NCBI GenBank assembly: GCA_000934665.2 | Contig: JYFJ02002930.1 | Span: 1 to 48,616 of the forward strand | DNA from: Catajapyx aquilonaris | Taxonomy: Eukaryota | Length of the DNA: 48,616 nt | Direction: 5' to 3' | Shown: in pieces, positions 1-48,616 of the stretch | Layout: each line of letters begins with the position of its first letter | How positions within the stretch are numbered: the first letter of the stretch is position 1 | Notes under the pieces: generated by a model | Database searches by the model: none | The model's input: only the letters and a program-made list of their open reading frames with translations | What the model was told of the DNA's origin: nothing | Program-made: the position numbers and the translations under genes

Positions 1-149
1 TACAAATCTAATTATTGTGTAAAATTCGGAAGTAAGATCTCTGGGTTACATTTATCCATAAGGTTGAAGATCTTACGCAGCCCAGTCTTGTTTCAGTCAT
101 TTCTATCAGTTACTTGGATCTTACTTTCCTTTTTTTTTACAATTCCATA

Positions 150-540
150 GGGATTGTTTTTTGCGATATAATGAAGTCATTCAACTGGTATGGGAATGGT
201 ATTTCAAACAAGCCGCCATTAATTTCACATGAAGAGGTGAAGGATAGGAGCCTGAGAATGTCAGCAAGTGAAATGCGTAATTTTGTTCTCTGCTTCCACA
301 TGATGAGGTCTGGCAGTTCTACGTGGTGCTGAGGAAGTTAAATGAGTTGGTTACTGCAAAGTCTCTTCAACCGTTGTGTGCTGAGCTTATCGAAAGGCTT
401 GTTGCAGAACACCAAGAAATGTACTGTAGGTTGTTCCATGATTCACTTAAGCTGAAACATCACCACATCGTCCACTATGGACATATCATGAGAAAATCTG
501 GGCCGATAGCACACTTTGGGATAATTTCGAACATTTTTGG
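150..540 (+). pseudogene. EnSpm/CACTA-like transposase remnant (C-terminal part)
   Basis: Frameshifted ORFs 114-332 and 323-610 read NKPPLI..LRMSASEMRNF..LVAEHQEMYCRLFHDSLKLKHHHIVHYGHIMRKSGP. This matches the LKPKHH..HY..I...GP motif of invertebrate EnSpm/CMC-type transposases. Confidence 0.65.
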
Positions 541-664
541 AAATGAGAAAGGGTCCATTTGTTTTGTATGTCAACTCATGACGACAGTGTGTTATTTCTT
601 TCCCCCTTAGAATTGAAAGACGGCAACCCGGAGATCCCGGAGGCTCCAGTTCCTCATACCGGAC

Positions 665-987
665 AATCAGTTGCAACCTACCTACCAAGATCTTAGTGGA
701 ACTGAATGGAATTCATTTCCAATGATTTATCGCCTACCCTCCTCTGATATAACTGAACAGTGATCATATAGGTCAAATGGTACAGTCACACTATATTAAT
801 TCGGATTCAGAAAATCTAGGGTCTTCCTCAATTTTGTAACTCTGCAGATTATCCGGGTTGTTGCAATGGGTCCCAAAGTCAACCTATGTTTGAATAGGGA
901 ATAATACAGGCCTGGAGAGCCTTATTCAGATACAACAACTGCGAACAACGTTTGACTAATTCAGGGAAATATTTCTCTCCACCTTAG
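665..987 (+). repeat. Repeated intron-like module ending in a CCTTAG acceptor (paralog ~19582-19891, partial copy ~13808-13900)
   Basis: CAAGATCTT(A/C)GTGGA..AATGGAATTCAT..CCAATGATTTAT is shared by all three copies. The first two stay colinear to ATATTTCT..CCTTAG. Confidence 0.8.
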
Positions 988-1140
988 CATTCCAGAATGG
1001 CGGAAAGGGGGCGATCCCCGACCAAGGAGTCCCTTCGGCTTCGGAAAATGCCCTATGAGAAGATGCCGCCCGGACTCTGGTGAAAGAAGACTGAGGAGGA
1101 GAAGGAGAGTGACAAAAAGCAGCAACAGCTGAGGGGACAT
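988..1140 (+). pseudogene. ATG-bearing exon of an unrecognised gene family (MAERGRSPTKESLRLRKMPYEKMPPGLW*KKTEEE..QQQL)
   Basis: The CCTTAG acceptor ends at 987, ATG is at 997 and there is an in-frame TGA at 1081. Homologous segments start at 620, 3141, 19901 and 35415. Confidence 0.55.
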
Positions 1141-1179
1141 CACGGGGTGGCAGGACGATGTACCCAGCTCGACGACAAA

Positions 1180-1861
1180 CACTTCGCACTGATCTGTCTT
1201 TTGCATCTATGGAGCATGAAGATCATCACCTAAGGACAACTCCATTAACTCAACTGAAACTTGGCCTTGTAAGCCAGGTACCACTGGATTACTTGCATCT
1301 TGTATGTCTTGGTGTCATGTGCACATTGTTGCAAGTGTGGGGTCGTGGATGTCTTGGAAGAAAGTACCTTTCCGCTCATGATATTTCATTAATTTCCAAT
1401 CGTCTGGAAGTTCTTACAATCCTGAAGAATTCGTACGAAAGCCCAGATCCCTCGAATGCCTTCATTATCGGAAAGCAACTGAGTGTCGTTCCTTCCTGTT
1501 GTATTATGGACAATATGTATTGCATGGCATTTTACCACATAAGCACTATTGTCATTTCTTTCTGTTACAATGTGCCATTTTTATTTTGTGTAGCTATAGA
1601 GTACTTTATTCACCTTGGTTGTCTTTTCCCAAGAACGTACTTTTCAAATTTGTTGAAAGAACTCCAGATATGTATGCCAAGGAACTGCTGGGATATAATC
1701 TTCATAACTTGTTGCACATCGTCCATGATGGAAAACTTGATCAGTTTGCTGCATTTCCATTCGAGAATTTCACGCAAGAGATTTTGAAAATGGAAAGGGG
1801 GCCCAACAGAGTTTTACAACGAGTTAGTAAGCGTTTATCTGAATCTCATGGAAATAATTAA
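1180..1861 (+). pseudogene. EnSpm/CACTA-like transposase remnant (core to C-terminus)
   Basis: Motifs VPLDYLHLVCLGVM, PEEFVRKPRSL, KATECRSFLLYYG, YNLHNLLH and AFPFEN are read across frameshifts. Part is duplicated at ~40190-40410. Confidence 0.8.
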
Positions 1862-2266
1862 TCCCAAGAAAATGCAGGGCTTGCAAAGATACAGCACAAA
1901 GCATATGGAAATAGAGGCTCAAACGACATCACAAGACTACACCATCACAGGACGACGATCAACCTCACCTGGACTACCAGTGGAAGCAGGTTGATGACCT
2001 TGGATGTGACTGCAATTAATTGATGTAAGGGATTCCAAGGTGTTGGTTTCCGGACTATACGACTGCAGGAATTAAGCTGAGAGAGCATGGCCAATTGCGA
2101 CTGCCTATAGTAGTGTGTGACTCATTCACTTCAACAAAACCTGGCAATAGGGATATGACCATATTGATCGATTATTTATTATTGATTGGCATGTAGGTTG
2201 CATGAACGAAAATGCGTGCAAGCTTTCAATTCAAGTCTATAATACCGGTTGCTCCACACTGAGCTC

Positions 2267-2810
2267 CTGATTTAGCATTTCTGTGCGACGTAACTGAACT
2301 ATTGAATGGCTTAAATATGCGACTGTAGGGTAGGGGCAAACTTGTACCTGAAGTGTACTCAGAGGCCGACGCGTTTGAGGCAAAACTTGCTCTCCTAACA
2401 GAACATGTCAGTGAGGGAAACTATGCGCATTTTCCATGACGCAAGCTGACTTTGAATGACTTCAACAATCAACATGTCATCCGATGCTGATAATGACAAA
2501 GTATGTTTAGGAATTGCAATTATTGCAATGTGAATTCCAAGGAAGGTTTAGGGATTTTCTTAAACATTCCTTTGAAATTAGACTGTTAAGTAACCCATTC
2601 ACTATTGAAGTAGAGCAGACTATGCCTCAAATGTATCAAATGGAAGTGTTGGATCTGCAAGCGAACGATGTGCTGAAGGACTCACTCACTGTAAGTGACC
2701 GGGTTACATGTTATTCCAGCCCGTCATCCATATCATTTCCTCATTTAAAATATTTTGCATCCGTTATGACAACTATATTTGGAAGCACCTACATTTCCAA
2801 AGAGTCACTT
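2267..2810 (+). pseudogene. hAT transposase remnant, GTF2IRD2/SPIN-like, C-terminal part
   Basis: DLAFLCDVTELLNGLN..AFEAKL..HFP; EFQGRFRDF..SNPF..QMEVLDLQ..FPHLK..IFGSTY (start of the hAT dimerisation region). Confidence 0.85.
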
Positions 2811-3212
2811 TAAAAAAAAATAAATGATGTTGTATCATTCATAATGGCGATCAGGCTTGCATGGTAAATCTCCATTGTATTTGAAGTAGAACAATCTAGG
2901 TAGCTCTACATGGTTCTACATGCCGATACACCAAATTAATTTTTTTTTTTTACACTCGCAGGGTACTTAAGTGTTGTAAAATTGAATTGTAAATCTCAGT
3001 AAACTAGTGTATGTAAACCATTCGTCAAAGTGAATCAGAAGCTGGACACAGTCCTGTCACAGCAGCAACTTACAAGCAACTCGTATTATCAACCACCTAG
3101 TGAATGGTGAGGGTGCAGGAAAAGGTAGCGGTATGACAGTATGGCGGAGGAGGGCTGTCCCCTACCATGAAGTCCCGGCGGCTTCGTAAAGAGCCGTACG
3201 AGTGCATGCCTG

Positions 3213-4714
3213 CAAGAAGTTGACAATTTTTTGGGATCAGACAATAACACTGCGTTTTGTAGTGTCTGGCGACAGTTTTCTGCTGAATGATGCAGAGTTT
3301 GGGGCTGTAGTGTGTTGTCTAATGACCAACCAACGACTTTACACAGCGGCTGACTAGTGATGTGATGTCATGCCGTTGTAGGAACAAATTGGCGGTGAAC
3401 CTGCTGTACAACACACACATCATTTCTGTATCACCCCTGGACTCCATCATTACAAACAGCAAACTAGATATTAAAGGAAACGAGATCAATTGGATGAACG
3501 CGCAAGAAATTACGATGAAAAAATTCGCACCTTTCAACTTACGACGACACATTACATCCACCAGAAGTTGAGAATGCTTAGAGGCATACACAAATTGCAA
3601 TTATGAACGAGGCACATCAACCCTGCGCAGTAATGGATCACTGCTGTACATGACATGCCCCAAAACCCAGGCTGTAAGTTACCAATTAAGCCAGTGATTT
3701 AACCACTTGTTACTCAAAATTATTCTAATTACATATGGGCATGAACATTTGTATCCAGAGCTCAACTCAGCTGCCCAAGGTATTTAACGATCAGAACATA
3801 GCCAAACTACAATAAGGAATCACACCTTTTAAAGCAAACGACAATCATCATTGCTGCCTGCTGCTTTATGCTAATCCTTCTCACTGCCTTCCAGGCAGGG
3901 CGAAAACCAAACAATACAATGATCAACCTCACTTGCGGACAACTGGACAACCACAAGGTCACATAAAGCATACATACATGTGCAATACAGTGCCCTGTGA
4001 TTATGCATGTCAGCATCTCGCTTCCCCTGGTGGGGCTGAGACCCTGGGTGTGGCCCCTAGGCGGACACGGGGCCGGACACGTCTTCCCTGCAGCCAAACT
4101 CCTGGAGGAATGGAAGGGAGAGGGATGGCGCCTCAACGAGAGGCACAGCTAGAGTTGCGCAGAGTGGCCAGCGCCTCCAATCGTGGCAAAAGAGAACTGC
4201 CAGTCTCCATAAGCGCATAAGGGACGTAAGTGGAGCAGACCAATCAAACATGGCAGACATCACACCACTCTTAAATAATACGGAATAGTTGGGATCGACA
4301 ACGCTATTTCAAGTATTTGATGGCAGCTACTAGAAATATTAGGTTCACACTGAATAATTCCGAAGAACATGATCAAAATTGGACTAATTTTTGGACGTGA
4401 AATATTCTCCGGTTTCACTGCCAATCAGTGGCGACATTCATTCACCGAGAAGTACTTCAGGAGGTGCGGTAATTAACAGCCAGCTGATATTGGCAGCTGA
4501 TGTCCACTCCGGCGAGTAACTGTTATGAAGATGATTGCGTCACACGATGCAATACCAAACGGGCCGCTTTGAACGTGGCGTCACGAGCTGTGTCGTTTAT
4601 TAATTCGCAGCTTGATTCGTGTGGAATTTGTGCCCGAAACCCTTACAGTGTCTTCCTGTAAGCCCATAAAATGTCACATGCAGCTGATAAGGCTTCCATT
4701 TGCATGTAGTGTAA
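3213..4714 (+). repeat. Composite block, copy 1 of 3
   Basis: Colinear and highly similar to ~21515-22960 and ~41578-43100. The same short ORFs recur in the ORF track (3933, 22109, 42324). Confidence 0.95.
3216..3590 (+). pseudogene. Sola-like DNA transposase remnant inside the composite block
   Basis: TITLRFVVSGDSFLLNDAEFG..LYTAAD..VMSCRCRNK..PLDSIITNSKLDIKGNEINW resembles the F(L/V)VSGHS(F/Y)LP(N/C)D.DFG motif family. The superfamily call is tentative. Confidence 0.5.
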
Positions 4715-6619
4715 ATAAGTGAGGCCATGATCGGAAATATTGCACATAAATGAAAGGGCATTGCACACAAGCAGGTTACCCAAAACTTTTACACACACGC
4801 GACGTGAAAATGCAATAGGTTTGTCCTGATAATTATTACAAACTACCTCTCATCATAAAGATCCCATCTTCCAATGCACTATTTCCTTTCCAGCATCCTC
4901 GTTGGACCATAATTTTCTCATCCGTGACAGATGTAAAGCGAGGGTGTACTTGGCATCAGCTGATATGTGAAGAGGTATGCATCGAGCAGGTTAATACTGA
5001 CGATAACTAACCGATTTACGATACAAGAATCTAAGAAAGTATGACATTACGAAATGTGCCACCTGCATGGAAGTACCAGTATTAGGAAATTGTTTAGAAA
5101 GCAAGGCACGAGCGAATGATGCGAAGAAGCATTCCGACTATTTCGCACACGGAGGCGAATATCGCACCAATCTTCGGCACATGAGAAAGGCGACATACAA
5201 ATTAATGTGAAAGAGGCCATTCACAGGTTTTAAGGGTCAGACTTCCTGACAAGTTCAAGAAATTCCCACCCAGAAGCTGGCAGTTGGAAAATGACGATTA
5301 AGTCGTCCCAAAAGTATTTGACTAAAAAACGCGTACGCATGTTTATACCCTTCTTTCGCCAACTTGCAAGCGTCTTTTGTCCGTGAACTTACAGAAATGT
5401 GCGCGAAAACATCTAAGGAGAGGCAGGCTGACTTTCGCCGCAGACAGAAGGCGGCTGGGAAATATGAAGTGGACAAGGAAGCATGTAGGATTCGAATTGC
5501 TTCCATCCGAAAGAAACATAGTAAGATGCTATTATATGTTATTTTCAGGTTATTTTTGTGCCTGTTTGTTGTTATGACGGACAGAGAGAGACTTATGTTG
5601 TTCCCTTTTTGCAACTGTTCAAAATTGTCATATAAGTACTTAGTTTCATTTATGTGAACAAAATTTAATAAACAAGAGATGCAAAATGGAACGTTACATT
5701 GTTGTGGCCTTCACTTTCATCCTGAAAACTGACCTAGTTCCTATTTCAGTGCAGCGGAGCCATAATAAGATTATGAATTCACAGACATTCCAATCTCCAA
5801 AAATTTATGCTACTCCCAGTAAATCGCAGTAGGTTGTACGTAACGATGCCGGGTGGTACGTGACGGGTGGATATCTGAAATGTTTTCACGTTCAAAATGA
5901 GAATTCTCCCAATCTAATGGCATGATGAGGTTCCTACTGCCCCACATGTACTTGAGCTTCAAAACCTGTTCTGTCAGATTTCGCAGAGTTTCCCACTAGT
6001 TACACATACCCCAGAAAGTGGTGTCCAATGACGGATTGTACGTAACGAGATTTCAGACAATTGCACACGCGTGGATGGCCATCGAATGATATTTCCATGA
6101 TGTCCTTCACCTTCACATTTCTGCGCTGCATCTAATTTTCATAACAGTTAATTTATTACGGCAAGTACCTAGCCGCAGTGGACTCCTAAACACCTCAATA
6201 CAGCTTCCGATGGTCACTACATAACGCGTGGAATTGCCCTTAAAAGCCTTTCACGTGCAGTAGCGAGGTCCCTGGTTGCATTAGCTGGGCAATATCAACT
6301 CCGCAGCATCAGGCTGGACCTTGATGAGAACTAGAGTTGATCCAACATGTGATATTTTGAGCATTGTGAACCAATTTGATCCCCAGAGCCCAAAGCGAGC
6401 CCTTGATTTGTGTCTTAAGGCCATACATGCCACACAGAGTATGTACAATGAACAAAGCCAAAGACTGTGGCATTTACTAGAATGTATGACTTGCCACAAG
6501 GTATGTATGACTTGCCACAAGGTAGTGATGCCAATAAGCTGGATTATGAACAAGCACGCATGTTAGCCCAAGGAGTCAGTGCTGACTCCTGTCTGTGTCA
6601 AATTCATACCATGAGAGAA

Positions 6620-6775
6620 GTACCGGTACTCATTAAGGTCATGAGTCTTCCTGGTGTATTGGCTTCCATCTTGAATTACATGGATAATTCATATGGGCAA
6701 ACAGACATTGTTTCTAACTCCATTCAGGGAGAATTATGGCGACAAGAAATAGAGCCTCACTTTCAAGGAAAGACA
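6620..6775 (+). pseudogene. EnSpm-like transposase N-terminal fragment
   Basis: LPGVLASILNYMD..VSNSIQGELWR..HFQGKT. Confidence 0.45.
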
Positions 6776-6815
6776 GGCTGCCGTCATCCTAATGGTATTG
6801 CAAATGTCTTTTTAG

Positions 6816-6932
6816 TCACCATCATTTGGCACGTCACCAGGGGCGGATCCCCCAGCCACCTCCGAGGTCACCGTCACCACTGCGGATGTGACGGTGGCCT
6901 CAGAAGCCGTCATGGCTGCCCCCACCTCTCAG
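6816..6932 (+). other. Phase-0 exon-like module (SPSFGTSPGADPPATSEVTVTTADVTVASEAVMAAPTSQ)
   Basis: Branch-like TCATCCTAAT, TTTTTAG acceptor, 117 bp (39 codons, no stop), CAG|GTGAGG donor. Confidence 0.6.
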
Positions 6933-7974
6933 GTGAGGTTGACATGTTACGGGTGTTGCCAAAATGATAACACTTTTGGCTCAAGTAAAACTGCTTTGTA
7001 AAAGATTCATGAGCGTATCAAGGAAGTCATGAAAACATTGAAGGAAATGTTGAGGAATTTTGCAAGCAACTAGCACTTGTTGAAGAAGAGGTATGAATGA
7101 GTTTTTAAGTTATATTCTTAATTATTTCTCAACTGTCCTTGGAATTCCATACACTGGATTAATCTTTGTTCTTGTTGTAGGATCTGGACCAAGCTCTCAA
7201 AGTTTGCTAAGAAATACTGGAAAAGTGAAGAAATCATTCACAAGTGCATGGTAGGTTTCACATTAATTAGCAGCTTCTATATAGACAAGTCATATCTAAT
7301 ATAACACACAGGACGATGAAGAGTACAGCACCTGTTAAAAGTACAGTGAGAACTCCGCCGACAGTGACGGCAAGATTCGAAGGAACAGAAGTGATTGACA
7401 TCGCCATCCCATGTTGTGGGTATGTTATAACCGGGATACAAGAAGTTCATAGTGCTTTTTCTTATATTGTGCTGGGTGATAACCAAAAACAAAATACTCT
7501 AGGGCTCTCTAGAATTCTTGCCTTGTTTGAAAAAGATGCACCCGAAACAGATGGCCATGGCTATGTACAGTACCTCCTGGCCTGAAAAAAAGATCTAAGA
7601 ATATACGTGAACAGATGTAACCCAGCACTTGTAAGTTCCAGTCTATTTACATTTTTGAACAAGATGAGGAACTGAATGGTGAATCGAATGAACATAAAAA
7701 TGTTATCCACCACTTGTAAGTTCCAGTCTATTTTGATTTTTGTTGCATTTTGTTGATCCAATCAAGTTGTTTCACCTTCGCAAATTACTGTATATTATTT
7801 CTCATGAAGAATGTGTGGATAACTTCTTGGAAGTCGCAGGCCATACAATATACGCAAATGTTTGTCCGGAGCTTTTCTTTTCTGTTCTTTTTTTTGCATG
7901 CTCAACATTTTATTATACATGATGTGAATTTATAAAGAATCGGTTCAGCAGAGGACAGTTGAACATATATGGCA

Positions 7975-8270
7975 GATGTAGAGCATTACATAAGTGAAAA
8001 AGTGGAGCATTATATGAGTGAGGTAGTAGAACATTAACAAGAGGTAATGAAATCATTATGATAGGAACGTATAAGGCATCATAAAGCAACAAAACGGAGC
8101 ATTAAATTTAAGACATTCGAGAGCATGATATCGTGAAGATGTAGAGCATTACTAAGTTAAAAAGTAGAGCATTACATAAGTTAAAAAGTAGAGCATTATG
8201 TGAGTGGGGTAGTAGAACATTAACAATAGAAAGAATAAAGCATCATATCACATCACTCAGAACATTATCA
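7975..8270. repeat. Degenerate ~24-bp minisatellite (GTAGAGCATTACATAAGT-AAAAA-like)
   Basis: GAGCATTA/GAACATTA cores recur about every 23-24 bp. A multi-unit block at ~7975-8040 recurs at ~8137-8228. Confidence 0.8.
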
Positions 8271-8616
8271 GCGGACACCAATGTTATTTACTCCATTCCT
8301 TGTTTAACCAAGAGTCACATCTTTTTAAAAATCTGTTGCATGGACAATGCGGTAGAGGGAGTTCACATGACGAGACTTGAGCGACTTTCTTGGTTGTGTC
8401 AGTGTAGAAAGGGATTCAAAGGGGTACGCCAGGGTTTGTTGTCACTTAATTTCAAACATTTTCATAGACCCGAAATGAATATGATGTGGCTTGCATCAAC
8501 CTTGTGCCCCTTTCACCCATGTTAGTATTAAAATAGGATTTTAAAGTGATAATAGAAAACAAGGATTGACGCTCATCAAGCAATCAAGATGGACAATCCT
8601 GTTTGTACCATTTCAG

Positions 8617-8679
8617 GATGGTGGGGACCGAGGTGGCAGGGGGAAAGGGAAGAAGAGGCTGAGGGGGTGGATGCCAGAA
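8617..8679 (+). other. Phase-0 exon-like module (DGGDRGGRGKGKKRLRGWMPE)
   Basis: TTTCAG| acceptor, 63 bp, GAA|GTAAGT donor. It lies in a block (~8478-8780) duplicated at ~37125-37460, where the paralogous exon is 37286-37365. Confidence 0.55.
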
Positions 8680-11600
8680 GTAAGTACTTCTTCCACACTA
8701 GTTGAAGAACCCTGATATTATTTGAAAGAGAATTGTCATTGCAAAATGAGAGGGCACAAGGTGATCTTGAGGAGGTAATAATAGCACATTCACAGTTGGC
8801 ACTTTCACTTCTTGACAAATCTGGGCGTGATCGTCGGTACCAATTTACATGTACACAGAGTTGCATTGTTTTCCATTGGCTAATTTATCGCAGGAAGTTG
8901 CCTATTTCTAGTAGGCATATCTGAATGGTTCATTTCGACTTCGAAGTGATGGGTCACATCCACACAGAGTACACCCGGCATTTGCGACAGATGACATATA
9001 AAGCATTGCTTGATTAAAGCTGAATTGTGTGCCAAGTTCTTTTCCTTTTAATCGTCGTTCTCGGGACCTGACTGGATGATCCCTTCCCTATAATATTCTA
9101 GAGGGTATAGTACCATTGGAAATGGGTGTAATATTAAATGCGTTAGTATTTGCCAAATTGGTTTCATTGGACGAGATTAACAGTGCCATTATGGTTTTTT
9201 TTCCACGTCAGTAATGTAGACAAAAAATCGCCCCTCATGTATTAAGAAACTTCCTAAGGCACCCCTTCAGGGTCAAACTGCTGTGCAACACTGGGGACTT
9301 CTTAGATATTTGCCAATCATTTTAGGCGGAATGATATCAAAACTATTTTGGATATGTCAGCTTTTGCAACCGAGATGATATACGTATTACTGATATGTCT
9401 TGTTTGCACCTACCTATCTAATCATGCATACTCATAGTCGACAAGATAAATCACAAGTAAAAGTTAGAACTGCAGATGGTTAATAGCTCTTATGCTCACT
9501 ATTAATTGTAATATTCAGAATACAATGGACACACAGTGATTCTTTATGCTCTTGGCTCAGTGTTCTTGGCTCCTTATGCCACTGAAAATAGTTTTTTTTT
9601 TTTTTAATGTGTGAGACAGTAAGAGCTGTATTACAACTAGAGAAGGAAACAGATTCACAAATTTTTAAAAGCATGATGAATGTATTAGTGACCTCTAACT
9701 CCATAACTTGAATCACACTGCATTTTTTTGGTAGACAAGCAACTGCGTTACTGATGCAATGCTCTCTCCCAATTAGGCCAGACCCACATACACAGGGGCG
9801 TATGTCTGGCATCCGGCGTGGGGCCCACAGGTAAGTGTCATTAATTTGACCTCTTCTATTATATGCAGGATGTTTATAAAAGAATGGTGGGGTTATGTAA
9901 GTATGAAATGAGGAAATGAGTATTTGAAATTGCTGCTTTTTTCTCAAGTGAAATGTTAGATTTGATTCCTGCTCTCAAAGTTACACGTGTCACGATGACA
10001 GATTTGAAAGATGTAATAGTTGATCATCACTCTTGCTTTAAATCTTTGTTCCCAGATGTCACATTAAAGCCAAAACTCAATAGCTGGTGCTCATCTTCTG
10101 TGTATCGTGCACTGTAGCCTTACTGGCAAGAGCAGGGAATGAGACGACTTGCGGTGAACACCGAAGGGGAATTTACAAATCCCACTATCCTGGATGGGAA
10201 TGAAACACTGGGTGACCAAGGGATGCTGCAGTTCAGGTATTCCTTTTAACATGTGTCCCATTTCAATTACTATCAGAATAATTTGGTGAAAATAATAAAG
10301 CAGTGAGAAAACACTGACATTGGTCATGCGATGAACAATCCGATATAGTCCAATAATATTAGTCAGGATACTCCTCTTGTACTCTTGATATTAACGGTAA
10401 ATACGCGTGCCAGGATAATGACTTTTACTCTCAGACTCTAGGATGAGAACATTGGTCACACTGAAGGTATTTCATGGCAGGAGTTCCATGCCGGACGTAT
10501 CATCCAAATTAGCTAACCTATACTCAAGGTTGTAATAGAAAATAAATTAGAAATCAAAAGTCGGCTCAGAAACAGATAGCGTGTGGAAGATATTATCAGT
10601 TCTCAAGCGGAGGACATAAAATCAGAAACAGGTTCGTGTCTGTAACTAGGAGAATGGCCAACATCAACTGACAAATGAAGTTACTGCAACTATCGATATA
10701 CTCCAGGTCTCTGATCAAAATATCACGTCCAGATGCGTATATAGTGGAGAAGCGTGAGACTCAGGCTATTGCGGCATAATTCATCGCCATCTATAGTACA
10801 TCAAAGGCGACTGCAGTCTGGCCAGTTTCATTTTCTTTCGCAGAGACAATTTTTCTTCTTTTTCCGCGATGAACTACTTCTCAGTTGCATACAAGAGATT
10901 AAAGTGCTTCAGTTGCATGGGCCTAACAAAATCGAATAATATAGACAGAGAAAAGTGACTCGGTGGACAAGTTTTGGTGAAGCAACCCAACTGATCCAGA
11001 GGAAGAAGAATAAACGCAGGCAAAAAAAAGTCTCGCGAAATTCGTATGCAAAACATTAATTTGCTCTATGAGTAAAATTGTCCATGCAAATATTTGCAAT
11101 CATCTGAAAACTTGACATTTACTGCCTGACTTCATTCATATGGAATCATTATTTTAGGTCTTGTTGCACACTGAAATTTATTAGAAGATGGCAGGTTTTA
11201 TCCGTGTCACTGACTGACACGAAAATAGAGTTCATGTAAGACCAAGACATGTTGAAGAGTCAGTGCCATTTCCAACCATATTCATTGTTATTGCTTTTGA
11301 TCAACAACCTAGTTCCATTTTTTGTATTCACTCACATTTGTAAAAAAAATAAAAAATAAATCATTCTTGAATTCGACCACGTGCGTAAACCATGACCCAG
11401 ATATTTTTTGACAATATTTAGCGAATCAATATACACACAGTCTCCCAACTTAGCCCACAGCATCCTTGGGTTGTAACGTTCCAGGGGGAGGGAGAACCCT
11501 CGACCACATTACAGAGACGGAACTACTCGTATTATCTCGAGATCAGATCCATATAATCAATCTGATCATATCTATAGGTACTAACGCTGCTATTGCATTG

Positions 11601-12832
11601 GGTGGAGTAAAAAGCACGGGTAAAAGTCGACATCAACCTAATAATTTTTCAGGTATGCATATTTAATTCTGCAAACGATGTGGGATTCCATTATGCAATG
11701 GCTGAACCTATCTCGTGCGACAAGTGAAATGGAGTACAAAGTACCAGGGCTTCTCAGCACTGCCTTTTTTGATTGGACACTGCTAACAAAGTAAGCCCTG
11801 AGTGAGAAAACATGTCGATACAAAGTATAACGCAATCAGTAAAATTATAATACTCCACACCAACAGCAACACTTCATTTTAACATTATCACTCTTGAACG
11901 CTAATGGGTGTCCCTCCAATAGCATTTTTGCACTTCCTATTAAATAGCACACCAGCCGACACCATCAGTTGCAGAGCATACCATAACGAAAGTGGGGGCT
12001 CGCAAAGGGACCAGTAGCTATTACCTCGGAATTACCACTACTCTTTCAATTTGCAGATGCAGATATGGTTAAGGGCCTACTTCTGAAATGACAGTTCGCG
12101 CAAAAATGTATTTGGCTAGTGAGGTGTATTGCCGTAGCTTCTGCGTACCTCAATGGGAATGAAAGTGTGGTTTTGAGAGTCGTCTCTCAAAATTTGGGAG
12201 ACCCTTCCTTTGACCAGCAGGCTCTGCATTTTGAAACCTTCGGAAATTGGCACACAGATCTAGACACCCAGCAACTTTCAACAAAAATGGAAGAAAACGT
12301 ATTGACACTACTTCATGAGAGGATGGGCCTAAATGAGCGGATTACTCGCATTAAAATATTACCAATTTCTGGGCCAGTCCCATGATTCAAGTTGAGGCCC
12401 ATATGTAAATTAGAGTGTCGAGGTACGTGCGATAACGTCCAATATTCCCCCCCNCCCCCCCCCCCCCGCATTCAGGATCCAATTGTCTGCAATGCCAGCA
12501 AGGACTCGAAGCATGTCACAAAATGTTGCGCCGACATCCCAGTGATGTGAAAGTGGGCACAACTTTTTGTGACAGATGGTGCATTCATGTGGCATGTGAG
12601 GTATGCTCTCTACAGGATTACTTTACATTCAAATATTGTGAGACAAGTCACCAACAAATATATTGTAAGCGCAATAATATCGAAGACGTGGCAGTTTCTT
12701 CGTGACCTCCCCGGGACAGACTGCTGGTTTGTCAGACCCCATATTATTATTCGAATGTCATTGACGTACTGTACCATATGCAGGCAAGGATGAACTTCCG
12801 TCCAATGTAGAAGACAGTGTCGGCATGAAAGG

Positions 12833-12985
12833 CATGTAACATCAGTTGAAAAAGAACTGTCCCAGTCATCCTGACGTGTGGGCTGGCCGCTCGACACACA
12901 CCATGTAAGTTACATGGTGTGTGTCGAGCGGGCAGCACACACATCAGGATGACTGGGACAATTCTTTTTCAACTGATGATACGTG
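12833..12985. repeat. 153-bp near-perfect palindrome/hairpin (MITE-like or foldback)
   Basis: Arm CATCAGTTGAAAAAGAA..CGCTCGACACACACCATGTAA pairs with TTACATGGTGTGTGTCGAGCG..TTCTTTTTCAACTGATG around a single base at 12909, with few mismatches. Confidence 0.95.
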
Positions 12986-13337
12986 TGGCTGGCACAGTGG
13001 ATTCGAGGGCTGGGTGGAGAAGGATTGGGCTGCTTATCGTGGTCACTCCCACGCGGTCAGCTTCCTCCTGGAGTCCAGCTGTAGTCATCTTCAGAAACAA
13101 CAACTGTGAACTACGTTTCACTAATTAATGGTAATATTTATCTCCACCTTAGGATACACCACCTTCACCGGGGAGATTGTTCGGCCATTGGGGGCCACGG
13201 GCCCCTACCAGCGCTACAGCCCATCACACGAGGTGATTACCTGGACAAGTAGCTGCTGCCGAGAGGGCAGAGTAGAAGTGACATGTTTTTCACTGGTTTT
13301 ACTTCATCCTAACGACATTTTATACATGTGGTTTTAG

Positions 13338-13421
13338 GATCCAAGCCTCCCTGTGCCCAGATCACACCTCTTTGCGAGGACGTACCTCCCAGCGAGGGGG
13401 AAGAGGGGGCTGCCGCAGCAG
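13338..13421 (+). other. Phase-0 exon-like module (DPSLPVPRSHLFARTYLPARGKRGLPQQ)
   Basis: TCATCCTAAC branch-like site, GTTTTAG acceptor, 84 bp, CAG|GTGCGT donor. Confidence 0.5.
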
Positions 13422-13914
13422 GTGCGTAGCTACTTGACAATACACAGGATGATTGACAGCATAAATAAAATAACTCTGGTTGAGTTTAACTGTATTTGAA
13501 ATCTGGTGAAGTCATGTAAAGGCATAAAAGAAAATGCAATGATAAGATCTTCCTCGTGACATCATCCTAATGACATTATAAATGTGATTTTAGGCTGCCC
13601 AGCCACCGCTGCCATTCCCACAACGATGCCCGATATTAATGTGAATTAACATGTTAGATGTTGCCAAAATTGCATTTTTGTAATATGTAAATTGTCTTTG
13701 TGAATGAGACATGAGTGTATGTCTGTGTATGATATGTACAGGGCGGTAAGAAAAGTTTCCACTCCCTCTCAGATCTACACGGTGGCCCAAAAGTTATGTT
13801 ACAAATTTCAAGATCTTAGTGGATCTGAATGGAATTCATTTCCAATGATTTATAGGCTACCCATCTCTGACTAACTGATCAGTGATCATATTGGTCCTAT
13901 GGGGGAGGTGTGGT

Positions 13915-14195
13915 GGCCAAGCAGTGCACGACCACATGTAACTGCACATGTTGACGAAACCAACTGCAATACTACCTAAAAATGAAGGGTGGAACACAAT
14001 CATAAAGAGTAGGCAAAATGAAGGTGCTCTCCTCGAAGAAAAGAAATACTTTAGCCCTCGTATTACTCATAATTAGCATGACTGTGCAATGCAGGATTTC
14101 ATACAGGATCAAGCAGAATGGGGTCTAATGGTCTTATGACGCATGTCAAATTACTTTTAAAAAACCAAGCCATTAAAAGGACCCACATATGCCTT
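13915..14195 (+). repeat. Duplicated block (paralog ~23069-23363)
   Basis: GCCAAGCAGTGCACGACCACATGTAAC...CCACATA(T/C)GCCTT is near-identical in both places. Confidence 0.9.
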
Positions 14196-14463
14196 CGAGG
14201 ACGACACAAGGGTGGTGATGCAGTACAGCCGCCAAGAGGTCGATGCGGGCAAAAGGGCTGACGAGGCCCGGGGGTCAGGGACCTCCTCCATGGTAAGCCA
14301 ACATTGATAAGCGCTCATCGTGAATTATTGAGGCTACCCGTTTCAACTGGACTTGCAGCCTTGAAGCTCATGAGGGAAGTTCCAGAAGCTAATCTCTTGG
14401 AATTGACGCTACCCGATTCAACTGGACTTGCACCCTTGTTGACAGTTGTCCAATGCTTGTAAA

Positions 14464-14507
14464 ACCATCTCTGACGAGTCCTTAAAGGACGAAACGCGTC
14501 AGGTGGT
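14464..14507 (+). ncRNA. Minimal type-I hammerhead ribozyme (Penelope-like-element/retrozyme type)
   Basis: ACCATCT-CTGACGA-GTCC-TTAAA-GGAC-GAAA-CGCG-TC-AGGTGGT. Stem I is ACCATCT/AGGTGGT, stem II is GTCC/GGAC, the CUGANGA and GAAA cores are intact, stem III is the palindromic ACGCGT, and the GUC cleavage triplet ends at 14500. Confidence 0.9.
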
Positions 14508-15566
14508 AACGAACTAAGTAAGGATGACTATCAACATTATGGATCAATACACGTTGTTGGAGGAATCGATGATGTAGAAGGTGTTTTTTGACCCGCCGTC
14601 CCCTGGGATAGTTACTTACCTAACCTTATGTCCGTCATGGATGGCCAGGGGCAGACGTGGTGTCCGGCAGGCGCCAATGAATTCATTCCACCGGATTTAC
14701 AACATGTACTTCAGGCATCAGAGTTACGACAACAAGTGCCACAGGCTACAGGGTCTGCTGTACAATATGGTATGCCTGCCCAGACCGTTGCAGCACCACA
14801 TAAGCCTCAAACTCCTAGGTCTTATGTGCAATATGGAGTATCTGACCAGAATGTTTCAGGACAACGTACACGGTTACAATGGGCTTTCTGGGACAAGGAT
14901 GTGACGTTGTTTCAGCCTAGGCGGTGCTGGAAAAATTTGATGTGCCAACTTTGAACATGTTGGAGCAAAAATAAAAATAAAAACAAATCCGGCATTCCCA
15001 TTCCGTTTCCTCCCAGCTCAGCTCCCACGTCCCACCTCCAAAAGTGAGTATCAATTTGAAATCTAATGTGCATAATGCAAACATAGTACTATACTGTATA
15101 GGTAGTTTTTGCGCTTCCATAAAAAACTATGTAAAAGTAGAAAATACAATCCACTTCCAACAGGTTGACACCACTAGTATGCGATCAATACGGCGAGTGA
15201 CACACGCCTTCAATCGGGGAAGAAGCGATGTCAAATACAATCGAGTCATCCTTGATACCAGTAGCCATGGAAGATAAATCGAGAAGGACACAGAGCGAGA
15301 CAGGGTTGCATGAGCCGATTGAATGTCAATCATGACATTTCTGTTGATGTGTAAACCTGGTTGCCGTTACCAGTAGTAACACAGTCGCATAGTCCACTGA
15401 AATAATGATTGTGAAAAAGAGTGTTTTTAAATTTTCTTAAACACTCATATACTACTTGCAAATGAAGCACTGTTCTGAGTTTTGAATGGAATCTGAGTCA
15501 GCTAAATCACTGTCACGCTTTGGTAACAACGCTTCCCACAAATGTGTCGGTGTGCAATGTCCAGTG

Positions 15567-16095
15567 ACATTTTGAGACGCATCATAAGGACAAGTAAGAC
15601 TGTCTAAAAGGGAACGTGAGAAGTGAAAAAATACAGGCTCTAAGGAGGAACTTTGTTGCCCAACAAAGCATATTTACACGACATTTCCAATCTAACGAAG
15701 CATCAGTTAGAGCTAGTTTTAAGGTGGCGCAATTGACCGCAGAGAAGGGTAAGCCGTTTTCTGATGGGGAATTTGTGAAGTCATGTGTGAAGGCTGTCAT
15801 GGAAGAAGTGTGCCCTAATAATACAAATTTGATCAATGATCTGTGCCTATCTGCTCGTACTATCACTAGACGAGTGAAAGATATCGGGGACCATTATTTT
15901 GTTAGATAAGTTGCAAGAAAGGGCCAAAATGTTCACATACCATTCAATTGCACTTGAGAGCAACGATAGGGACAGTGCTCAACTACTAATTTTTGTAGGG
16001 GGAATAGATGATAACTTTCCGATCACAGAAGAACTCGCAGGACTTGCAAGTATGAAAGGAACTACAGGGGAAGACTTGTTTGTGAGAGTCTGTCA
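15567..16095 (+). pseudogene. hAT transposase remnant, GTF2IRD2/SPIN-like, N-terminal part
   Basis: HFETHH..ASFKVAQLTAEKGKPFSDGEFVKSC..VCP..LSARTITRRVKDI..HSIALES.D..DSAQLLIF..EEL..MKGTTGEDLF. Confidence 0.9.
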
Positions 16096-16736
16096 AGTTA
16101 TAGATGTCCGTGCTTTCACCATACGCGTTACATCCACTACTCACATCAGGTTAGTGACAAATATGCCAAGCAAAGCCAGTTGCCTTAGAAAGACACGGAA
16201 GGCAAAATATGCAACGGATCATGATAGCAGAGACGTGAAATACAAGAATCCAGTGACAAGGGGGAAAAAAAACAATCAGACACATCGAGAGGCAATACGA
16301 AAAAGGCAGAAAAGGTACGATACAGAGCATCGGGAGTACATAAGGTAGAATTGCAGAAACTACAAGTCAGAACATCGAGAGGTCATAATCATGAGTCATA
16401 ATATACAATAAAGAGAACATAGTTAATAAGGAAGAAGGTTAAGCATCAGGACTGGAGACGGAAGCTGGCAGCGGAATATTGCCAGAGAGGAATGATCACT
16501 CGCATCCATAAGGCCTTGCTGATTAGAAGCAGGCAGAAGAAAGGAGACGGATTGGGCAACGGCGCTTCCCAAAAGATTGCCCAGCATATGGTTCTAAGGG
16601 CGCTTGATAAGAAGCGACTGCTCTTCGCTCTCGCAAGCGGTGCCTGGCAACTGTGCAGCAGAGCCTGGCGGTTGGACATCTCAAGACAAGTGCGAAGAGT
16701 GCCTCATGTACAGTACGCATCACAATGACGAAAATC

Positions 16737-16775
16737 AGGCGGAACATGAAGGCGGAACATGAAGGCGGAACATGA
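16737..16775. repeat. 13-bp tandem repeat AGGCGGAACATGA x3
   Basis: Three perfect adjacent copies. Confidence 0.95.
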
Positions 16776-18559
16776 AGCAAAGGCAGCAGCTGCTGCGAGA
16801 GCAAAGTACCAAGAGGATTCTGCTATTGCATATAACAACATTGCCGTTAAAAAGTCATGCTCTTGACATGTACTCTGCAAATGGAGAGAATGTAACAGTG
16901 AAACGGCCGGTCATTCTATTGGGTTCAAAAACATCCCTATGAAATATATTTTGTTTTCCTAATGTTCAAAGGCACAGGTCTGCAGGCAAGGCTGCAAAAT
17001 AGAAATGATGAGACGATCAATTCCCGTAGCTTATGCACCACCACAGTTGATAAGAGAGTGACTCTGTTTATCTGGTTTGTCAAATCACTTCGAATAACTT
17101 TTGCGTCTTATAGTAATGTTTGGGCTGCCGTGGGACCAATTTCTTCCCGACTCGACTGTTGAATCGTCCAATGCAATGGCTACGATCTCACCCGAATAGA
17201 AGGCGAACTGCCAGCCAACAACTTTAACAAAATGACCATGTCCTTGACGAAATTGAGACGTTTGACGACGTTGAGTTCAGCTACCTGTCTTACGACAAGG
17301 AATAGATCCATTGAAGCAACCCGGAACTGTCCGTACGGTAAATAATATTCAGACTGGCACAGATCCGGCAACACAAATACGTTACACTTCAAGATAAATG
17401 CTGGACAGACAGATTGTCTACAGTCTCTACACCATACACTATACGAAGATCCTAGGCAAGATGGACTGGTTTAGGTAAATTGTTTATGGGGAAGATGTGA
17501 TAACCAGATCTGGCAAAGAATATTCAACTCTACAAAGGTGATTGATGGGGACTCGTGGTTAGATCTCTCCAATGTCTAGTGGTTGCCTGTAACCAAACAA
17601 TAATTACGACTGATTACACATGTTAGGTAATGAGTCTGTGCACTTAGTTTTGGAGTAGATTCGTCAGAACTTGCCTGCTTTGGAATCGAGCCCAACAGAA
17701 CAGTAAACAAAACCACTGTCAAGATGTTGCATGAAATATTCACGACGAAAGCTGCAATAGCACCTTCTGTGCCTCTTTCGATCAGTATGACTATATAAAA
17801 GCTAAAACCCATGATGGGCACTATGAAAAAAGGTAGAGAAAAATCAAGGGTACCCCGTAGCATCGGGACCCATCGTCCACTAGGCGGATGCAGGAAGAAA
17901 ACTGATCCAAGAGCTGATCGTAATCCGGTTTGACCCATGCTGGTCGCAAATGTTGTGACATATGTTGCTAATGGCTCGGTTAATTTCCTGCAGAATTTTG
18001 CTAATTATCACTGCCAAGTAGGCCACATGCGTCATGAGTGGGCCAATAAGGAACTGCGCCACACAAGGATGAAAAATGAGACGAAGAGTAAATCAATGTT
18101 TGCTTCGCGCAATATTTCATCGACGACAATGCAAAAAGTGCTTATAAATATGAAGATCATGCACAATATGACCATTGTTATCGAGTATGTTCGCAACGTG
18201 GATTGGTTTAATGAGTCACCGATACCAGCCTGGATTCACAAATAATAATGCGCCAACTGAGTTTAAGTCTGCATTAGAATCAGCACTAGCCATGGACCCA
18301 GCACCACAACCGAAACATGACACACGAAAGCGATTCTCTCCGTGGATCCCATAGTAAATGTCTCTGCCACTATTGGTATTCCACACCAGCTGTAGACGGT
18401 CACATAGGCGACAAACGTGGCGACATGAATTAAAACCGGCCATCACTTGAACCACTTCCTTTTCCCAAAATCTGGCAAGTCAAGAGTCAAAGGGCACTGC
18501 AAATATCCACCGACAGCAACATTTGACTAATTCAGGGATATATTTCTCTCCTCCTCCGG

Positions 18560-19050
18560 ACTTTAAGCAGCAGCAGCTGCTGGAGGGACTGCAACTGATT
18601 GAGCAACACCAGCAACATTTGCGGCAACAGCTACAGTTCTCATCATCTTCATGTTCAAAGAAACGACTCCGTATATTATCAGCAGCACGACAGTCAAACG
18701 AATAATCTGCTCTTGCTCCGTTTTGAAACTTGTCGTACAGTTGGAAAGGCCATGGCATATATTACAAAAGCTCTCCCTAAAAGTAAGCTGCATTTCCAAA
18801 TGTTTGTGCTTGACATGAAAGGCAGCAAAGACCTCAGGGTAGCAACTCAAATCACTTGCTCCATGCATCTAATCCTAAGCTGAAAATTCAATTTGCAGAA
18901 AGAACACTCGCAATAATAATCAACTTCTCATCCAACTGGCATGAGCAATAGCCACACATTCCAAACAAGTAAGCAAGATGACGAGGAGTATCACGATCCT
19001 TATATTGAAGTGGCCTCCAACAGGGCAATAATTATGCTTCTGTAGTTACA
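18560..19050 (+). repeat. Duplicated block with a CAG/Gln-rich segment (paralog ~40740-41275)
   Basis: Near-identical from the CAG-rich tract through GCTTCTGTAGTTACACT. It includes TVGKAMAYITKALPKS, which is reminiscent of DNA-transposase N-termini. Confidence 0.9.
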
Positions 19051-19051
19051 C

Positions 19052-19120
19052 TGGGTTCGAATCCCGGGGCCGGCAACCCTGACCGTGGTTTTCTGTGATT
19101 TTCCACGGTCTTTCTAGGAT
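19052..19120 (+). mobile_element. Truncated tRNA-derived SINE fragment
   Basis: Pol III B box GGTTCGAATCCC (19054-19065) followed by CTGACCGTGGTTTTCTGTGATTTTCC, a typical arthropod SINE body. No A box or cloverleaf. Confidence 0.6.
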
Positions 19121-19220
19121 AAGATATCTCAGTCTCATATTACTCAAATAATAATGCTGCCATGTAGATTCCAGTGGCATTTATTCATCCTAATGACATT
19201 ATTAATGTGATATTATATAG

Positions 19221-19298
19221 GGTCGGACTGCCACCTCACCGCCCAACCCTGCTGTTGCCCCCGGGTCCACCTCCTGTCCTGGAATGAGTCCCTCCAAG
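19221..19298 (+). other. Phase-0 exon-like module (GRTATSPPNPAVAPGSTSCPGMSPSK)
   Basis: TCATCCTAATGACATT upstream, ATATAG| acceptor, 78 bp, AAG|GTGAGT donor. Confidence 0.6.
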
Positions 19299-19891
19299 GT
19301 GAGTTGCTCCTTTACACATAAAGTGTTTTGGCACGAAAGTCTCACCATAAGTGACTAATCCGACTATAATATTGAAACCAATATTGCTCAATATATACAC
19401 CAGTATTTATCCAATATTGCCACAAGATATATTGCTACACGGGGCAGTGAAGAGGAAATTAAAGGTAGAAGTGAATTTAATGCACTTGAACAGGAACGAA
19501 TTAGAGCCGAATAAAATAACAGAAAGCGAATGGTGCAGTGGTATTGGCAACGAATTGAAGTTGAATGGAATAGAATAATTGAATCAGCTGCAACCTACCA
19601 AGATCTTCGTGGAACTTAATGGAATTCATATCCAATGATTTATAGCCTACCCATCTCTGGTTGATCTATGATGATCAGTGATCATGTTAGTCACAGGGGT
19701 GCAGTCATTCTATGAGTATGCATATCTGTTTCGATTCATAAAATCTCAAATTGTCCTCACTTTTATAACACTGATGCATATTATCTTGGGTTGGTGAAAT
19801 GGGTCCCAAGTCCACTTGTGTTTGTTCCCTCTTAAGAAACAACTGCGAGCAACGTTTGCCTCATTCATGGAAATATTTCTTTCCCCCTTAG

Positions 19892-20035
19892 AATTTCAAC
19901 ATGGTCAGGAGTTCCCGGCGGAAGCAGCAGCTGATACCTCTAAATCTGCCTCCGGGTCTCTGGTGGGGGACCCACCCTCCCTTCTATGCGGCGCAGTTGC
20001 AGCAATTAGCACAACAGCAGCAGCAACTACTGCAG
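19892..20035 (+). other. ATG-bearing exon of the unrecognised family (MVRSSRRKQQLIPLNLPPGLWWG..QLQQLAQQQQQLLQ)
   Basis: The CCTTAG acceptor ends at 19891 and ATG is at 19901, the same 9-nt spacing as at 988/997. The donor position is uncertain. Confidence 0.55.
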
Positions 20036-20942
20036 GTGGAAGTGACGTGGGCTGTATTTGTGTCAAGATGGTATAACGAACTCTGTTTACTGCTGAATAT
20101 GTAGAAATGTGGCTGTGAAATCCAAATGGCTCCTACAGATAAGGTGATCATGTTGCAGATGCAGCCCATTGCATCCAAATTACTGGAAAACTCTCAGTGT
20201 GAAGGTTGAGATCTGCGATGTTTGAAAACACAGTTGTACGCGTACAGTAGTTGAAGTAATGAATTGAGGAGCTCCGGAACAAAATGGCCTATGTCACGAA
20301 AAAACCGAAAAAAGTGGCAACACTGCATAAATCTCCAGTGTGGATGCAATGTATGTCTGATTCAGCCGGAACAAAATGGGCCATAGAGTCATCAGGCGAC
20401 ATAGGTGAAAATTTGATTCCGGATCAAGATGGGCTATATGTAGGAACAAGTTGGCGGAACAAAGTAGACTATGTCATTCAGCCATCTTGACGCATGTGCA
20501 GTAGATTGTTAACCACAATGGCAGCCGGCAGGACGGGCGCGTGACTGCAACCAGTGGAGAGGTACGTCCCAATTGACGGTACAGAGTTATCACTTGATTA
20601 ATCTGCATTGCTTTGTATGAGACCCAGCCGTGCTCAGGTTTGTGTGAATAGCCTTTAAAATGCATTCCTTTTCTCAGGCACAAAGTAACAATGGATGACC
20701 AACCTGTAGGTGATGATGACTTCAAACGCGTCCAGGATCTCCAAAGTGAAGGGACGCGTGGAAGGAAGAGGGCGAGACAGGCAGAACGGCCCGGAAGAGC
20801 AAATGGTGAAGAAGAAAACTTTTAAATGTTTCCCTTCGTGAATTGTTTCTAGGAAGGGGCAGTTGATGAGAGACCCGAAGTACCTGCACTTCAGTTCAGC
20901 GATGTGTAAGAAACAATAATAGCAATTCTATTTTAAGGGGAG

Positions 20943-21000
20943 CAGTGGCGTATCTAGGGTGGGGCAGGTAGGGCACATGCCCTGGGCGCCATGAAGGCGC
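20943..21000 (+). mobile_element. Solo hAT-type terminal sequence (CAGTGGCGTATCTAGGG..GCCCTGGGCGCC)
   Basis: Resembles hAT/MITE ends. I did not find a partner TIR. Confidence 0.4.
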
Positions 21001-21114
21001 TGTGAAAAGGGCGCGACTCACGAGTTTCTGTTTAAAATTTCGTTTTCAAGTTTTCGAGTTTACATCAACTAGATACAGTATACGAGAAAGTAAAAATCCA
21101 TCATTTCATCAGAA

Positions 21115-21247
21115 ATAGATCACAATGCTACGACAATGCTGCTGTGATGGCTGGGCACAAAAATTGTGTTAGTCAGAGAATGAAAGAGAAAAATCACTTG
21201 GCAGTGTTTGTGAATTTCGACGATCACTCTCTGTACTTGGTGGGGGA
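21115..21247 (+). pseudogene. hAT transposase remnant (ZMYM/Tip100-like)
   Basis: RSQCYDNAAVMAGHKNCVSQRMKEKNHLAVFVNFDDHSLYLVG matches the Q.YD.A..M.G...V......N..A.FV.C..H.LNL motif. Confidence 0.8.
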
Positions 21248-22995
21248 CTATTCACAATTAAAACATGTTTAATGAGCAAAATTTTGCAGACCTGTGTTAA
21301 ATGACGTATCTCAAAATTTGGGCAACCCTTCATTTGACCAAGAGTTTGAGTATTTTGAAACCTTCATAAATCTGCAAGACATGGACACAGCAATTGAAGC
21401 CATTTGAATCAATCATCGGCCTGCCATGTTTTGACACTATATGCATGTGCAAGTACCAAATAAGATGATCAACCCCAGGACAACCTACAACCCATGACGA
21501 CACGGTACATATCTGCCAGAAGTTGACAATCTTTTGGTATCAGACAATAACACTGCGTTTTGTAGTGTCTGGCGATAGTTTTCTGCTGAATGATGTCATG
21601 CCGTTGTAGGAATATTGGCGGTGAACCTGCTGGACAACACACACATCATGTCTGTATCCCCCCTGGAATCCACCATTACAAATAGCAAATTATATATTAA
21701 AGGAAACAAGATCAATTGGATGAACGCACAAGAAATTATGATGAAAAAATCCGCACCTTTCAACTTACGACAACACATTACATTCGCCAGATGTTGAGAA
21801 TGTTTAGAGGCATACACAAATTGCAATTATGAACGAGGCACATCAAGCTCAATCCTGCGCAGTAATGGATCACTGCTGTAGGCTACATGAAATGCCTTAA
21901 AATCCAGACTAAGTTACCAATTATGCCAGTGACTTAACCACTTGTTACTCAAAAATTATTCTAATTACAATTGATCTGGGCATGAACATTTGTATCTAGA
22001 GCTCAACTCAGCTGCCCAAGGTATTTAACGATCAGAAGATAGCTCAACTGCAATAAGGAATCACGCCTTTTAAAGCAAGCGACAATCATCATTGCTGCCT
22101 GCTGCTTTATGCTAATCCTTCTCACTGCCATTCAGGAAGGGCGAAAACCAAACAATACGTACAATGATCAACCTCACTTGCGGACAACTGGACAACCACA
22201 AGGTCACATAATGCATACATACATGTACAACACAGTGCCCGGTGATTATGTATGTCAGCATCTCGCTTCCCCTGGTGGGGCTGGGACCCTGGGTGTGGCC
22301 CCTAGGCGGACACGGAGCCGGACACGTCTTCCCTGCAGCCGTACTCCTGGAGGAATGGAAGGGAGAGGGATGGCGCCTCAACGAGAGGCACAGCTAGAGT
22401 TGCGCAGAGTGGCCAGCGCCTCCAATCGTGGCAGAAGAGAACTCCCAGTCTCCATAAGCGCATAAGGGACGTAAGTAGAGGAGACCAATCAAACATGGCA
22501 GACATCACACCACTCTTAAATAATACGGAATAGTTGGGATCGACAACGCTATTTCAAGTATTTGATGGCAGCTACTAGAAATATTAGGTTCACACTGAAT
22601 AATTCCGAAGAACATGATCAAAATTTGATTTATTTTTGGACGTGAAATATTCACCAGTTTCACTGCCAATCGGTGGTGACATTCATCCACTGAAAAGTAC
22701 TTCAGGAGGTGCGGTAATTAACAGCCAGCTAATACTGGCAGCTGATGTCCACTCCGGCGAGTAACTGTTATGAAGATGATTGCGTCACACGATGCAATGC
22801 CAAACGGGCCGCTTTGAACGCGACGTCACGAGCTGTGTCGTTTATTAATTCGCCGCTTGATTCGTGTAGCAGTTGAACGAAACCCTTAATAGTATCTTCC
22901 TGTAGCCCATAAAATGTCCCATGCAGCTGATAAGCCTTTCATTTGCATAATAGTGTAATTCAGTGTAGTACTCTAATGTAATGCAAACAGTGACT
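21247..22995 (+). repeat. Composite block, copy 2 of 3
   Basis: Colinear with 41306-43145 over its full length and with 3213-4714. It has a ~70-bp deletion at ~21595 bounded by TGATG microhomology. Confidence 0.95.
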
Positions 22996-24651
22996 CCCAC
23001 CGGGCCGGGGCCTGGCTGCCGATACCACACTGCGCTTTTCATCCTTCAGTACGAAAAGTTGTCGCTCAAGCCAAGCAGTGCACGACCACATGTAACTTCA
23101 CATGTTGAAGAAACCAACTGCAATACTACCTAAAAATGAAGGGTGGAACACAATCATAAAGAGTAGGCATAATGAAGGTGCTCTCCTCGAAGAAAATAAA
23201 TACTTTTGGCCTCGTATGACTCATAATTAGACTGCATAATGAGCATTACTGTGCAATGCAGGATTTCATACAGGATCAAGAAGAAGGGGGTCTAATGGTC
23301 TTATGACGTATGTTAAATTAGTTTTAAAAAACCAAGCCATTAAAAGGAAACCACATACGCCTTGTGCCAACTTTAATGCTTTAAAAATAGTGCAAATACT
23401 GTCCCGCAGTGGAATGCGAAAAATATCTACTAAGGTTATTGGTCCAAAAATGCGACGAACACTACTTCACTAATTCCATAACATGGCTTTGAACATATTC
23501 CAAATGAGCAAGACCTCCAGATATTGTGCCGATACATTTGATGGAAGCCCCACGATTTTGTACCAAATGGGTAAAATACAAGGGGTTAATGTACCATACA
23601 GGCAGCAGCATTGGAAACTCTTCCCCATGTTGCTCCAGAGGACAGAGAATTGGCCTTTGAAAAAGGCGATGACAGCATCCAATGAACAATATTGCAAGTC
23701 CCAAGCATTTCAGTTGATTGAATTTCAGTGTTCTAATCCCATCTGGCAGGTTAACGGTGTGCCAACGCCGGTAGATAAAATTGGTGGGCTTTAGAGCACT
23801 AGTTAGGTAAGCCCACCTAAAAATCGTCCTCTCTACCAGTATGCTAATCCCCTTGAGCCGCACACCCCACAGTACAAATTAACTGCTGTGATTATTACAC
23901 CCTTGGGAATACCCCCCCAAGTTCATGTCAACGTTGTTTCTTTGTGCTAGTACGCATATCAAGTAGTATGGTACGGAGGTAATTTTGCAGCGACGTAATG
24001 AATGAATAATTTGCTGCTTGAAACATTTGCTATACTCTGGAAGGAAACTTTGTGGGCTTGTTTGGTGAAATATTCATTCAATGAGAATTTGATGGATTTT
24101 TAATTTGAAATCACATGTGCTGTTTGTGAATTATTTACTCTGGGAAGTATGCACTTGGTATTACTTAACCTTAAGAGCACAAAGCATTATTTTCAGCCTC
24201 AGGATTATGATTCACCTTTTTATACATATGCTGTTCACTGATGATTAAAGTGAATATTCAACAACACCAGGAGGGTTTCCGCACATGAAATAGCAGCTCA
24301 CTTGAATATTCAGGAGTGAAAGGTTTTGTTAATTAATAAGCCAGGGAGAATTTGAACTTGCTGCTTGCTCCTGGGAGTGATGGCTTTGAACATATTCCAA
24401 ATGATGACTAAGACCTCCTGATGCATGAACTGTGCTGTATCCAGAATTTAAAAAAAAAAAACAAAAACAAACTACCTAATGTGGTCATTGGACACCATCT
24501 GTCCAAGTTGTTCTACTGATAAGAAATCGTTGTGCCCAATTCTGAAATGGTGAAAGAAGGCAGAAGAATAATCGTTGTGACACTAAGGAAACTAATATGA
24601 TGTGTTTTTCAGCTTCTGAAGTTCACACTAACATTATGAATGCATTTTTAG

Positions 24652-24768
24652 GCTGCCCTAACAGCCGTCCCAGCAACACCAGGGCGAACGTCATCCCCAA
24701 CCACCTTTGCTGCTGCCGCCAGAGCCGCAGCAGCAGTAGACGCCAACACCTCGTACGACAAGTACGAC
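24652..24768 (+). other. Phase-0 exon-like module (AALTAVPATPGRTSSPTTFAAAARAAAAVDANTSYDKYD)
   Basis: CACTAAC branch site, TTTTTAG acceptor, 117 bp, GAC|GTGAGT donor. A second copy of the acceptor at 24876-24908 leads into an exon interrupted by a hAT fragment. Confidence 0.6.
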
Positions 24769-25029
24769 GTGAGTATCTCATTCACTTGTAAATGGTGATG
24801 CCGAAATGGCACTTTTGCAATAAATGAAACAACCTTGTGAAAGATGAGCCACCCATGTACACTATGTACCCATGTAAGTTCACACTAACATTATGAATGC
24901 ACATTTAGGCCGTCCCAACCACTGCCACCCTTACCACACCTGGGCCATCGTCCCCAGGGCCCCCGCCGGTTTTGATGCAGTGATTTGCAGGCAATATTTG
25001 GGAGATGCAATGATAAACGTTGATGCAGT

Positions 25030-25490
25030 GATTTGGAGGCAATATTTGGGGGAAGCATCTGTTGTCGAAATGATTCAGTACTACGCGAGCATCTTTTGCG
25101 GATCAAACTTGGGACAGAAGATATCAGTTTCCTATTTCTCACCCTCTCCTCAAAACGAGTTCATAGAAATACTCGAAAGGCAAGTTCGGAAGCAAGTTAT
25201 TCAGCAGGTGAAGGAAGCTAAGTACTTTTTATTATACTTGACGGTACACCGGATATTTCCCATGAAGATCAAACAAGTCAAGTTTTACGCTACGTAATAA
25301 TGGATGGAAAGACTGTTCAGGTGATGGAATCATTCGTTGATTTTATTGTAAACAAGAATAAGACAGCTGCGGAAGGTACGAAAATTATTCTGGACAAGTT
25401 AGAATATGATGGACTGGATGTCTCGAATTGCAGAGGGCAAGCCTACTACAATGCCGGTGTGATGAGTGGTCAACATCATAAAGTTCAGAA
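25030..25490 (+). pseudogene. hAT transposase remnant (ZMYM/Tip100-like), middle region
   Basis: SPSPQNEFIEIL..VRKQVIQQVKEAKYF..DGTPDISHEDQTSQVLRYV..ESFVDF..LDVSNCRGQAY.NAGVMSG. Confidence 0.85.
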
Positions 25491-25569
25491 ACTATTTTGT
25501 TCATCCTAATGACATTCATAAATTTGCTTATAGGGTGCTTAGTCCTAACGTGAATAGAAAAATTAGTAT

Positions 25570-26393
25570 GTCCTCATCCTAACGGTATTTTAAATGTGTT
25601 TTCAGTCGCCCAGCATACTGGTAACCGCCTTCTCCTCGCCCCCAGGGGCAGACATCCCCGCTGCCTCCAGCCCAGCCACCTCCATCAAGGTGACCGCTGC
25701 AGCCGTGGCGGTGGCCATTGACGCTGCCATGGCTGCCTCCACCTCTAAGGTGAAGTTGACATGTGAAGGGTGTTGCCAAAATGACACTTCTGGCACAAGT
25801 AAAACTGCTTTGTAAATGATTCATGAGCGTATGTCTGTGTATGATATGTATATACAGGGTGATACGAAAGTTGCGCACTTGCTCTCAGATCTAGATTCCT
25901 TGAAATATTATGCGCGAAAAATTCGTCAGGTTGAATTTGTTGGAGTTCGTAATCGGGGTAATAGACATTTCAAAGGGTTCACATCAGCACATGGAGTAGC
26001 CCTGTAAGCCACTCTAATAGGAGTGGCTTATTATTGTTAACCTGAAACACACTCACATCAACTTAGATAGCTTAGGATTGAGTTGACTTTTCTGACCAAC
26101 AAATTTTCTCCTTAGATCGAGATTGATTTTGAGCATACTAGTCACATCTCATAATAATGCGTTTGTAGGCTCAATCTGCATCTGCCTTTCCCTCCCAATC
26201 CACTGCTGCAGCCGCCCCCGCCCACCAGCGTAGTGGGCGTCTCCTCCTCACCTGTGAAGAGGCCCTCCGAGGTGAGTTTCTCATTGACGCGTATAGAGTG
26301 TTGGCACAATGGCACTGTCGCCTAAAGTAAAACGGCTCTGTGAATAATGTTGAAGTCTCGTTACACATGACAGGCAATTCCTCCATGAGGGAT
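25570..26393 (+). repeat. ~820-bp duplicated block with two exon-like modules (paralog ~35435-36254)
   Basis: Colinear copies. The first exon is 25606-25749 vs 35463-35606 (both 144 bp and open). The second is 26169-26271 vs 36023-36132, and each of those carries a frame-disrupting indel. Confidence 0.9.
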
Positions 26394-27530
26394 GGACCGA
26401 TATGACCATAGAGCAAGTTTTGATGAGAAACATGAAGACGGTGGGTGGACTCACACGTGGACGTGGATTGACGGATAACGTCATTGCTCGATGGGTTTGT
26501 GCCATGCCTTCATCTGCAAATGTAATAGACGCCACCGAAAAGTTTTGTGGAGTCTTCGCCGAATCCTCCGACCAACATGCGGAGCTAAGAGAGTCTCGTA
26601 AAGTGAGAGATAAGCCAGACGTGCGCAAGATGGGAGACTGGCTACAGTCACACCATCCTTTTAACAACTCAACGAACCTTCAAGTGTCCTTGTCTACCGG
26701 TGTAGTATAGCCGACAATACAGTTAACTGTGATGAGGCTCTCTCCCGTGGTTTGCAAGCAATGAAATCAATCACAGGTCAACGATTCAGTAACGTCCACT
26801 TAAAACGAAACGAACGATGCTTCGCCCTCAACATCACCCCAAGGAGCGTTTTTGGCAAATGTTAAAAACAAAGTGCGATTCATCGCTTTGCTATCAAGGC
26901 ACCTCATGGAAGCTGGAGTCAAGACCATTCAAGCCCCAGGTGACGCGGATACTGTCATAGTGAAGACTGCTGTGCAAGCTGCTGACAATGGTGCGGCGTC
27001 AGTGATAGTAGGCGAGGACAGCGATCTTCTCGTCCTGATGGCAGCTACATTCAGCCCGGGAACCAACGTCCAAATGCTGATGCCGGGAAGAAAGGATGCA
27101 TAAGTCCGGGTCTTCAGTAGTGAAGAGCTAATCGCGGCTCTTGGAGATCTGCGTAACTACCTCCTGTTTTTCCATGCAGCAACTGCATGTGATACCACTT
27201 CTGCTCCATTCAGAAAAGGCAAAAAGGGATCTTTCAAGAAGTTCAAGCGAGACGCTTGTTTAAGGGAAACAGTGTCGGTCTTCAACGTATCTAATGCTAC
27301 TCACCAGGCGAACGTTTTCTTCTTGCATTGTACGGATGTGAATATGAAGACAACTTAAACAGCGCCCGACATCGGCTCTACCGGAGGACAGTTGCAAAGC
27401 AGTCCGTCAAAACAACGTTTGATGTGGCTACATTTCCCTCTACATCTGCAGCTGCCGAACAAACATTCATACCGAGTTTGGATCAAGTTTGGATGGGGAA
27501 TCGCCTGCCGGAGGCAGAGTGGGGATTTCT
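26390..27530 (+). pseudogene. Remnant of an unclassified invertebrate DNA-transposon-like ORF
   Basis: Motifs DMTIEQVLMRNMKTVGGLTRGRG, HHPF..LSTGV, NK.RFI..L, APGDADTVIV, VGEDSDLLVL, CDTTSA.F.KGK, P.TSAAA and QVWMGN..EWG, broken by stops and frameshifts. Confidence 0.6.
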
Positions 27531-27878
27531 ACAAATTTTTAGCTTGCTATTTCAAATGTCCGGGTCAATGTCTAATTATACCGTACTAGGCTGTTTGCTC
27601 TCTGGCTAAAGTAACCTAACCTAACCAACCCACAGCAGCAGTCCGACCGAGGAGAGGATCACCATCTTCGGCCATCAGCAGCACGCCGGAGCACCTACCA
27701 GCCCCGGAACGACCCTCCAGGATTCGCCGCACCTCAGAGCAGCATAGAAGTCACCTCCACCGCACAGCCCTGGCAGCCTTGACCATGGCCGCCTAGAGAA
27801 GCAGCTTTCCGCCCCGGGGTACGTCAGCTTGAAGTAGCATAACCTAACCACGACGCTGACAGGAACACTCCCTCCGGA

Positions 27879-28730
27879 ATGGAAGCCATCCGCCACCTGA
27901 CCGCAGCCAGCTGGAAGAGCGCCCAAGAATTTATTCAGTGCAACACGACCCAAGGAGAGATGGAAACCGACATCCGCAGCATCCACCTGACCAGGCACGT
28001 GGCAGACAAGCATGCCCGTGTATTCGACGCAGACTACTCTTTCCCCGAAATCAAACCTGTCCTGTGGGATTATTTCCAAGTCCACGCTCAGTTCACTCCC
28101 AATCCTATCCAGGGGGACGCCCCCCATCCCTTTGACCCCAAAGGACCCATTCCCGGCCAAGTGCTTGCAATCTACAAACAAGAACTTCACCAGCGTTCCC
28201 ACCTGGACGACCTGGAGAGAAGTATCGCTGCCATGGACCCGTACCACAATGTAAACATGCCGGACAACCATTACGTCCCCAACATACGACAGATGCCTCC
28301 GGGGTATTTCAACGGTGGAGACGCAGCAATGAGGGTTTTTGGCATCGAACTGACCTCCTTCCACTACACCCACAAACGTTGGCTACTTCTGGACACCATT
28401 GCGCTGAAGCGGGAGAAGTGGGCACTACTCACAGAGGAGGAGAAGGCCAGCGCACAGCTGGAGATGGACCGATGGAAGACATACCGGGTACCGAGATACC
28501 TTCGCAGCCAAAAAACCTTCATGGAGCAGCCCAAATGCCGCTTCCCAAAAAAGTATGTCACGCTACAGATGGCAACCACCACCCGCCTACAGCCGTCAAC
28601 AGCCACCCTCCACCAGCAGCCATCCCGCCCGAATTCCTCTTCGCACCCCACATGGCCCAACCCCAGAGGGGGAGACAGGAATCGGAGAGGACAGCAACGC
28701 CGCCCGGGGGAGCAACAATACTCATCTTGA
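27879..28730 (+). CDS. Hypothetical 283-aa protein, no recognised family; basic, low-complexity C-terminus
   Basis: Longest ORF in the window, uninterrupted, with an ATGG start and a globular-looking first ~225 aa. Confidence 0.5.
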   Translation: MEAIRHLTAASWKSAQEFIQCNTTQGEMETDIRSIHLTRHVADKHARVFDADYSFPEIKPVLWDYFQVHAQFTPNPIQGDAPHPFDPKGPIPGQVLAIYKQELHQRSHLDDLERSIAAMDPYHNVNMPDNHYVPNIRQMPPGYFNGGDAAMRVFGIELTSFHYTHKRWLLLDTIALKREKWALLTEEEKASAQLEMDRWKTYRVPRYLRSQKTFMEQPKCRFPKKYVTLQMATTTRLQPSTATLHQQPSRPNSSSHPTWPNPRGGDRNRRGQQRRPGEQQYSS

Positions 28731-28907
28731 GGAGGACGCGGACCCGCCAACTACGGGACAGGCCAACCAGGTCCAGCACAGCATCACCGAGACCCACAAG
28801 GAGCAGGACGATCCATGCCTAACCAACTTCAAGCCGCCACGCAGCAGCACCCACCAGATACAGCGGCAACCAACCACTACAGCCATCGGGACCCCCGGAG
28901 ATCAGGA

Positions 28908-29181
28908 GGTTTGGTTTGGTTTGGTTTATTAGGAAGAAGCCAAAGCAACTGTGGCTATCTGGCTGTAGAAGAAGCAAAGGTGGGACAGATGGAGAGAGAA
29001 ACGAAGAGGAAAAAGAAGAGAGGAAAGACTGGCATCTCTCTTAGTCTGTCTCCTATCCCACAGACCTGTCCGGCTTGGGAGGCCCTACCAGTAGACGAAG
29101 CTACCGCCGGCATAGCTCTTGGGGTCACGGGAGAAACGCAAACCCCACCACCACGATAAGGTGGAGATACCATCGGGGGGG
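28908..29181 (-). mobile_element. Short non-autonomous retroposon: RTE-like 5' head plus (AAACC)n tail
   Basis: The minus strand begins CCACCTTATCGTGGTGGTGGGGTTTGCG..TGACCCCAAGAGCTATGCCGGCGG..GGTAGGGCCTCCCAAGCCGGACAGGTC, like the conserved RTE LINE 5' UTR. It ends ATAGCCACAGTTGCT..AATAAACC(AAACC)3. I did not see a clear TSD. Confidence 0.7.
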
Positions 29182-29862
29182 CTTGCGTTGCACGTATAAG
29201 CCCTCTGATTGGTCCGCCCCCGTATTGTTGCCGCCACCTAATCCTATTGGCCCCCGTCCATTGTTGCTGCGTCGTATCCAAGCCCCCGTCCCGCAACACC
29301 CTTCAGATGTGGGTACTGCGGGCAGGGTACGGCCCACTGACCAAAACCGGGATCTGGACCACAGCTTGGGACACCCCCACACACCGGAATCCAGTTCCAG
29401 TGCTGTCCAGCAGCGAGCTGCAGACCTGACCACCCGGTTCCTACGAGACACCTTAGCCTCCATGAGCCTACAGCGCGACGACCATCCCGTGGACCCAGCA
29501 TCCCACGCCACAGCTTGGTGGAACGCAGCACCCGCCTACTAACGCAGCCTCCTTTCCACGGGACACGCATCCCAAATCCCACGATATCCGCTCCTTCCTG
29601 ATACCAATACGGAAACAGGGCTCTGCCCCTGCTATCTCGGCAGCCAACACCACTCCCCTGCCATCCAGGATACACCCCGCACCTCCGGACACCGCCAGTC
29701 CAGCACACACCAGGAGCAGCCAGATCCTGAAAGCGGTCATACCAAGACCGACAGAAGTATCCCGGGAGATACAAGCAGCACCTCCGTCGAATCGGACCAA
29801 TGCAATCGGTCGTGCCAAAGAAGAGTGGCTTCACCGAATGAATAGTCCTGAAGGCAAACATT

Positions 29863-30228
29863 ATGGGCTTCGCACCACCCACTGCAACCGCCATTACACA
29901 AGCCCTGTCCCCGGTCTGGGAATCCATAGAGGAGCTTCTCCCTGCCGAGGACAGGACTGAAGCCAGACGTCATTTCTTCCTGACAGACCTGCCCACACCC
30001 CGCCCTCAGTATTCACCACTCCCTTCAAAAAGCTGGTTCTCATGGATTGGGAACCAGCCGGACATCTCCACCCTACCGACATCCCTCACTCCACTTGCCA
30101 ATCAATTTACCAAACTGCTGAACCTGCCCCCCCTCCCTGAACTCAAAACCATCCTGGACAGAAAACTGGCCACCCCCACCATCAAAGTCAGACCCCAAGT
30201 CCGCATTATTTACACAGTTTTGCCTTGA
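29863..30228 (+). CDS. Hypothetical 121-aa Pro/Leu-rich protein of the GC-rich island
   Basis: Intact ATG ORF followed about 80 bp later by AATAAA (30308). Confidence 0.35.
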   Translation: MGFAPPTATAITQALSPVWESIEELLPAEDRTEARRHFFLTDLPTPRPQYSPLPSKSWFSWIGNQPDISTLPTSLTPLANQFTKLLNLPPLPELKTILDRKLATPTIKVRPQVRIIYTVLP

Positions 30229-30799
30229 TCCCCCCGGGGGAGTGTTGCCCGGGTCGTGGTCATTGCCTAATCCGCCCCTCCCGCCCTCCTTCCCCCAAAT
30301 CACCCCAAATAAACACCTTTTCACATACACCAGACAACGCAACGCACCTCCCACTCCCGCCCGCCTCCCAAGACCGTGGGGCCATGGGGCCTTGATTACA
30401 AGTAACCTAACCTACCCTACCGAGCGGGTTCGATCTTCGATGCACTCTGCTCTGCCCCTGGGCCGGTGGCCCCCTTCGTCAAGCTGGGAATCCCATTAGG
30501 GAAGTTCCAGAAGCTAACCTTTTGGAATTGAGGAATGGGTATGGCTGGGCTTAATCCCAGACAGACTGAAAGTTAAACACACTATTCATTTCATTTGGAT
30601 TCAGGTCGTCTCCCGCCAAGATTGATTTAGTCATGTCATGCGTCCAAATCTTCCCACTTGTGACCAAGCTAGGTGACACATCTTTCAATTTTCCATGGCA
30701 AGATGTGGTGAAAGCCACAGAAGAGAGCTGGACCTGGGCATACATATGCTGCCCTAACAAATTACACTAACCAAGATCAAAAGAACAACAAAGAACGAC

Positions 30800-31085
30800 A
30801 TCAATGTCTCCAACAAAGAAGGCAGCGGTGCCATCGGTCCTGCAGGTGCCCCAGCCACGGCCAAGCACAAGTCGGCCTGGTGGAAGAAGACAAGGTGATG
30901 CGAGGGGGAGGAAGAAAGGCTGTGATGAGGACTGGACCTGCCGTGATTGCCAGAAGAAATACTCGTCAGACGTGAAAGACAAAAATTGAGCCAAGTGGAC
31001 CACGTGTTGCTATTGCTTGTTTCATTACCATGCTACATGCCAAGACACTAGCGACACTGAGGACATTTTCATGTGTACCGGCAGG
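30800..31085 (+). pseudogene. PHD-finger C-terminus typical of pogo/Tigger-type transposases
   Basis: DEDWTCRDCQKKY..*AKWTTCCYCLFHYHATCQ..DIFMCT gives a C-x2-C..W-x2-C-x2-C..H-x2-C pattern. Confidence 0.55.
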
Positions 31086-31399
31086 CTTGTGCTGGGAAGG
31101 AAAATTCCTACAATAGTAAATAAACTAACTGCTCTGAACTATGCTGCTCAATTTCATGGTATCACATAATTAAGGAGGTATTATCACATAGTTACATGGA
31201 CTATCACAGAATTAGGGAAGTTGTACGTACTTCACAAAAACTTATCCAGCATGGTTGTATAATGAGGGAGGCAAGTATATTTCTTAACAGTTTCTTTCAT
31301 GAATGTCACTGGTACGGAATACATTACTGCTGGTTGCTGTTTAGTTTATAATTTCATGTTCTGTCATCGGTGCCGTTCACTGTAAGACCTCCTTTCAAA

Positions 31400-32110
31400 A
31401 TACTTCTCTACATTAGATTTAACTCTGGTTATTGGCAGGTAAACATTTCTTCGGACGATCGTCCTAAAACAGCTTTCTCTACCCCTGTTGGAGGTCTCTG
31501 AGTTCAACGTGCTCCCTTTTGGGCTAGTTAACGCACAGTCTACTTTTCAACGACTCATGGAGCAGATCTTAGCAGGACTGACGTGGGAAAAATGCCTCAT
31601 CTATCTAGATGACTACTGGTCTTTTCATCAACTTTTTCGGAGCATCTTCAACGCCTTGAAGATGTGTTCCTTCGGTTGCAGACTGCAAACCTAAAGATGA
31701 AACCAGCTAAATGTCAATTCGCCTTATCCGAGATTAAGTATCTAGGTCATGTGGTGAGTCAGCAAGGTATTCATCCAGATCCTGGGAAGATAATAAGTGT
31801 CACCGCTTTCCCCCAACCCAAAACGGTAAAAGAGGTCCGAGCATTCATCGGCCTCGCCTCATATTATCGCCGTTTTGTGCCAAAGTTTTCCGAGGTCGCC
31901 AAACCTCTTCACGCTTTCACCAGTACGAAAGCCACGTACAAATGGGGAAAACAGGAACAACTTGCTTTTGACACGTTGAAGCAGAAACTAACTACAGCTC
32001 CAATCCTTGCATATCCCAGATTTACCGAGCCTTTTCGGATCTACACCGATGCCAGTGGTATCGGTATTGGGAACATCTTAGCCCAAATACAAGACGGCAA
32101 AGAAAGCAGC
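31400..32110 (+). pseudogene. Gypsy/Ty3 LTR-retrotransposon reverse transcriptase and start of RNase H (fragment)
   Basis: YFSTLDL..GYWQV..DRPKTAFSTP..FNVLPFGL.NA.STFQRLM..YLDD..KCQF..YLGHVV..F.GLASYYRRFV..TAPILAYP..YTDASG. Frameshifted, no LTR seen. Confidence 0.95.
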
Positions 32111-34293
32111 TTCTAATTGCAGGTTCTGGTGCATTATTATGCTTATTGCCACGAACAAATCATGCCATAAAATGACAGCAGTCAATGAAAACATTACTTC
32201 TATTTTCTTGCCCTGGCAGACATACTGGTGAAGATGATGAACCCCTACGGTTCGAACTAATATGCAATGCTTTTGGGATGCAAGGAAGTACTCTTGTGGC
32301 TCACAACAAGCCCGCGCGCGAAAAAAGCATCATTAAAACAACCCTCGCCCTGGGGCCGAGAGATGTCTCCTGCCTTCCCTTCTATCCGAGCTGTGAGAAA
32401 CGGTGCGATATCAAACACATTCATCCTACGTTGCATTGAGGACTATGACTTGAGGACCAAAAACCATAACCGACAATGACCCTTTCAAGTTCAGTTTCAT
32501 ACTTTATTGCATCAACAAACTAGTTCAAACTCAACAATGTTTCCAACGCTGTCAATAATCACTGTGTAACTTCTTACTCCAGCCATATTTGCTACATTTT
32601 GGAACCAGTAATTCAAAATAATACGAGGAGGAGCTGATTCCAAAGAAAAGATAGACGCATTGATTAAAGAAGATCCAGACGCACATTTATGTCCTCAATC
32701 AGCAAGGGGTTTCACACCCAAAATTACAACCTGGACAGAAGGCGAGCGTCCTAGCATAAAGAGTACAATACAAGGGTATAAAGGGTACAATACCCACCTC
32801 ATGTAATCCACATATTAGAACAAATAAATTCACAATGCGCCACAAAATTATCCAGATTGAAGGTACATATGAAAAAAGAGTAGACACCTTAATTACAGCA
32901 AACTGAACCGAGAGGAGGTGACATCTTACCCTTGAACCAGGGGATTGAAATATAAAATCAAAACTGATGAAAAACTTTCTGATGAAGCATGACGACTCCG
33001 CTGCAATCAGGACAGGTCCAACTTGGGCACCATCCAAAAGCAGGTGGCAACATCCGACTCCTTCTCTTCCACCAATGTGGTAGATGTGGCATGTAGCGAT
33101 GGTGTATATCACACCATAGAAGTTAGAGCAGTTAACTTGGTCAACATCTGACAAATTATTCCGATGTGAGTGCAGCATCTGATACTTTTGCTTTCTCTCA
33201 CAGAATATTTCATTGACTGCCTTAATACATTGCGTTAGAGGAAATCCAACATGATGGACAGAGTCCAGACACAGGGAATTAAACAGCCCTTCAGCGGACT
33301 TGCTCTTCAGATACAACGTAGCTCCTAAAAAAATTGGACCCACATTATGAAGTCATGAAGAGACACATTAGCTGCATGGCCGCAGTGACGAAGAATATCA
33401 TGGACCCCCAAATATGGCAACATGTATGAGATCCATACATACTGTATGTTGCAGAAGAATATTTAAAAATACACTACGCTTTGGAAAACACACCCATCAT
33501 TTGTCACGTTTCAAGTTTGCTCACAATGTAGCATACCTGGTAAATGTGTATCATGGGAGGGAAATGCATCAAGTTACGAAGAATGGTTCTGAAGTCATTC
33601 AAAATATTATTCCAAATGATTCTACAATACCATAGACATAACAGACCACCAAGACTCTTTACAACGCGTGAAGTTTGTCACACGAAAGTCGTAACAAAAC
33701 GTCATTTTGGAATTACACATCTCTTGATTGCATGCCAGAAATTTGGTTAATTCCACAATTGTTAAGGAATGAAACGGAATATTTGTACCAAGATTACCCG
33801 GTGGGGGCGACATTAAAAGGTTACATAGTGGTCAAAATTTAAACCGCATGGCTTTATGAGTAACGAAATTTAAAATGATTTCCCCCTGTAACCCTCGCAC
33901 ATGTCCGTCTCAAAGATTCAACCATTCTTATCACAAGAGATGAAAGTAAAATGCACACATGATACCAAAACAATATGGACCACGACTAAATAGAGGTGAA
34001 ATATTATTCATCAATTGGGAACTTTCTGGAACAATTGGAGCTTGTAGTAACCGCCAGACACATTTTCCGAGTTAGCGAAACGGCACAGTTACATGCAATA
34101 AAATATTACCGTCTGGTACATTCAGTTGCAGTAACATCGAAAACTGATCATTTTATCTTTCAAAAAGAGGCATTGACGGATGATCGAACTGAAGATTTAA
34201 TGTGCCTTATAGAGCCTTATAGGAACGTGGGGCAGGTTGTAATACTCTCAGTTCTCCTGTCCTTTCCACCACATTGTTCCCATAAAATCCAGC

Positions 34294-35375
34294 ACCGCAG
34301 AAAAAGGTAAGCCGTTTTCTGATGGGGAATTTGTGAAGGCTGTCATGGAAGAAGTGTGCCCTAATAATACAAATATGATCAATGATGTGAGCCTCTCTGC
34401 TCGTACTATCACCAGACGAGTGGAAGATTTCGGGGTCCATTTATTAGATAAGTTGCAATAAAGGGCCAAAATGTTCACATACCATTCAATTGCACTTGAT
34501 GAGAGCAACGATGTTAGGGACAGTGCTCAACTACTTTGTACGATGAATAGATGATAACTTTCAGATCACAGAAGAACTTGCAGGACATGCAAGTATGAAA
34601 GGAACAACTACAGGGGAAGACTTGTTTGTGTGACTCTGTCAAGCAAGCTTGGATTGACTTGGGACAAGCTGAAATGCATCACAACCGATGGTGCCCGAAA
34701 CATGACAGGAAAACGTTCTGGCGTGGCAGCGCGAATCAGCAGGGAAGAGGAAAAATTTAATGCCAATCTTCCCATCATGCACTTGCACTGTATAATTCGC
34801 CAGCAGGCATTATGCAGCAAAGTACTTCAAGTGCAATGGGAATCAATGATGAACGTGGGCGTTTCGAATGTCAACTTCATCCGACGACATGGGCTGAACC
34901 ATCGTCGGTGCCAACAGTTTCCTTCGGATATTTGGTCAGAATACGGTGATGTTGTGTACTACACTGAGGTTAGATGGCTAAGCAGAGGGAAGGTTCTCCA
35001 GCGATTTTTTGAGCTGGGTAGTGAGAGAGACGTATTTCTCACAGAAAAAGGAAAGCCTAAAGCGGAGCTGTCCGATCCTCAGTGGATTTTTGATTTAGCC
35101 TTCCTGTGCGACGTAACTGAACTATTGAATGGCTTAAATATGCGACTGTAGGGTAAGGGCAAACTTGTACCTGAAATGTACTCGGAGGTCGAGGCGTTTG
35201 AGGCAAAACTTGCTCTCCTAACAGAACATGTCAGTGAGGGAAACTATGCACATTTTCCATGATGCAAGCTGACTTTGAATGACTTCAACAATCAACATGT
35301 CATCCGATGCTGATAATGACAAAGTATGCTCAGGGATTGCAATTATAGCAATGCGAATTCCAAGGTTTAGGAATA
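34294..35375 (+). pseudogene. hAT transposase remnant, GTF2IRD2/SPIN-like, central part
   Basis: SIALDES.D..ITTDGARNMTG..HCIIRQQALC..VNFIR..LNHR..YYTEVRWLSRGKVLQRFF..DLAFLCD. It overlaps in sequence with 15736-16090 and 2267-2555. Confidence 0.92.
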
Positions 35376-38019
35376 TTTTATTATTAATATTTCTCTCCTC
35401 CTTAGCATTTGACAATGGCCCCCGTCAGACAGTCCCTAATGGTATTTTAAATGTGCTTTTAGTCGCCCAGCATAGTGGTCACAGCGTTCGCCTCACCACC
35501 AGGGGCGGACACCCCAGCAGCCTCCACCCCTGCCACCGACATCCGAGTGACTGCAGCAGCCGTGGCGGAGGCCTTAGAAGCCGCCATGGCTGCCCCCACC
35601 TCTCAGGTGAGGTTGACATGTTAAGGGTGCAGCCAAAATGACACTTCTGGCACAAGTAAAACTGTTTTGTAAAAGAATCATGAGCGTATGTGTGTTCATG
35701 ATATGTACAGGGTGATACGAAAGTTGTGCACTTACTCTCAGATCTCGATTCCTTGAGATACTATGCGCGAAAAATTACCCAGGTTGAATTTGTTGGAGTT
35801 CATAATCGGGGTAATAAGACATTTCAAAGGGTTCACATGAGCACATGGAGCAGCCCTATAAGCCACTCTAATAGGAGTGGCTTATTATTGTTAACCTGAA
35901 ACACCATCACATCAATTTAGATAGCTTGGGATTGAGTTGACTTTTCCGACCAACAAATTTTCTGATTAGATTGAGATTGATTTTGAGCAGACTAGTCACA
36001 TCTCATAATAATGCGTTTGTAGGCTCATCTGCCTCTGCCTTTCCCTACCAATCCACTGCTGCAGCCGCCCCCACAGTGGAGCCCACCAGGGTAGTGGGCG
36101 TCTCCTCCTCATCTGTGAAGAGGCCCTCCGAGGTGAGTTTCTCATTGACGCGTAGAGGGTGTTGGCACAATGGCACTGTCGCCTAAAGTAAAACGGCTCT
36201 GTGAATAAAATGTTGAAGTCTCGTTACACATGACAGGCAATTCCTCCATGAGGGACCTGTGATTGGGGAAGGTCTACCACAATCGAAAGGGATCTCAAGA
36301 TTAGTAGGATAATATGGCCACAAAGAAAAACAAGAGGATGGCAGACAAAATACGGGACACCAAGCATGGTCCTAGGAGTGTCCGGTATAAGGCGCAGTGT
36401 CCATGGGCAATTACCCAGGACTTTTGACTGTCAAGGGCCCTTTTCAACCAGCTGGCAATGCGGACTTGCAGAGACTGTACGCCCATCGTCCAGGGCCGTC
36501 GTCGACATCGGGATGTGACAGTTGCATTACAGAATAAGAGTGCTGATCATGAGAACTCATCATCCAGAACCTTCCTTGACTGCATTGCCACCAAGCACTA
36601 CAGTAGACCATTTTGTAAAAACTGAATATGAAAAGGCTTTCTGGCCTGGCTATCGTTAAGTCCATATGACTTTATGAAAGTAAAAATCAACACCAGAACA
36701 TGTTACAAATGAGAAATTGTTCATTGAAATTGTACATAATGTTAATTTGTAGGACGGTTTTGATTCCCCAGGGCGACGCTTGGGCCACACCATAATATTA
36801 TGTAGGGAATTTAAACCGGAAATCGAACAGTAATAAACCAGGGCTAAAATTGCTACCGTTGACTACATTCAATGAATCCTATTACAACGACCTTCCACTT
36901 CACTCCTTATTGTGATGCCTCCAACAATGTCCACCTAATTTCCCTTCTTCTCCCTGGCCCCTCATCCACATCAATACATACCTAATTTACAAGAATTCAT
37001 CAGCCAAAATGCTACCAAGCTGCTCCAATACTCCTTGGAATGGTCCTTGGAAATACACAAGATGCTAAAACCGGAGCATGATTTAAGAACTAACTCAGAA
37101 GGTGACTACAGAGAGTTTGCTTGAATATGAAGTGGCTTGCATCAACCTTGTGCCCCTTTCACCCATGTTAGTATTAAATCAGGATTTTAAGGTGATAATT
37201 GAAAACAAGGATTGACGCTCATCAAGCAATCAAGATGGACATAATCCAACATGGCGGTATCTTAATCCTGTCTGTATCATTTCAGGATGCTGGGGACCAG
37301 CCGCAGCCCCCCCCCCCCCCCGCGGTGGTAAGGGGAAGAAACCTCTCAGGTGGTGGTTGCCGGAAGTAAGTACTTCTTCAGCACTAGCTGAAGAACATTG
37401 ATAGTCTTTGAAAGAGAATTGTCATTGTGAAATGTGAGGCCTACAAGGTGATCTTGAGGGGGCTAATAATCATATAGAGGTCACGTGGTTACACTGTCCA
37501 AAAATCAGTACAGCAGGTGTGGAAAGTTAGGAAAAGAAAGCCAAGTAATGTGGAGAACTGACTGATTGGTCTTCGTCCGTGTAGCTTCATGTTTATCTGA
37601 ATTGATGGAGAGGAAGATGACGTGCTTTGCATAATTTTTAGGCTGGTAAATGTTAGTGTGATTGCGAAGTAAGAAAAGCGAAGCAATGGAAATATTGAAT
37701 TGAGGGGTGTTTCTTCCCCCTTACCATTAACATTGTGCTACGTTTGAAGACAATATTAATTGGTGCTTGATTGACATTAAGTAAAAATCAGAATGAAGTT
37801 CATGATTTGCACGGAACCTTCCAGTTTACCTAATACTAGCGTCATATGATGTAGTTAGTTCCTAAAAGTATTGCATCTTGGTTTGTCCAATGCACCCCTA
37901 TGTGTCTGCACACATTTCAAACAAACAGCCTGATATTTAACTTGTATTTTGCAAAGTATTTTGTAATGTGAGAAATTGCTCACACATCTCCTGTTCCCAA
38001 TATTTAATAAAGGGATGGA

Positions 38020-38460
38020 AAGTAGTCATGCCTGGAAAAAGGGGCGGTGAAACAAACAACTGCTTACTGATAAAAGGACGGAATTTTGATTTGATCATGC
38101 GAACTTGCAACAATCAATCGGCCTGCCACCTATATCCTGCTTCACCTTGAATCACTTCCTCCAACCAGAGGATCTCACTTGGTGATCAGAGCTCGTAGTT
38201 AGTCAAGCTTTTTCCGAATCGGCCCCCTGCGCGGTGAGCATGTCTTCACCTGCCAGCCAAATGAGGAGCATTCACATTCGACTTCCATTGCAGACCACCT
38301 TTCTTCATGGAGGAGGAACAGGGAGGAGGGTGTTCCGCCCAATTAGGGGTACTCCAGAGGCTGTAAAGGCATTCAAAATTGCAGCCACAGGGACACATCA
38401 ACCAGGAAAAATGACCCATTGATACCTCTGCTCAACCAGATTCTGGAGGTGAAGGTGCAG
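38020..38460 (+). repeat. Duplicated block (paralog ~43918-44403)
   Basis: GTCATGCCTGGAAAAAGGGGCGGTGAAAC...CAACCAGATTCTGG is near-identical, with one internal indel. Confidence 0.9.
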
Positions 38461-39214
38461 GCAGACCTGGAAGGTCTATAACGTACCACTTGGTCAACAT
38501 GCACTCCATTCCAGATGCAATGTACAGTCGCCGACGTATTGATTGAATCACTTGCGAGCCGATTTCTAACGTTATCCTGGATATTCAGAGCAATACCGCA
38601 CAACATCTTGCGAAATCCAGTGAGGCGACCGGCGACTGTACTTTCCGAAAATGTCACACCTCACCCTCCCCTTGCAGTTGGAGTTTGCCATTGCAAAAAC
38701 AGATGTCAAAAATCTCGCACATAACTACACACCCTGCTATTTTAGAAGTACATAAATATTTCCCGAATGGCACACGACATTAAAATCGCTTCTCGCCTGT
38801 GCGAATTATCAAGAGCCAATTGAAAAAAAAATCATCTCACACGCGACATGAATATAGCTTCTCACCAGTGCCGTGCGGGGGTTCTCATATGAATTATCAT
38901 CAAGTGCCAATTAGAATTATTAGACAAATCCAAGAGATCCTAAGTTTTGTTATCTGCTCTGCTCAATATTGATTGCATAATTGCAGTGCCATAAATGATT
39001 TACTAATAATAATTATAAGTACATCAATGAGGGGTCATTTTATAGGTTTCCGAAAGTTTCCCCGTTTAGGCCATGGCAACAGGCTCAACGACAAAAATTG
39101 ATGATACAAGCCATTCGAAGGATTAAGTAAGTGTAGTCCATTATTACTACTGTACGTTGTGTGAAGACTACTGCAATCAAACACAAGTTTACTTGTGGTG
39201 CTGATGGTGGTAGT

Positions 39215-39400
39215 GCTGATGGAACTGCCTGGGTCCCGACGGAGCAGACCAGAATTTGTAGTGCCCATTTTCTTGGAGGCGAGAAGAGCCAAGATCCCAG
39301 AAGTTCTTCATTTATACCGACAATATTTCCAACTCACAAGTACATCCGTAATTCAGCAGCTGCCACTCAGCGATACAAGAGGCATGTCAAGCGGCAAGAG
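39215..39400 (+). pseudogene. THAP-domain C-terminal half
   Basis: DGTAWVPTEQTRICSAHFLGGEKSQDPRSSSFIPTIFP contains CSxHF and the PTIF box, and ends at a GAG|GTAATG donor. Confidence 0.8.
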
Positions 39401-39694
39401 GTAATGTGTTGCATGTAGTAATTTTTACATATGGTACAGGGCTGAAAAACGTAGCCTTGTATCCAGGCAAGAACTGTGTAGTGGAGAATTTTTAGCATGA
39501 AAATATGACTAATTGAATTTTGGAGCAGCAGGGCTTAACTAGGGTTTTCAATACTCATTAATTATTTCGGGTTTTAAATGAACTGACATTTAATGCACGT
39601 CAGACTGGTACTATAGACCTTTACTCATTGCAGCCACTGTTGAATGACCTTGGCTGTGAAGACCCGAATGCTAGTGGGAGCACTTATGAAGATG

Positions 39695-39790
39695 AATTAG
39701 GTTTAGGGTACACAGTGTTGGGTAAAATATTTGGCATCCATAGGACAACTGCCTCGGACATTTTCAATGCTATCCTTACAAATCTCATAT
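39695..39790 (+). pseudogene. Helix-turn-helix fragment of a PIF/Harbinger-ISL2EU-type transposase
   Basis: LGLGYTVLGKIFGIHRTTASDIFNAIL. Confidence 0.55.
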
Positions 39791-40519
39791 TGCATAATTG
39801 ATAATGGCGACATGGCTCGCATGGTAAATCTGTCCCATTGTAAATTTGTAGGAAAACAACCTAGGTAGCTCTAGATGGTTTGCTTCTATGCCGATACACC
39901 CAATTTATTCTCTCTTTTTTTACACTCGCAGGGCACAAGTTTTGTAACATTGAATTGTAATTGGTGGTGAAATGTACAATGTATGTAAGGGAAGTATCTC
40001 TGAAAATACCGTAAGGTGCTCGTATAAAATAAATCTAACCAACAATTCTGTGGGGGCGTCATCTTTTCCTCTCCTGTACCCGAACGGACAGGGGAGGAAG
40101 CATGAATTATTGTCCTAGCCAGTTTGTTGCTGTTGGCTGGCCGTAAGACAATAGGTTCAATGTCATTCCCTGCTGTCGTCTTTTCCTCTCCTGAATTCAT
40201 ACGAAAGCCCAGATCCCTCGAATGCCTTCATTATTGGAAAGCAACTGAGTGTCGTTCCTTCCTGTTGTATTATGGACCATATGTATTCCCTAGCATTTTA
40301 CCACATAAGCACTATTGTCATTTCTTGCTGTTACATTGTGCAATTTTTATTTTATTTGGCGATCGAGTACTTGATTCATCTTGGTTGTCTTTTCCCCAGA
40401 ACGTATACATTAGTGAATCACGAGCTTGTCCTTAATCAAATAGACTTTTTAAAATATCAAAGTGTCATCAATCACAAATGATGATCATATGTCGGGACCC
40501 GTCGCGATGTATGTTACAC

Positions 40520-40718
40520 CCGTTTAAACCCCACTGGAAATGTCTGGGGCCTCATGAAGAGGGGCTTCTCTGGGCGTCGGTTCACCAACAGCGCTCTGGG
40601 ACGTCCTCCTGCAGGAGTGGCCCTGCCTCCAAGTAGCTTCTCCGGAATATCATCGACAGCATGCCGCGGCGGCTGGAGGGAGTAATCCGGCATGGTGGGG
40701 ACTGGACCAAGTACTGAG
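40520..40718 (+). pseudogene. Tc1/mariner transposase C-terminal remnant
   Basis: LNP.GNVWGLMKR..LWDVLLQEW..IIDSMPRRLEGVI..GDWTKY* read across frameshifts. Confidence 0.8.
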
Positions 40719-41305
40719 CAGTGCCAATTGGAGACATCAGCTGCACGAACAACAGCAGCAACTGATTGAGCAACAGCAGCAACAACTGGAGCTCCAGCAA
40801 CACCTGCAGAACCTGTAGCTACGGTTTCTGCAACAGCTGCGGCAACAGCTACATCAGTTCTCATCTTCTTCACGTTCAATAAAATGACTCCGTATATTAT
40901 AGCAGCACGACAGTCAAACGAATAATCTGCTCTTGCTCCGTTCTGAAACTTGTACAGTTGGAAAGGCCATGGCATGGATTACAAAAGCTCTCCCTAAAAA
41001 TAAGCTGCATTGCCAAATGTTTGTGCTTGACATGAAAGGCAGCAAAAAACTCAGGGTAGCAACTCAAATCACTTACTCCGTGTATCTAATCATAAGCAGA
41101 AAATTCCATTTGCAGAAGGAACACTCGCAATAATAATCAACATCTCATCGTAAAACGCTATTGGCATGAGCAATAGCCACACATTCCAAACAAGCAAGCA
41201 AGATGACGAGGAGTATCACGATCCTTATATTGAAGTGGCCTCCAACAGGGCAACATGCTTCTGTAGTTACACTTTTTATCATGTTCATTGGTCCCAACGA
41301 TTATG

Positions 41306-43145
41306 ACTATTCACAATTGAAATATGTTTTATGAGCGAAATTTTGCAGACATGTGATAAATTACCGATCTCAAAATTTGGGCAACCCTTCATTTGACCAA
41401 GAGTCTGTATTTTGAAACCTTCATAAATCGGCAAGAAGACATGGACACACAGGAATTCAAGCCATTTCAATGAATCATCGGCCTGCCAGGTTTTGACACT
41501 ATATGCATCTGCAAGTACCAAACAAGATGATCAACCCCAGGACAACCTACAACCTCTGACGACACGGTACATATCTGCCAGAAGTTGACAATTTTTTGGT
41601 ATCATACAATAACACTGCGTTTTGTAGTGTCTGACGATAGTTTTCTGCTGAATGATGCAGAATTGCGACTCTAGAGTGTTGCGTGAAGAGTAAAGACCAA
41701 CCAACGACTTTACACAGGGGCTGACTATATTGATGTGATGTCATGCCGTTGTAGGAACAAATTGGCGGTGAACCTGCTGGACAACACACACACATCATGT
41801 CTGTATCACCCCTGGAATCCATCATTACAAATAGCAAATTATATATTGAAGGAAACAAGATCAATTGGATGAACGCACAAGAAATTATGATGAAAAAATC
41901 CGTACCTTTCAACTTACGACGACACATTACATCCGCCAGAAGTAGAGAATGCTTAGAGGCATACATAAATTGCAATTATGAACGAGGCACATCAAACTCG
42001 ACCCTGCACAGTAATGGATCACTGCTGTAGGCTACATGAAATGCCTTAAAACCCAGACTGTAAGTTACCAATTAAGCCAGTGATTTAACCACTTGTTACT
42101 CAAAATTATTCTAATTACATTTGATCTGGGCATGACAATTTGTATCTAGAGCTCAAATCAGCTGCCCAAGGTATTAAACTATCAGAAGATAGCCCAACTG
42201 CAATAAGGAATCGCACCTTTTAAAGCAAGCGACAATCACCATTGCTGCCTGCTGCTTTATGCTAATCCTTCTCACTGCCATACAGGCAGGGCGAAAACCA
42301 AACAATACAATGATCAACCTCACTTGCGGACAACTGGACAACCACAAGGTCACATAAAGCATACATACATGTATAACACAGTGCCCTGTGATTATGCATG
42401 TCAGCATCTCGCTTCCCCTGGTGGGGCTGGGACCCTGGGTGTGGCCACTAGGCGGAAACGGGGCCGGACACGTCTTCTCTGCAGCCGAACTCCTGGAGGA
42501 ATGGAAGGGAGAGGGATGGTGCCTCAACGAGAGGCACAGCTAGAGTTGCGCAGAGTGGCCAGCGCCTCCAATCGTGGCAGAAGAGAACTGCCAGTCTCCA
42601 TAAGCGCATAAGGGACGTAAGTGGAGGAGACCAATCAAACATGGCAGACATCACACCACTCTTAAATAATACGGGATAGTTGGGATCGACAACGCTATTT
42701 CAAGTATTTGATGGCAGCTACTAGAAATATTAGGTTCACACTGAATAATTCCGAAGAACATAATCAAAATTTGACTAATTTTTGGACGTGAAATATTCAC
42801 CAGTTTCACTGCCAATCAGTGGAGACATTCATCCACTGAAAAGTACTTCAGGAGGTGCGGTAATCACCAGCCAGCTAATATTGGCAGCTGATGTCCACTC
42901 CGGCGAGTAACTGTTATGAAGATGATTGCGTCACACGATGCAATACCAAACGGGCCGCTTTGAACGCGACGTCACGAGCTGTGTCGTTTATTAATTCACC
43001 GCTTGATTCGTGTGGAAGTTGAACGAAACCCTTACAGTGTCTTCCTGTAAGCCCATAAAATGTCACATGCAGCTGGTAAGCCTTTCATTTGCATATAGTG
43101 TAATTCAGTGTACTCGAATCTAAATCTAACGCAAACAGTGACTCA
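41306..43145 (+). repeat. Composite block, copy 3 of 3
   Basis: Colinear with copies 1 and 2, and ends at GCAAACAGTGACTC like copy 2. Confidence 0.95.
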
Positions 43146-45319
43146 CATTTTCATGTAATGGACACAAATAGATCATTACGGTCAGTTCGTGTATCCTTAC
43201 TTAGGTAATTCCTCTTCAGACGGATTTGCCACTGTTGAGCCAGGTGTGCACGCATCGCTTGGATGCGACGGTCAGGGTAAATTTTTGGTATTTATTATAC
43301 GTACCAAGAAAAACCAATATCGTGGCGCTCTCAGAGAAGTAGTCACGCAATCGCCTCGTAGAAAGCACGTGTCACAATATATTCGCAACTGTAGCCGTCC
43401 AAGTTGAGTGAAATACACTGTCCTTGGCATAATGACATGCAATACTCAAGCCAAGCTTACAAATTAAATGCAACTCGAGCTGTTCAATTTTGCACATATC
43501 TTACAATCCATTGAGAATTTGTTTGTTTGAATTAAAATCGTCATTTTTGCCTGATGACTCCCTATAGATTGACGTCTTGCGACATGTGGAGCTGGAAGTG
43601 TGAGGGAAGGAAGGATTGACACCACACAAAAGCTGTTTTTGATGCTCCGAGTGACCGTATACTGTGAGCTAGGCTTACACAATCAGCATTCCAGTGCAAG
43701 TTGCGTCTCCTGGGTTAAAGGGGAATAAGCATTACATCCAGTATCACCAACAGTGCTCATGTTAAGTGTGTTCAGCACCAAACTGCATCGAGACAGAACA
43801 TTTTCACTAAGAAGTCAAACTAGACAGATCACCAGGAGAACTAGCTGTTCAGAACAAGTTATATCACTTGCCGAAATAAAAAGTGGGGCAAGAGCGCAAG
43901 ACTAACCGATCACAGTGCAAGTGGTCATGCCTGGAAAAAGGGGCGGTGAAACAAACAACTGCTAACTGATAAAAGGACGGAATTTTGATTTGATCATGCG
44001 AACTTGCAACAATCAATCAGCCTGCTACCTATATCCTCCTTCACCTTGGATCACTTCCTCCAACCGGAGGATCTCACTTGGTGATCCGAGCTCATAGTTA
44101 GTGCATAGCATCTGCTGATATTCGTACCCTGATTTTTATGTTTGTCTGGCTTTTTCGGAATCCACCCCCTGCGCGGTGAGCATGTCGTCTTCACCTGCCA
44201 GCCAAATGAGGAGCATTCACATTCGACTTCCATTGCAGACCACCTTGCTTCATGGAGGAGGAACATGGAGGAGGGTGTTCCGCCCAATGAGGGGTACACC
44301 AGAGGCTGTCAAGGCATTCAAAATTGCTACAGGGACACATCAACCAGGAAAAATGACCCATGGATACCTCAGCTCAACCAGATTCTGGCAGTGAAGATGC
44401 AGGAGGTCTTCCAGAACACCATTCGGGACTTCACTATCCCCATTCCGTCATTAAAGGAGTGATTACTAGGGAGTTAGTCTGGGGAAACAGGAGGGCCATT
44501 TCCCAGATAATTGGGCACCTCCTGGAGAAAGAGACTGGCCAACAACTTCCTTCATTGCCTCTCCTGCATTCCATGAGTTATGCAGCAAGCCTTGAACCAA
44601 CATACCATCCTACACCAGATTGCCCTGAATCGCGCCAGCAATGGGCGAAACAGCGAAATTTCTGGCCAATCATTTATGCCACACATGACATGAAAATGGC
44701 TTCTGACATGCATAGATTCATTAAGAATAATTAAGGTTTCATAGCCTGTAGGGTCCACCTTCATAGATATTCCATTTGAAAGCAATATTTCGAAGGTTGC
44801 AATGTAAGTTACTGTGCAGAATTTTTCACTGACGAAATGCAACCGCACACACTCGGGCATCATTACAAGTGTGACATACGTACATGCTCCGATACTGGCC
44901 ACCATGGGAGATATTAGTGACAAGGTCATCAACCCAAGGGAACTCATGATAAAAGACAGACAGGGACATGAGTTGAGATTTCTACGTCATCTGCAGATAT
45001 CTTGTGGACAGCTGTTAGCCATTTGACATTGTTGAGTGAGTTTTCACAACTTTGCAAAATTTCTAGAAAGTGTCATTTCAACACCCATCAGAACCTTCTT
45101 CTTACCCCTTTACCCTGATGTGCTCTGGTTTCCTTCTACTGATATACTTTGCATAGTGAATCCCTATCGGCCAACTGGTTGGGTTTATACTTTACCAGAA
45201 GGTGAAAAGAAGGTTGCAGATGTCACTAAAAACTTCCTGGATCCAACAAAAAAACAATGCCCTTGAGTTCACAGCCACCATACCCAACATATGGGGAAAA
45301 AAGTACGAAGAGACTTTGA

Positions 45320-45730
45320 TTGATTGATTGATTGATTAATGGTTTAATGGCGCAACAGCAGCAATGGCTATACTGCGCCAAGCACCTGTGACGTTGTAGG
45401 GGAGGGCAGGCAAGGCCACCCCACCCCCAACGTTAACTGAACAAAATGTTTTTTTTTTTTTAAATGAGATAATGAATTAATTAATTAATTATCTTATTAC
45501 TTGAGCATTTATTACAGTAGCGACTATAAAATTTCAATAGAGTGTAACAAGTGAAACAAAACGCTACGAGTATATTTTTAAAATGCAACAGTTATAGATC
45601 TCTATACATGTTGGTTCTTTTCAAAAAAGAAAAGAGAGCCAACATAACAGTGGGGTCCGCAGAGTCGGACAGCAGATGAGCGAGGGTGGAAGGAGCGGGA
45701 TCTCCCGCCCGCAGGAGACGCCCGCAGGAG
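45320..45730 (-). mobile_element. Non-LTR retroposon insertion with an (AATC)n tail and 15-bp TSD
   Basis: TSD ACGAAGAGACTTTGA at 45305-45319 and 45731-45745. The minus-strand 3' end reads TGGCGCAGTATAGCCATTGCTGCTGTTGCGCCATTAAACCATT(AATC)n, an I/Nimb-like stem-loop tail. Confidence 0.85.
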
Positions 45731-46953
45731 ACGAAGAGACTTTGAAAACCAGACATTGCACAGGTTCTAGCTCATCTAGTTCCTGAGCAAATAGTCCTGA
45801 ACTCCTTCAAGATGCAGATATTTGGCTTGAAAATTTGAATATTTGGTTACTTTTGCATTGCAGGCAAAAAAAAAATCTGTGGTTTTCATTCATAACTAGG
45901 TAAGGACACTTGGTACACCAAGTTTCATGAAAAGGACAGGGGTCAAGGCAGAATCAGTGGGATGATTTGACATGGAATGACTCTTTGATGACTGGTGGAT
46001 GGTCCATTAAGATGCTGCGGGGCAGGTGACATAGATGCAGATTTTCTGGTGATGGTGTAACTCCGTCTGTCGCATCTAGTCCTGAACGAGTAGAAGTCGT
46101 GGATTAGGCCCCTGGGTCTTCTTCCCAACTGCCACCCTCACGTCGTCCCCACCAGCACCCCGCAAGGGATCTCTTGATGGTTAGGGGATTGAAGCCCATC
46201 CCACCCATATTGTCCCAGAGGCCTCCGTATCCATGTTGATCCTCCAAGTCCTCCCACTCAGTCCTCAGCTGTCTGGACCCTTTGCAAAGCTTGAAGACCA
46301 AATCCACTGGTTCTATGAAATGTTACCAGGTCCCAGGATCTGTCTTCTTCATTGTCAGGTGCACTTAGCAAGCACTTAGTCTAACACACCAGTACTGGAA
46401 TTGCTCATAACTTGGTGCATGCTTGGTGATTGAAGTTGCTGAATGTGGGCAGTACTTTGGCACAGAAAAATGCTTGTAGAAGAGAATGGCACTGGAACAT
46501 GGCAGGTTGGCTGCACCAATGGGTAGGTGCATTCAGGTGAAACTCTAGAAGGCAGCTTGGCCAAAGGATGGAGACTGTTGCCACTTGAAGTCTCCACATA
46601 CAAATGTCACTTGTAGAACCACCCTGTAGCAACCAGTTTGGTGACGTTTGGGAAATAAGCTTCAAGTGCGTCCAGCCAAATCCAGGTATCCGTTGCTGTC
46701 ATACTCGTAGCCCCAACTGGGGCTTTGGCAGCTCATATCTGCACAACCTGTCAAAGACAAAAAGGACAACATCAAGATTTGGTGTCATGCAATTACCCAA
46801 TAAACACACTTTTTACAAAATATTCTAAAGGCAATGCAAGTGGCACTGTCCCTCAACATGTGAGCTGTTAATATCTGGTTGAAACAGCAGAAGTCTATGT
46901 GCAATATTATATTGCCTGTCCATACAATAAAGTAGAAAAAAAGTAGGAGTGGG

Positions 46954-47988
46954 CAGGGTTGTGAACCGAACCGAACCCTTGCTCCGTGAACCCGATAACA
47001 TCGAAGCCGCTCCGGAGTCTGGAGCGAGCGTCGGAACGGGGTACGGGTTCAAGCCGGTTCAGGGGAAGAGTGGAGTGAAGGTCTGAGCTGGTTCGGAGCG
47101 AACGGCTCTGGAGTTGAACCCGGTTCAGGAGCGGGGTTCGGAGCGGTTCAAAGCTTGGTTAGGTACAACATACCAACCCAACAGGGGGAAAGGCAGCAAA
47201 ACCGCTGGATTTACTCCAGAGTATGCATCATGTTTTCATGGTGGGAGAATGACATTTCCAAGCACCCGCGATACAGGGTGTACCGTACATGTCACATTTT
47301 CATGTCATGCACATTTTGGTATGTTACAATATGTCATACGCATTTTTTGGATGTCACATTCTCATGTCATGCACATTTTTGTATGCTACAATATGTCATA
47401 CGCATTTTTGAATGCCTCAATATCCCATACCCTTTTTTTGGATGTCACATTCTCATGTCATATGCATTTTTTGTATGTTACAATAATATGATATTGTCAC
47501 ATACAAAAATGTGCATGACATATTGTAGCATACAAAAATGCGCATGACATGAAAATGTGACATTTACGGTACACCCTGTATCGCGGGTGCTTGGAAATGT
47601 CATTATCCCACCATGAAAACATGATGCATACTCTGGAGTAAATCCAGCGGTTTTGCTGCCTTTCCCCCTGTTGGGTTGGTATGTTGTACCTAACCAAGCT
47701 TTGAACCGCTCCGAACCCGATCCGGAACATGCTCTGAACCCCGCTCCTGAACCGGGTTCAACTCCGGAGCCGTTCGCTCCGAACCAGCTCCGACCTTCAC
47801 TCCACTCTTCCCCTGAACCGGCTTGAACCCGAACCCCGTTCCGCCGCTCACTCCGGACTCGCTCCGCCCTTGGCTCCACTGAACTCCGGAACCGCCTTGA
47901 ACCCGTACCCTGTTCCGACGCTCGCTCCGGAGCGGGTTCAATGTTAACCGGTTCACGGAGCAAGGGTTCGGTTTGGTTCACAACCCTG
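46954..47988. mobile_element. Non-autonomous hAT-type foldback element with ~400-480 bp inverted arms
   Basis: TIR CAGGGTTGTGAACC / GGTTCACAACCCTG, 8-bp TSD GGAGTGGG (46946-46953, 47989-47996), GAACC subterminal repeats, and ~62-bp tandem repeats in the centre. Confidence 0.92.
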
Positions 47989-48616
47989 GGAGTGGGCATG
48001 AAATGGGCACAAAATTTGTCGACTTCATTTCCTCTTGTACCCCTTGATCCCTTCATTTAGCAATGTAAAAAATTTCAGCTTGCTGGCTTAAAATAACATG
48101 GGTCTGTTACTTCAGACAAGTACACAGGTTATCAGCCAAACTCATTGTCCATCTCAGTACAGTTTCTCTTCTGCAATAGTGCCTTAGCTATATAGTGCGA
48201 TCCAAAATACTTGTCCAACTGCTTTTTGGACAGTTACTTTTGCACAATTACTTTAATGGTAACCTATCTGCAATGATCAGGGTTAAAGTTCCTTTACCTA
48301 TGGCTTTATAATTTTGATTTCATTGGAACTATGCACATAAACAAGATGGTCATATCAACTTCCACAATTGATGCACTTTTACCATCATCCATCAATGCCC
48401 AAATACTTGGGGTGCCAGCAAATTCATTCATTCATTACACTCACGGCATATTCCCAAGATGGGGTTACCAGCGATGACCAGGTATCATCAGTGAATCAAG
48501 TATTGTCCCGCCATGCGGATTACAGTCTGGCCAGGATAACTTTGACCTCGCTCGTTAACCATCGACTACGCTTTCCTAGCTGCGTTTAATCGGCTACTCT
48601 TCTCTGGCGGAGTCAC

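Follow-up and report, generated by a model that had tools for sequence, protein, structure and literature searches.

What left a solitary hammerhead ribozyme motif among the broken transposon ORFs of Catajapyx aquilonaris, and might its transcript still cleave itself? The motif lies in a 48,616-nucleotide stretch of contig JYFJ02002930.1, the whole of which was analyzed and is henceforth termed the window. An initial sequence-only reading had called it an intact minimal type-I hammerhead, and had assigned such ribozymes with a short palindromic stem III to Penelope-like elements and retrozymes, in which they often cleave as dimers. The literature agrees with this assignment: both Penelope-like elements and retrozymes carry type-I hammerheads of animals whose helix III is very short and palindromic, and it is in dimeric form that these ribozymes cleave best (PMC4209133, PMC7229834, PMC6155905, PMC6765202).

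The motif occupies positions 14464–14507 of the forward strand. Direct reading divides it, together with the flanks that pair in the predicted folds, into the following features.

14464–14470, + strand: 5′ strand of helix I, ACCATCT, forming 7 bp with 14501–14507 including one U-G pair; Rfam aligns six of the seven
14471–14477, + strand: catalytic core CTGACGA (C3-U4-G5-A6-C7-G8-A9), read directly and equal to the upper-case RF00163 consensus
14478–14490, + strand: helix II, GTCC/GGAC, with loop 2 TTAAA (TAA if a U-A pair forms); pair probabilities 0.85–0.99
14491–14494, + strand: core G12-A13-A14 and A15.1 (GAAA), from direct reading and the Rfam alignment
14494–14499, + strand: helix III element ACGCGT, by direct reading a perfect palindrome whose length does not allow it to close alone, with CGCG at 14495–14498 and T16.1 at 14499
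14500–14501, + strand: C17 of the GUC site and the predicted scissile bond, with the cut between 14500 and 14501
14501–14507, + strand: 3′ strand of helix I, AGGTGGT, from direct reading and the Rfam alignment
14437–14463, + strand: 5′ arm of a helix I extension (AAA on the loop 1 side, then closing stems), from 86- and 100-nt folds
14508–14536, + strand: 3′ arm of the same extension (AACGA on the loop 1 side, then closing stems), from the same folds

Every position of the conserved type-I core is present (C3 U4 G5 A6 N7 G8 A9, G12 A13 A14, A15.1-U16.1 and an H17 that is not G). The topology is likewise that of type I, with three helices around the core, both ends of the motif in helix I, and G10.1 (14478) paired with C11.1 (14490) to close helix II. 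The position of the scissile bond follows from hammerhead numbering. Judged by its sequence, 14464–14507 is a structurally complete type-I hammerhead, for which self-cleavage is a prediction. Direct reading thereby bears out the complete CUGACGA/GAAA core and the 7-bp stem I with one G-U pair of the sequence-only reading, the core and six of the seven pairs also recovered in the Rfam alignment, as well as its palindromic ACGCGU stem III and its GUC site with an expected cut after 14500. The 4-bp stem II with a UUAAA loop that it described is one of two equivalent readings; ViennaRNA draws 5 bp and a UAA loop.

The motif is more than a chance match. We built a type-I descriptor that requires 5 bp or more in helix I, CTGANGA, 3 bp or more in helix II, GAAA, 0–12 nt, and then T followed by a base other than G. 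On both strands of the whole window it finds one locus, 14464–14507. Among 300 dinucleotide-preserving shuffles of the entire window, a single one contained any descriptor match, none contained a match with a palindromic helix III, and none equalled the observed motif. A very loose core-only pattern, with 2 matches against 2.68 expected, is uninformative.

The check proposed in the sequence-only reading, a search with the Rfam hammerhead covariance models, gave a match at an E-value threshold that stays below the family cut-off. Hammerhead_1 (RF00163) aligns over its full length, model positions 1–45 of 45, with 14465–14506 (+) at 30.9 bits, 3.1 bits short of its gathering score of 34, a threshold that is a curators' cut-off rather than a structural feature. 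The E-value is 7.3e-6 in a 401-base search and 8.8e-4 in a search of the whole window. At gathering thresholds the window as a whole returns no Rfam match; all hammerhead families, among them HH9 and HH10, stay below their gathering scores. Among the 14 Rfam matches in the whole window with E up to 5, Hammerhead_1 is the sole hammerhead; the remaining matches fall on long inverted repeats with a resemblance to microRNA precursors. All upper-case consensus positions are present in the RF00163 alignment, and the score falls below threshold because, relative to the consensus, loop 2 lacks one base and the helix III loop lacks two.

Predicted folds place conditions on activity. For the isolated 44-mer, the lowest-energy fold is not the catalytic one: the core CUGACG pairs with CGUCAG, which spans the cleavage site, at predicted energies of −15.4 kcal/mol for the inactive and −11.6 kcal/mol for the catalytic fold, and the helix of the inactive alternative has pair probabilities of 0.74–0.99. 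Helix III, an A-U pair around CGCG, cannot close alone. The ACGCGU element can pair intermolecularly over 6 bp with its counterpart in another copy, the hexamer self-duplex having a predicted energy of −7.5 kcal/mol. Cofolding of two copies yields an extended duplex at −38.4 kcal/mol, a value that is not evidence on dimer activity since the method is blind to the double hammerhead, a pseudoknot in that notation. Helix I continues beyond its 7 bp: after an internal loop (5′ AAA, 3′ AACGA) the flanks pair again, which gives a predicted hairpin of about 100 nt (14437–14536) with the ribozyme at its tip. An inverted repeat (14437–14451 / 14522–14536) underlies this extension. The 86-nt fold of 14445–14530 has a z-score of −3.28, with 1 of 200 shuffles as stable, and the 100-nt hairpin still reaches −30.9 kcal/mol with the core held open. 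We rejected a longer, rod-like fold of the flanks (14200–14800, 601 nt; z = −1.13, 3 of 20 shuffles as stable), as these values lend no support to structure outside the ~100-nt hairpin.

Neither the descriptor nor Rfam finds a second hammerhead on either strand of the 48.6 kb. A search for partial copies across the window gave best scores of 22–27, within the null range set by the maxima of 30 shuffled queries (21–28). Two segments that looked like half-hammerheads by eye and in MAFFT alignments were rejected, as 36 of 300 shuffles (14192–14220) and 281 of 300 (14255–14300) score at least as high. The head-to-tail repeats of 150–450 bp that characterize retrozymes are absent from the hammerhead locus, which shows no tandem array. 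With one hammerhead in the window, 14464–14507 is at most a monomer derivative or a truncated remnant, and dimeric cleavage in cis is impossible here, there being no partner copy in the window.

The boundaries of a carrier element were sought in the local repeats. In 450 of 2000 shuffles there is a flanking repeat as good as or better than the sole candidate target-site duplication, TTGTTG at 14436–14441 and 14554–14559. Local repeats are limited to a direct repeat of 37 nt (14327–14363 / 14402–14438; 92% identity, 75 nt spacing), whose second copy stops exactly where the ribozyme hairpin starts. On a larger scale, the hammerhead lies in a 1.5-kb segment (14196–15735) that has no other copy in the window and is bordered by repeats on both sides: upstream, 13916–14195 matches 23070–23363 at 90%, and downstream, 15736–16097 matches 34294–34643 at 86.5%. 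As the segment itself recurs nowhere in the window, the window does not demonstrate a mobile origin for it; given a single copy, no array and no significant target-site duplication, the carrier element cannot be delimited from the window alone. A 44-nt block just upstream of the hammerhead (14363–14406) recurs 16 kb away at 30488–30531 with 88.6% identity. It contains GGGAAGTTCCAGAAGCTAA..TTGGAATTGA and a small hairpin. Alignment with 30330–30620 shows that the two loci have only a 44–55-nt block in common, with nothing else around it alike; the block might be the conserved core of a short repeat family.

The surroundings are repeat-rich eukaryotic DNA of about 39–57% G+C with one N, many dispersed repeats of 75–94% identity, and fragments of hAT, Ty3/gypsy and Harbinger transposons. 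A hAT transposase belonging to the GTF2IRD2/ZBED5/DUF4371 group has left decayed copies at 15598–16345, 24878–25506 and 33990–35148. Within them, hAT/GTF2IRD2-like pieces were recognized at 25222–25506, through a weak Pfam DUF4371 match, and at 34558–35148; the piece at 15598–16345, which has no Pfam match, was assigned on visual inspection and because 15736–16097 resembles 34294–34643 at the DNA level. The hAT ORF has a best database identity of 63%, with named matches from fishes, frogs, snakes, aphids and arachnids, and the hAT/GTF2IRD2-like family was the only one confirmed in a protein atlas. A Ty3/gypsy-type RT/RNase H fragment at 31443–32113 is split over two frames (RT_RNaseH_2, E 1.1e-16; best database identity 57%), and a Harbinger-type helix-turn-helix lies at 39562–39798. 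Neighboring transposon ORFs are broken while all core positions of the hammerhead are present, and the description of an undamaged motif amid decayed coding fragments in the sequence-only reading stands.

The window holds several further repeats. A near-perfect palindrome at 12833–12985 (76-nt arms, 92% complementary, 1 nt between them) matches Rfam mir-2483 at 49.5 and 45.6 bits on the two strands, against a gathering score of 75, and has the look of a foldback hairpin or MITE, not of a microRNA gene. Nested inverted repeats at 46954–47988, with arms of up to 214 nt at 97%, surround tandem repeats of 29, 62, 74 and 91 nt; several plant-type MIR families match there far below their thresholds, and the region looks like a foldback-type element. 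A dispersed repeat of about 1.5 kb is present in three copies of 92–94% identity (3202–4721, 21505–22999, 41567–43147). ORFs in two of them gave weak Kringle matches (E 0.0084 and 0.0035; 16.9 and 18.1 bits against a cut-off of 34.3) that are probably spurious; this comparison covers these two copies, the same-position ORF of the third having fallen outside the Pfam scan. A G+C-rich block (27600–30400, up to 57% G+C) contains long overlapping ORFs on both strands. For its longest ORF, 27843–28727 (295 aa), Pfam gave no family and a search among proteins of 162–517 aa gave no homologue; the gypsy-type RT follows downstream on the same strand, and the ORF may belong to that retroelement.

Do coding sequences near the motif identify its carrier? 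The Pfam scan covered 142 of the 169 stop-to-stop ORFs of at least 75 aa in the window; most of the remaining 27 are frames that overlap one another in the G+C-rich block, and one is the ORF with the N. The only RT among the scanned ORFs is the Ty3/gypsy-type fragment at 31443–32113 (RVT_1 and RT_RNaseH_2). Between 12.9 and 17.6 kb, 97 ORFs (85 of 30–74 aa and 12 longer) include none with an RT or GIY-YIG match at E up to 0.1. That neither a Penelope RT nor a GIY-YIG sequence is visible, as noted in the sequence-only reading, thus holds for both sets of ORFs. The Penelope organization, a single RT and GIY-YIG ORF between two direct repeats, was not found in these searches, nor was a second pLTR. 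The same ORF scans revealed no recognizable host exon near the hammerhead. A 120-aa ORF at 14592–14951, starting 85 nt downstream of the ribozyme, was considered as a coding link and rejected: a search of 1.84 billion representatives gave one weak, repeated match to a bacterial Ig-repeat protein, which we judged spurious. ARAGORN detects no tRNA-like sequence in the whole window, a search that degenerate SINE heads would escape, and inspection by eye recognized no A or B box. About 75 nt downstream of the hammerhead lies a run of six T (14583–14588).

We compared the motif with published hammerhead systems. Their dimensions distinguish two kinds. The canonical metazoan type-I hammerhead is described with 6 bp in helix I, 4 bp in helix II, and 1–2 bp in helix III, which ends in a palindromic loop of 2–4 nt (PMC4209133), and sits in non-LTR retrozymes with repeats of 150–450 bp (PMC7229834). 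In the axolotl HHR_Amex1, one base pair is topped with a palindromic tetraloop, and cleavage is poor as a monomer and good as a dimer (PMC7229834). The Penelope min-HHR instead has a helix II of 7–8 bp, a helix I of 4–5 bp and one extra base before helix II (PMC4209133). With the canonical satellite DNA or retrozyme type (newt and salamander satellites, axolotl HHR_Amex1, RF00163), 14464–14507 shares the C7 core, the GUCC/GGAC helix II, a helix I of 6–7 bp and a helix III cut down to A-U around a palindromic CG tract; by analogy, dimer-dependent cleavage would be expected. It differs in being a single copy, whereas the canonical type forms tandem units of 150–450 bp. The RNAs of animal retrozymes are self-paired linear and circular molecules of about 170–400 nt, and the self-paired hairpin predicted around this ribozyme measures ~100 nt. 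The motif agrees with the canonical description on all dimensions tested and departs from it in the tandem array. What it has in common with the min-HHR of Cervera and de la Peña 2014 (PMC4209133) is the type-I topology, the palindromic 15.2–16.2, G10.1-C11.1, presumed dimer action and frequent isolated copies. The published min-HHR differs in its 7–8-bp helix II (4–5 bp here), its 4–5-bp helix I (7 bp here) and its unpaired base before helix II (none here), so that 14464–14507 departs from the min-HHR pattern, in which helix II has 6–8 bp, helix I has 4–5 bp and an unpaired base separates position 9 from 10.1. By these published descriptions the motif fits the canonical satellite or retrozyme type better than the Penelope min-HHR, because of its 7-bp helix I, its 4–5-bp helix II, the direct junction of A9 and G10.1, and its looped helix I extension. 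Of the "minimal" type-I architecture claimed in the sequence-only reading, type I therefore stands, and the dimensions match the canonical satellite or retrozyme kind and, less well, the Penelope min-HHR.

Two further systems share parts of the motif. The Schistosoma mansoni Sm-alpha ribozyme (AF036740), as given in Table 2 of PMC5666329, has the same 14-nt GGACGAAACGCGUC, the GUCC helix II and C7. It differs in loop 2 (CAAAUA there, UUAAA here) and has an unrelated helix I sequence; SINEs of the Sm-alpha kind carry a tRNA-derived head with an internal pol III promoter ahead of the ribozyme, and no SINE-like promoter was recognized here in the whole-window ARAGORN search. The amniote intronic hammerheads HH9 and HH10 (RF02275, RF02277) are also type I and are thought to derive from retroelement copies (PMC6155905). 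They differ in that neither family reaches its gathering score in the window, where Hammerhead_1 scores best.

Relatives of the motif were also sought in a prokaryotic genome collection. A strict motif pattern has no match in its 185,579 bacterial and archaeal genomes, and a relaxed pattern matches 21 loci. Ten of the 21 were scored with Rfam, and none has anything in common with the window outside the ribozyme core. Two loci (L007 and L020) lie on scaffolds of less than 500 bp in the assemblies of two marine bacteria, with RF00163 scores of 63.3, 41 and 54.8 bits; L007 carries two hammerhead copies 358 nt apart, the classical tandem arrangement. They share with 14464–14507 the string CTGACGAGTCC...GGACGAAACG..CGTC, 29 nt at 89.7% identity, and differ in their helix III palindrome, CGCGCG there and CGCG here. 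As their similarity to the window ends with the ribozyme core, L007 and L020 represent a different repeat family; they look like animal satellite or retrozyme DNA that contaminates bacterial assemblies. Three other loci, two of them on one 22-kb contig of a sponge-symbiont MAG (L014 and L015) and the third being L001, carry identical hammerhead-like motifs with a GUCC/GGAC helix II and a palindromic ACAUGU helix III. The L014 and L015 copies are about 1.75 kb apart on this contig, which is filed as bacterial. No Rfam hammerhead family matches any of the three at E 0.01; either sponge (host) DNA within the bin or a dimer-type hammerhead of bacteria could explain them.

Which element, then, left the motif behind? 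Non-LTR retrozymes, which are small and non-autonomous, are relatives of the terminal repeats found in Penelope-like elements. We take 14464–14507 to be a genuine, complete type-I hammerhead gene, probably left as a single copy by a ribozyme-bearing retroelement, which would be a monomer of an animal non-LTR retrozyme. In favor of this reading are the motif statistics, the canonical architecture, the sequence shared with the RF00163 consensus and the S. mansoni ribozyme, the helix I extension and the repeat-rich setting. The sub-gathering Rfam score, the lack of a tandem array and of a significant target-site duplication, and the inactive lowest-energy fold stand against it. The solitary state of the copy is compatible with a retroelement origin, because a bioRxiv preprint (2026.07.22.740005) reports monomer derivatives, evenly distributed along Xenopus chromosomes, and PMC4209133 states that most hammerhead motifs are single elements. 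The latter ascribes these single motifs mostly to truncated elements, which lends some weight to a doubtful alternative, namely that the motif is no retrozyme monomer but what remains, as 3′ tail or pseudo-LTR, of a Penelope-like element with severe 5′ truncation. Penelope hammerheads lie in the pLTRs, near the 3′ ends according to a figure legend, and Penelope insertions are often heavily 5′-truncated (PMC8557442). The two readings also overlap, since retrozymes are relatives of Penelope pLTRs and interleave with them in phylogeny according to the preprint. A Penelope remnant is opposed by the ORF scans, which show no RT or GIY-YIG remnant upstream or downstream and a 120-aa downstream ORF that is without a real homologue. 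The helices of the motif are also unlike those of the published min-HHR (helix II of 4–5 against 7–8 bp, helix I of 7 against 4–5 bp), and the unpaired base between A9 and G10.1 is missing.

Other readings carry less weight. Recruitment by the host, in which the hammerhead would work in cis within a host transcript, for instance in an intron or 3′ UTR as proposed for amniote intronic hammerheads, would accord with an intact motif beside broken transposon ORFs, and the long, internally looped helix I could permit monomer activity (PMC6155905); yet no host exon was recognized nearby, Hammerhead_1 is the best Rfam family with HH9 and HH10 below their gathering scores, and the inactive fold is predicted to be favored, which makes such a role very unlikely. 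Taken more broadly, as either a monomer-active hammerhead recruited for a host transcript or the whole unit of a family of hairpin retrozymes of about 100–120 nt undescribed in the host, a departure of this kind from the preferred reading seems quite unlikely. A SINE-like element transcribed by polymerase III and carrying a hammerhead, like the Schistosoma Sm-alpha family, could account for helix II and helix III strings equal to those printed for the S. mansoni ribozyme (PMC5666329), for the six-T run at 14583–14588 and for the recurrence of the 44-nt block upstream. We regard it as highly improbable, given that ARAGORN found no tRNA-like head anywhere in the window, that an A or B box was not recognized by eye, and that the loci at 14363–14406 and 30488–30531 have nothing but the 44–55-nt block in common. 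A fortuitous resemblance to the hammerhead consensus by a sequence that was never a ribozyme would suit the sub-gathering score and the single occurrence. It is extremely unlikely in view of the shuffles, of which 0 of 300 are as good and 1 of 300 has any relaxed-descriptor match, and of a full-length model match at a whole-window E of 8.8e-4 with every highly conserved consensus position present.

For a retrozyme monomer, the following course of cleavage can be proposed. In a + strand transcript, helix I (7 bp, extended to the ~100-nt hairpin) and helix II (4–5 bp) would frame the conserved core, and the 2′-OH of C17 (14500) would attack the next phosphate to leave a 2′,3′-cyclic phosphate and a 5′-OH. 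Pairing of the ACGCGU palindrome with that of a second copy would create a double hammerhead as the stable catalytic fold; a second copy would be needed because helix III cannot close alone. Since the 48.6 kb contain no second copy, 14464–14507 probably cleaves poorly or not at all, and may still be cut on meeting sister-copy transcripts or by way of the helix I extension. Most likely the locus is a relic whose cleavage is poor unless a partner is present.

By itself the locus carries little weight, as hammerheads of this kind are already well known and very numerous in some animal genomes, with copy numbers in the thousands for Schistosoma, Xenopus and coelacanth and of about 126,000 for axolotl (PMC4209133, PMC7229834). 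Its bearing on annotation is that a complete hammerhead with a helix III two bases under the Rfam consensus falls just below the gathering score, so that annotation at default thresholds will miss such copies. For the host, the locus marks the genome as a past carrier of ribozyme-bearing retroelements, be they retrozymes or Penelope-like elements.

What the first reader, a model, noticed from the sequence alone, without database searches (positions are those of the whole stretch)
27609..30531. Well-preserved GC-rich orphan island with TAACC-bearing direct repeats and overlapping open frames
Seen: composition is sharply different from the flanks. AAGTAACCTAACCTA occurs near both ends, 2.79 kb apart, and TAACCTAACC occurs at 27840. 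There is an intact 283-aa ORF, a ~165-codon ATG-poor open frame (~29466-29960) overlapping a 121-aa ORF, and AATAAA at 30308. I see no RT, transposase, Rep or tyrosine-recombinase motif. Established: TAACC is the complement of the arthropod telomere repeat TTAGG, and endonuclease-less Penelope-like elements associate with telomeric repeats. Inference: a young non-autonomous element or an integrated unit-length small-virus-like genome of an undescribed type.
Basis: partly seen in the sequence, partly recalled or inferred. Interest (0 to 1): 0.72.

Follow-up and report, generated by a model that had tools for sequence, protein, structure and literature searches.

The report
Broken endonuclease-less Penelope retroelement fragment
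This GC-rich stretch is the single-copy, damaged front half of a two-gene Penelope-like jumping element that lacks its own DNA-cutting enzyme, with pieces of three other repeats wedged into it; the copy is dead, but its intact relatives look like an undescribed branch of a known telomere-associated kind.

Summary
The composition, TAACC repeats, frames and AATAAA are there, but the island is neither intact nor orphan. It is the 5' part of a two-ORF, endonuclease-deficient Penelope-like element (PLE). ORF1 has 38 matches in this genome. In fuller relatives a 600-700-aa ORF1 overlaps, in the -1 frame behind an A AAA AAC/T heptamer (5 of 5 junctions), a ~700-aa RT that ends where GIY-YIG begins in its outside hits. 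Hammerhead motifs, TAACC tracts and ORFs lie co-oriented in chains. A metagenome contig has the same layout. Here the 283-aa ORF ends at a premature stop, the 'ATG-poor frame' is more ORF1, and the 121-aa ORF fuses ORF1's end to ORF2's start. A SINE, a Helitron-like piece and a TIR fragment (holding the AATAAA) are foreign. The RT core is gone and depth is single-copy. Telomere targeting is inferred, not shown. The scan noted this family before on other DNA of this genome (e1-7832799). Clade placement against Athena, Coprina and MjPLE01 could not be tested.

The parts
27609..27630 (+). TAACC tract (about 4 units) at the 5' truncation point; left copy of the 22-nt direct repeat
   Evidence: homology to sister 3' ends starts at 27626-27633
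27631..27850 (+). 5'-truncated terminal repeat (pLTR; a copy of the element's 3' end) ending in AACCTAACC at 27841-27849; the hammerhead motif that the sister on C3448 has about 150 nt further upstream is cut off
   Evidence: 87% to C3448, 84% to C1119, 69% to C9800; those copies stop at or just after this point; hammerhead core on C3448, none in the island
27879..28907 (+). ORF1, 5' part: conserved ~230-aa helical domain, then a P/Q/R-rich linker; premature stop at 28728-28730 gives the '283-aa ORF'
   Evidence: 38 matches in the genome; 75% over 285 aa to the C9800 copy, through the stop to 28907; 57 synonymous against 11 non-synonymous codon differences in 150 codons
28908..29180 (-). High-copy SINE-like insert with an (AAACC)n tail; target duplication seen at other copies, absent here
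   Evidence: 39 other matches at 96-99% among 40 scored of 1740 candidates; flanks of 8 copies printed; depth 41,000-84,000
29181..29280 (+). Fragment from near the 5' end of another high-copy repeat (Helitron-like label is recalled, from its TC start), cut on both sides
   Evidence: 39 other matches at 92-100% among 40 scored of 566 candidates; shared 16-nt start missing here
29281..30030 (+). ORF1, 3' part, spread over three frames; includes the 'ATG-poor frame' (29466-29960) and the first half of the 121-aa ORF
   Evidence: 77% DNA to C9800 over 29353-29670; tblastn in frames 2, 3 and 1; alignments to C9141 ORF1 residues ~440-574 and ~571-635
29995..30202 (+). N-terminal ~70 codons of ORF2, fused in frame to ORF1's end because the junction differs from the intact relatives; all RT motifs missing
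   Evidence: E 8e-14 to C9141 ORF2; residue alignment; no RT-profile hit anywhere in the window
30203..30395 (+). Internal piece of the long inverted repeat of an unrelated repeated element; holds the AATAAA at 30308
   Evidence: 40 other matches at 79-95% among 40 scored of 105 candidates, with inverted pairs on 4 contigs; those copies continue on both sides; depth 720-1,330
30400..30421 (+). Right TAACC tract, 20 of 22 bases identical to the left one
   Evidence: junctions bridged by one contig in each of 3 runs
30488..30531 (+). 44-bp piece matching window 14363-14406, which lies ~100 nt before a hammerhead motif of another PLE remnant
   Evidence: 89%; hammerhead at 14471

Best explanation
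The island is a dead, single-copy remnant of a two-ORF, endonuclease-deficient Penelope-like retroelement, of the subfamily best represented by contig C9141. SHOWN for the family: layout pLTR-AACCTAACC-ORF1-(overlap, -1 frame, A AAA AAC/T)-RT-3'UTR-hammerhead motif-TAACC; no GIY-YIG; purifying selection on ORF1; co-oriented chains of different subfamilies separated by TAACC tracts. INFERRED mechanism: ORF1 is a structural or RNA-packaging partner made in excess; RT is made as an ORF1-RT fusion by -1 ribosomal frameshifting; the RNA's 3' AACCUAACC pairs with an exposed (TTAGG)n 3' end at a telomere or a break and primes cDNA; the copy is often 5'-truncated and capped with new TAACC repeats. SHOWN for this copy: TAACC cap, truncated pLTR, ORF1 with a stop and frameshifts, two inserts in ORF1, ORF2 cut after ~70 codons and joined to a foreign fragment. 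INFERRED: it arose as a link in such a chain or at a break, now lies among internal transposon debris, and lost its RT and 3' end by deletion. Identity about 0.95; frameshift use about 0.8; priming on TTAGG ends about 0.7; origin of this copy at a true chromosome end about 0.4.
For: ORF1: 38 matches of 46 candidates, open frames up to 841 aa. RVT_1 in 4 of 4 ORF2s scanned, over the curated cut-off in 3; no GIY-YIG family. ORF2s end where the GIY-YIG of P0001 and P0002 starts; a GIY-YIG pattern flagged no ORF of 200 aa or more in 37 loci. ORF2 model's top Foldseek hits are human telomerase (E 1.5e-8). -1 frame with an in-frame slippery heptamer in 5 of 5 junctions computed. Strict hammerhead descriptor: 10 hits in 98,944 bases of 18 loci against 0-1 in 20 shuffles. 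All ORF1, RT, hammerhead and TAACC features share one strand within each of 12 contigs. AACCTAACC on the sense strand in 15 of 25 ORF1 loci, antisense in 0 (the 25 include this window and two contigs counted twice). Same layout in metagenome contig L142, a 4,845-bp unit repeated head to tail. Published mechanism for EN-deficient PLEs: passages of PMC3846280, PMC6431247, PMC8557442.
Against: No chromosome end is shown: the assembly has 20,583 contigs, and (TAACC)12 occurs at only 8 places, 4 beside PLE pieces and 4 in other contexts. TAACC tracts also sit in non-PLE repeats. The island's right end is a foreign fragment, not a PLE 3' end, and the shared AAG before both tracts is not this subfamily's terminus, so the right tract is unexplained. 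A stable hairpin behind the slippery site was found in 1 of 5. Of 10 junction regions printed, 4 lack the heptamer (one altered, three at broken or early ORF1 ends). Group II intron RTs score nearly as well as telomerase in the fold search (E 5.4e-8). The closest fuller relative, C9141, runs off its contig before the ORF2 stop, so the lack of endonuclease in this very subfamily is extrapolated from sister subfamilies.
Confidence: 0.87

Rival explanations
1. Same identity, different origin: the 2.79-kb piece entered an internal TAACC-bearing site in one event (break repair, or PLE RT copying an already chimeric RNA), and the 15-22-nt repeat is a target-site duplication. The family would then use internal TTAGG tracts and breaks as much as telomeres.
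For: 20 of 22 bases identical at both ends, including AAG outside the pentamer. The left tract shares 21 of 21 bases with a small non-PLE repeat on C4635 and C17352. Published EN-deficient PLEs can prime at double-strand breaks (PMC3846280 passage).
Against: No copy of an empty site or of either flank was found. Three matching bases next to two telomere-type tracts are weak evidence (about 1 in 64). The left tract sits exactly at a pLTR truncation, as caps do in the chains.
Confidence: 0.25
2. A young non-autonomous element whose unit is 27609-30421, moved in trans by the family's RT.
For: Direct repeats at both ends; relatives with open ORF1 and RT frames exist in the genome.
Against: Single-copy depth of 18-30, like the flanks. 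No second copy with these ends. It lacks the hammerhead and the family's 3' end. Nearest ORF1 copy is 83% identical in DNA.
Confidence: 0.03
3. An integrated unit-length genome of a small circular virus-like agent, joined at the repeat.
For: Size near 2.8 kb and a terminal direct repeat; L142 shows that family units can assemble as a head-to-tail repeat, which a circle would also give.
Against: A fifth of the island is host repeats. The rest is ORF1 and the ORF2 start of an RT element. Relatives carry a telomerase-like RT and hammerheads, with no capsid, Rep or integrase seen.
Confidence: 0.01
4. The truncated 283-aa ORF1 has been kept as a host gene or a dominant-negative restriction factor.
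For: The stop falls after the whole conserved domain, which is unbroken and models well (pLDDT 78); synonymous excess against the C9800 copy.
Against: The synonymous excess is expected from selection on active elements before this copy inserted. The locus lies in transposon debris, and the upstream pLTR is truncated.
Confidence: 0.04

Closest known systems
Athena / Terminon, endonuclease-deficient PLEs of bdelloid rotifers (passages of PMC8557442, PMC6431247, PMC3846280; the primary papers were not read)
   Same: Two ORFs with a frameshift between them, RT without GIY-YIG, hammerhead near the 3' end, reverse-complement telomeric repeats on the sense strand, 5'-truncated copies capped by repeats, head-to-tail chains.
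   Different: Athena is called rotifer-specific. The repeat here is TAACC. The hammerhead lies about 150-450 nt before the TAACC end, not directly beside it as described for Terminons. Units are 5-8 kb, with no accessory nuclease or esterase ORFs seen. No named Athena protein came up in two RT searches (only 8000 candidates scored each).
Coprina, EN-deficient PLEs of fungi, plants and protists, including two-ORF Coprina-1_Alen (passages of PMC13159263)
   Same: No endonuclease; flanked by telomeric repeats and direct repeats; Coprina-1_Alen has an ORF1 with a coil and disordered regions before the RT ORF.
   Different: Animal host by the earlier scan note; typical Coprina has one ORF; no frameshift is mentioned in that paper (0 occurrences); clade membership untested.
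MjPLE01 of kuruma shrimp (Koyama et al. 2013; not held; known only from citing passages)
   Same: An EN-deficient PLE in an arthropod, living beside EN-positive PLEs.
   Different: Its ORF layout, repeat and sequence could not be seen; one paper calls it Neptune-like, another Coprina. It may be the nearest described relative.
SART/TRAS of Bombyx (passage of PMC4700185)
   Same: Two-ORF retroelements tied to TTAGG repeats.
   Different: They cut TTAGG with their own endonuclease domain; this family shows none and has a Penelope-type RT and hammerheads.

Membership tests
Penelope-like elements | RT of the PLE/telomerase group with DKG-type, YGLPKxHK and thumb motifs | tested here: met
   In relatives only; best outside hits are GIY-YIG-bearing PLE proteins; telomerase tops the fold search. 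This copy has lost the RT.
Penelope-like elements | Terminal direct repeat (pLTR) before the ORF and at the 3' end | tested here: met
   C9800: 97 bp identical, 7,887 apart; window 27631-27850 matches 3' ends elsewhere.
Penelope-like elements | Hammerhead motif in the terminal repeat | tested here: met
   Family: 10 strict hits against 0-1 shuffled. Not in this copy. Cleavage not tested.
EN-deficient PLEs (Athena/Coprina type) | No GIY-YIG endonuclease | tested here: met
   C9141, the closest subfamily, is cut by its contig end.
EN-deficient PLEs (Athena/Coprina type) | Reverse-complement telomeric repeats at the 3' end and at 5' truncations | tested here: met
   TAACC on the sense strand only. 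That TTAGG is this host's telomere repeat is assumed, not shown.
EN-deficient PLEs (Athena/Coprina type) | Location at or near chromosome ends | tested here: inconclusive
   Fragmented assembly; (TAACC)12 at 8 places, none shown to be terminal; this copy is internal to a 48.6-kb contig.
Athena / Terminon | ORF1 joined to RT by a frameshift | tested here: met
   -1 overlap and slippery heptamer in 5 of 5 computed junctions; sequence evidence only.
Athena / Terminon | Pseudoknot behind the slippery site | tested here: inconclusive
   Only nested folding was run; z below -2 in 1 of 5.
Athena / Terminon | Coiled-coil ORF1 | tested here: inconclusive
   Model has long helices 91-117, 141-181 and 186-209; best matches are generic helical hairpins, Z at most 6.8.
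Athena / Terminon | Telomeric repeat directly downstream of the hammerhead | tested here: not met
   About 150-450 nt lie between them, against the description in PMC6431247.
Athena, Coprina or Neptune clade | RT falls inside the named clade in a phylogeny | not testable with these tools
   No named reference RT was returned by any tool; 8 family RTs form one group (100/100) apart from 6 unnamed outside proteins, with long branches.
Small circular virus | Rep, capsid or viral polymerase gene; circular form | tested here: inconclusive
   No match at E<=0.001 among predicted viral structures, none in viral contigs, no circle joint listed; blanks do not exclude, but the ORFs have a positive assignment elsewhere.

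The most novel reading that the evidence does not exclude
The family is an undescribed deep clade of two-ORF, frameshifting, endonuclease-free PLEs that builds Terminon-like chains on TTAGG telomeres outside rotifers. It has diversified into many subfamilies in one genome (ORF1 domains down to 18-35% identical), occurs in a second source (L142), and has an ORF1 whose helical domain matches no known family or fold.
Probability: 0.4. Interest if true: 0.55.

Novelty: new variant of a known kind. Interest (0 to 1): 0.33.

Why it matters
The locus itself is ordinary debris. The family is of use to people who study where telomerase came from: PLE RTs are its closest relatives, and the two-ORF frameshift layout is described for Athena, called rotifer-specific. 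An independent or sister lineage on TTAGG ends, with open-frame members (C9800, C8445, C9891, L142), would let one test endonuclease-free priming on telomeric overhangs and the role of ORF1 in a second animal group.

Tried and rejected
Pfam on 8 island frames: nothing at E<=1; on 9 relatives' ORF1 and 2 other ORFs: one weak unrelated hit. Rfam on 27300-30900: one chance match, E 0.72. Homolog search of the 283-aa ORF: 0 of 188 candidates, lengths 155-496 only, so ~640-aa relatives could not appear. Atlas: no usable hit for the window ORF; MULE-like rows at 0.76 for P0008, below the level of a lead, rejected. ORF1 profile: 2 hits in 1.84 billion representatives, nothing below E 0.66 in PDB sequences. 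ORF1 model: no Foldseek match at E<=0.001 in PDB or viral structures; VIA-align best Z 6.8 on helical hairpins, residues 88-190 only, so neither a fold assignment nor proof of a new fold. Viral contigs: 4 pattern hits, none confirmed. Sequencing runs: no RNA holder listed; no joint from 30400 to 27609 among the 15 of 17 joints shown, and contigs drop rare forms. Hepadnavirus-like core, considered from size and overlap: dropped once the RT and ORF1 relatives appeared. AATAAA as the island's polyadenylation site: rejected, it belongs to the foreign fragment. Flank stretches 27527-27612 and 30422-30487: no match among held loci. Literature: searches with TTAGG + Athena + arthropod gave 0 papers; searches gave no description of this family; two key papers are not held, so this is no proof that it is unpublished.
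Full report
OBSERVATION. The stretch 27609-30421 is 57.4% GC against 44% for the window. The 15-mer is at 27609 and 30400, within a 22-nt repeat that has 20 matching bases; a third, looser copy lies at 27832. The 15-mer is rare: 13 places in 286 Mb against 1 for the reversed control. The other 11 places are unrelated small repeats and tandem arrays. So the pattern is real, but the repeat does not define an element.

FOREIGN PIECES. Three parts belong to other repeats. 28908-29180 is a minus-strand SINE-like element: 39 other matches at 96-99% among the 40 candidates scored, with target duplications visible at other copies and none here. 29181-29280 is a cut piece from near the start of another repeat (39 other matches of 40 scored, 566 candidates). 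30203-30395 is an inner piece of a long inverted repeat (40 other matches, inverted pairs on 4 contigs), and it holds the AATAAA. Together they are 566 of 2813 bases. Contigs of three runs from one sample, which may be the source of the assembly, bridge each outer junction of these pieces. They give depth 18-30 on the ORF parts, as on the flanks, against 41,000-84,000, 13,000-21,000 and 720-1,330 on the three inserts. The labels SINE, Helitron-like and TIR rest on tails, termini and duplications seen here plus recall; no library confirmed them.

THE REST IS ONE ELEMENT. The 283-aa ORF has 38 matches among 46 candidates in the genome. I fetched 20 of these regions. In C9141, C9800, C8445 and C9891 an ORF1 region is followed by an overlapping ORF of 686-726 codons with RVT_1 (4 of 4, three over the cut-off). 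The C9800 sister is 75% identical over 285 residues and reads through the position of the window's stop. Over 150 codons the two differ at 62 third positions of 76 changed bases, 57 synonymous against 11 non-synonymous codons. The 'ATG-poor frame' aligns to C9141 ORF1 residues ~440-574. The 121-aa ORF aligns by its first half to ORF1's last 65 residues and by its second half to ORF2's start. No RT-profile match exists anywhere in the window. The 220 bases before ORF1 match ends of other copies at 69-87%, which stop at or near the AACCTAACC of 27841: this is a pLTR, cut at its 5' side exactly where the left TAACC tract sits.

THE FAMILY. The best outside RT hits are 21-25% identical (8000 candidates scored each). 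P0001 and P0002 carry a GIY-YIG domain that starts where the family's ORF2s end. A GIY-YIG pattern flagged no ORF of 200 aa or more in 37 loci. The ORF2 model (pLDDT 62.5, core 80-95) has human telomerase as its top hits, with group II intron RTs close behind. In 5 of 5 junctions computed, ORF2 is in the -1 frame with an in-frame A AAA AAC/T heptamer at ORF1's end; a sixth locus shows the heptamer too; a strong hairpin follows in only 1 of 5. Four of 10 junction regions printed lack it. A strict hammerhead descriptor hit 10 times in 18 loci (two hits are one repeated unit) against 0-1 in 20 shuffles, and not in the island. In 12 contigs, ORF1, RT, hammerhead cores and TAACC runs all share one strand within each contig, often as chains of different subfamilies. 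Three tiny contigs show a 3' end, 12-15 TAACC units and then a new truncated piece. AACCTAACC is sense in 15 of 25 ORF1 loci and antisense in none. An ORF1 profile found 2 proteins among 1.84 billion. One leads to metagenome contig L142: ORF1 599 aa after AACCTAACC, the same heptamer, a 728-codon RT frame without GIY-YIG, a hammerhead, and a 4,845-bp head-to-tail repeat. In RT and ORF1 trees L142 groups with some of this genome's subfamilies, and the window's ORF1 pairs with C9141 (97/98); long branches make the outer joins unsure. The ORF1 domain models as long helices (pLDDT 78) with no specific fold match.

MECHANISM. Published EN-deficient PLEs prime cDNA on exposed telomeric 3' ends or at breaks, and telomeric repeats are then added to the truncated 5' end (PMC3846280, passages). 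They form head-to-tail chains with a hammerhead and reverse-complement repeats at the 3' end (PMC6431247, passages). ORF1 can be set off by a frameshift, and Athena is called rotifer-specific (PMC8557442, passages; supplement search and one part). Hammerheads in pLTRs are general to PLEs (PMC4209133, passages). The anatomy here fits that model. Frameshifting, ribozyme activity, priming and the role of ORF1 are inferred. That TTAGG is this host's telomere repeat is assumed from general knowledge: (TAACC)12 occurs at 8 places, 4 beside PLE pieces and 4 elsewhere, none shown to be a chromosome end.

WHAT STAYS OPEN. The right TAACC tract follows a foreign fragment and shares AAG with the left tract. 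It may cap the next, unrelated link of a chain: a 44-bp piece 70 bases further on matches the region before another PLE hammerhead at 14471. Or it may be a target duplication. No empty site was found.

COMPARISON. It works like Athena and Coprina and meets the tested features of an EN-deficient PLE. It fails one Terminon feature (repeat directly after the hammerhead). Clade membership could not be tested, as no named reference RT was returned. An EN-deficient PLE is already known from an arthropod (MjPLE01; paper not held) and a two-ORF Coprina from a fungus (PMC13159263, passages). Added here: open-frame members, the conserved -1 junction and a second source.

VERDICT. A dead patchwork copy of a known kind of element; the family may be an undescribed branch. 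Interest 0.33.

Noticed in passing
window 14363-14900 (+): A second PLE remnant: hammerhead at 14471, ACCTAACC at 14618, then an ORF start resembling the ORF1 of C13252, broken after about 100 codons.
   Followed up: partly
window 36936-37004 (+): A third, heavily decayed ORF1 fragment of the same family, same strand (E 2.8e-5). All PLE remnants, the left-flank nuclease remnant and the Gypsy-like RT lie on the + strand; this could reflect an old chain or a strand-biased transposon cluster.
   Followed up: partly
window 27785-27796; L003 1413, L046 947, L087 1655, L092 1506, L088: A three-codon mini-ORF (Met-Ala-Ala-stop) is conserved in the pLTR of 6 of 6 related copies checked, about 55 nt before the AACCTAACC end; uORF or RNA structure, unexplained.
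   Followed up: partly
window 26171-27526 (+): Decayed XPG/PIN-like nuclease ORF of a probable DNA transposon (Pfam hits below cut-off; Academ-like label is recalled). It is cut at 27526, where the copy on C12290 continues.
   Followed up: partly
window 31443-32116 (+): Gypsy-like RT fragments with frameshifts (label from motifs by eye).
   Followed up: no
L142 (metagenome contig): Complete-looking 4,845-bp unit of the family repeated head to tail; tandem array or circle cannot be told apart.
   Followed up: partly
L047 4215-7980 (C9800); L051 4081-6195 (C8445): Very long 3' regions (up to 3.7 kb) filled with tandem repeats of 68, 294 and 19 bp between the RT stop and the hammerhead.
   Followed up: no
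L095, L099, L105: Small inverted-repeat elements with an inner TAACC tract, on C255, C4635 and C17352; two share 21 bases with the island's left end.
   Followed up: partly
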